This document shows positions 1 to 64,000 of a stretch of 64,000 nt of DNA, piece by piece. The notes beneath the pieces were generated by a model that saw nothing but the letters and a program-made list of their open reading frames with translations, had not been told where the DNA came from and searched no databases. Source of the stretch: a bacterium (lineage in GTDB: Bacteria; Zhuqueibacterota; Zhuqueibacteria; Residuimicrobiales; Krinioviventaceae); the NCBI GenBank assembly GCA_963674595.2, contig CAXXFV010000003.1, positions 192,001 through 256,000 on the forward strand, written 5' to 3'. Each line of letters begins with the position of its first letter. The stretch's first letter is position 1. The position numbers were made by a program, and so were the translations under genes.

Positions 1-508
1 TCTTGAAAAAGAGGGCCTGTTGAAAAAATTCGTGATTGCCGTAACCTATGAAGGATTGATCCTGACGGAAAAAATATACACAAAAGACATTAAAGCCCAG
101 AACCAACCGACCCAACTTGATTTCCCCATATTGCCGGGCTCTGAATTTCTTGCTTCAGAATCCTTAATACAGTATTCCTATGCAAAAGGAGATAATCCGG
201 AGGTTACTATTACCGGCACACTTGTTTTTGATTCAAAAACCGAGTATGATAAAACAGTCGCCTATTTTAAAGACAATACGGGGCTGCAACCGCAACACCT
301 TTACAATGGTAACGGTGTTGGTTTTACTAAAATATTAGCCGGACGTGATTTTACGGAATGGCCGCGACTGACCATCTCGGTAGAAAAATACCAGGCCAAT
401 GGAAGTAATATCGGGAATGAGGAACGGACCCTTATTTCTTATCCATACCGACATGCAAAATGCCGACACCAGCTTTACATAAACAACAACCAGATTCTCT
501 TTAATTAA
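1..508 (+). CDS. Hypothetical protein, probably 5'-truncated by the window edge
   Basis: Frame of ORF 20..508 is open back to base 2; listed start is TTG; no recognisable motif. Confidence 0.6.
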   Translation, partial: LEKEGLLKKFVIAVTYEGLILTEKIYTKDIKAQNQPTQLDFPILPGSEFLASESLIQYSYAKGDNPEVTITGTLVFDSKTEYDKTVAYFKDNTGLQPQHLYNGNGVGFTKILAGRDFTEWPRLTISVEKYQANGSNIGNEERTLISYPYRHAKCRHQLYINNNQILFN

Positions 509-520
509 ATTGAGACATAT

Positions 521-1783
521 ATGAAGCATTTCATTTCACTATTTATATTGTATTTTTTCTTTATCCAAACGACAACCGCTCAGAATAACACAAACAATGT
601 GGTTATGGACAGCCAGGGAAACGAAATGCTTCCCTTTGTAAAGGGTAAAATAACCGTCCAGACTTTTTATGATGAAAACTATACGAACAGTTTCCCGCAA
701 GAATTAATAAACCTGTATGAAGAAAAATTCACCACACTGGTTAATGCCTTTTCTAAACATGATATATTAAATCCGCCAACAGGATTTGAAGTACAGTTAA
801 ATAAAAGAATAAGCGTTTGGAAAAAACATTCCGTACCGGACTTTTTCTTCCCGAATAACGATCCTAAAACAGTTGCCGACCTTGAAATTGCTTTTTCTCC
901 CTATTTTAAAATCGACAATCAACCAATAGTTGACTTTCACAACTCTTCGATATTTTCGATCTATTTAAACAATCCCTATAATATTGCCGGTTCCCCAATT
1001 TTGTCGGACATTTATCCATGTCCCCAAAAAGTGGATAGCTTTCACGGATTCCCGGTTTATCAAACCAATCGTTCTGAAGTGACGATCATCAACCTGACGA
1101 AAAAGCCGTTTTTTATACCTGTCTCTCAGGAAGAGTTTATCCACACCAATATTGCCTATTGGAAAAATGAAATTGAAAAAGACCGGCAAGACGAACAGGA
1201 ATATAAAAACGAGGTCGCTGAACAGCAAAGTAGTGATGAAAAAAAACAGCGTCAACAAGACTTTGAACAGGCATATCAGGAGTTATTAAAATACGATAAA
1301 AATGCAGCAGAAGAATTAAAAAAAGCTTTCCACGAGGCGGAACAGGTAATCATGGGTAATGTGAATGAAAACACAACAGGCGCAGATGTATTTAAAAACA
1401 GTATATCACTGAAACAATCCCAGATTGTGTTACTCGAAGAAAAACTGGCGGCAATGTCTGAGACTGAAAAGCAACAGCAGGCCTTTTATTCAGCAGGTTA
1501 TGTTGATGAAACCAATGGCGTATCCGGTTTATTGCCTCAACAGTTGAAACATGAAGGGGATGCATTGGTGAGAATCAATCCGAATTTAGTTGCTGATAAT
1601 CCGACAAATATACAACTTGTCACCATTCACTGGGACCTGATGGACAATGATTTTTCAGACAGGCCGCGAGAGGCTGAGCCTAATGAAGATGCAGGATTTT
1701 TAACAGACAATAAAATGCTGTCACTGTATAATGACAGCAGCTTCTGGAAAAATATTGTTCATTTAATGAAACAAGAAAATTGA
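521..1783 (+). CDS. Secreted hypothetical protein with central coiled-coil region
   Basis: 420 aa; signal peptide MKHFISLFILYFFFIQTTTA-Q; E/K/Q-rich helical middle. Confidence 0.8.
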   Translation: MKHFISLFILYFFFIQTTTAQNNTNNVVMDSQGNEMLPFVKGKITVQTFYDENYTNSFPQELINLYEEKFTTLVNAFSKHDILNPPTGFEVQLNKRISVWKKHSVPDFFFPNNDPKTVADLEIAFSPYFKIDNQPIVDFHNSSIFSIYLNNPYNIAGSPILSDIYPCPQKVDSFHGFPVYQTNRSEVTIINLTKKPFFIPVSQEEFIHTNIAYWKNEIEKDRQDEQEYKNEVAEQQSSDEKKQRQQDFEQAYQELLKYDKNAAEELKKAFHEAEQVIMGNVNENTTGADVFKNSISLKQSQIVLLEEKLAAMSETEKQQQAFYSAGYVDETNGVSGLLPQQLKHEGDALVRINPNLVADNPTNIQLVTIHWDLMDNDFSDRPREAEPNEDAGFLTDNKMLSLYNDSSFWKNIVHLMKQEN

Positions 1784-1801
1784 GTTAAATGATTTTCCTC
1801 C

Positions 1802-1829
1802 AAAAGGGTGCGCCGAAATGCACCCTTTT
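1802..1829. terminator. Bidirectional intrinsic terminator
   Basis: AAAAGGGTGC-N8-GCACCCTTTT between convergent genes. Confidence 0.8.
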
Positions 1830-2705
1830 CTATTGTAAAATAACTTTGACAGAATCTACACTAACCGATCCAAAAACGCCAATCCCGCCTTCTATTAAAT
1901 TAAAATCAGAACCGGTTAAAGAAGCCATTTCATTTTTAAGCGCATAGTCGTATAACATTCTGTCAAGCGCTTCTACTTTTATCATGACCGTATCGGATAT
2001 AACATCTTCAAGCTCGTTCAACGTATTAAAATCAATATTTTTCAAATCCGCCGGTGAATCGTAATACAACTCATAATCATCCTCATAGATATTCATCCAC
2101 TTTGGTTGATCATAGGAGCCCGGATAAGAGCTTTTGTATTTTACCATAAAAGATACGATATAGGCAATGGATGAAGAACTTTCCTGCCACTTAACCTGTA
2201 GTTCCATTAAATTTGCCCGTTCAATTCGGCTCATATTGGAAGGCGATAAAATTTGGGGTATATCAGGCATTGTTGTTTGAGCTGAAATCTTGTGTCCATC
2301 CGGCGTTTTTATTTCAAGCTTGTATGTTTGCCCGGGAACAGCCGAAAAATCCTGATTTAAATCAATGTACATATCATCAACACTGTAATCATGTTCATAA
2401 TAATAGTGTGTCGAATATGGATTGATACCTTTAACAAAGGTAAAATCTGTTGTATCCGTTTGATTAAAAACTTTGACGACAGCATCATCAACAATAAATT
2501 CTTTTTGCATACCATTCATTTTTTCACTTAATCGCAAGGTACGTTCAATAACAACAAATTCCTGAGAACTATCACTGGAAAGCAAGCCAAAGACACATAA
2601 TTCCGGAGTATATTCCGGCTGAAATATTTCTTCCTTTGGGGTGAAACTATCACAAGAAATAATTAAAAAACAACTATACAAATATAATAAATACTTCATT
2701 ATCAT
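1830..2705 (-). CDS. DUF4249-like lipoprotein, partner of the TonB-dependent receptor
   Basis: Lipobox IISC; PGQTYKLEI and NLIEGGIGVFGS motifs; directly downstream of TBDR. Confidence 0.8.
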   Translation of the reverse strand: MIMKYLLYLYSCFLIISCDSFTPKEEIFQPEYTPELCVFGLLSSDSSQEFVVIERTLRLSEKMNGMQKEFIVDDAVVKVFNQTDTTDFTFVKGINPYSTHYYYEHDYSVDDMYIDLNQDFSAVPGQTYKLEIKTPDGHKISAQTTMPDIPQILSPSNMSRIERANLMELQVKWQESSSSIAYIVSFMVKYKSSYPGSYDQPKWMNIYEDDYELYYDSPADLKNIDFNTLNELEDVISDTVMIKVEALDRMLYDYALKNEMASLTGSDFNLIEGGIGVFGSVSVDSVKVILQ

Positions 2706-2710
2706 CTCCG

Positions 2711-5350
2711 CTAAAATTCAAAATTCACGCCAATCGTGGGAACAAATGGAAACATCCCCAAACCTTTTCTTTTTGCCTGGACTGTATTACCGGTATCAGT
2801 ATATCCCGGTGCCAGGTCATAATCATAGAGAAAAATATTTTGATGATTGCTCATATTTATAATTTGAAAAAACGGCTGCATAGACCATTTACTGTAATGA
2901 TAAGTTTTCATTATACTCAAATCGATCCTGAAATAGGCAGGATATCGATACGAACCCTTTTCAGCTTTGACCGGGATATAATCAGCAGTAACAGAATAGG
3001 GTTCGTCATCCACATAATAATTACTTCTCCAGCCAACAGTCGGTGTTTCCGGCAAACCGGATGCAAAAGTCAATCGTCCGCCTATTTTCCAATTGTTTTT
3101 CATTTCATATCCCGCCACACAGGTCAGCGAATGACGCCGGTCATAATTCGGATAATAGGTTTGGTATTCTTTTTCATAACCTGAATTTTCAATAAAGTTC
3201 GAAGGCCTTGCCGTCATAATTGTTTTCCGCGTATAAGCCAGCGTATAACCAATCCACCCGGTAAAATGTCCTTTTTGTTTACGCAACAAAAACTCTATTC
3301 CCATGGCTTTACCCCATCCGGTTAAAAAATCATCCCTCTCTCCCTTATCTCCAAGTTCATTCAGATCCATCAAATCATCATAGTCTTTATAATAGGTTTC
3401 GACAGAAAACATATACTTGTCATCGTCAAATAGATATTCAAGTCCGGCAATATAATGAAAGGCCTGAATGGGCTTGTAACGCTGATCAATGGGAAACCAG
3501 AGGTCCAATAACCTGAGATAACTGAGAAAATCAATATCTTCAGGATTAAAAGTATAAAAATATTGATGAAAAAGCCCGACAGACGCTTTTAAATTTATAT
3601 TATCCTGAAGCCGATATCGTGTACTGATTCGCGGATCAACCCTGAAATAGTCTCCAAGATTGTAATAGGTGAGCCGGACACCACTTTGAATGTTGAAAAG
3701 CGGGGAAACTTTCCAATCGTCCTGTATATAAGCGGAATAGAATTTCGATTTTCTGTTATAGTCGATAAGAGTATAATCATTGAACTTGAGAAATATTTTA
3801 AATTTTAGCTGTTGGTATTGCAGTCCCAATTTCATTTCATGTTTATCGGACATGAACCAGGTCAGGTCATTTTGAAAAGAATAATCATGGATTAAATCTT
3901 CTGCTCTTCCACTTTCATTCATATAATCACCGTCGTATTTTACCCTGAACCGGCTTCTTGTAAAAACTGTTTCAGAGAACAAACGGGGATTAAAAATATA
4001 TTGCCATTTCAGGGCTGTAGAAAAATTTCCAAACCGAATGTCTGTTGTTTCTTTATATGATCGGTACTGTTCAATTGTATAATCATATTTGTCCTTATCC
4101 TCCTCTGCATAAAGTACATCGTCACCATAAAAGCCGCTTAAGGTTAGTTTACTGTTTTCAGAAAAGGAATAGTTTATTTTCCCGTTAAAGTCATAAAAAT
4201 AATAAGGAAAATTAAAATCATCATCAATCCGGCCTTTTATAAAGGTATTGTAAATAAAATCAAAATAGGTTCGCCTTGCCGAAATTAAAAACGAACCCTT
4301 TGGAATGGGACCTTCCAGTAATAGTTTTGAGCTCAACAGACTGATACTTCCCTTGCCTTGAATTTCCTGATTATTTCCGTCTTTATTGGTTACGGAAATT
4401 ACGGAAGAGACCGCATTACCATATCGGGCTGGAAATCCTCCCAGGGAAATATCAACACTCTTGATGGCATCGGTGTTAAAGGTGCTGAATACACCGCCCA
4501 GGTGATAGGGATTATATATTCGAACGTCATCCAGCAGAATAATGTTTTCAGAAGGATTACCGCCGCGAATATAAAGAGCACTGGAAAAATCACTTTGAGT
4601 AATAACACCGGGCAGCGATTGTATGGTTCGGAACAGATCAGCTTCTACAAATGAAGGCGCTGTTTCAATTTCCCTGCGTGAAATCTGAATGGCGCTGGGT
4701 TCAATCTGCTGTTCAAATTTTTCACGTTCAGCGGTTTTTATAACCGTTTCACCCATAATTGCAGACGGCTCCAGCAAAAAATCATGGGAAAGTGTTTTAC
4801 CTCCTAAAAACATGAACTCTTTTTCACCAATACCGTACCCAAGCATCATCGCCTGTATTTTTAATTTACCATCCGGAATATTGGTGATCACATAATAACC
4901 ATTTTCATCAGCAGCGTCGCCCAGATAATAACCGTCGACAACAACATTGGCATAGGGAACAGTTTCGCCATTGGTTTTATCCCGGACAAAACCTTTAATA
5001 ATATTCTTGCCCCTACCTGTTTTAGGTGGCACATTTGTTTTTTTGGGAACAATAATATATTGATTGGAGGATTTTTTCCAGGTCAGGGATGTGGACTTTA
5101 ATAAAATGTCCAATCCTTTTTCAACAACAACATCCTCTGCTTTGGCTGTAATTATAATATTTTTGGTCTGTTTCTCCTGGTAGGCTATTGCCAGATCATA
5201 GTCTTTGATCAATGTGTTGAGAGCATTTCCCAGTGGTTTGTCTTTAAATGAGAATGATATCTTTTTTTCAAGTGATTGAGCAAATAATATACTGCATAGC
5301 AGTAAAAGAACATATATAGCATTATTGAAATGTAATCGTATTTTTTTCAA
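2711..5350 (-). CDS. TonB-dependent receptor with N-terminal STN signalling and carboxypeptidase-regulatory-like domains
   Basis: STN-like N-terminus; plug motif LYIRGG..NPYHLGG..GGFPARYG; C-terminal aromatic strand IGVNFEF. Confidence 0.92.
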   Translation of the reverse strand: MKKIRLHFNNAIYVLLLLCSILFAQSLEKKISFSFKDKPLGNALNTLIKDYDLAIAYQEKQTKNIIITAKAEDVVVEKGLDILLKSTSLTWKKSSNQYIIVPKKTNVPPKTGRGKNIIKGFVRDKTNGETVPYANVVVDGYYLGDAADENGYYVITNIPDGKLKIQAMMLGYGIGEKEFMFLGGKTLSHDFLLEPSAIMGETVIKTAEREKFEQQIEPSAIQISRREIETAPSFVEADLFRTIQSLPGVITQSDFSSALYIRGGNPSENIILLDDVRIYNPYHLGGVFSTFNTDAIKSVDISLGGFPARYGNAVSSVISVTNKDGNNQEIQGKGSISLLSSKLLLEGPIPKGSFLISARRTYFDFIYNTFIKGRIDDDFNFPYYFYDFNGKINYSFSENSKLTLSGFYGDDVLYAEEDKDKYDYTIEQYRSYKETTDIRFGNFSTALKWQYIFNPRLFSETVFTRSRFRVKYDGDYMNESGRAEDLIHDYSFQNDLTWFMSDKHEMKLGLQYQQLKFKIFLKFNDYTLIDYNRKSKFYSAYIQDDWKVSPLFNIQSGVRLTYYNLGDYFRVDPRISTRYRLQDNINLKASVGLFHQYFYTFNPEDIDFLSYLRLLDLWFPIDQRYKPIQAFHYIAGLEYLFDDDKYMFSVETYYKDYDDLMDLNELGDKGERDDFLTGWGKAMGIEFLLRKQKGHFTGWIGYTLAYTRKTIMTARPSNFIENSGYEKEYQTYYPNYDRRHSLTCVAGYEMKNNWKIGGRLTFASGLPETPTVGWRSNYYVDDEPYSVTADYIPVKAEKGSYRYPAYFRIDLSIMKTYHYSKWSMQPFFQIINMSNHQNIFLYDYDLAPGYTDTGNTVQAKRKGLGMFPFVPTIGVNFEF

Positions 5351-6269
5351 TCCTATAATCCTTATCTACGAGTACGCTGACAGCCTGCAAAAGATTATGT
5401 AAATCATTCGCATCAAAAAGTCCTGAAAACTCGGTATTTCCCAAATCAACATCATTTATAATGATGGTTACATCAAAACGGCGTTCAATTTCATCGCACA
5501 ACTGCCGGAACGTGGATTGTTTTGCAGAAATGTTTCCATCAAGCCATCCTGGAAAACTTGCAAACCCGATTTTTTGTGGAGCATCTGGAAAGCTACCCGT
5601 TGTACACGAGATATATTGGTCCTGTGTCAACGTAATAGTGCTGTCTTTATGGGCTGCTTCCACAGAAAATTTCACCACGCCCTCATTTACGGCTATTTGT
5701 ATACGATTATCTCTTTCTTTAATGTTAAACGCTGTTCCGACAACTGTTACTGTTCCCGAATTTGTTTTCACGAAAAACGGATGTTTGCCCTTTTCAACGT
5801 TAAAATAAGCTTCACCCGCCAACTCAACTTTTCTGGAAATAGCAGAAAAACCTTTTGCAACAATCAGTCGGCTGTCACAATTCAAGCGGACCTCTGAATT
5901 GTCGGCCAGTTTCACGGTTAGTTTTTCCGCTCTGCCGGTCACATATTCCTTTCCTGATGGAACAAAAACAAACCAGACAAACAACAGCGCTAAAACGCAT
6001 ACTGTTGCAAAGCCGACAGCAAACCGGGGTAATGTCAGAATAGAAGTATTATTTTTTGCATGAACACGTTCTTTTTCCCGAATACGCCTATAGATAGCTT
6101 GCCATTCCTGTTCACTTGCCGGAGGTTCCGGTAGATTGAATTTTCCGGGGCTGGTTAGCTCATCAACAATGCGTTGTTGTTCAGCTTTATTTTCAAAGGG
6201 TTTGGTTCTCTTCCAATGTAAAAAGGAATTCATAAGGTCCTCACTAATTAAGGACAGCAATGTGGCCAC
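5322..6269 (-). CDS. FecR-family anti-sigma factor (start possibly 6233)
   Basis: Single TM followed by LADNSEVRLN, GEAYFNV, VVGTAFN FecR motifs. Confidence 0.92.
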   Translation of the reverse strand: MATLLSLISEDLMNSFLHWKRTKPFENKAEQQRIVDELTSPGKFNLPEPPASEQEWQAIYRRIREKERVHAKNNTSILTLPRFAVGFATVCVLALLFVWFVFVPSGKEYVTGRAEKLTVKLADNSEVRLNCDSRLIVAKGFSAISRKVELAGEAYFNVEKGKHPFFVKTNSGTVTVVGTAFNIKERDNRIQIAVNEGVVKFSVEAAHKDSTITLTQDQYISCTTGSFPDAPQKIGFASFPGWLDGNISAKQSTFRQLCDEIERRFDVTIIINDVDLGNTEFSGLFDANDLHNLLQAVSVLVDKDYRIEKNTITFQ

Positions 6270-6315
6270 ATGTGCTGCGAATTCATATTAAATACGATCC
6301 AGTTGCTCGATACAC

Positions 6316-6948
6316 CTATAAATATTTTATAATTTTTTTTCTTATTATCTGCAATGCTTTACTTAGCTGATTTTCCACAGTTTTTTTACTGATATTCAGC
6401 ATCTCTGCAATTTCGATGATTGATTTTTCTTTAAAACGGCTCAGAATAAATATTTCCCGGCATTTTGGCGGCAGGTGATGATTAACGATTTTGATTAATA
6501 CCTGCTGTAATTGTTTAAAATGAATGTCCTTATCCGGTGAATTGACTGATCTTTCATATAATCCGGTTACCGTTTCATTATGTTTGTCTTTCACCTTTAC
6601 ATGCCTGCAATGGTCTTTGTATAAATTTTCCGCAATTTTAACCAAATAGGCCCAAAAGGAGCATTTGGGATTTAATCCCGTTCGTTTTTCCCATAACCGG
6701 ACAAACACTTCCTGTGCAATGTCCTGACAAAGATCATAGTCCATGCAGCGTACGTACAAATAATGAAACAACATGGGATGAAAATGTTTAAAAATTTGTT
6801 TATACGCCCGAATATCAGAGTTTTTTACAGCTTGCACCAGCTCTTCAATTTGAAAACCGGTTGCCTTTTCGTTAATCGTTTTCCCGACTTTTTCCTGCAT
6901 TGAAATAATCATTCCTCTGTTCTGTTTTTTTGTCAGAGCATTATACAT
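6316..6948 (-). CDS. ECF RNA polymerase sigma-70 factor
   Basis: DIAQEVFVRLW (region 2), LPPKCREIFILSR..EIAEMLNISKKTVENQ (region 4); upstream of fecR. Confidence 0.93.
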   Translation of the reverse strand: MYNALTKKQNRGMIISMQEKVGKTINEKATGFQIEELVQAVKNSDIRAYKQIFKHFHPMLFHYLYVRCMDYDLCQDIAQEVFVRLWEKRTGLNPKCSFWAYLVKIAENLYKDHCRHVKVKDKHNETVTGLYERSVNSPDKDIHFKQLQQVLIKIVNHHLPPKCREIFILSRFKEKSIIEIAEMLNISKKTVENQLSKALQIIRKKIIKYL

Positions 6949-7021
6949 ATTTTTTTCGTGATTTTTAAGTAAAATTTATTTCATTTTTTTTAAAATGGTA
7001 TGCGATGTGTAATTTATTTCA

Positions 7022-7190
7022 CCAATTCCCATCTTTTAATTTTTTTTAAAAGAACTTGAACTTTTATCATATAATTTGTACCATATTTAATAAGTCATAG
7101 AGAATTATTTTTCAAGATAACTAAAAAACTAAATATTTCTGAGACCTGATTCTCATTTTGACTGATTTTCCATTTTTCAAATACGGGTCT
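7022..7190 (+). repeat. Degenerate copy (D) of dispersed promoter + leader element
   Basis: TTGAAC(7056)-17-TACCAT(7079); 21-nt TTTCCATTTTTCAAATACGGG (7167-7187) identical to 47328-47348. Confidence 0.7.
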
Positions 7191-7320
7191 TTAAATTATA
7201 TGTGAAAAATTGTCACACCTGACTGACATTTTTCATCTTAAACTTTTGTATAGTTAAGAATTACGGCACTAAACATCGATGCCATAATAATTTCATTTCA
7301 TTGATAACGTGGAGAAAATT

Positions 7321-8199
7321 ATGAAAAAAACGTTGCTGTTCTTTTTGGGTATTCTGTTCATGGCAACATTCGTGTTTGCTCAATCAATCACTTTTTATGG
7401 TGGTTCCAGCTTTTATCAAGTCGAGGGTCCCTCAACGAATATTTATGATACTAACCCCGGCGGTTGGCCTTTAGGCGGACCAGGAGAGTATATTGTCAAT
7501 ACACCAGATTTTTCCTGGTTTGTGGATCCCGGTCCTTATGACATATCGGGCGATCAAAACGGAAATGGTCCAGGCTCTTTCATTCTGGAAGACAATTCTT
7601 TACCTGTGCAAATGAGTTTATTTACAGCACAACAAAAAGGCCGGTCTGTTTTAATCGAATGGGTCACTGAGAGTGAGCTGGACAACCTGGGTTTTATTCT
7701 GGAACGTTCATTAGACAAAGAGACATGGCAAAAAATAGCTTCCTATGAAACTTGCAACGATTTTAAAGGCCAGGGCACAACATCAACCAGAACGGAATAT
7801 TCATTTACTGATAGTGACGTCACTATTGGGAATAGTTATTATTATAAACTGTCCGATCTAAGTACAGAGGGAAATGTTTGCAGCTACAGGTCCACCTTTG
7901 TTAATCTTGAAGCGCTTCCGCAAACAACCCTGATGCAGAAAGCTTATCCAAATCCATTTAATCCGCAAACGTACATCCAATACCAATTATCAAAAGCGTC
8001 TAATGTGAAAATCACGGTATATGACATGCTCGGACATTCCGTCAAAACACTCTTTAATGGTGAACAAGCCGAAGGCTGTTACCAAACTTATTGGAACGGA
8101 ACAGACCAAAACGGCCGCCACACAGCCTCGGGCACCTATCTTATCCAGATGGAAACAGAAAATACAACAGAGGTACAAAAAGTACTTTATATAAAATAA
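7321..8199 (+). CDS. Secreted protein with short cargo and C-terminal FlgD-Ig/T9SS-like sorting domain
   Basis: Signal peptide ending VFA-Q; LPVQMSLFTA..W.TESELDNLGF module; AYPNPFNP...VYDMLG...WNGTD...SGTY CTD. Confidence 0.85.
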   Translation: MKKTLLFFLGILFMATFVFAQSITFYGGSSFYQVEGPSTNIYDTNPGGWPLGGPGEYIVNTPDFSWFVDPGPYDISGDQNGNGPGSFILEDNSLPVQMSLFTAQQKGRSVLIEWVTESELDNLGFILERSLDKETWQKIASYETCNDFKGQGTTSTRTEYSFTDSDVTIGNSYYYKLSDLSTEGNVCSYRSTFVNLEALPQTTLMQKAYPNPFNPQTYIQYQLSKASNVKITVYDMLGHSVKTLFNGEQAEGCYQTYWNGTDQNGRHTASGTYLIQMETENTTEVQKVLYIK

Positions 8200-8240
8200 A
8201 GATATAATTTTCAAAACACTAAAAAACAAAATCTCAATAT

Positions 8241-8275
8241 AATGGAATTAGGGTAAAAAGGGCCCTAATTCCATT
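8241..8275. terminator. Stem-loop, likely terminator
   Basis: 13-bp perfect IR AATGGAATTAGGG/CCCTAATTCCATT after the stop at 8199. Confidence 0.65.
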
Positions 8276-8416
8276 AAATAATTCTTATAGGTTACTTGCC
8301 CTTATATTTAAAAACATCTATCCCCTCCTTTTTTAAAATCAATAGATAAAAAAACCTTGACCTGACTAGAGCTTTATAGCTTATATTCAATTTTTAAATT
8401 TAACTATGAGGTAATA

Positions 8417-9589
8417 ATGAGGTCATTGTTTTCACGAAATTTCATTCTCCTATGGCAAGGTCAGTTCATCAGCAAAATCGGTACTTTTTTATTTAATATT
8501 GCGTTAATATTATACATTAAAGAGCATACCAACAGCGCTGCCGTTATTTCATTAATTCTTATCGCAGGAAACACACCGGAAATATTTTTAGCGCCGCTTG
8601 GCGGGACATTGGCGGATCTGTTTTCCAGAAAAAAGATCATCATTTTTTCGGATATCATTAGTGGTATTTTTATAATCGGAATTACAGGTTTGATCGCCCA
8701 GGGGATTTTTTCAGACAGTATAAACCTGGTGCTGTTATTTTTCCTCTCACTGGTTCTGGGTCTCTGCGGTGCCTGTTTTTCACCTGCGGTTTCAGCGCTG
8801 GTTCCACAATTGGTTGATAAAAAAATACTCCATTCTGCAAACGCCATGTTTCAATCCACATCACAATTGTCTATGGTGCTTGGCCAGGCTATCGGCGGAT
8901 TATTTTATACAAAAACAGGGGCTGTTTTGCTTTTTTTTATAAACGGGGCAAGCTTTATTATTTCAGGATTTTCCGAAATTTTTATTCGTATTGAAAAAAC
9001 TAATCCACAACAAAAAAAATCCTGGAAAGACCTGAACAGTCAATTTAAAGCCAATTTTAAGGATGGGTTCCATTATTGCCGGCATAACAAACAATTGCAA
9101 TATTTGTTTTTAATAATCGGCATTTATCACTTTTTTGTTGCGCCGTTGCCCATTCTTATTCCATTTTGGGTTTCAGATGTTCTTTTCCTAAATGAACAGT
9201 GGACAGGCTTTTTGTTTGCCGGATTTGCAATGGGTATTTTAGTCGGTTTTACCATTGCCGGGACTGTTGATTTTTTATCGAAAAACATTACAAAAATTAT
9301 TACTGTATTATTTTTATTCTCGTCAGTTTCATTTATTATATTTCCTTTGTTTCACTCTGCTTTTATCAGTATACTATGCCTTGTTTGTTTAGGTATAATT
9401 GTCGGAATAGTGATTGTAATACATATAACTTTTATCCAAAAAATTACACCGCAAAATTTTCATGGCCGGGTATTTGGCTTTTTAAATACAATTACAAATG
9501 CAACAATACCTATTGGTTTGGGGATTTACGGTTTGGTACTTGACATATTGAATAAAACAATAGGTCGTTCATTATCTACCAGTGAGTAA
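8417..9589 (+). CDS. MFS transporter (DHA3-like), 3'-truncated by IS256
   Basis: NFILLWQGQFIS, GTLADLFSRKK, GRVFG motifs; stop codon lies inside the IS inverted repeat; last helix appears missing. Confidence 0.82.
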   Translation: MRSLFSRNFILLWQGQFISKIGTFLFNIALILYIKEHTNSAAVISLILIAGNTPEIFLAPLGGTLADLFSRKKIIIFSDIISGIFIIGITGLIAQGIFSDSINLVLLFFLSLVLGLCGACFSPAVSALVPQLVDKKILHSANAMFQSTSQLSMVLGQAIGGLFYTKTGAVLLFFINGASFIISGFSEIFIRIEKTNPQQKKSWKDLNSQFKANFKDGFHYCRHNKQLQYLFLIIGIYHFFVAPLPILIPFWVSDVLFLNEQWTGFLFAGFAMGILVGFTIAGTVDFLSKNITKIITVLFLFSSVSFIIFPLFHSAFISILCLVCLGIIVGIVIVIHITFIQKITPQNFHGRVFGFLNTITNATIPIGLGIYGLVLDILNKTIGRSLSTSE

Positions 9590-11014
9590 TTGTCAATAGT
9601 TGTGGATCAAAAAGGTATCCTTTTTTAAAATAATTAAGCTGCCAACTTAAACAATTCCTTATTTTCAGGTTCACCATCAATAAATTTTTCACCACTGGCA
9701 ACAAAGGGAATCCATTTATATCCTCGTAAACGCCGCCATCGTTTTTCAGCTTCTTTTGCCAATTTAAAAACCATCGTCAAAGTTGCCATCCTTGAACCGC
9801 AACCTTTGGTACGCCGGGTTCTTAATTTTACTGTAGCAAAGGTCGATTCTATTGGATTTGTGGTACGAATGTGCTGCCAGTGAACAGCCGGAAAATCATA
9901 AAACGCAAAGAGTTGGTCATAGTCTTTGACCAGGCATTGCACAGCACGAGGATATTTATCTTAATATATTTTTTGAAATCGTTGATAAGCAACTATTGCC
10001 TTCTCTTTTGTTTCAGCCATATACATTTCATGAATTAACCGTTTGGCATTTGTCTGCACGCTTTTGGGCATTTTATCAAGAATGTTGGCTGTCTTGTGGA
10101 CCCAGCAACGTTGCTCACGAGAATTGGGAAACACTTGGGGTAATGCTTTCCAAAATCCAAGGGCACCATCGGCAACCGACAGTTTCGGGTCTGCTTCCAG
10201 TCCCTGGTCCTTTAATTCCAACAGCAACTCTTTCCAGCTTAATTCACTTTCCCGTATCCCTTCTTTAACTGCCAAAAGCTCTTTTTGTCCATGTTCATCT
10301 GCACCGATAATTACTAAAATACAGGAACTTGTACCTTCCAGACGAACATTAAAATAAACACCATCAGCCCAAAAGTAGACATAGTGCCTGTTGGACAGAT
10401 CGCGCCTACTCCATTGCTTATACTCTGTTTCCCATTCCTCTTTTAATCGCACAACCGTGTTGGCGGAAAGGCCTTTGCCTTTTTCTCCAAGTATGGCTGA
10501 TAAAGCTGATGGAAAATCCTGTGTCGAGATACCCCGTAAATAAAGGGCAGGTATCAAATTATTCAGGCTGGGTGTACGACGCAGGTATTTGGGTAATATA
10601 TCACTTGAAAAACCTTCAACACCAAGATTGTTCCGTAATTTTCAGTCGTCCACGCGTGGTTGTCGTATCGTAATCGGACCCGAACTTGACATGATCTCTC
10701 GCTCCGGCATATAACCATTTCGTACAGCCAAACGGTGACCATCCTTATCTCTGTCGTTTTTATAACGCTCTAGATATTCTTTCACTTCTGCTTCAACGGC
10801 TACTGTTAATAATTGTTGGGCTCCCTTACGTATAATCTCATCCAAACTTTCTTTAAATGTTGTCCTTTTCGCTTGCGCTTCTGCATTGGCAATTGTACAT
10901 TTGTTCATAGCGTGTCCTTTTAGTTTACTCTTTTTTATCCGAAATTTTGTTTTACTAAAGGATACGCTATTTTTATTAACTTTTCAACTCATCCACAACA
11001 TTTGAATATAACTC
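9584..11014 (-). mobile_element. IS256-family insertion sequence (~1.43 kb), inactivated
   Basis: Imperfect terminal IRs GAGTAATTGTCAATAGTTGTGGAT (9584) and ATCCACAACATTTGAATATAACTC (ends 11014); Mutator-type transposase inside. Confidence 0.88.
9634..10908 (-). pseudogene. IS256 transposase pseudogene with two in-frame stops
   Basis: RNGY, LYLRGIST, WADGVY, DGALGFW, QRCWVHK, RTTNPIES in one frame, broken by TGA 10642-10644 and TAA 9961-9963. Confidence 0.92.
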
Positions 11015-11053
11015 GTAAACGGACTAAAGTAGATATAAAAAAAAAATCAAAAC

Positions 11054-11668
11054 TTGAAATGGTTCATACCAGTTTTAATAGTTTTCCTTACTACTGCTTT
11101 AAATTTTATTTTGTGGCATTTTCGGTGGAATATACAGCACACGTCTGAACTCACTGAAAAACTTTTTACTAAAAAAATGCAATTGATGGAGGAAGTATCA
11201 AAAACTATATTTGAGTATAGACAATTAAGAAATTATACAATACGTTATTCAATGCTTATTAAGTCCTTCAAGAGCAGAGGAATTGCTATAAGTCAGGAAG
11301 AAAGATCAAATTTAGAAAAGCAATTTAAAAAACAATTCCCATTAGATTATCAAAAAAATTTGGAGCGTGAAGCACTTCTACCTCTACTTCAAGCAAAGTT
11401 AACAATAGTAGAAGTACTTTTTGGACCTAAAACAAAATTTGCTTTAGAAAATTTTAGTAAGAAATTAAATAGAGGATTTGAAAATTACCTAGAAAGTTAC
11501 ATTAAAAAAAAGGCAGATGTGGGTATACAGTTAGATCAATTAATTAGTAAAAATAATGACGGGACAATTTATTTCTATATTGAAGAATCTCACATAACTA
11601 CAATTGCTGACAAAGAAATGGAGGATGCAATCTATAAGCTTTTGGAAGCTATGAGAAAAGAATTATAA
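11054..11668 (+). CDS. Hypothetical protein with N-terminal TM helix; start uncertain next to IS end
   Basis: 204 aa AT-rich ORF, TTG start without clear RBS. Confidence 0.65.
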   Translation: MKWFIPVLIVFLTTALNFILWHFRWNIQHTSELTEKLFTKKMQLMEEVSKTIFEYRQLRNYTIRYSMLIKSFKSRGIAISQEERSNLEKQFKKQFPLDYQKNLEREALLPLLQAKLTIVEVLFGPKTKFALENFSKKLNRGFENYLESYIKKKADVGIQLDQLISKNNDGTIYFYIEESHITTIADKEMEDAIYKLLEAMRKEL

Positions 11669-11882
11669 TAGGTAATAAAAATGTGTTTATACATTGGCTT
11701 ATGAAAATCCATTATTTAAGTTTACTAAAATCAGATCGATAACTCAATTTTAATTATAAAATGAAGCAAATCGGACTTCAAAACAAAATGTAAGTATTTA
11801 TTTTTATATTAAAAGACGGTCTGTTATTGAACCATAGAGGTTAGCACAATAGTAAATATTGATTAAAAATAAGATAAAATAA

Positions 11883-12242
11883 ATGAAAAAACTTCCCTTT
11901 AGAAAATCACTTCGTTTCATTGGCCCAGATTTTATTGTCACGGTTGGATATATTGATCCTGGCAATTGGGCCACAAATATTGAAGGGGAATCGAAATTTG
12001 GTTATCAATTGCTTTGGGTAATTATTCTTAGTACGTTTATGCTTATTATCATCCAACAAATGGCCGCAAAATTGGGAATTGCCATAAGAAAATCGCTTGC
12101 TGTTAATATCCGGGAAAATTTCTCATTTCCCGTATCATCTTTCATGGGAATTACAAGACTTTGTAATAGTTTTTGCTTCAGTAAAAAATCTGCCGGTGTA
12201 GCTGAAAATTTTAATCTACCGGCACCAAATGTACTAACCTGA
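11883..12242 (+). pseudogene. mntH: N-terminal fragment of Nramp/MntH Mn2+ transporter
   Basis: GYIDPGNWATNIEG..FGYQLLWV..QQMAAKLGI; similarity ends near 12155, far short of a full-length Nramp. Confidence 0.85.
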
Positions 12243-12295
12243 CATTCCAGTATAGCATTTCTTACCCGACCCGATAAAACCCAAAGGAACCTTTT

Positions 12296-13681
12296 ATGAA
12301 ATCAACCAATAAATACAGTCTTTCTTATAATTCAATAAACAGAAGAGAATTTATCGGCCAAATGACGGCAGCGGCCGGCGGAATCATGCTATCCGGTTGC
12401 TCAGGCAAGCGTCCAAAATCATTACCGAATATTATCATGATCATTTCGGATGATCAGGGATGGGGAGATTACGGTTTTATGGGACATCCATCCATTGAGA
12501 CACCCAATCTGGACAAGCTTGCCTCAGAGAGTGTTGTTTTTACCAGGGGCTATGTAACGGCGCCATTGTGTTGTCCTTCGCTGGCGTCAATAATAACAGG
12601 CCTGCACCCGCATCAAAATAAAGTCACATCAAACGATCCTGCTTACAAGGGTGAAGGAAATCGATATAATCCCAAACAATGGCCCAAAGAACGCCGTCTT
12701 GAAAGAGAAAAAATAATAGCCAATTTTCAAAAAATACCTGCTCTGCCCAAAATTCTTGAAAATTTGGGTTACAAGAGCCTGCAAACAGGAAAATGGTGGA
12801 TGGGTCACCACCAAACAGGCGGTTTTACAAACGGCATGACACACGGCGATATGGATCGGGGAGGCCGGCACGGCGACGAGGGCCTGAAAATAGGACGCGA
12901 AACAATGCAGCCTATTTATGATTTTTTAAACAATGACGACAATCAACCGTTTTTCCTGTGGTATGCGCCTTTTTTACCGCACTCTCCGCACAATCCTCCC
13001 AAACGTTTACTGGACAAATACATAGAAAAAACAGATTCCATACATATTGCAAAGTATTGGGCGAACTGCGAGTGGTTTGATGAAACCTGCGGAGAACTTT
13101 TCACCTCTCTTGAAAACAACGGACAGGCTGAAAACACAATTATTTTATATGTTTGTGACAACGGCTGGATTCAGAAACCGGAAGAAAACGGCTATGCTGA
13201 AAAATCAAAACGAACCCCGTACGAAGGCGGTATTAGAACGCCCATTATGGTAAAATGGCCCGGTCATATCACACCGCAAAAAGATGAAACCACGCTGGTA
13301 AGCAGTATTGACCTGGCGCCGACTATCTTGAATGCCTGCGGTCTTGAACCTTTGAACAACATGCAAGGTGTTAATCTGCTGGACACAAAAGCTTTAAAAA
13401 ACCGCGAAAATATTTTTGGTGCTGCGTTCACTCATGACGCCGTTGATATAGATAAACCGGAATCCAGTCTTAAATACAGCTATGTCATTGAAGGAGAATG
13501 GAAACTCATTCAGCCGTCCGGCATAAACGATACAGGGAATGAACCGGAATTATATAATGTTTTAGTTGATCAAAAAGAAGAGATAAACAAGGCCGCAGCA
13601 TATCCTGAAAAGGTTGAACATTTGCAAAAACAGCTTAACGATTGGTGGGTAAAGGCCGTACCCGAATCTCAAGCATCTTAA
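12296..13681 (+). CDS. Sulfatase (formylglycine type), Tat-exported lipoprotein
   Basis: RREFI..LSGC; PNIIMIISDDQG; variant motif CCPSLASIITG; GKWW; YEGGIRTP. Confidence 0.9.
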   Translation: MKSTNKYSLSYNSINRREFIGQMTAAAGGIMLSGCSGKRPKSLPNIIMIISDDQGWGDYGFMGHPSIETPNLDKLASESVVFTRGYVTAPLCCPSLASIITGLHPHQNKVTSNDPAYKGEGNRYNPKQWPKERRLEREKIIANFQKIPALPKILENLGYKSLQTGKWWMGHHQTGGFTNGMTHGDMDRGGRHGDEGLKIGRETMQPIYDFLNNDDNQPFFLWYAPFLPHSPHNPPKRLLDKYIEKTDSIHIAKYWANCEWFDETCGELFTSLENNGQAENTIILYVCDNGWIQKPEENGYAEKSKRTPYEGGIRTPIMVKWPGHITPQKDETTLVSSIDLAPTILNACGLEPLNNMQGVNLLDTKALKNRENIFGAAFTHDAVDIDKPESSLKYSYVIEGEWKLIQPSGINDTGNEPELYNVLVDQKEEINKAAAYPEKVEHLQKQLNDWWVKAVPESQAS

Positions 13682-13904
13682 TAATAAAGTCACGTGCGCC
13701 GGAAAAGCCTGGATTTATATCAAAAAAAACAATATATAACGTTAGGTTTGTATAAAAAATAAACTGTCATGATTCACACACAAAAATTTATATCAAAACA
13801 TTTGCTGCCTGCCGCCCAACAGGATTTATAATTATTCTTTTCCAGTCGGGTACGGTTAACCAATGTTTGAAACTAGAAATTCATTACACCAAGGAGGCCA
13901 TATC

Positions 13905-15971
13905 ATGATTAAAAAATTCCAATTAAAAATCTTTTTTTTAAATTTAATTTTCATTGCTCTATGCGTAGGAACATCCATAGCACAGGACTATAAAGAGCTT
14001 GATGGTTCATGGGAACTGGTGCCTTCAAAAAGTTCTGAAATAAGTTTGTACGACAATCTTCAGATTGATTTTAAAAGCACATACTCGGGAATCACAATTA
14101 TTCAAACTTGGGGAAACAAAAGAAGTCTCAGGGATAGTTTACAACTCGATTTTGACAGGGAAAATATTATCCCCATTACCAACCGCGTCTTTCCGACCAA
14201 TGTGTTTATGGGGCTTTCCATGCCGGTTGGTAAAGAGCGCAGGATCACGGCTGACTGGTCAAATGGTCTGATACTGAAAGAGACGTTTGATATATTAGGC
14301 TCTCAGGGTCCGTCACCTGTCCATTCTGTTCATATTTATGAGCTCTCCCCTGACAAAGGACAACTTGTATACTCTGTCACACGGTCGACCAGAACTTCCG
14401 GACCGGAGATTAAATATGTTCTGAAAAGAAAAGGGACGAAACACGCCTACTTTATGAAGCTCAAACACGATTGGGAGATTAACAGCCTGCTTCCTCTAAA
14501 TGCCATGTTGATCAGCCTTCAGGGTGTGGCAAACGTAAATGGACCGGCCTTATATTTCATCTACCCTCCGGAATGGCCTTTTACCTATACCGAGTCTGTT
14601 TTCGAATTTTACAGAGATAAGCGTAATTACACATTTCACGAACTCAGCACACCCGAACAAGCCTTACAACAGCTAAAAAACAACGTTAATGGTTATGTGG
14701 TCTGGGATAAAAATGTAAGGACCTCCTTAATCGTGGCATTTACCGTTGCCGGACTCGAACGGGCCATCGTCGTTACCGAAGACCTGATTCCGATGGTAAA
14801 AGCCCAGGGATTAACGATGATTGAAGACTTTAGAGGCAAATTCACCGGGCAGACCGACGCAGAAATTTATACCTGGGCTTACGACCAGTACTGGGACAGG
14901 TGTAATAAAAATTTTATTGTCTGGCTTGGCGGGCCCAGCGGCAATGTAATGAGACCCGGTGTTGCGGACTGGGGTGTTTACAAGCAGGTTTTCTTTAACG
15001 ATTTGTCCACACGACCCACCGATGTTAAAGAGTATAAACTGGCAAATAAAATCCTGAGTGAGATGGAACCCATGTCTATGGTGATGGGCTGGCATTCGTA
15101 CGTTAAGGACAAGGAACGCGACCACGTCAAATTGACATCCAGTTATGGTCACCGTGTGGAAGGGCTTCACTCTCTGCCGAACCTGAGTTTCAGCAGTCAG
15201 GTGCCGCCTTCACCCGGATTTGTGTTCAAGAACAATCACAGCATAAAACCCGGAAATGAGTATATACCAGAAGAAAAAGTCTATATTACCTGCGTTCAAA
15301 CGGACGGAATCGGTATCGGGGCGTGGCTGAAACCGGGCCGGGGAGATATACCCTACGCCTGGGAAGTAATTATGAGCTATGTCTGGATGGCCCCGGCCAT
15401 GGCAGAATATTTTTACACCATGGCTACGCCAAATGATTATTTTATCGGGTGTCTTTCAGGACCCGGTTATATGTATCCGAAAGCAGTGCCGCCGCATTTG
15501 CTCCCGAAACTTGTTGAAAAAGCACGGGAACAAATGGAACTTTTAGACCTTAATGCCTTCGAGATTATGGATTATTCAGAGGGCGCAACGGTTGAAGGAA
15601 ACACCGAATTGACCAAAGAGGTCGTTGATGTTTATTATGAAGGAATGCCGGATGCCATTGGGTTTCTGAACGGTTATGCCCCGGCCTATACCTTTACCGA
15701 ACGGAACGGCAAACCGCTAATATCATACGATTACTATCTCTCACCAACACGCACAGAAGATGATGCCGTAGCAGACCTTCAGGAATTGGCAAATATCAAT
15801 GCAAAACGGCCCTATTTTCTGTTGGTTCATGTCCGTGAATCCAGTGATGTTAGACGAGTCATCGGCATACTTGACAAACTCGGTCCCGAATTCGAACTCG
15901 TACCGCTGGATATTTTTCTGACAATGGCCGGCAAAGAGCCGACTTTTAAAGAACGATTTTTACAAAAATAA
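13905..15971 (+). CDS. GxGYxYP-domain putative glycoside hydrolase, secreted
   Basis: SGPGYMYP motif; SLQGVAN; RBS AGGAGG before ATG 13905; signal peptide. Confidence 0.82.
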   Translation: MIKKFQLKIFFLNLIFIALCVGTSIAQDYKELDGSWELVPSKSSEISLYDNLQIDFKSTYSGITIIQTWGNKRSLRDSLQLDFDRENIIPITNRVFPTNVFMGLSMPVGKERRITADWSNGLILKETFDILGSQGPSPVHSVHIYELSPDKGQLVYSVTRSTRTSGPEIKYVLKRKGTKHAYFMKLKHDWEINSLLPLNAMLISLQGVANVNGPALYFIYPPEWPFTYTESVFEFYRDKRNYTFHELSTPEQALQQLKNNVNGYVVWDKNVRTSLIVAFTVAGLERAIVVTEDLIPMVKAQGLTMIEDFRGKFTGQTDAEIYTWAYDQYWDRCNKNFIVWLGGPSGNVMRPGVADWGVYKQVFFNDLSTRPTDVKEYKLANKILSEMEPMSMVMGWHSYVKDKERDHVKLTSSYGHRVEGLHSLPNLSFSSQVPPSPGFVFKNNHSIKPGNEYIPEEKVYITCVQTDGIGIGAWLKPGRGDIPYAWEVIMSYVWMAPAMAEYFYTMATPNDYFIGCLSGPGYMYPKAVPPHLLPKLVEKAREQMELLDLNAFEIMDYSEGATVEGNTELTKEVVDVYYEGMPDAIGFLNGYAPAYTFTERNGKPLISYDYYLSPTRTEDDAVADLQELANINAKRPYFLLVHVRESSDVRRVIGILDKLGPEFELVPLDIFLTMAGKEPTFKERFLQK

Positions 15972-16001
15972 TGAATTTATTATTAAATATGGAGGATTAA
16001 A

Positions 16002-16817
16002 ATGAATAACCCGCAAATCTATATAGACAAAGCTATTGAGCTTTTAATGTCTTATGGTCCGAAATTACTTTTAACAATAATCACTCTTATTGTCGGCCTT
16101 TGGGTTATCAAACTATTTGTCAAGGGATTCCGTAAAACCATGGAACGGAGTAAAATTGACGTATCTCTGATTCGGTTTTTATCGAGTTTGATTGGTGCCC
16201 TGCTAAAAATTCTGCTTGCAATAAGTGTCACTTCAATGATCGGTGTTGAAATGACATCTTTTATTGCCATACTGGGTGCCGCCGGTTTGGCTGTGGGCCT
16301 TGCTTTACAGGGTACACTGGCAAATTTTGCCGGTGGTGTGCTCATTTTATTATTCAGGCCTTACAAAGTCGGCGATTTTATAGACGCAGCCGGTTATACC
16401 GGTACGGTTAACCATATTCAGATTTTTAATACCGTTTTAAAGACACCGGATAACAAGACAATTATTATTCCAAATGGCGTATTGTCCAATGCCAGTATTA
16501 CCAATTTTTCTACCGAATCAACCCGTCGTGTTGACATGAAATTTGGTATCGGTTATTCAGATGACATAAAAAAAGCAAAAGAGATATTGGAAAGACTCAT
16601 CAAAGACGAAAGCCGGGTATTAGACGAACCGGCAGCAGTGGTCGTGCTTTCTGAATTGGGTGACAGCTCTGTAAATTTTACAGTTCGCGCCTGGTGCAAC
16701 AGTTCCGATTACTGGGGTATTTATTTTGATATGCAGGAAAAAGTAAAACTCGAATTTGATAAAAACGGAATTTCTATACCATTCCCGCAACGGGATGTAC
16801 ATGTATATAACCATTAG
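16002..16817 (+). CDS. mscS: Small-conductance mechanosensitive channel
   Basis: GAAGLAVGLALQGTLANFAGG, IIIPNG, IPFPQRDVH. Confidence 0.93.
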   Translation: MNNPQIYIDKAIELLMSYGPKLLLTIITLIVGLWVIKLFVKGFRKTMERSKIDVSLIRFLSSLIGALLKILLAISVTSMIGVEMTSFIAILGAAGLAVGLALQGTLANFAGGVLILLFRPYKVGDFIDAAGYTGTVNHIQIFNTVLKTPDNKTIIIPNGVLSNASITNFSTESTRRVDMKFGIGYSDDIKKAKEILERLIKDESRVLDEPAAVVVLSELGDSSVNFTVRAWCNSSDYWGIYFDMQEKVKLEFDKNGISIPFPQRDVHVYNH

Positions 16818-16854
16818 ACTTTAAGATAATACCAGAAATATATTATACAAAACC

Positions 16855-16882
16855 GGGGACGGGAGTTTTTATCTCCCGTTCC
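16855..16882 (+). terminator. Stem-loop after mscS
   Basis: GGGACGGGAG/CTCCCGTTCC hairpin. Confidence 0.55.
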
Positions 16883-16984
16883 TCATTATCATTGTGCTCG
16901 GTATTCAAACAATGTTAACATAATGAAAACCTGTAAATCATTGAACCCTCCTCCAATCCTGAACATGAATGTTAAAAAAAACAG

Positions 16985-17037
16985 TCAAAAATATTTACCA
17001 AAAACCTCTTGCGCCCATTCAATATAATTTGTATTAT
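16985..17037 (+). promoter_or_regulatory. Member of repeated promoter family
   Basis: CAAAAACCTC-TTGCGC(17009)-17-TATTAT(17032) with ATAATTTG before -10. Confidence 0.7.
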
Positions 17038-17380
17038 TTATTCTTCACTATTGATGAAAAGTCGGTTTAAAAATAATAATTATTCCAGGTAAACAACAGG
17101 CAATCATGCCGATACAAAAACGGATTTTAATAAATTATACAAAACTCTTGTTTCGGATTTATCACTGTATTTTATAATTAAAATTGCAATATAGTTCCAT
17201 CTGTTCATATTGGATTTTTTATTATCACAAGGTTGAATCATTTAATAATAGGAGAAATAAACGGACCGAATGTTTGACATCTTGTTCTAACGAAAACCAC
17301 ACTAATACAGTAAAAGCTAATAATTTAATCGTTTTTTTATCAAAAACATAAGAAACCATAATATTAATAATGGAATATTA

Positions 17381-17755
17381 ATGAATTACACTATTGAATT
17401 ATCACCAAACCAAAAGTATTTTATCATAAAGATTACAGGAAAAATAAATCTTGAAACGATCAGACAATGGTCCAAAGAGCTGGAAAAAAAAAGCAGGTCA
17501 TTAAAAATTAACAGATTCCTTTTTGATGCCCGGGAAGCACAAGAAACCTCTTCGATTACTGAAATGTATCATTTTGCATACAACGAATCTGTTGAACTGA
17601 ATTTGCAGAGAAATGTTCGCTCGGCAATTCTGGTCGATGAAGAAGACAAATCACATAATTTTGTCGAAACGGCAATGAGAAATGCCGGTTATAATGTAAA
17701 AATTTTCAGAGACGAATTACTTGCCGTGACATGGGTGGAAGAAGAAATCTCATAA
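17381..17755 (+). CDS. Small SpoIIAA/STAS-like hypothetical protein
   Basis: 124 aa; FLFDAR, RSAILV, FVETAMRNAGYNVKIF..A..W pattern. Confidence 0.7.
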   Translation: MNYTIELSPNQKYFIIKITGKINLETIRQWSKELEKKSRSLKINRFLFDAREAQETSSITEMYHFAYNESVELNLQRNVRSAILVDEEDKSHNFVETAMRNAGYNVKIFRDELLAVTWVEEEIS

Positions 17756-17874
17756 CATTATTATTCTCAATACCTGTAATTGTTCATAAACATTGCCTGA
17801 AACATAATTTTAAAACCAAGAGGGAAAGTAAGGTCCCATAAATATATTATAAAAAAGTGATAAAAGAGGTAAAA

Positions 17875-18462
17875 ATGAAAAAAGAATCAAATTGGGAGTA
17901 TCCTGAACCAAGAAAAGGCTTGGCTGGTCAATGGGATAAATTTATCGGTCCCGGGGCGACAACAGCAGAGCAATTGATTGCACTTTTACCGGCCTTGTTG
18001 GGTTCATCGGGAATTGTTGCTTACGCCGTTGTCAAAGATTTAAACTGGGACCTTACTCAGTACATTTTTGCATTTTTAGTTACCTTTGACATTATCGGAG
18101 GCGTGTTGACAAACGCAACAAGTGCCGCAAAAAGATGGTACCACCGTAAAGAACTAACACACTCCAAGCACCTGGGATTTATTGCCATCCACATAATCCA
18201 GATAGTTATCGTTTCATGGCTGTTCCGCGACCTGGATATTCTGTATATTGGCGTCGTTTATTTTTACCTGATGATTTCAGCCACTATAGTCACCCTGGTT
18301 CCATTACGTATGCAAAGAAGCACGGCATTGTTACTTGTATGCGGCTCGTTTATCATTTCCTTGTATGTATTGTCACCAACACCGGGATTTGAATGGTTTA
18401 TACCTGTTTTGTTTATAAAACTACTTGTGAGTCACCTGACTATTGAAGAACCATACATATAA
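17875..18462 (+). CDS. Integral membrane hypothetical protein
   Basis: RBS GAGG; WDKFIGPGAT, DIIGGV.TNAT..AKRWYH; several hydrophobic helices. Confidence 0.8.
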   Translation: MKKESNWEYPEPRKGLAGQWDKFIGPGATTAEQLIALLPALLGSSGIVAYAVVKDLNWDLTQYIFAFLVTFDIIGGVLTNATSAAKRWYHRKELTHSKHLGFIAIHIIQIVIVSWLFRDLDILYIGVVYFYLMISATIVTLVPLRMQRSTALLLVCGSFIISLYVLSPTPGFEWFIPVLFIKLLVSHLTIEEPYI

Positions 18463-18576
18463 TTTGCGTTCAAATCAATAAACCCAATTTCAGATTTAGC
18501 TATTACCGACTGTTTATTATGCCTATTGCTTGTTTTCGATATTTAATCGTGAGTTATTAAAAAGAATGGGATATAA

Positions 18577-20103
18577 ATGACAACAAAAACTAAAACCCGC
18601 TTGGGGACAATCCTTGTTTTGTATTTTTGCCTTTTTATTAACTGTCATAAAAAGCAAGCTTGTGATACAAAAATTGTCAAAACGATTCTGACGGATAAAG
18701 ATAATTTCTTTTATCTGGATACGAATCATTACCCGGAAAACCGTAAAAATCTTCCAATTGGAATATTTGATTCCGGTACCGGCGGGCTGACGGTTTTGGA
18801 GCAGATTTTATCATTTGATGAGTATAATAACAATAATCATGAGCATGCAAAAGGTGGTGATGGGATAAATGATTTTAAAACAGAATATTTCATTTATCTG
18901 GGTGACCAGGCTAATATGCCCTATGGAAATTATGCGCGGGAGAACAAGGTATCACTGTTGCAGGAACATATTATCAAAGATGTACAGTTTTTAATGGGCA
19001 ATAAATATTATTTGGACGCCCGTGATAAAAATCATCAAACCGATAAAAACCCGGTTAAAGCCATTGTCATCGCCTGTAATACAGCGACAGCTTTTGGTAA
19101 AGATAAAATAGAAAAATTTCTGCAACAGGCCAACCTGAATTTAAAAGTCATTGGCGTTATTGATGCGGGTGCCAGGGCCGCCCTGGATGTTTTTAAACCG
19201 ACAACAAACGGAAGTATAGCTGTTCTTGCTACCGCAGGAACGGTCTCATCACAGGGTTATATTAAAGCAATACAATCGGAACGAAAATCGAGAAAATACT
19301 CTGGTAATATCAACATTTTTCAACAAGCCGGTATCGGCATCGCCGGTGCAATCGATGGTTCAAAAGAATATATCTCACCGGGTTCTGCAAAACCAAGAAC
19401 AGTATACCAGGGGCCGGATTTTAATCATACCGACGCAAAAATTAAAGTTTCTATTTTAAAACGTTATGGATTTGATTGGAACGACAACAAAATACTATAC
19501 ACGGGAACTACGAATAATCCAACAAATATCCAGATCAACTCGGTAGATAATTATATTTATTATCATCTGGTTTCTTTAATGGAAAAAATTGTCCATACAC
19601 AACAAGCGCCGCCGCTAAAAGCCATAATTCTTGGCTGTACTCATTACCCCTATTATATAGATGTATTTAAAGCTAAACTGGAGCAGTTGTATAATTATAA
19701 AGAAAATGGTCATTATGTTTATCGAAAATTTATGGAACCGGATATAGAGTTGATTGATCCGGCACAAAATACCGCCCTGGAGCTTTATGAGTATTTAACA
19801 AAAGCAGACCTGTTTGATTCGTTATGCAATGAAAAAAGTGAATTTTATACGAGTGTCCCCAATTTACTAAACAAAAATACAGACATCGATTCCATGGGTA
19901 TTTTTACATACAATTACAAATATGGCAGAGATGTTGGACATATCCAGGAATATGTAAAAAGAGTGCCATTCAGCAGAAAAAGTATTCCTTCTGAAACAGC
20001 AAATCGACTGGAAGGAAATGTACCTTTATCATTTCATCTAATAAAAGAATTTAACCAATCAAATTCAAAAATGGAAAATTTCGAGCAGAATTATAAATTT
20101 TAA
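18577..20103 (+). CDS. Asp/Glu racemase family protein, long form with predicted export signal
   Basis: IGIFDSGTGGLTV, YLGDQANMPYG, IACNTAT, LGCTHYP (both catalytic Cys); hydrophobic N-terminus ending FINC. Confidence 0.85.
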   Translation: MTTKTKTRLGTILVLYFCLFINCHKKQACDTKIVKTILTDKDNFFYLDTNHYPENRKNLPIGIFDSGTGGLTVLEQILSFDEYNNNNHEHAKGGDGINDFKTEYFIYLGDQANMPYGNYARENKVSLLQEHIIKDVQFLMGNKYYLDARDKNHQTDKNPVKAIVIACNTATAFGKDKIEKFLQQANLNLKVIGVIDAGARAALDVFKPTTNGSIAVLATAGTVSSQGYIKAIQSERKSRKYSGNINIFQQAGIGIAGAIDGSKEYISPGSAKPRTVYQGPDFNHTDAKIKVSILKRYGFDWNDNKILYTGTTNNPTNIQINSVDNYIYYHLVSLMEKIVHTQQAPPLKAIILGCTHYPYYIDVFKAKLEQLYNYKENGHYVYRKFMEPDIELIDPAQNTALELYEYLTKADLFDSLCNEKSEFYTSVPNLLNKNTDIDSMGIFTYNYKYGRDVGHIQEYVKRVPFSRKSIPSETANRLEGNVPLSFHLIKEFNQSNSKMENFEQNYKF

Positions 20104-20205
20104 AATTTATCCGGATTTTATTTTGTTACCGGATTACAATACATTGCGGTCAATATATAATAATCTTTTACATCTGGATTATCGGACAAAATGAAAGATT
20201 AGAAA

Positions 20206-22134
20206 ATGAAGAATAACATTTTTTTCAATTCGACTGTTTTTTTATTTTGTATCGTACTTTTATCATGGCTGTCCTCTCCTTATGCTCAAAATTTGCCGAC
20301 CCATACATCAAATTTATTTTCAGGTTCAGGGAATTGTGCGGTTTGCCATATTGCCTCAGGAGGCGCTTTTATAACACAATCCGGTAAAGACATCTCTCCT
20401 ACCACTCTATGGCGGTCCGCAATGATGGCCAATTCATCAAAAGATCCGATATGGCAGGCAAAAGTAACGGCAGAAGTTGCTGTTCATCCGACATTACAAT
20501 CAGTAATTGAAGACAAGTGCGCTACCTGTCACATGCCCATGGGCAGAACAGAAGCAATTTACAACGGATCAGACCATTACGCATTTAATGATGGAATTTC
20601 AGACGATCTGAGTATGGATGGCGTTAGTTGTACGGTTTGCCACCAGATTCAAAAAGATAATTTTGGACAGGAAAGTTTTTCAGGACAATATAATATTACA
20701 AACGCACATGATATTTTCGGTCCGTATATATCTCCAACCACAATGCCGATGATTAATCAAACAGGATACACACCCGTTTACTCGGACCATGTACACAGTT
20801 CCGATCTCTGTGCAACCTGTCATACACTCTTTACTCCCTATATTGACAATGAAGGACAAATTGCAGGCTATCTACCGGAGCAGACACCCTACTTGGAATG
20901 GGAAAACAGTATTTATCCAAACGAATCCATCGAATGCCAAACATGTCACATGCCGGGCACAGAAGAAGAAATCAAAATATCGGCCCAGCCCGGCTGGCTC
21001 ACCACACTTCGCACCCCGATTTACAGGCATGAATTTGTTGGTGCAAATGTTTTTATGGCCCGTTTGCTCAAAGAAAACAACAATACAATCCTGGCGGCAG
21101 CAACAGATGCCCATTTTGACAGCACCATATCAAAAACCTTAAACATGCTGCAAAACCAAACCATAAACCTGACAGCGCAAGGTCTTCTAGAGTCAGACAC
21201 GTTAAATCTAACCGTATCCATAGAAAATAAATCAGGACACAAGTTTCCGACAGGTTTTCCCAGCAGACGCGCCTGGCTGCATGTTGTTGTTAAAAATAAA
21301 AACAGTGAAACAATTTTCGAATCCGGCGGGTGGACTGAGAATGGCGAAATTGCCGGTCTGGACCAGGATTATGAAATACATCATACGGTAATTAGTTCAC
21401 CAGACCAGGTTCAAATCTATGAATCGGTTATGCACGATGTTGATGATAATGTGACATTTACTCTTTTACGCGGTGCAAAGTATATTAAAGACAACCGTAT
21501 TCCGCCAAAAGGATTCAAGAGTCAACACGAAAATTACCCGTCTACAGCTATTCTGGGCAATGCCGCCGATGATCCTGATTTCAATTACTCTGGTGAAGAT
21601 CAGGAAGGCTCCGGTTCTGACCAGGTCCAATATAAAATTCCCGTTACCAATCCATCCGATGAATTTGAAGTGCTGGTAGAGATGCGCTATCAAACATTGG
21701 CCGTCCTTTTTTTACAAGATTTGTTTTCTCATCAAACTGACCAGATAGCACAATTTTCGGAATATTATGAAAATGCAAACAAGGAACCGATCCTTGTAGC
21801 ATCGGTTTCTGAAAAAATTTCCTCAACAGATGTTAATCATATCAATCCAATACCAAAACAATATGGCCTTTTGAGAAATTATCCGAATCCGTTTAACTGT
21901 TCGACAGTATTAGAGTTTAATATAAAAGAAAAATCCCATGTCAGTTTGCAGATTTATGATCTATTGGGAAGAAAAATTAAAACGATTCTGTCAGGTGAAT
22001 ATATCCCCGGAACCCATCATGCCCGATGGGACGGAAACGACACCTCAGGGCATTCATTACCAAGCGGTATTTATGTCGCAACACTGCAAACAAACAAGGA
22101 AAGGGATCAATTGCGTTTATTATTATTGAAATAA
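20206..22134 (+). CDS. Secreted pentaheme c-type cytochrome with FlgD-Ig/T9SS-like CTD
   Basis: Five CxxCH (CAVCH, CATCH, CTVCH, CATCH, CQTCH); GHKFPTG; NYPNPFN...IYDLLG...WDG..SGIY CTD. Confidence 0.88.
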   Translation: MKNNIFFNSTVFLFCIVLLSWLSSPYAQNLPTHTSNLFSGSGNCAVCHIASGGAFITQSGKDISPTTLWRSAMMANSSKDPIWQAKVTAEVAVHPTLQSVIEDKCATCHMPMGRTEAIYNGSDHYAFNDGISDDLSMDGVSCTVCHQIQKDNFGQESFSGQYNITNAHDIFGPYISPTTMPMINQTGYTPVYSDHVHSSDLCATCHTLFTPYIDNEGQIAGYLPEQTPYLEWENSIYPNESIECQTCHMPGTEEEIKISAQPGWLTTLRTPIYRHEFVGANVFMARLLKENNNTILAAATDAHFDSTISKTLNMLQNQTINLTAQGLLESDTLNLTVSIENKSGHKFPTGFPSRRAWLHVVVKNKNSETIFESGGWTENGEIAGLDQDYEIHHTVISSPDQVQIYESVMHDVDDNVTFTLLRGAKYIKDNRIPPKGFKSQHENYPSTAILGNAADDPDFNYSGEDQEGSGSDQVQYKIPVTNPSDEFEVLVEMRYQTLAVLFLQDLFSHQTDQIAQFSEYYENANKEPILVASVSEKISSTDVNHINPIPKQYGLLRNYPNPFNCSTVLEFNIKEKSHVSLQIYDLLGRKIKTILSGEYIPGTHHARWDGNDTSGHSLPSGIYVATLQTNKERDQLRLLLLK

Positions 22135-22234
22135 CTCTGACCATATTACCCAAAAACCGATTTTTTTAATAAATGATTTTTCCGAAAAGACGGTCACGTT
22201 AACGGGATAGACGAATAACATTCAGGGAGAGAAC

Positions 22235-22918
22235 ATGATAATCACATTTCTTTTGGCTTTAGCAGGACCCCTTGCCGTTTTTATCGGACTCGTAATTTTT
22301 AAAAACGCTTTTATCACCTTTTTACTATTTCATGGATTTGTGTGTGTCGGTATTCCGGTTGTTGATTTATGTATCATAAAAAAATATAGCCTGCGCTCAA
22401 TAATTAAATCACTCGGCTTAATTCATTCCGCCAAATCATTAAGAATCGGGACATGCTGGGGAATAATTTTCTTAACAACGATCATGTTGTTCTTTTATAT
22501 TTTTAAAGATCACCTGATTCAAATCAATGACATTCAATTACTGTTAAAATCCTGGAACATTCAAAAGGGCCATCTTTATATTTTGTTGTTTGTTATGGTC
22601 TTTGCCAACTCGTTTTTGGAGGAAATTTACTGGAGGGGGTATATTTTTAACAGGTTAAAAGCACATTTCAACATCAAATATGTCATTCTAATTTCTTCTC
22701 TTTTTTACGCCTCTTATCATTACATTACAACAGCAAATTTATTTTCAATACAAATCGGGGCCATATTTACAACTGTTATATTTTTGACCGGGATCTTTTG
22801 GGGGACCATGAGAGAACAATTTGGTTCTCTATATGTCCCAATCATCAGTCATTTTTTGGCGGATATGGCAATAATGATCATCTACCTTGTTTTTATTCAA
22901 CCATATATTAACTGTTAA
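22235..22918 (+). CDS. CPBP (CAAX/Abi) intramembrane metalloprotease
   Basis: EEIYWRG, FYASYH, SHFLAD motifs; multi-TM. Confidence 0.88.
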   Translation: MIITFLLALAGPLAVFIGLVIFKNAFITFLLFHGFVCVGIPVVDLCIIKKYSLRSIIKSLGLIHSAKSLRIGTCWGIIFLTTIMLFFYIFKDHLIQINDIQLLLKSWNIQKGHLYILLFVMVFANSFLEEIYWRGYIFNRLKAHFNIKYVILISSLFYASYHYITTANLFSIQIGAIFTTVIFLTGIFWGTMREQFGSLYVPIISHFLADMAIMIIYLVFIQPYINC

Positions 22919-22975
22919 AACAGCATTAAAAGAAAAAGATATGTCACGTCATTAGATGACAATTCTTATTATTGT

Positions 22976-23006
22976 ATCGGGCCCTGAAAACAGGGCCCGA
23001 TTTTTA
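22976..23006 (+). terminator. Intrinsic terminator
   Basis: ATCGGGCCCTG-AAAA-CAGGGCCCGAT followed by T-run. Confidence 0.85.
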
Positions 23007-23047
23007 TCACTGCATTCCTTTATTCTGCAAAAATCAACACCTCATCT

Positions 23048-23100
23048 ATCTCAATATTTTTCAAAAACCCCTTGCTCTGATTTCATATAATTTGTACTAT
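23048..23100 (+). promoter_or_regulatory. Member of repeated promoter family
   Basis: CTCAATATTTTTCAAAAACCCC-TTGCTC(23072)-17-TACTAT(23095). Confidence 0.75.
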
Positions 23101-23217
23101 TAAGCGTCATTAAAAGCCGGTCATTATAAACGGCAGATACTCATATACATGCTATTCGAAAATTGTGTTCTTGAAAATCTTGAATAATGATACATTAAAC
23201 CGGAAAAGGAACAAAGA

Positions 23218-24705
23218 ATGAAAAGCAGCCTGGATTGGATTGTTGTAACAATATATGCTCTTGGAATGCTTGCAATTGGGTTCTATTTCAAACGCAAGAC
23301 AAAAACAACCGACGACTATATGTTGGGCGGCCGGAAAATGAAATCATGGAGCGTGGGTCTCTCTCTGTTTGCCACGCTGTTTAGCGCAATCACTTATCTG
23401 GCTATGCCGGGCGAAATGGTCAAACACGGTCCGATGATGTGGAGCAAAATTGCCTGCCTGCCCTTTGTTTACGGCGTTGTGGGCTGGTTTTTAATCCCGC
23501 ATATTATGAAACTTCGTGTATCAAGCGCTTATGAGCTGCTGGAAGTACGTCTCGGCGTTAAAATCCGAACTCTGGCGTCTGTGTTCTTTCTGCTCATGCG
23601 TTTGATTTGGATGGCTGTCATTATTTTTATGGTCGCTGAAAAAGTGATCGTGCCTATTATGGGATGGTCGGAAGGAACAGCGATTTGGGTGAGCATTGCA
23701 CTTGGGCTGTTTACAATAGCATATACCTCCCTGGGAGGCTTACGTGGTGTTGTACTGACGGATGTCATTCAGAGCTTTATACTGTTCGGCGGAACAATTC
23801 TGGCAATAATTATCATCACCAGCCATTTTGGCAGCTTTTCAGCAATGATTCCAACCCAATGGCCTGCACATTGGGCACCCTGGAAGTTTTTTGATGCCAA
23901 TGCCAGGGTGAGTTTTATGACCATGAATATTGCCGTTTTCGGCATGTATGTGTGTACGGCAGGCTCGGACCAGATGTCGATCCAGCGATATTTATCCACC
24001 CGGGACGCCAAAGCCGCACGAAAAGCATTTCTTACGTCGCTGATCGCAAACGGCGTGGTCTATATTATGCTGGCAGTATTGGGAATCGCCCTGATGGCCT
24101 ATTACCAGGCAAATCCGGGTTTTATTATGGAAGGTGAAACCTTGACCTCAGCGGCTGACTCGCTATTGCCGCATTTTATTGTGAATGGCTTTCCAATCGG
24201 TATATCTGGACTTGTGTTTTCAGGACTGCTTGCCGCTGCAATGTCCAGCCTGTCATCGGGTATCAATTCGTCCAGTTTGGTTGTAATCAATGATTTTATT
24301 ATCCGATTCAAAAAGCAGGAATTATCTCAGGATACACAGGTAAAATGGGCGCGGCTTATTTCAGTGGCAATTGGACTGGTCATTATTCTGCTCAGTTTTG
24401 TTATGGACAATGTCAGCGGTAACCTTATCGAGATCACCTTTAAAACAGTCAACCTGCTGATAGCACCGCTCTTTGTTCCGTTTTTTATGGCTATGTTTAT
24501 CAAACGCTCCGTTGAAAATGCGGTGGTGATCGGTACGGTCATCAGCGCATTGACGGCAACTTTTATCAGCTTTTCAAATGAGATGTTTGGATTATCCATT
24601 TCATTTTTATGGATTTTACCGGGATCATTTGCAGTAGGTGTGGTGGTCAGTTATTTGTTGAGTTTTGTGTTACCTGATAATAAAATAAAATATGCGGAAG
24701 GTTAA
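23218..24705 (+). CDS. Sodium:solute symporter (SSS family)
   Basis: DYMLGGR, SAYELLEVRLG, YTSLGGLRGVVLTDVIQ, DQMSIQRYL, AAAMSSLSS. Confidence 0.93.
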   Translation: MKSSLDWIVVTIYALGMLAIGFYFKRKTKTTDDYMLGGRKMKSWSVGLSLFATLFSAITYLAMPGEMVKHGPMMWSKIACLPFVYGVVGWFLIPHIMKLRVSSAYELLEVRLGVKIRTLASVFFLLMRLIWMAVIIFMVAEKVIVPIMGWSEGTAIWVSIALGLFTIAYTSLGGLRGVVLTDVIQSFILFGGTILAIIIITSHFGSFSAMIPTQWPAHWAPWKFFDANARVSFMTMNIAVFGMYVCTAGSDQMSIQRYLSTRDAKAARKAFLTSLIANGVVYIMLAVLGIALMAYYQANPGFIMEGETLTSAADSLLPHFIVNGFPIGISGLVFSGLLAAAMSSLSSGINSSSLVVINDFIIRFKKQELSQDTQVKWARLISVAIGLVIILLSFVMDNVSGNLIEITFKTVNLLIAPLFVPFFMAMFIKRSVENAVVIGTVISALTATFISFSNEMFGLSISFLWILPGSFAVGVVVSYLLSFVLPDNKIKYAEG

Positions 24706-26991
24706 ATGGGAATGGAAATAGAAAAACCGTCATTTAAAGGACGGCAGGTTAAAAAAGAAATTACAGAACCATACGATTTGGTCGTATGCGGCGGCGGATT
24801 GGCCGGCGTATGTGCCGCATTGGCATCCAGTCGCCTCGGACTCAGAACGGCACTCATTCAGGACCGGCCTGTACTGGGCGGAAACAGCAGCAGCGAAGTT
24901 CGTGTCCCCCTGGGAGGCGCGGCAAACGGCAATCCCTGGGCCCGGGAAAGCGGTATTATTGAAGAGCTGCTGCTCACGGAACGTTTTAACAATTTTACAG
25001 CACGTCGTGAGAGTATGATCAACGATGTGTGGGACCTGGTGCTGTATGATGCCTGCCGCCAGGAAAAAAATCTCGAACTTTACCTTGACACACTGGTTCG
25101 CCAGGTCAAAATGGAAAATAACCGTATAACAGCGGTCATGGCAAGTCAACTGGCCAGCGAGCGTGAATTTGAAATTAATGGAACTTTGTTTGTCGATGCC
25201 ACCGGTGACGGCACAATTGCCTGGCATGCCGGTGCGGAATACCGAATCGGTCGTGAAGGCAAGGATGAATTTGATGAAATGTGGGCGCCCGACAAACCGG
25301 ATATGGGCATTATGGGGAGTTCCATTCTGTTTGCTGTTCGGGATGTAGGCAAACCCGTACATTTTAATCCACCGCCCTGGGCCGAAATCTATCCGGCTGA
25401 CAGCATCATTATGAAAACACGATTTCATGAACGGATTCCCGGGCATTGGTGGATTGAAGTGGGATTCCCCTTTGATACAATCTATGAAAATGAAAAAATT
25501 CGAGATGAACTAATGCGGCACGTTGTCGGCGTTTGGGACCACCTAAAAAACCAGGCTGATCATGGATTTGCCAATTTTGCACTGGACTGGATCGGTAAAA
25601 TTCCGGGCAAACGTGAAAGCCGTCGGATTATGGGTGATTATGTACTCACCGGCAATGATGTCAGCCAGGGTAAAATTTTTCCCGATGCTGTTACACATGG
25701 CGGCTGGTATTTTGATTTGCACACGCCGGGCGGTATATTGGCAAAAGACCAGTTCCCTGAGCCGACCTATGGAGATGCATCGTTAATTGATTTGTGTGAA
25801 GTCCCGGTCTATTCCATTCCGCTTCGTAGCCTGTATTCCAAAGATGTTGATAATCTGTTTTTAGCGGGCCGGGATATATCAGTGACGCATGTCGCACTAG
25901 GCAGTGTGCGTTTGATGAGTACCTGCGCAGCAATGGGACAGGCCGTTGGTACGGCCGCCTGGATTTGTAAAAAATTCAATTTGCAGCCCAAAGACGTCTA
26001 TCCTGAAAAAATGGACCGGTTGAAACAACAGCTTCTCAAAGATGATCACTATGTCCCGGCTGCCGGGAATACTGATACGGCGGACCTGGCACGGACCGCA
26101 AAGGTATCTGCGACCAGTTCCTCACCGCTGCTATTCCCGGAACCGACCGTACCGCGACAGATGGATGTTCCGCTTGGACTGATATTTCCGGTATCAACTA
26201 AAAAGCTGGAAACCGTCAGCTTTTTAATGGATGCCGTTAAAGATACAAAGGTCACCATTCATCTAAAAGAAACAGACAGAACTTGTGAATATAAAGACGA
26301 AACAGACGTAACATCGGCAACCGCCGAGGTTAAAGCAGGACAAAAGCAGTGGGTAAATTTCAAACTTTTAACTGAAACGAATGCGAACAGTCTTTATTGG
26401 GTAACTTTTGATGCAAATCCGGAAATTCATATTTATGGAACCCCAAAGTGGCCCATTACAGGTACGGTTACGCTGCACAAACCGTTTAAAAGATGGCACT
26501 ATTTAAAACCAAGCCTGAGCTGGCAAAATTTACAGGCTGTGCATAAACGATGGAACCTTTGTATGAAAACGGACCCTATGCAAAATCCCTATCAACCTGA
26601 AAACATACTGTCCGGTGTTACCAGACCGGACAATTGGACGCATCTTTGGGTATCTGATCCACGGCAGTCATTGCCCCAGAGTGCTACTTTGGAATTCGAA
26701 ACGGCAATTTCATTTACAAAAATATATCTGACATTCGATACAAATCTTGTCCTCTTTCCCAATCTTCACATGCCGACATGGCAAGCACCGGAGGAAACGT
26801 TCAGGGATTATCAGCTCTGTTATGAACTAAATGGTGAATGGAAAGAACTCGGCACATTTAAGAACAACTTTTTAAGACGACGCATACACACCTTTGAAAG
26901 GATAAAAGCTGACAAAATTAAAGTCAACGTGTTATCCACCTGGGGTGATCCCTCAGCCCGTATTTTTGAAATTCGCGTATACGATGAATAG
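24706..26991 (+). CDS. FAD-dependent oxidoreductase with C-terminal discoidin-like domains
   Basis: VVCGGGLAG, DRPVLGGNSSSE, DATGDG, GKRESRR, SIPLRSLYS, RLMSTC..GQA.G. Confidence 0.88.
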   Translation: MGMEIEKPSFKGRQVKKEITEPYDLVVCGGGLAGVCAALASSRLGLRTALIQDRPVLGGNSSSEVRVPLGGAANGNPWARESGIIEELLLTERFNNFTARRESMINDVWDLVLYDACRQEKNLELYLDTLVRQVKMENNRITAVMASQLASEREFEINGTLFVDATGDGTIAWHAGAEYRIGREGKDEFDEMWAPDKPDMGIMGSSILFAVRDVGKPVHFNPPPWAEIYPADSIIMKTRFHERIPGHWWIEVGFPFDTIYENEKIRDELMRHVVGVWDHLKNQADHGFANFALDWIGKIPGKRESRRIMGDYVLTGNDVSQGKIFPDAVTHGGWYFDLHTPGGILAKDQFPEPTYGDASLIDLCEVPVYSIPLRSLYSKDVDNLFLAGRDISVTHVALGSVRLMSTCAAMGQAVGTAAWICKKFNLQPKDVYPEKMDRLKQQLLKDDHYVPAAGNTDTADLARTAKVSATSSSPLLFPEPTVPRQMDVPLGLIFPVSTKKLETVSFLMDAVKDTKVTIHLKETDRTCEYKDETDVTSATAEVKAGQKQWVNFKLLTETNANSLYWVTFDANPEIHIYGTPKWPITGTVTLHKPFKRWHYLKPSLSWQNLQAVHKRWNLCMKTDPMQNPYQPENILSGVTRPDNWTHLWVSDPRQSLPQSATLEFETAISFTKIYLTFDTNLVLFPNLHMPTWQAPEETFRDYQLCYELNGEWKELGTFKNNFLRRRIHTFERIKADKIKVNVLSTWGDPSARIFEIRVYDE

Positions 26992-27036
26992 GTTTATCGA
27001 AAGTAATGTATTCATATACGCTACAGACCGCTGCTC

Positions 27037-28763
27037 GGGGGCTGTATCAAAAGTTCTTTATAATAAGATAAAAAATAAGTATAATTTTAAAAAAAGGAAA
27101 GTAATACGAGTAGAGAGCGGATGAAAAAGTTTAGAGAAGTCCATCAGAACCAAATAATGTTATTGCCACCGAGCCTGGATGAATTTATAGACAAAAACCA
27201 TCTGGTCCGGGTATTGGATTCTGTAATAGATCGAATTTCTTCAAAATCCATAGAAAATCGTTTTAGCGGAGGCGGCACACCGTCCTATCATCCGCGAATG
27301 ATGCTCAAAGTTATTTTATATGCTTATATTTGTCATATTTATAGTTGTCGTAAAATCGCCAAAGCACTGCGTGAAGATTTACCCTTTATGTGGCTTTCCG
27401 GTATGAGCCGTCCTGATTTTAATACAGTAAATCGTTTTCGCAGTGAGTACTTTCGCAACACGATGGAAGATATTTTTAGCCAGGTATTGCTGTTTCTAGA
27501 AGCAGAAGGCTATATTGATTTAAAAAATTATTTTGTTGATGGCAGTAAATTTGAGGCAAACGCAGGTAAATACACCTACGTGTGGAGAAAAAATACCGAA
27601 CGTTATAAAGCCGCTGTAAAGCAACGGGTCCAATCCCTATTTCACGAGATTGATGAGCTTAATGCTGAAGAGGACTTGAAATATGGGGAAAGCGATCTAC
27701 CGGAGCGGGGAGAGCATTCGGACATCACGGCTGAGAACATTGAAAAGGTTGCAGAAGAAATCAACGAACGACTGGAAAAAGAAGGGAATAAGAAAAAGGC
27801 CCGCTCTTTAAAAAGCCGGGCCAACAAGCTGAAGAAGGAATCGGAAAAATTGGCCAAATATGAGGACCAGGAAAATAAACTTGCCGGCCGCAACTCTTAT
27901 TCCAAAACAGACACCGACTCAACCTTTATGCGAATGAAAGATGAAACGCTTCGGCCTGCCTATAATGTGCAAATCAGTACCAACCACCAATTTCTTGTCA
28001 ATTATTCTGTTGGTCAAAATGCATCGGACTCAGCCAGCTTTCCAGCCCATCTTTTCAAGATCGTCAAGCGGAATGAAAAATTTATTCCAGAGACCTATAC
28101 CGGAGACTGTGGCTATGGCAATCATGAAAACTATTTACTTTTGTCTGAATATAAAATAGAAAACTTTTTGAAATATGGTTCGTTCCATCGAGAACAAAGC
28201 CGTAGTTTTCGTCAAAATATCTTTCATCGAGATAATATGAGATATGATAAGCAGCAGGATTGCTTCTATTGTCCGGCAGACAGAGCGCTCTGGTTCCGGG
28301 ATATAAGGACCAGGAAAACAGCAACAGGGTTCCTCAATCAACAACGTGTTTATGAATGTGAAGATTGTGGCGGTTGTTCACATGCCGAAAAATGTAAAAG
28401 AGGTGCTGGCCATCGAACAGTGCAGATAAATCGTGAATTGGAAAAATTCAAGGCAAAAGCCCGCGAGAATTTGAATTCTGAAAAAGGTATAAAACTCCGT
28501 AAAAAAAGAGGCAATGAAGTTGAAACCCCATTTGCTGATTTCAAGAAAAACCAAAAATTCAGTAAATTTAGTTTAAGGGGAATTGAAAAAGTAAACCATG
28601 AATTTGGGTTGCTATGCTTGGCATTTAATATCCGAAAATACTATAAAAAATCAGGAAATTAAAAAAATATAAAGCCCGCTTCTCTTAAAGCAGGCTTCAT
28701 TTCTAAATAATACTAAAATTACTTTATTGAATTGCAGTTTTTTGGGCTTTTGATACAGCCCCC
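27037..28763 (+). mobile_element. IS1182-family insertion sequence (~1.73 kb)
   Basis: Perfect 17-bp terminal IR GGGGGCTGTATCAAAAG (27037) / CTTTTGATACAGCCCCC (ends 28763). Confidence 0.92.
27121..28662 (+). CDS. IS1182-family transposase, intact
   Basis: YHPRMMLK, PDFNTVNRFR, VDGSKFEANA, SKTDTDS.FM.MK, YNVQ, DCGY, VETPFA. Confidence 0.95.
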   Translation: MKKFREVHQNQIMLLPPSLDEFIDKNHLVRVLDSVIDRISSKSIENRFSGGGTPSYHPRMMLKVILYAYICHIYSCRKIAKALREDLPFMWLSGMSRPDFNTVNRFRSEYFRNTMEDIFSQVLLFLEAEGYIDLKNYFVDGSKFEANAGKYTYVWRKNTERYKAAVKQRVQSLFHEIDELNAEEDLKYGESDLPERGEHSDITAENIEKVAEEINERLEKEGNKKKARSLKSRANKLKKESEKLAKYEDQENKLAGRNSYSKTDTDSTFMRMKDETLRPAYNVQISTNHQFLVNYSVGQNASDSASFPAHLFKIVKRNEKFIPETYTGDCGYGNHENYLLLSEYKIENFLKYGSFHREQSRSFRQNIFHRDNMRYDKQQDCFYCPADRALWFRDIRTRKTATGFLNQQRVYECEDCGGCSHAEKCKRGAGHRTVQINRELEKFKAKARENLNSEKGIKLRKKRGNEVETPFADFKKNQKFSKFSLRGIEKVNHEFGLLCLAFNIRKYYKKSGN

Positions 28764-28974
28764 GTAAACAACCAATTATGCAAACTTCCCCTCGCCCACC
28801 AAAACAAATGGAATAACGTTTCATTTATAACACCCATAAATCACAAAATCAGTTGCTTAAATTCCTGATCAGCCTTACATTAAAACCATACAAACATATC
28901 TCTGAAAAAAAATATACGCTGTCGTATTTTATTCACTTATTTTAGCCGCTAAATAACGCACACAAAAATGGAAA

Positions 28975-30537
28975 ATGATGAATAATATAAACCAAACAAG
29001 ACGTAATTTTCTAAAAACAATCAATCTCGGTACCGCAGCAATGATGCTGTCCGGTATGGGTTGTTCCGTAAAAAAAAATAAATTGCCCAACATTGTATTA
29101 ATCCTTGCTGACGATATGGGTGTGGATTCGGTAGCAGCATTGAATGATAAATTAGGCATCCCCACACCAAATCTCGATGTGCTCCTCAAACAAAGTACAA
29201 GCTTTAGTGATGCGCATTCCGGCTCGGCTGTCTGTTCACCAACCCGCTATGGTGTGTTGACCGGCCGGTATTCGTGGAGAAGCCGCTTAAAACGGAGTAT
29301 TGTGTACCAGTGGGAGCATCCGTTAATTGAAAAAGACCGATTAACTTTACCACAGATGTTAAAAAACGCCGGTTACGATACGGCATGCATCGGTAAATGG
29401 CATTTGGGATGGAACTGGCCCGGAAAAGACGGTGGTTTTACCGAAAATCTGCAGGAAATTGACTTCACTAAAAAAATCAACGGCGGGCCCATGGGATGTG
29501 GTTTTGACTATTATTTTGGAGATGATGTACCGAACTGGCCGCCGTTTGTGTGGATTGAAAACGGGTATATGCAGGGTGTTCCCGATAAAAATCTCTCCTT
29601 TGAAGAGCACTATCACGCTGAAAAAGGAATGGGTGTTGAAGGCTGGGACCTTGAAACGGTGTTACCAACCATCACTCAAAAATCCGTTGAATATATTCAT
29701 CAACAGGCACAGACAAAAGAGCCGTTTTTTCTCTATTTTCCAATGACATCTCCGCATACACCTATTGCTCCGTCAAAGGCATTTCAGGGTAAAAGCGGCA
29801 TTAGCCCCTATGCTGACTATATAATGGAGACGGATTGGTGCGTTGGGCAAATCATGAAAGCACTGGATGATAATAACGTTGCAGACAACACCCTGCTCAT
29901 TTTTACAACAGACAATGGAACTTCTCCTGTTTGTAATTTTTCCGAACTTTTAGAAAAAAATGTAAAGCTGCAAAATCATTGGCGGGGCATGAAAGCAGAC
30001 GCCCTTGAAGGCGGTCACCGGGTACCCTTTATCGTCCGCTGGCCGGGGCATATCAAACCAAACACAACCTCAGACCAGACCATTTCTCTGGTTGATATTA
30101 TGGCAACCTGTGCCGATGCCGCAGGACTTGAAATTCCTGATACAGCCGCCGAGGACAGTATCAGCCTGATGCCGGTACTAAAAGGTGAAAACATGGATGG
30201 GCCTTTGCATGAAGCGGTTATTTGTCACTCTTATACCGGTGTTTTTGTAGTGCGAAAAGGAACATGGAAACTCCAGTATTCTGCCGGTTCCGGCGGCTGG
30301 AGCAAACCGAACGATAAAGAGGCCATAGAGCAGGGCCTCCCCACATGGCAGCTTTATGATCTCTCTTCAGATCCAAAAGAAACAAAAAATTTAATCGACA
30401 AACACCCTGATTTGGTTAAACAAATGACGGATATATTACGTAAATATGTTGAAAACGGACGGTCCACACCCGGCACACCGCAGCAAAATGATAAAGGTGA
30501 AATTTGGTGGGAAGGATTGCCCTGGGACAAAAATTAA
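28975..30537 (+). CDS. Arylsulfatase, Tat-exported lipoprotein
   Basis: RRNFLK..GMGC; PNIVLILADDMG; CSPTR; GKWHLG; EGGHRVP. Confidence 0.93.
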   Translation: MMNNINQTRRNFLKTINLGTAAMMLSGMGCSVKKNKLPNIVLILADDMGVDSVAALNDKLGIPTPNLDVLLKQSTSFSDAHSGSAVCSPTRYGVLTGRYSWRSRLKRSIVYQWEHPLIEKDRLTLPQMLKNAGYDTACIGKWHLGWNWPGKDGGFTENLQEIDFTKKINGGPMGCGFDYYFGDDVPNWPPFVWIENGYMQGVPDKNLSFEEHYHAEKGMGVEGWDLETVLPTITQKSVEYIHQQAQTKEPFFLYFPMTSPHTPIAPSKAFQGKSGISPYADYIMETDWCVGQIMKALDDNNVADNTLLIFTTDNGTSPVCNFSELLEKNVKLQNHWRGMKADALEGGHRVPFIVRWPGHIKPNTTSDQTISLVDIMATCADAAGLEIPDTAAEDSISLMPVLKGENMDGPLHEAVICHSYTGVFVVRKGTWKLQYSAGSGGWSKPNDKEAIEQGLPTWQLYDLSSDPKETKNLIDKHPDLVKQMTDILRKYVENGRSTPGTPQQNDKGEIWWEGLPWDKN

Positions 30538-30602
30538 TCTAGTACACAAAAATATTCAGTACATGTAATGTGATTATTAAAAACTTGAATGTGGATACAA
30601 CT

Positions 30603-31322
30603 ATGACAAAATTATATTCGGAACTGGCACAAGTATATTACGAAATGTATCAATCTCTTTTTGATTATAAAAAAGAATTTATCTTTTATGAAAAGTATTT
30701 AAATAAATATAATTGCAAATCGGTCCTTGACCTGGGCTGCGGAAACGGAAATTTGGCACCCTATTTTCTTGCTTCAAATTACAATTATACCGGTTTGGAC
30801 CTGTATGCCGAAATGCTGGAAATTGCCCGCAAAAACAATCCCGATGCTCATTTTATCCAGGGAGACATCAGAAATTTACAATTGACTGAAAAGTTTGATG
30901 CGGTTATTATCCCCGGAAGAAGTTTTTGTTACATGACAACCAATGATGATGTCATGCAGGCACTGCAATCCATACACAATACATTAAAAAATGACGGGAT
31001 TCTGATTTTTGATAATTTCAGGGCACAAATCATTTTTGCGGCTGTTAGTAAAGAATTTGAAAATACCGTTGAATATAACAATAGAAAATATAAAAGGATA
31101 AGCATCAACTCACCCAACCTGCAAACAGGCTGGACATGGAACTGGCACGCAACCTATCATATTGAGGAAAAAGGAAAAGCGACAAAAACAATAGTCGATG
31201 AATCCATATTACGTTCTTTTACAATTGATGAATTGAAATTGTTTTGCCAATTGAATAAATTTGATATAATTGAAATCATTAAAGACAATTCCTCATTTAC
31301 CACCATTGCCCGGAAAAGTTGA
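30603..31322 (+). CDS. Class I SAM-dependent methyltransferase
   Basis: VLDLGCGNG, GLDL, QGDIR, FDAV motifs. Confidence 0.9.
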   Translation: MTKLYSELAQVYYEMYQSLFDYKKEFIFYEKYLNKYNCKSVLDLGCGNGNLAPYFLASNYNYTGLDLYAEMLEIARKNNPDAHFIQGDIRNLQLTEKFDAVIIPGRSFCYMTTNDDVMQALQSIHNTLKNDGILIFDNFRAQIIFAAVSKEFENTVEYNNRKYKRISINSPNLQTGWTWNWHATYHIEEKGKATKTIVDESILRSFTIDELKLFCQLNKFDIIEIIKDNSSFTTIARKS

Positions 31323-31687
31323 TAATTAATTCTTTTCTTTGGAACATGATGTATGGATATTACATTGATTTTGTTATATCTATCATAAAACAATAGTTTG
31401 TTCATCTTCCCCACCCTGTTTTTCAAATACAGGAACCCGATTCCATATAAAATTGAAATTTTAAACCGAATTTTATATTAAAAGCTCGGACTAGGCTCAA
31501 TAAATACGATATTTTCCAAGTAATTTAAAAAAGTCTGGAAAAATAACATCCAACAAATACAAAATATATCCTCTGGTTTGAGTATGATCAATTTTATTTA
31601 ATAATTTTGAAAATTTTTTAAATAGAAAAAATAAATTAAAGACTATTTATACTAAAATTCTCAATTTAAAATAAAAAGGATAATATA

Positions 31688-33121
31688 ATGACGACAAGCA
31701 GAAGAGATTTCATTAAAGCTACCGGCATAACAGCTCTGGGGATTGGCAGTGGCATTTTACATGGTTGCGCTTCAAATTCAACCCCCAACGAAACAAACCT
31801 GGTACAATACATTCAGGACTATGAAAAAAAGCATGTACAGCATTTTAACATGTCGGGTTATGCGGCTCCGAAAATCAGCACTGTCCGTATTGGGGTGATC
31901 GGTCTTGGACAAAGAGGTCCGTCACATGTCAAAACCATGAAGCGTATTGATGGTGTTGAAATAAAGGCCCTGTGCGACCTCAGGCCGGAAAAAACATTGG
32001 CCGCAAAAGAGTTATTAAAAAATACCGATCACAATCCGGAACTATATTCCGGTTCAAAAGACGAATGGAAAAAACTGTGTCAGCGCAATGATATTGATCT
32101 GGTGATTGTAACGACTCCCTGGTACATGCACGCGGAGATGGCAATTTATGCCATGGAACAAGGGAAACACGTTGCATCCGAGGTGCCTGCTGCCGGCACA
32201 ATCGAAGAGGCATGGCAACTGGTCGAAACAGCGGAACGCACCCGCAAACATTGTATGATGCTGGAAAACTATTCTTATATGCCTTTTCAACTGGTGATGT
32301 TGAATATGGCACGGCAAGGATTTTTTGGCGAAATAGTACACGGGGACTGTGCCTATAATACAAGTAAAATGAAAAATAACTTTAACAAAAATATGTACTG
32401 GAATATGTGGTGGCTGAGACAGTATGGTAGCCGAAGGGGAAATATTTATCCAACACACGGACTCGGTCCAATTGCACAAATGATGGATATAAACAGGGGC
32501 GATAAATTAGAGTTTCTCGTATCTGTGGAAAGCAAAGATTTTATGATGGCTGCCAAAGCTAAAGAACTTGCAAAAACCGACAGTTTTTTTGAGGAATTTG
32601 CAGACCTGGATTATCGAGGTAATATGAGCACGACGGTTATTAAAACGACACAAGGACGGACCATCATGTTGCAGCACGACGCAACAACGCCTTCCCCCCA
32701 TAACATGATTCACGGAATTTATGGCACTCAAGGAGCCGCCCTTTATGATCCGCCGCCTCCAAGAATTTCCACCGGAAATCATAAATGGGTTTCTGATAAA
32801 GAATGTGAAAAGCTCAAGATTAAGTATACACCGGAAATATTTAATAAACTGAATGAACTATCAAAAAACAGCGGACATGGCGGTTCAGACCTGAAAATAG
32901 ACTGGCACTTGATTGACTGTCTGCACAACGGTCTGCCGTTGGACCAGGATGTGTATGACGCAGCCGCATGGAGTTCCATTGTGCCGCTTTCGGACTGGTC
33001 GGTGAGAAACAACTCAAACTCGATAAAAATACCTGATTTTACAGCCGGTGCCTGGAAAACAAACAAACGTAACATGGATATCGATCTAAGTCGTGGCGGC
33101 AACACAAAAATAATTGTATAA
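31688..33121 (+). CDS. Gfo/Idh/MocA NAD+-dependent glycosidase (GH109-like), Tat signal
   Basis: RRDFIK; IGVIGLGQRG; HVASEVP; MMLEN; YPTHGLGP; GHGGSD; DVYDAAAWS; IPDFT.G.W. Confidence 0.9.
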   Translation: MTTSRRDFIKATGITALGIGSGILHGCASNSTPNETNLVQYIQDYEKKHVQHFNMSGYAAPKISTVRIGVIGLGQRGPSHVKTMKRIDGVEIKALCDLRPEKTLAAKELLKNTDHNPELYSGSKDEWKKLCQRNDIDLVIVTTPWYMHAEMAIYAMEQGKHVASEVPAAGTIEEAWQLVETAERTRKHCMMLENYSYMPFQLVMLNMARQGFFGEIVHGDCAYNTSKMKNNFNKNMYWNMWWLRQYGSRRGNIYPTHGLGPIAQMMDINRGDKLEFLVSVESKDFMMAAKAKELAKTDSFFEEFADLDYRGNMSTTVIKTTQGRTIMLQHDATTPSPHNMIHGIYGTQGAALYDPPPPRISTGNHKWVSDKECEKLKIKYTPEIFNKLNELSKNSGHGGSDLKIDWHLIDCLHNGLPLDQDVYDAAAWSSIVPLSDWSVRNNSNSIKIPDFTAGAWKTNKRNMDIDLSRGGNTKIIV

Positions 33122-33215
33122 ATGTAACCTGTAAAATTAATAGGAAGATGGATTAAAATTCTATCCCATCTGCACCATGAATGACATTTAAATAAAAAAA
33201 TTGTCAAGGATAATT

Positions 33216-34526
33216 ATGCGATTATCAAACTTTTTCCAAGTACTTTTTTTCATTATTTGTTTGAATTGTGTATTCTGTACATCGGACAAGGAAACCAATA
33301 CAATAGAATATGACCTTGGAAATGGTGTTAAGCTATGTCTGGATGAACCGGTTGTGGTTGCAGTATCAGAAGTGGGCGAGAAGCGCTGGGGGCATCACCA
33401 ATTCGTCAGTATTTCACCTTACCCCGGCGACAGGATCCTGCTTCGCTATCATGTCGGGAAAGACGCTGTCTCAGCTTATGGGACGGCCTCACCCACCTAC
33501 ATCTCTGACGACAAGGGTGAAAGCTGGAAGCCATTAGTCGACGACTCACTTCCAAAGTCAGGATTAAGTTGTCCGTTATTCAACGGCGAATTTATCTGCC
33601 TGCCCATGGCCAAACCGTTCAATATAAAAGAGGCGAATCTGGCATTGCCTAAACCAATAGCTAAAGTTTATGCCTATAACTGGAATTTATTTTACAGCCT
33701 TGATGAATGTCCGCCAGCTATCCAAAATTACAAAAAGAATATGGAAGCCTCGCGCTGGACACCTGAATCAAAGCAGTGGCAGGACGAAATCATCCATTAT
33801 GACAGTAAGGATGCTTTAATATGGACCACAGCCAAAGAAGAAGAAAGTGTGCTTGTTTCGCGTACGGCCTTTGAACGTCCACCGTTAAAATTTGGCAATG
33901 AACTTTTTTATGCTGACTATCGCAGCAATTATCTCAATCCGGATGGTTCAGTGCCAAAGCATTTTAGTGTAACATGCATGGTTTCAAATGACAACGGTCA
34001 TAATTGGGAAAAAAGGTCACTTATTGCCACTGATGACAACGGCAAAGATGCAATGACAGAACCGATGCTGGCAGTCAATGCAAATGGTGAACTGGTCTGT
34101 GTTATCCGGCGAACAGACCATAACCAAAAGTCAATGATGATTACCTTTTCAAAAGATAGAGGAAAAACCTGGGAAAAACCGGTTGCACTCAATCAGCTTG
34201 GTAATTTCGGCGTAATGCCCTGTCTTACTCAACTTGATTGTGGAGTCATGGCGCTTTCCTATGGGCGACCGGGCATTTGGTTGTCTTTTTCACTTAACGG
34301 AACAGGACGGGAATGGACCGAACCGTTTCGTATACTTGAAGGCGACAACCGTAAAAAAATGGAAATAACTGACGGTTATACAACCATGCTGCCAATTGGT
34401 CCGAACCAACTTTTAATGGCCTATACGGATTTTGATTACAAAGATAAGCAGGGAAATCAACGAAAGGCCATACTCGTACGCAAGCTGGAAATAAAAGGTG
34501 CTGATAAGTTTAAAGGCGGGAGATGA
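33216..34526 (+). CDS. BNR/Asp-box sialidase-like exported protein
   Basis: Asp boxes SDDKGESW, SNDNGHNW, SKDRGKTW; SYGRPG; signal peptide. Confidence 0.8.
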   Translation: MRLSNFFQVLFFIICLNCVFCTSDKETNTIEYDLGNGVKLCLDEPVVVAVSEVGEKRWGHHQFVSISPYPGDRILLRYHVGKDAVSAYGTASPTYISDDKGESWKPLVDDSLPKSGLSCPLFNGEFICLPMAKPFNIKEANLALPKPIAKVYAYNWNLFYSLDECPPAIQNYKKNMEASRWTPESKQWQDEIIHYDSKDALIWTTAKEEESVLVSRTAFERPPLKFGNELFYADYRSNYLNPDGSVPKHFSVTCMVSNDNGHNWEKRSLIATDDNGKDAMTEPMLAVNANGELVCVIRRTDHNQKSMMITFSKDRGKTWEKPVALNQLGNFGVMPCLTQLDCGVMALSYGRPGIWLSFSLNGTGREWTEPFRILEGDNRKKMEITDGYTTMLPIGPNQLLMAYTDFDYKDKQGNQRKAILVRKLEIKGADKFKGGR

Positions 34527-34690
34527 GATTTAACCTTTACCAAATATTGCCAATATACGAAAAAGGTGTATATTGCACCTGACTTTTTCAGGTGTTAAAC
34601 AATTCAAATTAAATATAAATGATTTATTTTGCAATGCAGTTATTGGTTACATCAGATTAGAGATTAAATCATCAGCAATGTACAGTGTGA

Positions 34691-34719
34691 ATAGCGCACC
34701 TTTTTTGAGGTGCGCCTAT
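34691..34719. terminator. Hairpin between convergent genes
   Basis: GCGCACCT-TTTTTG-AGGTGCGC. Confidence 0.6.
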
Positions 34720-34756
34720 ATCCCTTTTGATTTTACTGTTTATTGCTGCCGGTGTA

Positions 34757-35830
34757 TTATTTGGTTTGATTTATAACATAGTGAGTCTGTGTTGGAAATG
34801 CCATTTCAATTCCAGAGTCATCAAGATTTCGTTTAATACCCATATTTACTTTATGAACAATAATTTTCCAGTTATCATTATCAGTAATCCAGTACACTAT
34901 TTCTAAATCGAGAGAAAAAGCTCCGAAATTGACAAAACGAATCATGATATCATTATAGTCAATACCATCAATATTCTGTAATGTCTTGCGAATAATTTCC
35001 ATTGCTCTTTCCATATCGTCTGATGAGGTTTCATATACCAGACCTATTGTGATAACCTGACGGCGTCTTTCACGTTTTGAAAAATTCTCAACCATTGTGT
35101 CAACAATAGTACTATTAGGGACAACAACATGAGTACCGCCAACTGTTTTAATTCGTGTACTTCTCATTCCAACCTCTATAACAGAGCCGGAACGGCCATC
35201 CACTTCAATCCAATCATCAATTTGAAAAGGTTTGTCCCAAAAGATCGTTATACCGCCAATAATATTTTTTACGGCATCCTGCGCTGCAAGCGCAATCGCA
35301 AGTCCACCGATACCAATACCTGCCAGGATTGATAATATATCATACCCCAAATTAGATAAAATTACAATCGCTGCAAGTATCAAAATGACGGTTTTGATTG
35401 ACTTTTTCAAGATAGGTAATATTTGATCATCAAGTTTACTTTCAGACTTGCTGACCATAGGCTCGACGTACACTGTAATCAACATTTCAAAAAAACGTAC
35501 CAGAAACCATGTTACGGTTAATGTCAGCATTGTAATAACGACATTGTTAAAGAATTTTTCTCCCGTACCATTTAACACAAGGAATTTGGCGCCAAAGAAA
35601 ACACCTCCGGTTGCAATCAGTAAAACAATTGGCTCTTCAATAATGTCAACCAGATAATCATCAAACCGGTTTTTTGATTTTTCTGCCAATCTTCTAAGAT
35701 ATGTTTTGAAAAAATAATAAACAATTCGACCAATAATAAGAGACAGGACAATCGTACCGAAAAACAGTAAATATTTACCAATAGAATTATTAAAAATAGT
35801 ATAGTCTATAGCTTCACGAATTGAATCCAT
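34757..35830 (-). CDS. MscS-family mechanosensitive channel (longer N-terminus)
   Basis: GIGIGGLAIALAAQD, DKPFQIDDWI, EVGMRSTRI, VPNS, MAFPTQT. Confidence 0.92.
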   Translation of the reverse strand: MDSIREAIDYTIFNNSIGKYLLFFGTIVLSLIIGRIVYYFFKTYLRRLAEKSKNRFDDYLVDIIEEPIVLLIATGGVFFGAKFLVLNGTGEKFFNNVVITMLTLTVTWFLVRFFEMLITVYVEPMVSKSESKLDDQILPILKKSIKTVILILAAIVILSNLGYDILSILAGIGIGGLAIALAAQDAVKNIIGGITIFWDKPFQIDDWIEVDGRSGSVIEVGMRSTRIKTVGGTHVVVPNSTIVDTMVENFSKRERRRQVITIGLVYETSSDDMERAMEIIRKTLQNIDGIDYNDIMIRFVNFGAFSLDLEIVYWITDNDNWKIIVHKVNMGIKRNLDDSGIEMAFPTQTHYVINQTK

Positions 35831-36554
35831 TTTAACTCCATTTAAGTCATTAACTTTTTATTCAATCAAACTTTTTAGATTATAATTACATGATCGAAAT
35901 AATATAAAAAATAAAGTCCTGGATGACTAATTTTCCAAGACTTGTAGCCTAACAAGTAATTTTGCCTTCCAAGGTTCCGGCTTTAGCGATCTGATTTTGT
36001 AGTTTGTCAATATGTTGTTCTTTCTTTTTTCGGATTTATAAGGTAAAGAGAATTGTAAAAACTTTAAATTATGTTGTTATTTACATAAAAAATTCTTAAT
36101 CAATTTTAATTATACAATACTCGATATTTTACGTAAAGGAAATAACCTCAATTATTAGTCGTCCTTATCATACTCTACTAATAATAACAGGCAAAAGAAA
36201 GAATTTTGACTATTTACAAAAGTAAATATTAATTTTAATCCAAACAAGGCATTTTTTATTTTTGTGAAAGGACAATATTCTTATGTGTGGATACTGATGG
36301 ATTTGGTAAGAATTTGACAAAGATAAAGAGACGTTAAAAGTGTTAAACATAGCCTTGATAAAGTAATAACAAAAGCACATACGTCTTGCAACATGCCTGT
36401 CCGGCAACTGTACATATTGTCCCCATAAACCGGCTAAAAATAAAAAGAAAGAGAGATATACACTCATATCCAAAAGGATCGGGAACGCAACCAATAATTA
36501 GATGATGGACAAATTTTATTTACCAAATTTATTTTTTAAGGAGAGAAAACAAAA

Positions 36555-37667
36555 ATGAAGAAAAAAGGAATTAGTCTATTTATAATTATAATTACAATAT
36601 GTGCCATTCAGAGTTGTCATAGAAATGATAATTTATTTCCAAAAGAAATCGTATTATGTTTGGAACCGTCAGGGGACAATCCCCGAAACAGCGAAGGTGA
36701 TTTTATCCAATTGACAGATGGACGGATATTGTTTGTGTATACTCATTTCTCCGGTGGTGATTCCGATCATGCCAAAGCCAGCCTGATGGGACGCTATTCG
36801 GACGATGGCGGCAAAACCTGGACGAAAGAAGACGTAGAAATTATCCCGAATGAAGGCAATATGAACGTGATGTCCGTATCGCTGCTTCGGCTGGATAATG
36901 GTCAAATTGCACTGTTTTACCTGCGAAAAAATTCCCTGGAAGATTGTGTCCCGATGATGCGGTTATCTTCTGATGAAGCGAATTCGTGGAGTGAGCCCAT
37001 TCAATGTATTCAGGAAACCGGTTATTATATTTTAAATAACGACCGTGTTATCCAGTTGCCAAACGGTCGAATTGTACTTCCGGTATCACGACATACATCT
37101 CCGGGAAAAGAGTGGCACGCATCCGGGCGTATCATGTGTTATTATTCGGATGATTATGGTAAAACCTGGACAGGTTCACAAGAGGTACCAAATCCAAACA
37201 AAGTATATGTGCAGGAACCCGGCGCGATTCAACTAAAAAACGGCGATGTTATGATGTTTTGCCGCACCGACAAGGGTGTACAATATCTGTCATTTTCAAA
37301 AGACCAATGTGAAAGCTGGTCACAGTTTGAACCAAGTAACATTGTTTCACCGAGGTCTCCGGCAGCGATTGAGCGCATCCCGTCAACCAATGATTTGTTC
37401 ATGGTATGGAATGAAAACTATGAACCCGAACATCGCGGCGCGGGGCGTCGTACGCCCCAGAGCATAGCAATTTCTACAGATGACGGCAAAAACTGGAAAA
37501 AGCTTGGTGATATTGAAGACGATCCGATTGGTTGGTTTTGTTATACGGCAATTGACTTTACAGACGATCATGTTCTGCTGGCATATTGTGCCGGCAACAA
37601 ACTACACGCAGGATTGAACAGAACTCAGATCAGCCGTTTAAAAATTGCAGATTTTTATAGCGAATAA
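36555..37667 (+). CDS. BNR/sialidase-family lipoprotein
   Basis: IQSC lipobox; RNSEGD; Asp boxes SDDGGKTW, SDDYGKTW, STDDGKNW; QEPG. Confidence 0.87.
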   Translation: MKKKGISLFIIIITICAIQSCHRNDNLFPKEIVLCLEPSGDNPRNSEGDFIQLTDGRILFVYTHFSGGDSDHAKASLMGRYSDDGGKTWTKEDVEIIPNEGNMNVMSVSLLRLDNGQIALFYLRKNSLEDCVPMMRLSSDEANSWSEPIQCIQETGYYILNNDRVIQLPNGRIVLPVSRHTSPGKEWHASGRIMCYYSDDYGKTWTGSQEVPNPNKVYVQEPGAIQLKNGDVMMFCRTDKGVQYLSFSKDQCESWSQFEPSNIVSPRSPAAIERIPSTNDLFMVWNENYEPEHRGAGRRTPQSIAISTDDGKNWKKLGDIEDDPIGWFCYTAIDFTDDHVLLAYCAGNKLHAGLNRTQISRLKIADFYSE

Positions 37668-37680
37668 CAGCTTAAAGACA

Positions 37681-37713
37681 TTATGCGGGGTTCCGGAACG
37701 GCGCCCTGCATAA
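37681..37713 (+). terminator. Stem-loop after sialidase-like gene
   Basis: TTATGCGGGG/CCCTGCATAA arms. Confidence 0.55.
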
Positions 37714-37759
37714 AATTTATTATTCGTACATTCCTCATACTCTTCCATTTAAATTTTCC

Positions 37760-37813
37760 TTGACAATAACAGCAGAAAAGCGTATCTTTATTCAAGATAT
37801 ACGTGAACGTACA
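37760..37813 (+). promoter_or_regulatory. Sigma70 promoter plus palindromic LiuR-like operator
   Basis: TTGACA(37760)-17-TATCTT(37783); TATACGT-GA-ACGTACA at 37798-37813, upstream of a MerR gene. Confidence 0.7.
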
Positions 37814-37851
37814 TGTTTAATTAAAAATAAAAGTAAACGCTTGGAGACACT

Positions 37852-38556
37852 TTGAAAGAACGGGTATTTACAAGAGATGAATTTCTTATAAAAACACAAA
37901 CCTCAGAACATGATTTAGCACTTTGGGAAAAGAATAAATTAATTCAATCCATGGGATTCACAGAAGACCAGACACCCATTTATTCACAACCTGCAATTGA
38001 GCAGGTAGAACAGATAAAAAAGTTACAGGAATTGGGATATGATCTGGATGGCGTGCAAAAGATTATTAAAAAAGTGGGATTACCCCAACAATCCAAATCC
38101 GGTAAAGACAGCAGCAAAGGCAAACAATATATTACTGTTGGCAATTTAGCAGAGCGAATTGGAGTAAGCCCCCGAACGCTTAAACATTGGGAAGACAAAG
38201 GTATCATCGTGCCGGATATGCGAAGCGAAGGCGGTTTTCGGCTTTATTCAGAACACTATGTTTATCTATGCCATTTGATTCAGGATTTACAATTGTTCGG
38301 TTACTCTTTAGAGCAGATAAAAATCATATCCGATTATTTTCGAGAATTCCTGAGGTTGGATACATCCCTCGAATCCATGCCGGCACAGGAAGCTGAAGAA
38401 AAATTGAATGAGATGTCCGGAGAAATCGATCAATTGATAAAAAAAATTAATAGTTACAAAGAAGGCATTCAGCGCTGGGAAGATTTATTAAAAAATAAAA
38501 AGAAACAGGTCCAGGGTTTAAAAAACAAAAATCAAAAACGAAAGAATGAAAAATAA
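37852..38556 (+). CDS. MerR-family regulator with two HTH domains
   Basis: LALWEKNKLI..LQELGY and VGNLAERIGVSPRTLKHWEDKGII..GGFRLY..LQLFGYSLEQI; RBS GGAG + TTG. Confidence 0.9.
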   Translation: MKERVFTRDEFLIKTQTSEHDLALWEKNKLIQSMGFTEDQTPIYSQPAIEQVEQIKKLQELGYDLDGVQKIIKKVGLPQQSKSGKDSSKGKQYITVGNLAERIGVSPRTLKHWEDKGIIVPDMRSEGGFRLYSEHYVYLCHLIQDLQLFGYSLEQIKIISDYFREFLRLDTSLESMPAQEAEEKLNEMSGEIDQLIKKINSYKEGIQRWEDLLKNKKKQVQGLKNKNQKRKNEK

Positions 38557-39829
38557 AATGATTTGTTCTCAGCTCATTTCTGTTCCGCCAAACCAGGCCC
38601 CCGCTATACACGCGGCACATCATCCCTGCTACCAGGATGATTATCAGCGTTTACACCATCTTTACCATTCATTGCAGCCGGGCAAAGCCGTAAAAAAAGA
38701 CGGCCTGATCATTGAAAAGATGCCTTTTCATTCCGAACATGCATTGGTCACCAAAACTCAACCGGACTATACCATGAACCGGTCATTTAAGGCGCTTTTC
38801 CAATACTACCTGGCTCAAAACACCTATTCAAATCAATATATTTTTAAAAGCCTGCAAGTGTCTGATGCGGATGTTTTAGAAAATCAAAATTTCCAGCTCA
38901 TTCTGCTGAGACCCAGTTCCGAATTTCCAATCCGCAAAGTGATTGTTATGCTCCACGGCTTAAACGAAAAGTCCTGGGACAAATACCTTCCCTGGGCAAA
39001 TGATCTGGTCCGTCGTACCGGGGCGGCCGTGCTTCTTTTTCCCACGGCCTTTCACATGGACCGTGCGCCGGAAACCTGGAGCAGTCCCAAATTAATGCGA
39101 CAGGTGGCAAAAGAACGGGAATCCCTGTTCCCGGAAGTAACACATGCTACGTTTGCCAATGCGGCCATCAGCCACAGATTGCAATTTGCGCCGGAACGGT
39201 TTCTGACGTCAGGGATACAAACCTATCACGATATTATTTCTCTTTCCTGGCAAATCCGGGGCGGGCAATTTTCATATATTGATAAAGATGCTGATATTGA
39301 TTTTTTCGGATATTCTGCCGGCGCGTTTCTGGGAGAAATTTTAATGATGGCCAGCCCTTCGCAACTGTTTGATGGTTCTAAATTATTCATGTTCTGCGGA
39401 GGGGCAACCATGAACCAAACCCATCCTGTTTCCAAAATGATCCTGGACAGCGAAGCCAGCGAATCCCTGACTGTATACCTGGATTCTTTTGAACGACAGG
39501 GCCATCATACCCCGCTGCCGATGGAATCACATCTTTTTTTCAAAGCCATGCTTCACGAAAGCCAGAATCCCGAATTCAGGGCAAAACGCTTTGCTGAAAT
39601 CGGAGCGCGTATTTTTGCCGTTGGTTTGGAAAACGATACGGTTATTCCGGCTGAAGCCATCAAAAGAACCATAACCGTACCGGGTGAACAAATTCAAAAC
39701 ATGACGCACCTGGATTTCGACCATCCCTATACCCATGAAAATCCCTTTCCTGTTGTTGAAAAATATAAATCCGACATTCAAAAATCCTTTGAACAGGTTA
39801 TGACACTGGCGGCCGATTTTTATCTGTAA
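38546..39829 (+). CDS. DUF6051-like alpha/beta hydrolase-fold protein
   Basis: MLHGLNEKSWDKYLPWA, LLFPTAFHM, FGYSAG, FMFCGG, YTHENPFP; overlaps merR stop. Confidence 0.75.
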   Translation: MKNKMICSQLISVPPNQAPAIHAAHHPCYQDDYQRLHHLYHSLQPGKAVKKDGLIIEKMPFHSEHALVTKTQPDYTMNRSFKALFQYYLAQNTYSNQYIFKSLQVSDADVLENQNFQLILLRPSSEFPIRKVIVMLHGLNEKSWDKYLPWANDLVRRTGAAVLLFPTAFHMDRAPETWSSPKLMRQVAKERESLFPEVTHATFANAAISHRLQFAPERFLTSGIQTYHDIISLSWQIRGGQFSYIDKDADIDFFGYSAGAFLGEILMMASPSQLFDGSKLFMFCGGATMNQTHPVSKMILDSEASESLTVYLDSFERQGHHTPLPMESHLFFKAMLHESQNPEFRAKRFAEIGARIFAVGLENDTVIPAEAIKRTITVPGEQIQNMTHLDFDHPYTHENPFPVVEKYKSDIQKSFEQVMTLAADFYL

Positions 39830-39855
39830 ATACAGGCACTCTTATAATCACCTCC

Positions 39856-40108
39856 AAAAAAAAATACAATCATTCTCAACATTTTTCAAAAAGCACTTGC
39901 ACTGTTTTTAAATTATATGTATTATTAATGTATCAGTAATATTATTTATTTCAGAATAATTTATCGAGCATGGGAATTACTGATACGCTTATTATTTTCT
40001 AATTGCAAATTATGGGATTTAAAAACACATACAAGGAAGAGATCGCCTGTTTTTTAGCATCATATCCCTGTTCTTTCTAATATAAATTATTGGGTCAAGT
40101 GTGTTCGG
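39856..40108 (+). repeat. Copy A of dispersed promoter + structured leader element
   Basis: TTGCAC(39897)-17-TATTAT(39920); IR GTATCAGTAAT/ATTACTGATAC (39930-39986); alignable with 41710-41972 and 47212-47452. Confidence 0.85.
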
Positions 40109-40242
40109 TTATTGGCATAGATTGACTGAATTGTTTTTCAGACAAATAATAATGTTTATAATTTTTATTTATTGAAAAACATTTTAACAGAAATGTACAC
40201 AAACCCGTCTCTCGAATTTAGTATTAAAAAAATTGGAGGCAA

Positions 40243-41487
40243 ATGATGTCGAAATCTAATTACCTGCTGATATTAATCTTTTTGTTCAGCCTGAGCTGTC
40301 AGAAAGACAACAATCCGGTTGACAGTAATGAGGTTAACGGCAAAGATGATACAATTGATATCAGCGTAAAAGAATCCAATTTATATGTAAATCTTGTATT
40401 TACTGACTCGACTTTTAGCGATTTAAATGGAGTACCGGTACGAATAGAAGGCGCAGTCTCTGATACACAAAAAACAGACGGCTCGGGAATTGCCTGGTTT
40501 AAATCAATACCAACCGGAAATTATAATGTTTTTATTGACATCTCTTATTTCAAGCCATATTCATCAAACATTGTAGTGACGGACCCGGCTACTCAACTAA
40601 AGGTCAATTTACAAAGACTTTATACAAATTTTAACGGAAAAGTGGTTGACCCCGTGGGGAAACCGGTTTCCAATGTAAACGTCTCCTTGTATTTAAATGA
40701 TGAGTATTTTTATTTAAGTAGAAAGCCCAAAACCATTGGAAATTTTGTAACTGATTCATTAGGTAGTTTTATAGATTCTCTGCCAAATGGAGAATACAAA
40801 ATTGAACTTTCCAAAGAAAATTATATTGACGCAACCTTTCAAATTAACATTGATTCCTCCACGGCAAACACTGACTTGACCATCTCAAAAAAACCAAGTA
40901 TAGATTATTTGCCCTTGCACGTAGGTAATAAATGGACATATAAAGATATTTATACATCGGGTGATCCGATTTATGTTTATCAAAAGTTTATTTCAACATA
41001 CCGGGTTGAGGTAATTTCAAGGGATGAGGCGCCAAATGGATTTAAATACACTCTTTCTCATTCCAAACAGGGGACAAAAATCAGTTATAATTACAGTAAT
41101 GGAATTGATTCTACACAAGTCAGCTATGAAGACGAGTGGCTAGATGAAATAGTTGTTAAAACCGACAGCATTTTAGGCGGATATCCTGCGTGCCGTTTAC
41201 TGCTTAATTATTTTGCAATTGGAGATAATTGGGAATACGATTGGGATTATTATATTAAAGCACAAAATTTTAGTTCATTTGAATTAAACGGCACGACCTT
41301 TCCTTCGGTAGTGCTTAGGATTTCATCCATAATTGGGATGAATTTTTATGAAAATTATGAGTATGCAGGTGACATTGGTTTGGTAAATTTTGAATACTAT
41401 AGAAAAATTGGTCATAATGAAGTTTATAAACGAAAAAGCACACTGGAAGGTGCAGAAATACTCGGAAAAACAACCTGGCCTGATTAA
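40243..41487 (+). CDS. Lipoprotein with carboxypeptidase-regulatory-like Ig domains
   Basis: LSC lipobox; two transthyretin-like repeats; YLPLHVGNKWTY C-terminal domain start; RBS GGAGG. Confidence 0.82.
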   Translation: MMSKSNYLLILIFLFSLSCQKDNNPVDSNEVNGKDDTIDISVKESNLYVNLVFTDSTFSDLNGVPVRIEGAVSDTQKTDGSGIAWFKSIPTGNYNVFIDISYFKPYSSNIVVTDPATQLKVNLQRLYTNFNGKVVDPVGKPVSNVNVSLYLNDEYFYLSRKPKTIGNFVTDSLGSFIDSLPNGEYKIELSKENYIDATFQINIDSSTANTDLTISKKPSIDYLPLHVGNKWTYKDIYTSGDPIYVYQKFISTYRVEVISRDEAPNGFKYTLSHSKQGTKISYNYSNGIDSTQVSYEDEWLDEIVVKTDSILGGYPACRLLLNYFAIGDNWEYDWDYYIKAQNFSSFELNGTTFPSVVLRISSIIGMNFYENYEYAGDIGLVNFEYYRKIGHNEVYKRKSTLEGAEILGKTTWPD

Positions 41488-41709
41488 CTTTTTTAACAGT
41501 CGGCTATTACTATACCCCATATTTATGCCCGGAAAATTCCGATCTCCGGGCATCGGTAAACAGCTTGGCGTATCCATGTATAAGGCATCTTTCTCAAAAA
41601 CATTGTAATAAGATAGATATATAGTTGGGTTCAGCTCATAGGTTCCACTTTCCAAGGGGCTGAACAGTAGAATAATCAAAATTGTAAAGTGTTAACATTT
41701 TATATCCAT

Positions 41710-41972
41710 AAAAAAATAACAATTCCATTATTTTCAACATTTTTCAAAAACCACTTGCGCTAGTTTTAAATAATATGTATTATTCTCTTATCAGCAAAAG
41801 TTTTTTCAGGACGATTGGTCGAGCATGGGAGTTCCTGATGCTCTTTTAGCTGATTTTCTATAATTTAAATATGGGATTAAACTGTACATGCAAGGAAAAG
41901 ATTGTAATTTTTTGAGAATCATATTCTTGGTTATTTATACATTAAATTATTGGGCTGGGAGAGGTGTGTTTG
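41710..41972 (+). repeat. Copy B of dispersed promoter + structured leader element
   Basis: TTGCGC(41755)-17-TATTAT(41778); TTTTTCAGGACGATTGGTCGAGCATGGGAGTTCCTGAT nearly identical to copy C. Confidence 0.85.
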
Positions 41973-42111
41973 TGTGTAAGATAGATTCACATAAAAAATG
42001 ATAATAGTACCACATGTATTATAACATGTCTTAAAATCATATAATAGTAAAAGGCCAAGCTTCTCCTAAATCAAAACCTACAAAATAACAGATTACACAA
42101 TAAGTTGTAAA

Positions 42112-42636
42112 ATGAAAGATTTTATAATGGACATTATCAAAATAGCTACCTCTGGCATATTTGGTATTTTAGGTATATTACTTGGATACTTTTTAAGCCG
42201 TAATAGTACCCAAAAAGCAGTTGACATGTCATTTGAAAAATTAAACATTATTATTGACAAACAAGAATTTATACGAGCTGCAAATAAGTTTCGTAATTCT
42301 TTTATAAAAGAAATCGTAGAGCTTGAAAAAATGGGTAATAATCCCCCCAAAGAAAGTGTTTATAAAGTTTTATTCGCTGCTCGTGATAGACATAAAAATG
42401 CAATGATAGATTTCAGATATTTCTTAAAAGGAGCTGATCTCGACAAATTCAATCAAGCTTGGATAGATTTTTCTGGAGATGATTATGAGAATCAAAATTT
42501 TAAAAAAAGTTATCAACAATATGATGTAAATGAAAACATAGAAAATATTTCTGAATTTGCATTGAAAAAACTAGCAATGAAAAATATAGATAAATTACTT
42601 GATTTTTCTAGACTTGAAAATCATAAAACCATATAA
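42112..42636 (+). CDS. Hypothetical protein with single N-terminal TM helix
   Basis: 174 aa, AT-rich; GIFGILGILLGYFL helix; 7 nt upstream of the SIR2-like gene. Confidence 0.75.
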   Translation: MKDFIMDIIKIATSGIFGILGILLGYFLSRNSTQKAVDMSFEKLNIIIDKQEFIRAANKFRNSFIKEIVELEKMGNNPPKESVYKVLFAARDRHKNAMIDFRYFLKGADLDKFNQAWIDFSGDDYENQNFKKSYQQYDVNENIENISEFALKKLAMKNIDKLLDFSRLENHKTI

Positions 42637-42643
42637 TAATAAA

Positions 42644-43555
42644 ATGATCCAAAAAAACACAGTGATTATTCTTGGGGCTGGGGCCAGCAAACCATATAAT
42701 TTCCCTCTCGGAGTAGAACTGCGAGATGAGATAATAAAAATAGGTGCAAATGATCGTGGACTAGAAGCTACTTTTTTTTCACAGATTACAGGATTTGATT
42801 CAGGATACCTATATAAATTTACAACAGATTTATCTAAATCTGGTTATTCTTCAGTCGACGCATTCTTAGAAAACAGGCCTGAATGGATTGAAATAGGAAA
42901 GCATACAATTGCACATAAACTGTTTTTTTATGAAAAAAATGCAAAATTATTTCCACCTGAACAACCAAAGGACCATTGGTACGAAACTTTATGGCATAAT
43001 ATGATGGCTCCAACGTGGGAAGAATTTAAATTAAATAAATTACAAATTATTACTTTCAATTATGATCGTTCTTTAGAACATTATCTATCAACTATTTTAA
43101 GTAACAATTATAATATCTCTAAAGAAGAGATAATTCCCTCATTACCAATTATACATGTTCATGGTGATTTAGGTTCTTATAAAAATTATGGGAACCACTC
43201 CTTTGAAAATATAAAATTTGCAGTTTCTTCTATAAAAATTGTACATGAAAGTAATAATTCTACAAAAGAATTTAAACTAGCTGATAAAATCATAGAAAAC
43301 GCGAAGTCAATTCTATTTATTGGATTTGGATACCATATACAAAATTTGATAAAATTTAAATTATTTAAATCTTATTATGAAAATCCCAGTTTAGCATTAC
43401 GGCATCAATATAACAATCTTTTAGGTACTCACAGAGGAATTAAGTCTAAAGCATGGACTAAAATTTGTGGACGATTTAATTTTTCAAGAGAAGCAAAAAA
43501 TCAAGGTGGTGGTTCAATATCGGAATTTTTATCCGAATCGTTGGATTTAGATTAA
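42644..43555 (+). CDS. SIR2-like (SIR2_2/AbiH-type) domain protein, candidate NADase
   Basis: VIILGAGAS..FPLG, IITFNYDRSLE, IIHVHG, LFIGFGY motifs. Confidence 0.8.
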   Translation: MIQKNTVIILGAGASKPYNFPLGVELRDEIIKIGANDRGLEATFFSQITGFDSGYLYKFTTDLSKSGYSSVDAFLENRPEWIEIGKHTIAHKLFFYEKNAKLFPPEQPKDHWYETLWHNMMAPTWEEFKLNKLQIITFNYDRSLEHYLSTILSNNYNISKEEIIPSLPIIHVHGDLGSYKNYGNHSFENIKFAVSSIKIVHESNNSTKEFKLADKIIENAKSILFIGFGYHIQNLIKFKLFKSYYENPSLALRHQYNNLLGTHRGIKSKAWTKICGRFNFSREAKNQGGGSISEFLSESLDLD

Positions 43556-43795
43556 TAAAAAAAGCCATACTTTAGATACTCGAATAAAAATGTATTGCTT
43601 TCCACCTAACCCCAATCATCCAAAACTCGATCTCCCTTACCGCAAAAATATCGAGTGCGTTCTAAAATTATCTTGAAGCAACTGACATTTTTCACTACAT
43701 TGTGCCTTAAAAATAATTGAAACAAATCCGGGCTGGAAATTTTGGTCCGGTTTTTTATATCCATAAAAATAATTCTATCTCAACAAGGACTTTTC

Positions 43796-44692
43796 ATGCT
43801 GCAAACCCATCTCGGAGAAATAGCCGCCCTGTTAACCGCTGTTTTTTGGACCGCTACGGCCCTGTCTTTCGAAAAAGCAGGCAAACTGATCGGCTCGTTG
43901 GCTGTAAACTGGATCCGCCTGGCAATGGGCCTGGTGTTTCTCTCCATTTTTACATTGTTCACCAGGGGCATGCTTTTTCCTGTGGATGCCACAGCCCATG
44001 CCTGGCTCTGGCTTGGCATTTCGGGATTAATCGGTTTTGTCATCGGAGACGTCCTTTTATTTCAGGCATTCGTACTGATCGGCTCCCGCGTCAGCATGCT
44101 GATTATGGCGCTGGTCCCCCCTATTACCACTTTAATCAGTTGGTTTATGATGGGCGAAACATTGACGGGCACAGACTTGTTAGGTATGGGCCTGGTTGTC
44201 AGCGGGATTGCCCTGGTGGTGCTTGAACGTCCAAGCGGAGAGAAAAACATCAAGCTGTCACACCCTGTTTCCGGACTTTTGTTTGCTGCCGGCGGCGCTG
44301 TCGGACAAGCCGTGGGATTGGTGTTCAGCAAGTATGGTATGGGCGATTACAATGCCTTTGCCGCCACCCAAATTCGGGAATTTGTGGGTCTTTTGGGCAT
44401 GAGCCTGCTCTACTTTCCTTTAAGGGCATGGGGTAAAGTGGGCCTGGGATTTAAAAATAAAAAGGGCATGCTTTATACCACCAATGGTGCCTTCTGGGGT
44501 CCTTTTCTGGGGGTTAGCTTCTCACTGTTGGCCGTTCAGCACGCCCTGGCCGGTGTGGCCTCAACCATCATGTCCATTGTGCCGGTGCTTATTATTCCAC
44601 CCGCCATCATTTTCTTTAAAGAAAAGGTCACGGTAAAAGAAATGACGGGCGCAATGATCGCCGTCATTGGAGTCGGATTGTTGTTTTTATAA
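43796..44692 (+). CDS. DMT/EamA transporter
   Basis: GEIAALLTA..W, SGLIGFVIGD..LF.AF..IG, FKEKV; about 10 TM. Confidence 0.9.
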   Translation: MLQTHLGEIAALLTAVFWTATALSFEKAGKLIGSLAVNWIRLAMGLVFLSIFTLFTRGMLFPVDATAHAWLWLGISGLIGFVIGDVLLFQAFVLIGSRVSMLIMALVPPITTLISWFMMGETLTGTDLLGMGLVVSGIALVVLERPSGEKNIKLSHPVSGLLFAAGGAVGQAVGLVFSKYGMGDYNAFAATQIREFVGLLGMSLLYFPLRAWGKVGLGFKNKKGMLYTTNGAFWGPFLGVSFSLLAVQHALAGVASTIMSIVPVLIIPPAIIFFKEKVTVKEMTGAMIAVIGVGLLFL

Positions 44693-45088
44693 AAAATTTG
44701 AACTATACAATTTAAAAAAATTGATCACCCAAATGGCTGCCTTATCTGCGGTCGTATAAAAAAAGTACCGCCTTTACAGGTATAAACCGATATATCGATG
44801 AAACGTTTCAATATTGATATTGCCGATTCCCTCCCTGAGATTGTCCTGAAATAACCTAATCGAATTTTATAATTTAATACTTTCCTTAAATTTAGGTTGT
44901 ATCATTAAAAAACAATTATTAAAATAATCGACGGAAATTAAAATTTTACTCTGAAAAATAGTAAAAATTAGTGCTTTTATTTTTGATCAATGATATTCTA
45001 TAAAATTTAAATAATGGTAACGGATTCGGAATTTCAATTTAAAAAGCAGGCAAAGACCTGTTTGACAAAATTGTTAACAGGATCGGTT

Positions 45089-47047
45089 ATGGGCAACAAA
45101 TTATTTATAAAAAACATTATTTTTGTATTATTTTTAATTACAATTACAAATTGTAATATGGCTTTTTGTGCTGAAGAGCCGGTCCTCAAATGGAATTACA
45201 ACCAACCTCCGTTAAAATGGGGATACAACGATTTGAATAATGACGGCACTCCGGAAACATTATTGTATACATGGAACGGGAAAACGGTAATTTTTGTCAA
45301 CGATGACGGTCAACTACCCTGGAGCGCTGAACAGGAAAATCAGGACTGGAATGCCTATTTTAATAAAGCATTTAATGTAGAACAAAATCCACCGGTTATG
45401 TGGAACCCGATACGCAATAACTGGGGTAATTATACAATTTTAGTAGACAAGGACAGCTCAGGCAGATTTGACGACAACAATGACTTTTATTACAAAGCAA
45501 TGGACCTGAACAATGACGGGCAGCCGGAAGCAGAATTTTTAGTCCCTTTTCCGGGTCGTTCCGTATGGGGCAAACCATACTCAGCAAAACTGCATATCAA
45601 CCTGAACGGTGAAAACGATATGTGCTACCTTTCCTGGAAAGATTTTTTCTACCCGGATGAACAAACGTATACAGACGGCTTCAAATACATTATGAACATC
45701 CACGGCAGCGGCCTGTTTATGAATTGCTATCGTGCCGATATCATCAAAAGCTGGGAGAATCCAATTGCCTGGTATGACTTTGATTTTGACGGACGAACGA
45801 ATATGGTGATGCGATGTGCGGACACATTTCCCGGCGAGAATGGCCATAGAGGAGCAATCGGAGAAGCAGAATTTGCCTTTGAACTAAATTCCAAAACTTC
45901 TGAAAAGCTTTGGAGTGCTTTGGATTTACAATTGACATACTATGACAGTACGCAGGGTTTTGATATTTCCAAATATGCCGACAGAATTGAAAAAATTAAA
46001 GGCCTTAAAGAAGCCGATTTTTTATCCGAAAAATTACTGGCCCATCGGCAGGAAGCGCTTAGGCTGACGGTACCTTACCTTGACGGTTATATGATAATGA
46101 CAGATTATAACGACTGGGAAGGGGCCTGGTTTATTTTTGATGAAGACGATGAAGACGTCCGCTGGGAGGAGATGTTTAGCGTTCATGAAAAAATTAACGG
46201 CGAGTTTTCCGACCGAATCGGCGACCGCTGGGAACACGACAAAGACTTTTCCGGCAAAGGAAAGCTTTATGTTGGAAAATTTGACGGCAGAATCCATTTG
46301 TTTGGGGCGGATGAAGGATATTGGGAGATAGACTACCTGGGTTTATATCATGGAAGTTGTGACCGGGGAAAAACCAAAGAAGGCCCGAAACCGCCAAAAG
46401 GTTTAAAATATCCGTTGGTACGATATTACGACAGTGATAAAAATGGATTTATCGATAAAATAGAATATTCAACGGTTGAATATCAAAATGAAAGACAATC
46501 AAAAAATGTGGTCAAAATCATCAATCTTTTTGATTATGTCACAGCCGAAAATCCACATCCAGATGTATGTGAACTGTTTAATCCAAAAGTAGATGTTCCA
46601 TTAAAAGGATTTAAAATAGAAAACTGGGATGCCCAGTCCTTGCAAGCAAAAGATTTTGAAAACAGCCCAATCAAAGCAGCCTATGATAAATTTTATAAAT
46701 TCTATGGAACTGTTGGTGAAAATCTCTGGAACGATGCGGAAAAATTATATGCCGTTGCAAAAAAACATAACCTTAACCAAAGTGAAAATGCGGACAAAGA
46801 TTTAAAAATCCATTATACCAGGGAAAAATTATCAACATTTAAGGTACTTGATATTCCTTCGGGTTACTCCAGACATTTACAGGCAAACGAAAGACACGAA
46901 AAATATAGGAACGGTTTTTGGCTAAAAGAAAAGGTCTTTGACGATATATTAAAAGCACTTTCGGATGAGGAAAAAATTCAAGCATGTAGTTATTATTACC
47001 GGAATGAAACAGACAGCCTTTGTAAATATTTAGACAGCAGGTTTTAA
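45089..47047 (+). CDS. Secreted hypothetical protein with repeated DxDxDG-type Ca2+-binding loops
   Basis: DLNNDG (twice), DKDSSG, DFDFDG, DSDKNG; signal peptide; start could be 45014. Confidence 0.78.
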   Translation: MGNKLFIKNIIFVLFLITITNCNMAFCAEEPVLKWNYNQPPLKWGYNDLNNDGTPETLLYTWNGKTVIFVNDDGQLPWSAEQENQDWNAYFNKAFNVEQNPPVMWNPIRNNWGNYTILVDKDSSGRFDDNNDFYYKAMDLNNDGQPEAEFLVPFPGRSVWGKPYSAKLHINLNGENDMCYLSWKDFFYPDEQTYTDGFKYIMNIHGSGLFMNCYRADIIKSWENPIAWYDFDFDGRTNMVMRCADTFPGENGHRGAIGEAEFAFELNSKTSEKLWSALDLQLTYYDSTQGFDISKYADRIEKIKGLKEADFLSEKLLAHRQEALRLTVPYLDGYMIMTDYNDWEGAWFIFDEDDEDVRWEEMFSVHEKINGEFSDRIGDRWEHDKDFSGKGKLYVGKFDGRIHLFGADEGYWEIDYLGLYHGSCDRGKTKEGPKPPKGLKYPLVRYYDSDKNGFIDKIEYSTVEYQNERQSKNVVKIINLFDYVTAENPHPDVCELFNPKVDVPLKGFKIENWDAQSLQAKDFENSPIKAAYDKFYKFYGTVGENLWNDAEKLYAVAKKHNLNQSENADKDLKIHYTREKLSTFKVLDIPSGYSRHLQANERHEKYRNGFWLKEKVFDDILKALSDEEKIQACSYYYRNETDSLCKYLDSRF

Positions 47048-47211
47048 TTTCCCCTTGATGATAGGATGAATGAAACATTATAACGGTAGTAATGAGCTAA
47101 AAATGGGTACAGTTGTGGGTCTGGCCCATTTTTTTACTCTATAAAATAATAAACGAACATATAATATTCATGCATACCACTTCACCCACTCTCTTAAAAA
47201 ATCTAATAGTA

Positions 47212-47452
47212 TAAAAATCCCTTGCGCTGATTTTGAATAATTCGTATTATTCTTTTATCAGGGATAAATGATAATTTTTCAGGACAATTGGTCGAGCACG
47301 GATGTTCCTGATTTACTTTTATCTCACTTTCCATTTTTCAAATACGGGATATAACAGCACACACGAGGAAGAGACGGCACTTTTTAAAAAGCCAGCTTTC
47401 TCTAGTTAATGAACTAAATTGTTGCTGGGAAAAATATAAATAATGTGTTTAG
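47212..47452 (+). repeat. Copy C of dispersed promoter + structured leader element
   Basis: TTGCGC(47222)-17-TATTAT(47245); ATCAGGGAT(47257)/GTTCCTGAT(47304) stem. Confidence 0.85.
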
Positions 47453-47517
47453 ATAAAAAGTATATGAAAATGATTTGATAATTAACAACTCTAATTCGAC
47501 AAGTTGGGGAGAAACCA

Positions 47518-49413
47518 ATGAATGGACTAAAAAAATCTGTATTAACAACTATCTTGTTGTTATTAATATTTTCATGTAAAAAAGATCTTTCCACTGATTA
47601 CAAGAAAACAATCAGTTATCCTGTCTATATTTCAACGATTGCTGTTCCTCATACAAACTGGATGTGGCAATATCCCAAACCCCAGGGCAATACACTTAAT
47701 TCCGTATTCACAATTAATGAAAATGAAATTTGGGCGGCTGGTGAAGCCTCAACAATACTACATTCAAAGGACGGCGGTAAAAACTGGTCAGTAAAATCAT
47801 TTCAATCAGAGGAAAGCTTTTTTGATATTTTTTTTCTGAACGAAAATATCGGCTGGCTGGCCGGAACAAACGGCATCATTTTCAACACATTGGATGGCGG
47901 TGAAAGCTGGCAGTCACAATTACTGGATGTTAATAACTGGGTAATCAGTATTTACTTTATCGACGAAAATAATGGATGGGCTGTAGGTTATGATGGCTTG
48001 ATTGCAAATACAATTAACGGCGGAGAAACCTGGCACACAAGTTTTTATAGCGGCGCTACCTGGTTTTATTGCGTTTATTTTCAAGATATAAATCATGGGT
48101 GGATCGTCGGTGACAAAGGCACAATTCTTTATACAGACAATGGCGGCAAGACGTGGGACAAACAATCCTCCGGTACCACGGAAAAACTTGACGATATATG
48201 TTTTATAGAAAACAAAGGATGGATCGCCGGTCATTCCGGAGTGGTTTTGTCCTCTGCCAATAATGGAAAAAGCTGGCATCAGGCTGGTAATACGAATTCC
48301 AACAGAAATAGCAGCATTGTCTTTACCGATCAAAATAATGGCTGGATTGTTGGTAGGCGGTCGGATAATATTTTCCACACAACAAATGGTGGGAATACCT
48401 GGACGGCTCAATCAATTGATGGGTTTGAAGGTCTTTTATCTGTTTCCTTTATTAATGAAAATAAAGGATGGGCAGTCGGTAAAAACGGACTGATGTTCTT
48501 TACCGAGGATGCCGGCGATACCTGGCAAATGTTTTCAACACATCGTAAAACAGAGTGGTTTGAAAGCATTTTCTTTATCGATTCGAAATTCGGGTGGACT
48601 GCCGGCGGCAGAGGTGAAATTCTATGCACAACAGACGGCGGACAAAACTGGGATGATATATCTCCGGACATTACCCACAATCTTTGTGATATATTTTTCC
48701 TGGATCACAACAACGGCTGGGCTGTAGGCGGTTCATTGGGTAAAGATATTATCATTCACACAAATAATGGTGGTAAAAACTGGGACATCCAATCTGTTGA
48801 TACCTATAGTTATCTGAATAGTGTTTTCTTTATTGACCAAACAACCGGGTGGGCAGCGGGCACGGATGGTACTATTTTACATACTGAAAATGGGGGTGAG
48901 AACTGGACAGATCAATCTCCCGGAATTGATATATGGCTGGAAACCATCCAATTCCTGGACAAAAATACAGGCTGGGCCGCCGGTCACGGCAGAACAGTTG
49001 AAGGACACAAAAGTCACATTTTTCACACAAAAGATGGCGGTATAACATGGTCTCCTCAAATAATAAATTCAAGTTATATCTGTGATATTTATTTCAAGGA
49101 CACACAAAATGGCTGGGCAGTCGGCACTGATAGATATATTCATTATACAAAGGACGGCGGGCAAACATGGCAGGAAAGCCAGAATTTTAACGAAATTAAC
49201 TTATTAAATAGCGTATGTTTCGCAAATAATTCTACGGGATGGGCAGGCGGTTACCATGGAAGGATGTTTAAAAGCACAGATGCGGGTAACCATTGGGACC
49301 TTCAATTTATAAATACCTGTACAGACATAAATTCGCTTTATTTTATGGATGATAAAACAGGATGGCTGGTTACAACAAATGCAATTTTGCATACAACCAC
49401 AGGTGGTGAATAA
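47518..49413 (+). CDS. YCF48/BNR-repeat beta-propeller lipoprotein
   Basis: FSC lipobox; about 14 repeats of F.D...GW.VG..G.I..T.DGG..W. Confidence 0.9.
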   Translation: MNGLKKSVLTTILLLLIFSCKKDLSTDYKKTISYPVYISTIAVPHTNWMWQYPKPQGNTLNSVFTINENEIWAAGEASTILHSKDGGKNWSVKSFQSEESFFDIFFLNENIGWLAGTNGIIFNTLDGGESWQSQLLDVNNWVISIYFIDENNGWAVGYDGLIANTINGGETWHTSFYSGATWFYCVYFQDINHGWIVGDKGTILYTDNGGKTWDKQSSGTTEKLDDICFIENKGWIAGHSGVVLSSANNGKSWHQAGNTNSNRNSSIVFTDQNNGWIVGRRSDNIFHTTNGGNTWTAQSIDGFEGLLSVSFINENKGWAVGKNGLMFFTEDAGDTWQMFSTHRKTEWFESIFFIDSKFGWTAGGRGEILCTTDGGQNWDDISPDITHNLCDIFFLDHNNGWAVGGSLGKDIIIHTNNGGKNWDIQSVDTYSYLNSVFFIDQTTGWAAGTDGTILHTENGGENWTDQSPGIDIWLETIQFLDKNTGWAAGHGRTVEGHKSHIFHTKDGGITWSPQIINSSYICDIYFKDTQNGWAVGTDRYIHYTKDGGQTWQESQNFNEINLLNSVCFANNSTGWAGGYHGRMFKSTDAGNHWDLQFINTCTDINSLYFMDDKTGWLVTTNAILHTTTGGE

Positions 49414-49562
49414 AAAAGATGTGCTGGTATTCATTATAAAGCTTTTGTATTTCATCAATAATTATCTAGCTGGACTCGGCCTTTAGGCTACGTTATAAGT
49501 AATAAATATCAGAACGTTCGAAGACATTTTTAAAACAAAACGTAAAAAAAGTGAGGAATACA

Positions 49563-50069
49563 ATGAAACGCTTATTCCTGTACAGATTTTATTTAATCTA
49601 TTTGTTACTTTTTTTCTTTATCAATTGCGAAAAAGATACAGTTACGGTTCCTGATGAATTAAAACAAGAGTCTGAAATAATTGATACAAGCCAGCATTCC
49701 ATGATGATTCATCTGGACAAAACAGAATACAAAAAAGATGAAATTGCCAAAATAACTGTTACAAACATTTTAAAAAAAGATTTAATTTTAGGCCACTGTG
49801 CTTTTAATATAGGATTTGACATTGAAAAAAGAATAAATAGAAAATGGGAAATGCCTTATACAGTAACCTGCCTTGCAATAGGAGAGCCGTTTTATATAGC
49901 ACAAGATTCAACATTAAAAGGCTCGATTCATTTTCCAATTTTTGAAAATGAACTTGACAGCGTCGAAGGTTATTACCGTCTTAAATTATGGCTCCAAGAT
50001 GCTCAAGAAAGAACTTTGATAGCTGATTCTTTAAGAGTATCAGATCCTATTAAAATAGTATCTGACTAG
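49563..50069 (+). CDS. Hypothetical lipoprotein, Ig-like
   Basis: FINC lipobox; LDKTEY..G.YRL pattern. Confidence 0.72.
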   Translation: MKRLFLYRFYLIYLLLFFFINCEKDTVTVPDELKQESEIIDTSQHSMMIHLDKTEYKKDEIAKITVTNILKKDLILGHCAFNIGFDIEKRINRKWEMPYTVTCLAIGEPFYIAQDSTLKGSIHFPIFENELDSVEGYYRLKLWLQDAQERTLIADSLRVSDPIKIVSD

Positions 50070-50209
50070 ATAAAAACATTAGCTAAAACCTGGCAAAAAG
50101 TTAATCTAAAGAGATTTAATTAAATACCATTCAAACTTTCCAAATAATCCTATTATATTAATACCGGGTTACAGATATTATTTTTAAAATATGAGGTGGC
50201 ATATTGATT

Positions 50210-50260
50210 GAAAATTTATTACAAAAATCCCTTGCACACTTTTTTTATAATTTGTACTAT
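50210..50260 (+). promoter_or_regulatory. Member of repeated promoter family
   Basis: CAAAAATCCC-TTGCAC(50232)-17-TACTAT(50255). Confidence 0.72.
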
Positions 50261-50270
50261 CATCATATAG

Positions 50271-50759
50271 ATGTCAGCCATATTAAATAATCCAAATTTT
50301 ACTCTAGTGTTTAAAATGCATAAAGTTCCATCTGAAAAAGACTGGGGAAATTATAAAGAAAATTTTGATTCTTTATATGCCTATGAAATGTTCTTTGGTA
50401 AAACCAATGATGACATGCAGGAAAGCTTTCAGGTAAACGTTATCGAACGGGTCGATAACTTACGATGGATGCCGGTAAAAGCATTTCGATACTATATATT
50501 TGGATTAAAAGATTATGTTATGAACGGTGCTTTTGAATTTTCGGACGAGGCAGATGCTTCATCATGTTTTCTGGACCTCATCATAGAAAAACAGGAAAAT
50601 CAGTCCGATTATATTTATCCTGTTTTACAGGATTTAATGGAAGCAATCGAGTATGTCGGCAAACATCAATCTGAATTTGATGCTGATGAAAACATATATG
50701 GCAATTTTAAAGAAAAACTGGAAAGAATTAAAGAGCTGGAAAAAACGTATAAACAATAA
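50271..50759 (+). CDS. Hypothetical protein
   Basis: 162 aa; PSEKDWG, FFGK, LRWMP.KAFRYY, FDADENIYG; start 50271 or 50316. Confidence 0.75.
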   Translation: MSAILNNPNFTLVFKMHKVPSEKDWGNYKENFDSLYAYEMFFGKTNDDMQESFQVNVIERVDNLRWMPVKAFRYYIFGLKDYVMNGAFEFSDEADASSCFLDLIIEKQENQSDYIYPVLQDLMEAIEYVGKHQSEFDADENIYGNFKEKLERIKELEKTYKQ

Positions 50760-50798
50760 ATACTTTACTCTCATATCAAAAGCGCTAAAGACGGAAAA

Positions 50799-52250
50799 AT
50801 GACAGAAAAAGAAAATAAACATTGCGAAAAAAGTATCACAAACCTGCAAAAAAAATCTGTTCCTAAAATGCCGCTTGCAATTATTGCCATGATCGGTCCG
50901 GCCTTTATCTGGGCGTCATTTGCCCAGGGCAGCGGCGAGCTTGTATGGTGGCCTTATCTGGCCGCTAAATACGGCCTGTCCTTTATCGGTCTGCTGCTTC
51001 CGGCCTGCCTTATACAATTTTTTGTTAACGCTGAAGTCATTCGCTATACAGCTTTAACAGGTGAGGGCATCTGGGCCGGATTCAAACGACTTGGGATTTG
51101 GTACTCTATACCGCTGTTTGCACTCTGTTTTATATCGCTTCTGTGGTTCGGCGGATACGCCAGCGCCGGTGGTACGGCCCTTTATGAGCTGACACACTTT
51201 CCCGGTCATGTATCTCCCCGGGCCGGATCATTATTCTGGGCTTATGTAACCATTGCTTTGTTTTCATTCGGCATGTTTAAATCAACACGCGTATATAAAC
51301 TGCTTGAAAATTTTATGAAGGTCATTGTGGGCATAACCGTCATCGGACTTTTAATCTCACTGTTCCAGCCGCAGGTCTTTTCGGCATCAAAAGATTTTTT
51401 CTCCTCTTTTTTTAATCCCTTTAGCATCAACATCCCTGCAAACTGGGACCCGACTGACGCATCAAAACTGTTGACAGCAGTGGCCTTTGCCGGTTTGGGT
51501 GGATTTTTTACGCTGATGTATTCCTATTGGATGAAAGACAAAGGTGTGGGCATGGCTGTTTATACCGAAAAAGTCCAAACCGATAAAGATATATCCGGTA
51601 AACAACAGCCGGAACATACAGGCTTTTATTTTGAGGACACTCCGGAAAACAAAACCAACTGGATGGCCTGGCGAAAATATTTACGTTATGACAATCTTTT
51701 TGGTGTTTTAATTAATTTATTTACGGTTATGATTACAACCTGGCTGGCCCTGGCCCTGCTGGCACCCAAAGGGATTTATCCACAGGGCTGGAAAATCGCT
51801 GTGGTACAGTCCGATTTTTTTTATCAGTGGCTGGGTACAATAGGAAAAATTTTGTTCCTCATCATCGCGGCCGCTTTTCTGGGTGACACATGGTTTGCGG
51901 CAGCAGACGGCGCATCACGCGAGTTTGCGGATTTTACACGATCCCATTCATCCCGGGCCGGACAAAAAAGCTTTAGCTATTGGTATTACTTTTGGCTTGT
52001 TTTTCTTATTGCTGTTACGTGTATCACCATGCCCCTGGCACAACCCGGCGCTTTGATTCAAATTGGCGGTGTAATCAGTATCGTTGCTTTCGTTCTGTTT
52101 ATCCCTGTGCTTTATTTCCTGAACTATCGATTGCTGCCTAAAAAATTCCCACAATGGGTAGTCCCTCCTGTTTGGCGGGCTATTATACTCTGGAGTGTTT
52201 GGGCAATATATCTTTTAATAGCAATCTGGTATCTCTATATTGTTTTTTGA
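50799..52250 (+). CDS. Nramp-related (APC superfamily) transporter
   Basis: IGPAFIWASFAQGSGELVWWP, RYTALTGE, YSYWMKDKG.GM; about 11 TM; lacks DPGN. Confidence 0.78.
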   Translation: MTEKENKHCEKSITNLQKKSVPKMPLAIIAMIGPAFIWASFAQGSGELVWWPYLAAKYGLSFIGLLLPACLIQFFVNAEVIRYTALTGEGIWAGFKRLGIWYSIPLFALCFISLLWFGGYASAGGTALYELTHFPGHVSPRAGSLFWAYVTIALFSFGMFKSTRVYKLLENFMKVIVGITVIGLLISLFQPQVFSASKDFFSSFFNPFSINIPANWDPTDASKLLTAVAFAGLGGFFTLMYSYWMKDKGVGMAVYTEKVQTDKDISGKQQPEHTGFYFEDTPENKTNWMAWRKYLRYDNLFGVLINLFTVMITTWLALALLAPKGIYPQGWKIAVVQSDFFYQWLGTIGKILFLIIAAAFLGDTWFAAADGASREFADFTRSHSSRAGQKSFSYWYYFWLVFLIAVTCITMPLAQPGALIQIGGVISIVAFVLFIPVLYFLNYRLLPKKFPQWVVPPVWRAIILWSVWAIYLLIAIWYLYIVF

Positions 52251-52285
52251 AAGAAAAAATTTGCAACAAATAAAAGGAATTTAAA

Positions 52286-53725
52286 ATGGAATCCCGACAA
52301 AACAGACGTGAGTTTTGTAAACAGACATTGCTGGCCCCTGTTGGTTTGAGTTTGGCAGGTTTGTTCCAATCCTGTGCAGAAAAAAGACAAAAAAGGCCCA
52401 ATATCATCTTCATCCTGGCAGATGATCTGGGTTATGGTGATTTGGGCTGTTATGGTCAAAAAGACATTCAAACACCCAATATTGACAAACTGGCAGCCGA
52501 AGGCATGCGTTTTATGCGCCACTATTCCGGCAGTACTGTGTGCGCGCCTTCACGTCACTCTCTGATGACAGGCAGACATACCGGACATTCCTATTTACGC
52601 GGAAATTCACACAGCCTGGCCACCCGGCGCGATCCCGATGACATGACGGTTGCAACTTTTCTCAAACAGGCCGGATACCATACGGCATTAATCGGTAAAA
52701 GTCCCATGGCATGCTGGACAACCGATGCTCAATTACCGAACGACAAGGGATTCGATTACGCATTCGGTTACCTCGATCATGGCAAGGCACATCATTATTT
52801 CCCCAAAACACTTTATCGTAACGGTGAAAAAATAAACTATCCGGATAACAATCTGCACACCGGTACGGTTTACAGTGATGATTTGATTCTTGAAGAATCA
52901 TTAAAATATATTGAAGAAAGAGCAAAAGCAGATCAGCCCTTTTTTATACACCTCGCTCTTCAAATCCCGCATGCCAGTTTGGTGGCTGAGGAAAAATGGA
53001 AAGCTAAATATCGGAACAAGTTTGATGAACAACCGGTAACCGACCAGAACCATTATACCAACCAACCGGAACCCAAAACGACTTATGCCGCCATGGTTTC
53101 AAGAATGGATTGGGATGTGGGTCAGGTGCTCAACAAACTGCAGGAACTTGGGCTGGATGAGAATACGATTGTTCTGTTTTCCAGCGATAATGGTTCCATG
53201 AACGAAGGAGGCTATCAAAGAACATGGTTCAAATCAAGCGGAGAATTACGGGGCGGTAAACGTGATCTGTATGAAGGCGGCGTTCGCGTACCCCTGATCG
53301 TGCGCTGGCCCGGAAAAATAGAAGCCGGAAGTAAAAGTCAGCATATCTCAGCTTTTTGGGATTTTCTACCGACTGCCCTTGAAATTGCAGGCGCAAAAAT
53401 ACCGAATGATATAGACGGCATTTCCTTTCTGCCCACACTTTTAGGAAAAGAGAATCAAAAAGAACATGATCATCTTTACTGGGAATTTCATGAACAAAAC
53501 GGGAAAAGGGCGGTATTGGCCGGAGACTGGAAAGCAGTCCAGTTAAACATGCATTCCAATCCTGGTAAAATAGAACTCTACAACCTGGCAGACGATCCTT
53601 CGGAAACAAACGATATTGCAGACAGCCATCCCGACAAAGTAAACGAACTTGCCGAATTGATGGAAAAAGCGCATAGCCCCCACCCGGTGTATTACTGGGG
53701 CAATCCGGACTTGGTAAGAAAATAA
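52286..53725 (+). CDS. Arylsulfatase, Tat-exported lipoprotein
   Basis: RREFCK..FQSC; PNIIFILADDLGYGD; CAPSR; SSDNG; YEGGVRVP. Confidence 0.93.
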   Translation: MESRQNRREFCKQTLLAPVGLSLAGLFQSCAEKRQKRPNIIFILADDLGYGDLGCYGQKDIQTPNIDKLAAEGMRFMRHYSGSTVCAPSRHSLMTGRHTGHSYLRGNSHSLATRRDPDDMTVATFLKQAGYHTALIGKSPMACWTTDAQLPNDKGFDYAFGYLDHGKAHHYFPKTLYRNGEKINYPDNNLHTGTVYSDDLILEESLKYIEERAKADQPFFIHLALQIPHASLVAEEKWKAKYRNKFDEQPVTDQNHYTNQPEPKTTYAAMVSRMDWDVGQVLNKLQELGLDENTIVLFSSDNGSMNEGGYQRTWFKSSGELRGGKRDLYEGGVRVPLIVRWPGKIEAGSKSQHISAFWDFLPTALEIAGAKIPNDIDGISFLPTLLGKENQKEHDHLYWEFHEQNGKRAVLAGDWKAVQLNMHSNPGKIELYNLADDPSETNDIADSHPDKVNELAELMEKAHSPHPVYYWGNPDLVRK

Positions 53726-53918
53726 AATTGATGTTTTAAACATTAAAATAAATTCGTGAAATAATATATTGAAAGGTCTATTTTTGATTTAAAATAAGAT
53801 ATATCAAAAAGAGTTAACTGTTTTTATTTCATAATCAAATTTGATAGCATAACCGTACTTAAATATCATCACCATAGTTTTCTGACTTAATCATTCAATT
53901 CAAAAAAAAGGTAAGGGT

Positions 53919-54911
53919 ATGAGAAAGTTGACAATTGCGATTATTTTACTGGTGATAGGCCTAAATTTTATGTGCAAACAAACAGAAACATCACAACAAT
54001 ACATTCAGATCAAAGGAAAACTCGACGGGCATAAATTTAATTATACGCCGGAAGCTTATGGTGCAGCGCTGTATGTTGATGATCTTGAATTCCAATTTAA
54101 AAAAATCAAAATCGGAGATATTTCATACGATGAGATTGAAATAAATAATATCAATAAAAGAGGTTTGTTACATGTCGGCCGGTTCCAAATCAACCAAAAA
54201 CCGCAGGATAGTTCACAGGTTGATATCAATTTCAACATTGCTAATGCTTGTGCAGAAATAGATATTCCGGGCGGAACATTTGAAATAACCAGAATTTTAA
54301 AAGACAGAATTGCCGGTCAATTAAAAATGGATATTTCGGAAAACGATTGGGTCCAATGCGAATTTGATTTAAAATTATATGATTTTATAGCAAAATTACC
54401 TTTTCCGGTAAAAAGTATGGATGGAACGGATCTGGAATATAAAAAAATAACCGATTCATATCCGGATGACTCTCTCAAATATGGAGACCTGGCTTTAAAT
54501 GGGAATTTTAAAAATGTAGAGTTTAATACGTTAATAAAAAATGGTCATATCCAGATGAACAAAGCTAGCATGGAAATAATAGCTTACAATGTCGATTTAT
54601 TAAACCATATTGAAATTGAAATGCAGGCACTCCCCATTGACGAAAAATTACGTGTCGGCAGTTTCACACTTGTTCCCATGGACCAGCAGGGCAAGATCAA
54701 ATTGGCAAATAACGAACTTTTTGCAGAATGGGAAGATTCCATTTCAAAAGATTCATTTGATAAAGATTATCCGATACAAGGGAATTTTGAGATCCTTGCT
54801 TACGATAGTACAACCATAGCCGGTGCTTTTACATTTAATATTCTTGATAGCCTCATGTCAATAGGTTTTGCAAACGGGAAATTTAAATTACCTGTTCAAA
54901 TTATAAAATAA
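53919..54911 (+). CDS. Hypothetical exported protein/lipoprotein
   Basis: Signal ending FMC; two similar beta halves (GTFEIT..IAG / GNFEIL..IAG). Confidence 0.75.
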   Translation: MRKLTIAIILLVIGLNFMCKQTETSQQYIQIKGKLDGHKFNYTPEAYGAALYVDDLEFQFKKIKIGDISYDEIEINNINKRGLLHVGRFQINQKPQDSSQVDINFNIANACAEIDIPGGTFEITRILKDRIAGQLKMDISENDWVQCEFDLKLYDFIAKLPFPVKSMDGTDLEYKKITDSYPDDSLKYGDLALNGNFKNVEFNTLIKNGHIQMNKASMEIIAYNVDLLNHIEIEMQALPIDEKLRVGSFTLVPMDQQGKIKLANNELFAEWEDSISKDSFDKDYPIQGNFEILAYDSTTIAGAFTFNILDSLMSIGFANGKFKLPVQIIK

Positions 54912-54981
54912 AAGATCAGTTTTCAGAGTATTAGCAAAAATAAAATAAATAACAATTTTTATAAAATTTTTGGAGGGTATC

Positions 54982-57456
54982 ATGAGAACATTTAAACTCG
55001 TGTATATAAATTTTATTTTAATCTTTTCACTGTCATCCGTCGTTATGGCACAATCACAGATGATTGCCGATATTACTGAAAATGTGGAAACAGAGTTTGC
55101 GACATACCAACCCTATTTGGTCGAATTTACTCCATCAGTCCCATCGTTTACAATTGATCCGGATTTTGCTAATGTAAATTATTTTACTAGAATGCCATCT
55201 ACCTTAAATGAAACAGAAATGAATTTACTGGCAAAGAACTATTTTATCGTAAAAAAATCACCCTATAAACAGTTATTTGATATCTATAATGAATGTACCT
55301 GGCACGGCACCCCGGTTTTTGTAACAACAGATGCGGTTTTGCATACCTTTCATGTTTTGTATGATAAACTTTTAGCGGAAATTGAAATACAAAAGTTTAA
55401 CAGCATGCTGCGGTACATGACCGATACCTTACTTGCAAACGCAAAAATAACAAGTCAAACCGCATCAAATTCTGCCGTGCAGGAAGCAGCCTTGAAAAAC
55501 CTGGCCTTTTTGTATGTTGCCAAAAAATTACTGGACGGCGACACCGTAACTGTTCCGGAATCTGTTTCCGCTCTGGTGGATTCAGAACTGGTGCTGATCC
55601 AAAACACAAAAGGATATGCTTTTTCACCAATTTTAGGGACGTTTTCCAAAATGGACTATAGCCAGTTCAAAGTACGGGGCCATTACACACAGTCAGATGA
55701 ACTGAAAGCATATTTTAAAACCATGATGTGGTACGGCTGGACCATCATGACTATGGAACCCGATTTATTCGGTGAGATAGCGGAACGCCACACCCTGCAG
55801 GCGCTTATGCTGGTGCAAATGATTTTCAATCTGGAATCGGACGAACAGCCGCTATTGGAATTATGGAAAAATATTTATGAACCCACTGTTTTCTTTGTCG
55901 GTAAAACAGACGATCCAAACATTCACGACTATAAAACAATTGCCGACCAGGTTTACGGTGAAAATTTCCTGTCACTTGACCCGGACGAGTTGGCGGACAG
56001 CGCATCCCTGACTCAGTTTATGGCTAAAGCCCAGGAATTGCCGGAGCCCAAAATACCCAACTGGATTTATGGTACTTTTATAACCTATAAAGGATTTCGT
56101 TTCATGGGCCAGCGATTTATACCGGATTCATATATGCTAGCCCATTTAATTGATCCCTATGTAAGGGATCGTTTTTTCCCGATGGGATTGGACATCATGT
56201 CAATACTGGGTTCGGAGCGGGCCTTAACAATTGCCGATTCTGTTTATAACGAAACGTCCTTTACAAACTACACCGAAACAATTAATCAATTTAAACAGGA
56301 ATACAAAGCATTGAGCGCTGAAACCTGGGCGCAAAATCTTTACTGGAACTGGCTGTATTGCCTGATGCCGCTGTTTTACGAAAAAGGCCCCGGCTATCCG
56401 TTATTTATGCAATCACCTGCCTGGATGGACAAGGAACTGATGACGGCGCTGGCTTCCTGGGCGGAATTACGGCATGATACCATTCTCTATGCCAAACAAT
56501 CAACATCCCCATGCGGCATTACGCCGGGACCACCCAAAGGTTACGTAGAGCCGAACCCGTATCTTTATGCACGTTTGGCAAGTCTGACCAAATTTGCCAG
56601 AGAAGGCCTTGGCTCGCGAAATTTGTTTCTGGATGAATTTACGGAAAAATTTGCTCTGTTTGAAGATTTGTTGATTTTCTTAAAAAGAATTTCGATTAAA
56701 GAACTGGAAAATACTCCATTAACAGACACGGAATACGATGACATTTATTGTTTCGGCAAAGTTATGGAAAAAATTGTTTCCGAGGTCAAAGACCCATCCA
56801 ATCCCTGGGAATCAGACGCAGATGACATGGCTGTTGTAGCCGATGTGCATACGGATTCCAATTCCGACAAATGTCTTGAAGAAGGTGTCGGATATCCGCT
56901 GGAAATATATGTCATTGTCAATGAAGGCGGCGATACAAGAATGACCCGTGGCGCTATCTTTTCTTATTATGAATTCAAGCAGCCTATTTCAGACCGGCTA
57001 ACGGACGAACAATGGCGTGAGATGCTGGTCAGTGAAACCCCGCCACAATTGCCCAAATGGATGTCGAGTTTTATTGCCAATGAATATATGCCCTACGGGT
57101 TTTACGACTATGCACCGGAAAACCTGTTTCACAAAGACTTTGTCGCTGTCGAACAGGATGACAAAACCAAAGTGCCGCAAAAACTGAATCTTTTACAGAA
57201 TTATCCCAATCCATTTAATCCGGAAACGGTGATCCAATTTGAATTGCCTGAACCGGGATACATAAAACTCTCGATTTATAACATGCTGGGACGACAAATA
57301 AAAACTTTATTTGACGGGTACAAATCCGCCGGATTTTACCAGGAAACATGGAACGGTCTTGATGCATTAGGGAAACAAGTCCCCAGCGGTGTTTATTTTT
57401 ACAGACTGGAGGTTAACAGACAACAATATATAAAGAAAATGATGATGGTGCGATAA
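54982..57456 (+). CDS. DUF3160-domain protein with FlgD-Ig/T9SS-like CTD
   Basis: PVFVTTD..LH, DYSQFKVRGHYT, FRFMGQRF, SWAELRHDTILYAKQ, VADVHT, RLTDEQW; NYPNPFNP CTD. Confidence 0.87.
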   Translation: MRTFKLVYINFILIFSLSSVVMAQSQMIADITENVETEFATYQPYLVEFTPSVPSFTIDPDFANVNYFTRMPSTLNETEMNLLAKNYFIVKKSPYKQLFDIYNECTWHGTPVFVTTDAVLHTFHVLYDKLLAEIEIQKFNSMLRYMTDTLLANAKITSQTASNSAVQEAALKNLAFLYVAKKLLDGDTVTVPESVSALVDSELVLIQNTKGYAFSPILGTFSKMDYSQFKVRGHYTQSDELKAYFKTMMWYGWTIMTMEPDLFGEIAERHTLQALMLVQMIFNLESDEQPLLELWKNIYEPTVFFVGKTDDPNIHDYKTIADQVYGENFLSLDPDELADSASLTQFMAKAQELPEPKIPNWIYGTFITYKGFRFMGQRFIPDSYMLAHLIDPYVRDRFFPMGLDIMSILGSERALTIADSVYNETSFTNYTETINQFKQEYKALSAETWAQNLYWNWLYCLMPLFYEKGPGYPLFMQSPAWMDKELMTALASWAELRHDTILYAKQSTSPCGITPGPPKGYVEPNPYLYARLASLTKFAREGLGSRNLFLDEFTEKFALFEDLLIFLKRISIKELENTPLTDTEYDDIYCFGKVMEKIVSEVKDPSNPWESDADDMAVVADVHTDSNSDKCLEEGVGYPLEIYVIVNEGGDTRMTRGAIFSYYEFKQPISDRLTDEQWREMLVSETPPQLPKWMSSFIANEYMPYGFYDYAPENLFHKDFVAVEQDDKTKVPQKLNLLQNYPNPFNPETVIQFELPEPGYIKLSIYNMLGRQIKTLFDGYKSAGFYQETWNGLDALGKQVPSGVYFYRLEVNRQQYIKKMMMVR

Positions 57457-57492
57457 AAAAAATTTTGAAATCAAATTGGATGAATAACGATC

Positions 57493-57915
57493 CTAAATAA
57501 ACGGATTAATTATTGAAAGGGATTGTATTTTTTGCTGATGTTGCAAATCCTCGGAATATAGGATATTACACTCTGCTTGTATAGCAGCAGCGATTATCAA
57601 AGAATCATAAAAAGAATATTTCCATCGTTCCATAATATCTAAAGCTCTGTGATAAATCTCTATATTTGAAAAAATCGTACATAATGGAGCCAATACATTA
57701 TCCAAATACTTTTGACAATCACTAACAGAAAAAGGAACCAAAAACTTGCGTGTTGCGACATTAATAAATTCCTGGATAACTTGATAACTGATACAGCCAT
57801 TTTTTTCAAAAAGAGCTCTTTTAACAAGGTTATGTGCTTTTTCCCTTTTTACCGGTTCACTCTGATTGAATGCATAAACAAAAATATTCGTATCGATAAA
57901 ATATTTATCGTTCAT
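57493..57915 (-). CDS. vapC: PIN-domain toxin
   Basis: FIDTNIFVY, QVIQEF, SFYDSLIIAAA, LYSEDLQH. Confidence 0.92.
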   Translation of the reverse strand: MNDKYFIDTNIFVYAFNQSEPVKREKAHNLVKRALFEKNGCISYQVIQEFINVATRKFLVPFSVSDCQKYLDNVLAPLCTIFSNIEIYHRALDIMERWKYSFYDSLIIAAAIQAECNILYSEDLQHQQKIQSLSIINPFI

Positions 57916-58126
57916 TTAACTCATCCCGTGTATATTTTTTGTCTGATTTCACATAACTCAGAGTTTGCATCAATTCATCATAGTCTTGTGCTTTAAAACT
58001 GGAATTTGCAAAAGTTTTTAGCCACTGCCGAAAAGAGGCATTTAACGTTGTTTTATCAGCCTGTGCCCTTTTTCTGGCTTTTTCAATTAATTCTTCGTCA
58101 GCACTTAATGTAATATTTTTTAGCAT
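57905..58126 (-). CDS. Antitoxin (RHH-like) of vapBC pair
   Basis: 73 aa, KNITLSADEELIEKAR..TLN..FRQWL..TRDELNER; overlaps the toxin start. Confidence 0.85.
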   Translation of the reverse strand: MLKNITLSADEELIEKARKRAQADKTTLNASFRQWLKTFANSSFKAQDYDELMQTLSYVKSDKKYTRDELNER

Positions 58127-58152
58127 ATCATTAACTCCAAAATTTTATAATT

Positions 58153-58182
58153 ACACGATTGCAGTGTACACTAATATAGTGT
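58153..58182. promoter_or_regulatory. Tandem palindromic operator of TA operon
   Basis: Two adjacent ACAC-N7-GTGT boxes (58153-58167, 58168-58182) just upstream of the antitoxin. Confidence 0.65.
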
Positions 58183-58261
58183 GTTTAGTTATAAAAAGCA
58201 ATATACTTTTAATAAAAGTTTACGAATCTCCAGTTCAAGTGGATAAAAATATCCTCACCTA

Positions 58262-58951
58262 TCACCTTACCCGGCAATCCCGGCCATACTCTTTTAATTC
58301 CTGTATTATTTCGTTCAGTTCATCCTGGGTATATTGCTCGGTTTCTGCGAGTTCAGGATCGTAGACGTTGGTTGGAACGAATTTTTGCAAATAAAAACGT
58401 TCCGCCCCTTTAATCGTTATGGTAATTTTTTTCAGATCCTCCACTGTTGTGAGATGTTTTACCACGGTGGTCCGAAATTCATGATGAATACCGGAGGTTA
58501 TAATCAATTCAATACTCTTTTCCAATACCTCCGCATCAACCTCATACCCTGCAATCTTTGCATAATCCGGCAGCGGCGCTTTTACATCCATGGCAATATA
58601 ATCAACAAGTTTTTTATGAACAAGCAGTTGCAGCATATCCGGATGTGTGCCGTTGGTGTCCAGTTTTACTAAAAATCCCATCGTTTTAATTTTTTCAGCA
58701 AATTCAGGTAAATCCGTATGCAGTGTCGGCTCACCCCCTGTTATACAAACCCCATCCAGCTTGCTGCGACGCGTTTCTAAAAAGCTGAAAATATCAGCAA
58801 CAGGTATATTTTGCACCTGTTTTCCGGGAATGATTAATTCGGGATTGTGGCAGTAACGACAGCGAAAGTTGCAGCCGACCGTAAAAATAACAGCCGCAAT
58901 TTTCCCGGGATAATCAATCAAGGAACATTTTTGCAATCCGCCAATGATCAT
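58262..58951 (-). CDS. nrdG: Anaerobic ribonucleotide reductase activating radical SAM enzyme
   Basis: SLIDYPG, CNFRCRYC, ITGGEP, KLDTNG; follows nrdD. Confidence 0.95.
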   Translation of the reverse strand: MIIGGLQKCSLIDYPGKIAAVIFTVGCNFRCRYCHNPELIIPGKQVQNIPVADIFSFLETRRSKLDGVCITGGEPTLHTDLPEFAEKIKTMGFLVKLDTNGTHPDMLQLLVHKKLVDYIAMDVKAPLPDYAKIAGYEVDAEVLEKSIELIITSGIHHEFRTTVVKHLTTVEDLKKITITIKGAERFYLQKFVPTNVYDPELAETEQYTQDELNEIIQELKEYGRDCRVR

Positions 58952-58953
58952 GT

Positions 58954-61038
58954 TCAGGCTGCAAAGGTTTGACGTAAATCAAATTCGGCTTTTTTGCCGT
59001 CATTCCATTGATTTATCGGGCGCAAATAGCCGACAACCCGTGAATAAATCTCACAAGAACTGGAACATTTTTCACAAACTGCCACTTCTCCCGAAATATA
59101 ACCGTGATTTGGACAGACACTGAATGTCGGCGTTAGAGTAAAATATGGTAAATGATAATTTTCACAAATCTTTTTTACCATGTTTTTCACGCTTTCAGTT
59201 TCTTTAATTCTTTCACCAAGGAAAAAATGTAAAACCGTACCGCCGGTGTATTTCACCTGTAAATCATCCTGCAATTCCAGGGCCTCAAAAATATCGTCCG
59301 TAAAATTGACAGGCAATTGTGTCGAGTTGGTATAAAACGGATTCTTGACATCTTTACCCTGTCCATTGCCAAAAATGGCTTTCTGAAATTGCTGCTGGTC
59401 CAAAAGCGCTAATTTATACGATGTCCCTTCTGCCGGCGTTGCTTCCAGGTTGTAATTATTTCCGGTTTCTGTCTGAAAATCGATAATAACATCGCGCATA
59501 AAATCCAAAACATCCTCTGCAAATTGTTTCCCTTTTGCGGAGGCAATATTTTTTCCATAAATATTTTCTATGGCCTCGTTCATACCCACAACGCCGATTG
59601 TGGAAAAATGGTTCTTCCAAAAATTGCTGTGCTGTTCTATAATATTCCTTAAATAAAATTTTGTATAGGGATAAAGATTACAATCCGTAAAGTGTTCCAA
59701 AACTTTTCTTTTAATTTCCAGACTGTCCCTGGCAATGACCATAAGCTCCCTAAGCCGGTCCATAAACTCTTTTTCACTTTTGGATTTTAATCCAATACGG
59801 GGTAAATTTATCGTTACAACGCCGATAGAGCCGGTTAAAGGATTGGCACCAAACAAACCGCCGCCGCGTTTTTCCAACTGCCTGTTATCAATCCTTAACC
59901 GACAGCACATGGAACGAGCGTCATCCGGGCTCATATCTGAATTCACAAAATTCGAAAAATAGGGCAATCCATATTTACCTGCTGCTTCCCACAATAATTC
60001 ACTCGATTCGCTGTCCCAATCAAAATCTTTGGTAATATTATATGTTGGAATTGGAAAAGTAAAAACACGCCCGCTGGCGTCGCCTGCAATCATAACTTCC
60101 AAAAAGGCCTTGTTAAACATGTCCATCTCTTTTTGAAAATCCGCATAGCACTCGTTTTGCGGCATGCCGCCAATAATAACCGCCTGTTCAGCATAATGTT
60201 TTGGGACCGTCAAATCCAGCGTAACGTTTGTAAAGGGCGTTTGAAAACCAACCCGGGTAGGTACATTCAGATTAAAAAGAAACTCCTGAATGGCCTGTTT
60301 AACTTCTTTGTATGTCAAATTATCATAGCGGATAAACGGGGCAAGTAACGTGTCAAAATTACTAAAAGCCTGGGCACCGGCTGCTTCGCCTTGCAGGGTG
60401 TAAAAAAAGTTCACAATTTGTCCCAATGCGGCACGAAAATGCTTTGGCGGTTTGCTGGTAATTTTGCCTTCAACGCCAGTGAACCCTTCCATCAACAGGT
60501 CCCACAGATCCCATCCCACACAATAAACGGAAAGTATGTTCAGGTCATGAATATGAAAATCACCATCAGTATGGGCCGCCCTAATATTTTCCGGATATAT
60601 TTTATTAAGCCAATAATTTTTACTGATTTCACTGGAAATATAATTGTTCAATCCCTGCAACGAATAGGACATGTTACTGTTTTCTTTTACCTGCCAGTCT
60701 GTTTTGTAAAGATACTTTTCAACCAAACCATTGTTAACAGCATTGGTAAGTTCACGCAATTGTTTATGCTGGTCCCGGTATAATATATAGGCCTTGGCGG
60801 TCCTTTTAAACTTTGAATCCAACAAAACATCCTCTACAATATCCTGTATCTGTTCGACCTGGGGAATATTGTCGTGAATGATTTGTTCGGCCAGGAGCAA
60901 CACCTTTTGAGTCAACCGGCCTGCCCTAACAACATCAAACTCTCCCGTTGCTTTTCCGGCTTTGGCAATCGCCTGAACAATCTTGTTTTCGTCAAAATCG
61001 ACAATCTGATCATTGCGTTTTTTAATCTGTTTGAACAT
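58954..61038 (-). CDS. nrdD: Class III (anaerobic) ribonucleotide reductase with ATP cone; true start 61038
   Basis: IKKRND ATP cone, HIHDL, SMCCRL, EATPAE, YSRVVGYLRP; RBS GAAAGGA; ORF-track extension runs through the riboswitch. Confidence 0.95.
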   Translation of the reverse strand: MFKQIKKRNDQIVDFDENKIVQAIAKAGKATGEFDVVRAGRLTQKVLLLAEQIIHDNIPQVEQIQDIVEDVLLDSKFKRTAKAYILYRDQHKQLRELTNAVNNGLVEKYLYKTDWQVKENSNMSYSLQGLNNYISSEISKNYWLNKIYPENIRAAHTDGDFHIHDLNILSVYCVGWDLWDLLMEGFTGVEGKITSKPPKHFRAALGQIVNFFYTLQGEAAGAQAFSNFDTLLAPFIRYDNLTYKEVKQAIQEFLFNLNVPTRVGFQTPFTNVTLDLTVPKHYAEQAVIIGGMPQNECYADFQKEMDMFNKAFLEVMIAGDASGRVFTFPIPTYNITKDFDWDSESSELLWEAAGKYGLPYFSNFVNSDMSPDDARSMCCRLRIDNRQLEKRGGGLFGANPLTGSIGVVTINLPRIGLKSKSEKEFMDRLRELMVIARDSLEIKRKVLEHFTDCNLYPYTKFYLRNIIEQHSNFWKNHFSTIGVVGMNEAIENIYGKNIASAKGKQFAEDVLDFMRDVIIDFQTETGNNYNLEATPAEGTSYKLALLDQQQFQKAIFGNGQGKDVKNPFYTNSTQLPVNFTDDIFEALELQDDLQVKYTGGTVLHFFLGERIKETESVKNMVKKICENYHLPYFTLTPTFSVCPNHGYISGEVAVCEKCSSSCEIYSRVVGYLRPINQWNDGKKAEFDLRQTFAA

Positions 61039-61057
61039 GGTTTTCCTTTCGGGATTA

Positions 61058-61088
61058 AACAAAAAAAACTCGGCCAAAGCGCCAAGTT
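61058..61088 (-). terminator. Attenuator terminator in the nrdD leader
   Basis: Minus strand AACTTGGC-GCTTTG-GCCGAGTT followed by T-run, between aptamer and start codon. Confidence 0.8.
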
Positions 61089-61136
61089 CCTGTGTAATCC
61101 AAATGGCTTGACGCGAACCAAAAGCGGACCTTTTTA

Positions 61137-61213
61137 GGTTCATTGTACAGGGTCGGACTATAACCGTTGCGCGACAGTACCGGAATTTCACCGGATTTCA
61201 CCATACAAACCGC
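61137..61213 (-). ncRNA. Cobalamin riboswitch (short class II/variant type)
   Basis: Minus strand TTGTATGGTGAAATCCGGTGAAATTCCGGTACTGTCGCGCAACGGTTATAGTCCGACCCTGTACAA: T-loop hairpin, CTGTCGCGCAACGG hairpin, AGTCCG B12 box, closing P1. Confidence 0.88.
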
Positions 61214-61314
61214 TTTAAATTTTCTTATATTCTATAATTTATTGTTTATAAACAAGACCTCTTAATTCCTATTACATATTTATTTTAACATCCGTTCCGG
61301 TACAATAAACACAA

Positions 61315-61857
61315 TTATTTTTTAACATTCAAGTCATTTTGTTGAAAATCTTTATAAAGTAAACTGGGCTGAATACCGGAATTGCCCTGGTATTTTCCGC
61401 TATTATAATTTACATAATCACCTTCAATTGTGTGATAATAAATCTGACAGACCTGTACACCGGCATAAATTTTAACCGGCTGCACACAAAAAATTTCCAG
61501 GGTCCAAAATCCCTTAAAACCAACATCGCCAAATCCTGCCGTAACGTGGATAAAAACACCCAACCTGCCAATGGATGAACGTCCCTCCAGCATAGGGACC
61601 AGATTACGGGTTTCAGTATATTCAACGGTCCTGCCCAAATACAATGTGTTCGGTTCCAGCAACAGGCCCTCGTCCGGAATGGTGATTAACTGCGCCTTGT
61701 TCTCACGTTTCATGTCCAGTTCTTTGTTTTCATACACCAGCAGTTCGTTATAAAGAGACAAGTTATAGCTGTTTGGATTCAGTCTTTTTTCATTAAAAGG
61801 ATCAATAACAATATCCCCGCCGATGCGTCTTTCAATTTCCTTACCTGAAAGTATCAT
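61315..61857 (-). CDS. dcd: dCTP deaminase; true start 61857
   Basis: MILSG.EI, NPNSYNL, EGRSSIGRLG, TAGFGDVGF.G..TLEI, KYQG. Confidence 0.93.
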   Translation of the reverse strand: MILSGKEIERRIGGDIVIDPFNEKRLNPNSYNLSLYNELLVYENKELDMKRENKAQLITIPDEGLLLEPNTLYLGRTVEYTETRNLVPMLEGRSSIGRLGVFIHVTAGFGDVGFKGFWTLEIFCVQPVKIYAGVQVCQIYYHTIEGDYVNYNSGKYQGNSGIQPSLLYKDFQQNDLNVKK

Positions 61858-61892
61858 TTGTATTCCTAAATTTATTGTCCAGTTCGCAAAAA

Positions 61893-62078
61893 TCACATTA
61901 TATAATTTACAAAAGCCACAATCAGCTTTATAAAAGGCCATAAAAAAAGCAGTACTAAAAACAGGGCAATCCATTTTATATTATTTTTCTGCTGAGGTAA
62001 TTCATACCCGCATATTGGACAAACCTGTTCTCTTTTGTCAATCTCGACAGCACAAGAAGGGCACTCTCTTTTTTGCAT
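61893..62078 (-). CDS. Small zinc-ribbon membrane protein
   Basis: CPSC..CPICG plus C-terminal TM; RBS GGAG. Confidence 0.78.
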   Translation of the reverse strand: MQKRECPSCAVEIDKREQVCPICGYELPQQKNNIKWIALFLVLLFLWPFIKLIVAFVNYIM

Positions 62079-62196
62079 AACCGCTCCATTCTATAAAACA
62101 TGAGAAAAAGTGTACTTATATTTGCATTAAAAAGCAAGAATTTTCGTTTATAACCCCAACGATACGATAGTTCCTAAATCAGCTTGGAACAAATAT

Positions 62197-62225
62197 TGAC
62201 AATAGGTAAACATTTTTATATATTG
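62197..62225 (+). promoter_or_regulatory. Sigma70-type promoter of aminopeptidase operon
   Basis: TTGACA followed by TATATT. Confidence 0.55.
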
Positions 62226-62263
62226 CGCTGTGTTGTTTTTAACAATTTCTACAGGAGAATGAA

Positions 62264-63379
62264 ATGAACGATCCCAGATATGATAAACTTGCCGATGTCC
62301 TGATACATCATTCTACCCAATTACAAAAAGACGAAAATATTTTAATAGAGGCAATAGATATACCGTCGGAAATGGTTGTTGCGTTAATGCGGAAAGCTAA
62401 AAAGGCCGGGGGCAATCCCTTTGTAACCATTAAACAAAACACAATTCTTCGCGAAATTTATTCATTGTCTTCTGAAAATGCCATGCAGCTTGTTGGCAGC
62501 CTTGAAGCCCAGCGTATGGAAAAAATGGACGCCTATATCGGTCTTCGCGGCAGTTATAACATAAACGAACTTTCGGACGTCCCGGATGCACAGATGAAAA
62601 TCTATCAAAAACATTGGTGGCAGCCTGTACATCTGGATGTACGCGTTCCCAAAACAAAATGGGTTGTACTGCGCTGGCCGCATGCGTCTATGGCACAGCA
62701 GGCGGGTATGAGCACCGAAGCCTTTGAAAAATTTTATTTTGATGTTTGTACAATGGATTATGGTAAAATGTCCAAAGCGATGGACTCTCTCGTAGAGCGT
62801 ATGGAAAAAGCGGACAAGGTGCATATTACAGGTATCGGAACAGATCTTACATTTTCAATAAAAGGTTTCAAGGCTGTTAAATGTGACGGCGGCCGAAACA
62901 TTCCGGACGGCGAGGTGTTTACCGCGCCTGTAAAAAATTCGGTAAACGGGTATATCACCTATACGGCCAAAACCATCTACCAGGGCATTGTACACGAAAA
63001 TATTCGGTTAGAGTTTAGAGACGGCAAAATCATCAAGGCAACATCCGATAAAACAGAGGCTTTAAATAAAGTACTGGATACGGATGAAGGTGCACGATAT
63101 ATCGGTGAATTTGCCTTTGGTCTGAATCCATATATTACCGATCCCATGCTGGATATATTATTTGACGAAAAAATAGGTGGATCTTTTCATTTTACGCCCG
63201 GTGCCGCCTATGATGAAACCGACAATGGCAATAAATCCCAGGTCCATTGGGACATGGTTTGTATACAAACCCCAGAATATGGCGGCGGAGAAATTTATTT
63301 CGATGACGAACTGGTACGTAAAGATGGGCAATTCGTATCCAAAGACTTGTTGGCATTAAATCCGGATAACCTAAAATAA
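62264..63379 (+). CDS. Aminopeptidase, M29 (AmpS/thermophilic metalloprotease) family
   Basis: NIPDGEVFTAP, GARYIGEFA, LFDEKIGGSFH, NKSQVHWD. Confidence 0.93.
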   Translation: MNDPRYDKLADVLIHHSTQLQKDENILIEAIDIPSEMVVALMRKAKKAGGNPFVTIKQNTILREIYSLSSENAMQLVGSLEAQRMEKMDAYIGLRGSYNINELSDVPDAQMKIYQKHWWQPVHLDVRVPKTKWVVLRWPHASMAQQAGMSTEAFEKFYFDVCTMDYGKMSKAMDSLVERMEKADKVHITGIGTDLTFSIKGFKAVKCDGGRNIPDGEVFTAPVKNSVNGYITYTAKTIYQGIVHENIRLEFRDGKIIKATSDKTEALNKVLDTDEGARYIGEFAFGLNPYITDPMLDILFDEKIGGSFHFTPGAAYDETDNGNKSQVHWDMVCIQTPEYGGGEIYFDDELVRKDGQFVSKDLLALNPDNLK

Positions 63380-63395
63380 TTAAACGGAGTATCTA

Positions 63396-63611
63396 ATGAA
63401 GGTGTCAATAGAATATTGTGCGGTGTGAAACTATTATCCATATGCTGCCAGGTTGGCAGATGCAATAAAACAAAAATTTAATATTACAGCAGATCTGATA
63501 AAATCGAGCGGCGGCGTCTTTGAAATACATAAAGACGGGCAATTAATATTTTCAAAAAGACAAACTGGACGTTTTCCGGAAACGGACGAAATACTGGAAA
63601 AGCTATTATAA
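63396..63611 (+). CDS. SelT/SelW/SelH (Rdx) family selenoprotein, UGA-Sec at 63426-63428
   Basis: MKVSIEYCAV-U-NYYPYAARLADAI..SSGGVFEI..DGQLIFSK..GRFPE (71 aa); RBS GGAG; absent from ORF track. Confidence 0.9.
63445..63459 (+). promoter_or_regulatory. Putative bacterial SECIS hairpin
   Basis: CTGCCA-GGT-TGGCAG; G-containing loop 22 nt after the UGA. Confidence 0.72.
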
Positions 63612-63646
63612 AGGAGCACGTTACGTCAACAACAAAAAACACAGAT

Positions 63647-64000
63647 ATGCAAATAGCAGCAGCACTTTCAGATGCCAAAAATCTGGAATTCATTAAAGCT
63701 TTGGATAGGCTGGAAAATTTAACAGAAGAACCCGTCAAAACTTTAACCCTAATTTTACAGGCACGATGTTATTTGGGAATTGATGATTGGGCAAAAGCAG
63801 AAAAATGTTATAAAAATATCCTTAAAACATGCAAACCGGATGAATATTTCGAACGGGCAGAGGCAGAACTCATTCTGGGGCAAACAGAAAACGCCTTGAA
63901 ATCATTTCATGCCGGACTACAAGTAAACCAGGAAAATGGCGAGGCTTATTTTTTAAACGGATTGGTTAATTATAAAACCGGACGAGTAGTAGCAGCGTTG
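63647..64000 (+). CDS. TPR-repeat protein, 3'-truncated by window edge
   Basis: Open frame MQIAAALSDAK..ARCYLGIDDWAKAEKCY..AYFLNGLVNYKTG to the window end. Confidence 0.75.
   Translation, partial: MQIAAALSDAKNLEFIKALDRLENLTEEPVKTLTLILQARCYLGIDDWAKAEKCYKNILKTCKPDEYFERAEAELILGQTENALKSFHAGLQVNQENGEAYFLNGLVNYKTGRVVAAL

Follow-up and report, generated by a model that had tools for sequence, protein, structure and literature searches.

What is the sequence that recurs in front of unrelated genes in this 64,000-nucleotide stretch of bacterial DNA (hereafter the window)? The original prediction had described three intergenic regions (A, B and C) and a degenerate fourth (D) with a common promoter and leader. 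A, B and C do align, from ~20 nt upstream of the CTTGC block to ~230 nt downstream, and the sequence blocks then listed are all conserved family-wide in the consensus of 69 full-length copies. In addition, the 21 identical bases common to C and D (TTTCCATTTTTCAAATACGGG) were confirmed, and D is a true yet degenerate member (nhmmer E 1.8e-7 at 7048–7195; covariance model E 0.005 at 7088–7251). As claimed, the genes downstream of these copies are mutually unrelated. The features are reported below, with refined bounds for A, B and C; bit scores are those of the covariance model.

7048–7251, plus strand: copy D, degenerate, upstream of a T9SS C-terminal-domain protein gene (7309–8199)
16995–17042, plus strand: promoter-only relative, model positions 3–50 only
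23056–23117, plus strand: promoter-only relative, model positions 1–63, upstream of a sodium:solute symporter gene (23218–24705)
39856–41713, plus strand: unit of leader A, the gene at 40243–41487 and a 3' spacer, absent from one contig of a ~99%-identical strain
39880–40110, plus strand: copy A, atypical, 82 bits
39897–39902 and 39918–39925, plus strand: predicted promoter of A, TTGCAC, 17-bp spacer, TG plus TATTAT
39930–39986, plus strand: predicted 5' hairpin of A
40031–40045, plus strand: SD-like block of A, with TCG replacing the TTG start
40243–41487, plus strand: gene behind A, CarboxypepD_reg/PEGA-domain lipoprotein-like protein
41735–41977, plus strand: copy B, 126 bits
41755–41760 and 41776–41783, plus strand: predicted promoter of B, TTGCGC, 17-bp spacer, TG plus TATTAT
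Near 41790, plus strand: predicted +1 of B
41790–41854, plus strand: predicted nested hairpin of B, P1a ATCAGC/GCTGAT, P1b AAAAG/CTTTT, P2 TCAGGAC/GTTCCTGA
41890–41904, plus strand: SD-like block and TTG of B, the short frame stopping at codon 2
41917–41929, plus strand: P3 3' arm of B
41946–41977, plus strand: G/T-rich end of B
42112–43555, plus strand: genes behind B, for a 174-aa membrane protein and then a 318-aa protein (weak SIR2_2 match, E 9e-4, below cut-off)
47205–47455, plus strand: copy C, 122 bits
47222–47227 and 47245–47250, plus strand: predicted promoter of C, TTGCGC, 17-bp spacer, TATTAT
47257–47327, plus strand: predicted hairpin of C, outer stem GGGATAAA/TTTATCTC, P2 TCAGGAC/GTTCCTGA
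47363–47377, plus strand: SD-like block of C, with CGG replacing TTG
47518–49413, plus strand: gene behind C, BNR/YCF48-like repeat lipoprotein

A profile built from A, B and C matched 95 places in the 6.6-Mb source genome, which by RpoB comparison is nearest to candidate division KSB1. Iteration of the nhmmer profile gave 126 matches, 93 with the leader and 28 with the promoter part only, and the covariance model gave 92 at E<=0.01. Given these genome-wide matches, chance likeness of A, B and C is excluded, and the family extends far beyond the four copies first noticed, to ~92 copies carried by ~1.5% of the organism's genes. The copies are spread across 20 contigs with a strong strand bias per contig, and four contigs making up 9.5% of the genome hold 44 of the 93 leader copies (47%) as well as 55 of the 126 nhmmer matches (44%). 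Neighbouring copies are 77% identical, versus 61% for distant ones; on different contigs identity is at most 82% (mean 61%). Between pairs of copies, homology sets in at about -30 to +3 and is lost gradually over +170 to +240, with no sharp common edge. The module was found neither in 150 other genomes of the phylum (1 genome of 151 carries it), nor among the 40 relatives searched, nor in plasmid, phage and metagenome searches. The family had been described as unrecognised, and so it stands: a scan of the whole window against Rfam 15 at gathering thresholds returned AdoCbl-II at 61145–61215 only, an E-value scan of 39800–42150 returned noise (E>=0.46), and the six best copies had no match at E<=1.

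The module measures ~280 bp and consists of a promoter-like block followed by a folded leader. Specifically, the consensus promoter shows an A-tract, CTTGC, a 17-bp spacer and TG-TATnAT at invariant spacing. A generic sigma-70 scan does not list it, because its -35 agrees with TTGACA at only three of six positions. Where transcription starts, the transcript itself and translation of a short frame described below are all predictions. Among the 28 promoter-only matches, 27 face a co-oriented gene.

About 7 nt after TATnAT begins a nested, bulged hairpin of 65–75 nt (~70), with helices P1a, P1b and P2 and an outer stem ATCAGC/GCTGAT; transcription is predicted to begin at its first paired base. 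A covarying hairpin near +1 had been anticipated, with a pairing that needs correction: across the family, the 5' ATCAG pairs with the second CTGAT (GCTGATTT), not with CCTGAT. The atypical copy A is without the second CTGAT and pairs as first described. Likewise, the supposed alternative fold TCAGGA/TCCTGA is the regular inner helix P2.

In an alignment-free test, in which each copy's strands were compared with those of other copies, P1 and P2 scored z -6.6 and -5.0 (0 of 5000 permutations as good), and control segments scored 0.3 and -1.0; an unbiased scan of all window pairs recovered P1 and P2 only. In 60 copies aligned with guidance from the model, pairing is seen in 86.1% of cells, versus 26–49% with slid partners, and both-sided changes occur at 19 of 28 pairs (11 on average in shuffles, none of 500 reaching 19), including all seven P1b and all six P2 pairs. 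G-U or U-G cells outnumber A-C or C-A cells about two to one (131 vs 66), a bias suggesting that it is the transcribed strand that folds. The best pairs change Watson–Crick type 7–12 times when traced on a tree that was inferred from the element's other half and rests on ~130 columns. Folded in isolation, the 5' domain is predicted to adopt this nested structure in 12 of 15 copies (mean z ~-1.5). RNAalifold on plain MAFFT alignments found no consensus structure, and three whole leaders were no stabler than shuffles (z 0.06, -0.16 and -1.15). All together, the compensatory changes support the hairpin as a putative RNA fold. All copies compared are paralogues within one genome, which is a limitation; such a family can yield enough covariation to support an RNA fold without relatives.

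The hairpin is followed by conserved single-stranded blocks, CUGAUUU(A/U)CCA and AUACGGGAU. The consensus also carries a near-invariant SD-like GAGGAAGAGA and then a TTG, kept in 47 of 54 copies, as the start of a short frame with a median length of 33 codons. Stops within codons 2–13 are found in 1 of 32 copies in this frame, versus 10 and 13 of 32 in the others. The pN/pS ratio is 0.89, and ~0.9 in all three frames; the peptide is not conserved, although the frame is kept open. A decayed protein-coding 5' end, which had been named as grounds for abandoning the leader interpretation, is reflected only in a limited trace, the SD and the open TTG frame. The short frame is broken in A (TCG), B (stop at codon 2) and C (CGG), and is therefore dispensable at least in these copies. 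It ends a median of ~100 nt before the cargo start, and near that start in only 3 of 47 copies, which argues against translational coupling as the rule; in two copies it runs directly into the gene.

The weaker second stem of the original prediction corresponds to P3 (AGGAA..GATT/AATC..TTCCT), which would pair the SD and start partly with codons 7–10 of the short frame. It is conserved, with 88–92% of cells paired (in C through a compensated GGC/GCC), but shows almost no covariation. P3 would act on the SD of the short frame and not on that of the cargo, whose start lies 50–400 nt further on. Across the 3' half, P3 included, the pairing test and the window-pair scan found conservation but no covariation or alternative pairing, so the constraint could lie at the level of the DNA or of a bound factor. 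A G/T-rich tract closes the consensus, roughly 100–300 nt before the cargo gene, and the consensus shows no conserved terminator, antiterminator, downstream hairpin or T-run. In leader-peptide attenuators, translation of a short ORF chooses between terminator and antiterminator hairpins; here an open frame is kept, and the terminator scan, which covered the A–B region only, showed none at the 3' edge of the module.

A co-oriented gene follows 88 of the 93 leader copies (95%) at a median distance of 140 nt, where the mix of intergenic types alone predicts ~57%. The cargo varies widely, as do the Pfam families matched by 47 of 74 ORFs. The genes encode secreted proteins, defence-like functions, toxins, kinases, a RAYT transposase and an integron integrase, with enrichment of defence-like and secreted proteins. 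The organism uses SD sequences, an SD-like motif preceding 37 of the 74 larger cargo genes.

The unit of leader A is missing from a contig of another sample (run X4, record 25). There, 38690–39840 is joined to 41714–44691, and the 17 letters in between repeat 39839–39855 with one change; the junction falls within the A-run that borders leaders A and B on their 5' side. It is the one case of presence/absence, and a simple deletion between repeats could explain it. Elsewhere, a repeated phage-like element of at least 13 kb has copies of the module, four in all, as its final ~200 nt, and its homology ends at +196 to +228 of the leader. For an integron integrase, one further copy supplies the promoter, the start codon and, as its short frame, the initial ~17 codons. 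The integrase N-terminus departs from an 89%-identical homologue exactly at the leader end, and its leader-encoded K-L-L agrees with the conserved PKLLDQ of integron integrases. Since that homologue has a different N-terminus, and 80 other integrase loci searched have no such leader, the integrase received the module and was not its donor.

These data look like a portable expression cassette, a promoter–leader unit of about ninety copies before unrelated accessory genes, seen in no other genome searched. We consider it somewhat probable that the element is a lineage-specific promoter and 5' untranslated leader serving any gene behind it, a portable module for expression and stabilisation that also marks the edges of gained and lost units. 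The original prediction had offered such a promoter–leader as one option, and it fits the copy number, the co-orientation, the diverse cargo and the unit present or absent between strains. RNA polymerase would start at the module, and the hairpin, at the extreme 5' end, would block 5'-end-dependent decay. The long leader may be covered by ribosomes that load at its SD and short frame, and so be shielded from nucleases and Rho, so that accessory or new genes would obtain a ready-made, insulated expression signal. P3 and the several GGA motifs would leave room for added translational control. Lastly, the many copies may act as a portable homology of ~250 bp, or unit boundary, at which leader-plus-gene units would be gained, lost or joined to mobile DNA. 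A bolder version, which we put forward only tentatively as unlikely, makes the module the handle of a non-integron cassette system: units of promoter, hairpin, short frame and gene would be exchanged at the leader between loci, strains and phage-like elements, and about ninety genes for defence, toxins, secretion and recombinases would fall under one RNA-level switch.

A comparable, rather low probability is given to a regulon-wide sensing leader, riboswitch-like or protein-bound, in which the blocks and hairpin would bind one ligand, a protein (e.g. CsrA at GGA) or a small RNA, the leader SD would be exposed or hidden by P3, and ~90 accessory genes would answer one signal. Near-invariant single-stranded blocks between variable stretches, despite ~61% overall identity, are consistent with it, as are the P3 pairing, the enriched cargo classes, at least five GGA motifs in the consensus and a csrA gene in the genome, but GGA counts are no test of CsrA binding. 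Against it stand a 3' half without covariation or alternative pairing, the lack of a conserved terminator or antiterminator, and a P3 that governs the short frame. A riboswitch has an aptamer conserved across taxa and an expression platform acting on the downstream gene; the module does not fit this class, being confined to one of 151 genomes of its phylum, in contrast to the riboswitch classes known so far, and having a P3 that would cover the SD of the short frame. The free-standing small RNA, also considered originally, would make each copy a transcript of ~200–230 nt acting in trans. It could account for an own promoter and a structured 5' domain, but it is very unlikely given the G/T-rich end without an intrinsic terminator, the co-oriented gene behind 88 of 93 copies and the two short frames that continue directly into a gene.

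A non-autonomous mobile element (MITE, PATE or REPIN-like) with an outward promoter, its hairpin being a single-stranded DNA signal for a transposase such as RAYT and its co-orientation the product of later selection, appears improbable. High copy number in one lineage, strand bias and clustering on four contigs agree with it, and a RAYT (REP-associated tyrosine transposase) gene is present (NF047646, 85.5 bits, cut-off 80), flanked by two copies. REP/REPIN sequences, however, are palindromes of ~20–40 nt in inverted pairs around the RAYT gene, whereas these are whole 240-nt modules, 92% alike, in direct orientation and each before its own gene. MITE and Correia-type elements have terminal inverted repeats and a target-site duplication; membership was rejected here, since the two ends of the consensus lack complementarity (TTTTTCAAAAA.. 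and ..TTGGGTTGGGTG) and homology fades without a sharp edge. A search that did not go copy by copy found no target duplication, nor was an att-like repeat found. The low identity between contigs argues against a recent burst, the G-U bias favours RNA, and random insertion would hardly yield 95% co-orientation at such a regular distance. The idea that the copies are functionless, decayed 5' ends of a duplicated coding gene, such as the integrase, draws on the open frame of the 3' half and on the K-L-L match. It is scarcely credible and largely refuted by a pN/pS of ~0.9 in all frames, by the integrase comparison and by a promoter and hairpin as strongly conserved as the frame.

If the portable promoter–leader reading is right, newly acquired genes would be expressed through a reusable unit of promoter, 5' cap-like hairpin and ribosome-loading site. 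With the leader as a marker of accessory units, one could read the flexible genome of an uncultured phylum; the module would also provide a compact expression part of natural origin and a test case for repeated leaders doubling as recombination anchors.

Partial parallels exist in known systems. [quoted passage not shown] To the extent of that account, our module is likewise high-copy, lineage-restricted, intergenic and promoter-bearing, with a putative hairpin in the 5' UTR. CREE are flanked by terminal inverted repeats, give rise to promoters at their ends and are targeted by RNase III and IHF; unlike them, the module is without inverted ends and has one internal directional promoter, an SD and a short frame, and is co-oriented with the downstream gene.

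5' stabilisers (the ompA-type 5' stem-loop, STAB-SD of cryIIIA, the aprE leader) protect the message, the stem-loop standing without unpaired bases at the true 5' end. The module resembles them in its predicted 5'-terminal stem-loop and in GAGGAAGAGA, well upstream of the gene's own start; those are single-gene leaders, whereas here a homologous unit recurs at ~92 loci with a putative stabilising effect. JUMPStart/ops, a 12-nt DNA signal in leaders of unrelated accessory operons, is served by RfaH-type NusG paralogues. Our module is similarly a conserved leader element common to unrelated accessory operons and genes; the only NusG paralogue of the genome lies within a polysaccharide locus, and no dedicated factor is therefore evident.

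An attC site lies 3' of cassette ORFs, in an array beside intI, and forms an imperfect hairpin between RYYYAAC and GTTRRRY. This identity was rejected: the outer stem is ATCAGC/GCTGAT, GTTRRRY occurs at the 3' edge in only 21 of 69 copies and not in the stem, the real attC sites of the genome (R' GTTAGGY, ~130 nt, downstream of intI) are unrelated, and module copies are dispersed, not in one array. The integron platform has a Pc promoter and attI with the short ORF-11. Similarly, the module is a promoter-bearing sequence with a short frame before exchangeable, unrelated accessory genes, and one of its copies sits directly on an integron integrase gene.

The intergenic stretches A, B and C align with one another from the CTTGC block onwards, as far as about 230 nt downstream. 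All the shared blocks listed in the original prediction were found in the sequence, together with the 21 identical bases common to C and D; the alignment of the fourth stretch, D, also holds, in a weak form. Comparison of copy B with its own assembly by BLAST returned 42 matches, a profile of A, B and C found 95 places in the genome, and the iterated profile gave 126 matches distributed over 20 contigs. The leader is present (match past model position 120) in 93 of these 126 matches, and 28 are promoter-only, covering the first 100 or fewer model positions. In addition, a covariance model reported 92 places at E<=0.01, with A, B, C and D among them. The module family is thus far bigger than the four copies first described. 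All analysed copies are paralogues of one assembly (6.6 Mb in 37 contigs, 97.6% complete, 5.1% contamination), in which the window corresponds to C3:192001-256000.

Copies lying on different contigs share on average 61% identity (maximum 82%), and neighbouring copies within 6 kb share a mean of 77%. Four contigs, amounting to 9.5% of the assembly, carry 44 of the 93 leader copies (47%) and 55 of the 126 profile matches (44%). On a stretch outside the window (L363, contig C29:44500-52300), five leader copies are packed 1-2 kb apart, ahead of genes for an outer-membrane beta-barrel protein, two near-identical Gp49-type toxins and a Schlafen/AlbA_2 protein. Among its four co-oriented (+) copies, three are 92-95% identical and the fourth shows 96% identity over about 1 kb; the fifth copy lies on the other strand and shares about 70-74% identity with these four. 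This similarity suggests local duplication or gene conversion.

The consensus, built from 69 full-length copies, reads in order:

5' end: A-tract, then CTTGC, 17 bp, TG-TATnAT and about 7 nt
Hairpin, 5' side: (A/G)TCAG.. AAAGGAC .. UUUUCAGGAC
Hairpin loop: about 20 nt, with GGUCG..CAUGGGAG
Hairpin, 3' side: GUUCCUGA .. GUCCUUU .. GCUGAUUU(A/U)CCA
3' of the hairpin: AUACGGGAU; ACGAGGAAGAGAUUG; about 18 nt; AAUCAUAUUCCUGUUG
3' end: G/T-rich UUGGGUUGGGUG.GGUGUG

Outside the conserved blocks, module positions are near saturation in this consensus. A G-quadruplex at the G-rich end was considered and discarded, four G3 runs being found in just 2 of the 69 copies. The 5' block is predicted to be a promoter on the basis of its conservation and of its promoter-only relatives, which genome-wide lie ahead of a co-oriented gene in 27 of 28 cases. 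Two promoter-only matches were found in the window by the profile search:

16995-17042, (+), promoter-only match
23056-23117, (+), promoter-only match

The conserved module promoter was not listed by a generic sigma-70 scan. The A-tract/CTTGC/17 bp/TG-TATnAT arrangement may represent the general form of strong promoters in this organism.

The leader was examined as a nested 5' hairpin, composed of P1 (outer part P1a, inner part P1b) and P2, and a proposed stem in the 3' half, P3. RNAalifold, one of the checks proposed with the original prediction, gave zero consensus pairs on plain MAFFT alignments of 69 and 60 copies, and plain mutual information on the copy alignment was uninformative, because a T-run of variable length puts the inner stem P1b out of register and spoils the alignment. 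Therefore, we used an alignment-free test, a window scan and pair counts on the named structure instead. In the alignment-free test, a proposed helix is judged by how well its strands pair when both come from the same copy, compared with strands drawn from different copies. Same-copy P1 strands pair at a mean of -10.4 versus -8.5 kcal/mol (z -6.6), and the variable inner part of P1 and P2 gave z values of -4.3 and -5.0, respectively; in all three cases 0 of 5000 permutations was as good. The corresponding value for P3 was -1.4, with 412 of 5000 permutations as good, and two unrelated segment pairs used as control gave 0.3 and -1.0. When all pairs of 10-column windows were scanned with the same statistic, P2 and P1 came out on top, with nothing more in the leader.

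Pairs were also counted on the named structure: 84.1% of the cells are paired in a MAFFT alignment of 50 copies, versus 34-50% with slid partners, and 86.1%, versus 26-49%, in a model-guided alignment of 60 copies, which is biased towards the structure, a bias that the alignment-free test and the window scan do not share. In the 60-copy alignment, changes on both sides were observed for 19 of 28 pairs (shuffle mean 11.0; 0 of 500 shuffles as high), touching all seven P1b and all six P2 pairs and involving 82 cells (shuffle mean 37.7). On a FastTree tree of the 3' half, a weak tree of about 130 columns, the best pairs switched Watson-Crick type 7-12 times. G-U/U-G cells exceed A-C/C-A cells by 131 to 66 overall (P1a 41:12, P2 18:6, P3 41:16, P1b 31:32), as expected where the transcribed strand folds as RNA. 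The hairpin at the predicted transcribed start of the module covaries. Copy A, which is atypical, is the one member that keeps the ATCAG/CCTGAT pairing originally proposed for this hairpin; in the family as a whole, the partner of ATCAG(C) is the second (G)CTGAT. When the 5' domain was folded by itself, the nested hairpin formed in 12 of 15 copies (z from -3.3 to +0.4, mean about -1.5). Two results speak against an RNA with strong structure: folding energies of the whole leader revealed no stability above that of shuffles, and sequence conservation in the 3' half goes without covariation.

Downstream of the hairpin, the GAGGAAGAGA-TTG block looks like a ribosome-binding site followed by a start codon. 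GGAG, GAGG or AGGA lies 4-20 nt from the start of 37 of the 74 larger genes behind the copies, which indicates that the organism uses such sites. The TTG is retained in 47 of 54 copies and opens a short frame of median 33 codons (10-90% range 12-70), which is kept open across copies behind a strong SD: within codons 2-13, stops occur in 1 of 32 copies, whereas the other two frames have them in 10 and 13 of 32, although all three are open in the consensus. In copies A, B and C, the short frame is broken. Selection on the peptide is rejected by a pN/pS of 0.89 over codons 2-13 (0.70 and 0.79 in the other frames). The most conserved codons, CAT ATT CCT GTT (HIPV), show 19 synonymous and 22 other changes, 25% synonymous being expected. 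Translational coupling to the downstream gene was also dismissed, as the frame ends near its start in just 3 of 47 copies; in 2 of 47 the two are fused in frame.

A co-oriented gene follows 88 of the 93 leader copies, compared to about 57% expected from the mix of intergenic types, at a median distance of 140 nt from the match end; gene calls are crude ORFs. A Pfam scan assigned families, widely different from one another, to 47 of the 74 downstream ORFs with 100 aa or more, and a crude rule found a signal-peptide-like N-terminus in 27 of the 74, about a third. The cargo includes (Pfam, except where stated):

Type IX secretion C-terminal sorting domain, eight ORFs
TIR, GmrSD, Schlafen/AlbA_2, KAP NTPase, caspase, SNF2 helicase and AAA_21
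Gp49-type toxins, two
Sensor kinases or response regulators, four
Radical SAM, methyltransferase and beta-lactamase-fold protein
IS200-like protein, a REP-associated tyrosine transposase (RAYT) according to NCBIfam
Tyrosine recombinase

The recombinase behind one leader copy is a true integron integrase (TIGR02249, 454 bits versus a cut-off of 265), whose ORF begins at the TTG of the leader itself. It lies outside the window on contig C3:107000-126999, with the following features (coordinates of that stretch):

8821-9813, (-), intI
near 7290-7130 and near 6140-6000, attC-like sites
near 4900-4600, CRISPR repeats
16-768, (+), cas1

The integrase is followed by two canonical attC sites (R' GTTAGGT/GTTAGGC), then by the CRISPR array and cas1. 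This chromosomal integron is small, and its integrase points the same way as the two cassettes, which encode a type IX secretion system (T9SS) protein and a DUF5677 protein; the CRISPR array and cas1 directly adjoin it. The genuine attC sites bear no likeness to the leader, and GTTRRRY is found at the leader 3' edge in just 21 of 69 copies; therefore, the leader is neither attC nor attI. In public data, an 89%-identical integrase differs at the N-terminus up to a conserved (K)LL(E/D)Q, and the leader was absent at 80 of 80 metagenomic integrase loci. It follows that the integrase described here acquired the module, to which it owes a predicted promoter, the start codon and its first 17 or so codons.

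Four leader copies, including that of the integrase, form the last 200-230 nt or so of a repeated phage-like element:

contig C3, about 116.8-132 kb, phage-like element
contig C10, about 52-67 kb, phage-like element
C9:142263 and C25:5521, partial copies

This element spans at least 13-15 kb at 85-95% identity and encodes a gpA-type terminase, RecT and a Lin1244-like protein. Its homology ends between leader positions +196 and +228, and the gene that follows differs at each end (integrase, sensor kinase, TIR protein, small ORF). A search for att-like direct repeats linking the right junction with the element body gave none. We also compared contigs of four public runs over window positions 38500-49600, leaving out small-sided joints (e.g. 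41760>47255), which correspond to other family copies. The one informative strain difference was observed in run X4 (a different sample, about 99% identical), where a single contig joins 39855 to 41714 and lacks the unit made of leader A, gene 40243-41487 and spacer. The junction falls within the A-run that borders leaders A and B on their 5' side, and the difference fits either a deletion between the two leaders or an insertion of the unit. The spacer (41488-41700) contains the hairpins GCCCGGA..TCCGGGC and GTTCAGC..GCTGAAC, the second preceded by GTTGGGT.

The RpoB of the source genome is nearest (71%) to MAGs labelled candidate division KSB1. The model found no copy in 40 relatives (18 from its family and 22 from its order, with no second genome of the genus), nor in 150 other genomes of the phylum from 25 families, where the search used tighter filters and scored few candidates in each genome. 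A pattern scan of 185,579 species genomes returned 86 stretches, 80 of which were taken as loci; the best model matches were coding sequence, and these were set aside as chance. A pattern scan of metagenomes gave 0 matches, and plasmid and phage collections contained no match to the module; all the collections scanned may omit records of this genome or of very near ones. The family has no Rfam match, and we found no description of such an element in the parts of the literature consulted, on KSB1 or elsewhere.

The module is a conserved, directional, high-copy unit ahead of genes, and we infer that it serves them as promoter and 5' leader. 5' stem-loops and STAB-SD elements are mRNA stabilisers; by analogy, the terminal hairpin and early ribosome loading would stabilise and insulate the message. 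The repeated leader could also double as boundary or homology for moving units. Beside this role as promoter and leader, a sensing function may exist, since P3 would sequester the leader SD, and the leader contains several GGA motifs in a genome that possesses a csrA gene. A transposon-like origin involving a RAYT is less probable and fits poorly: the module lacks inverted ends, its copies diverged long ago, the wobble bias is of the RNA type, and 95% of copies are co-oriented with genes.

One RAYT gene (182 aa) does lie between two leader copies outside the window (C23:96534-98761, (-)). These two copies are direct repeats of 92% identity, and the second stands ahead of a KAP NTPase gene. A dedicated NusG paralogue for the module was rejected, as the sole paralogue (C7:125341-125865, positions 1459-1983 of stretch L446) is located inside a polysaccharide locus, beside a GNVR/tyrosine-kinase-like gene, and is akin to the locus-specific antiterminators that Bacteroides has in its capsule loci. 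Finally, an AdoCbl-II (cobalamin) riboswitch match (38.1 bits, gathering score 36.5) was found at window positions 61145-61215 (-), a site that overlaps the start annotated for a same-strand ORF of 745 aa (58954-61191).
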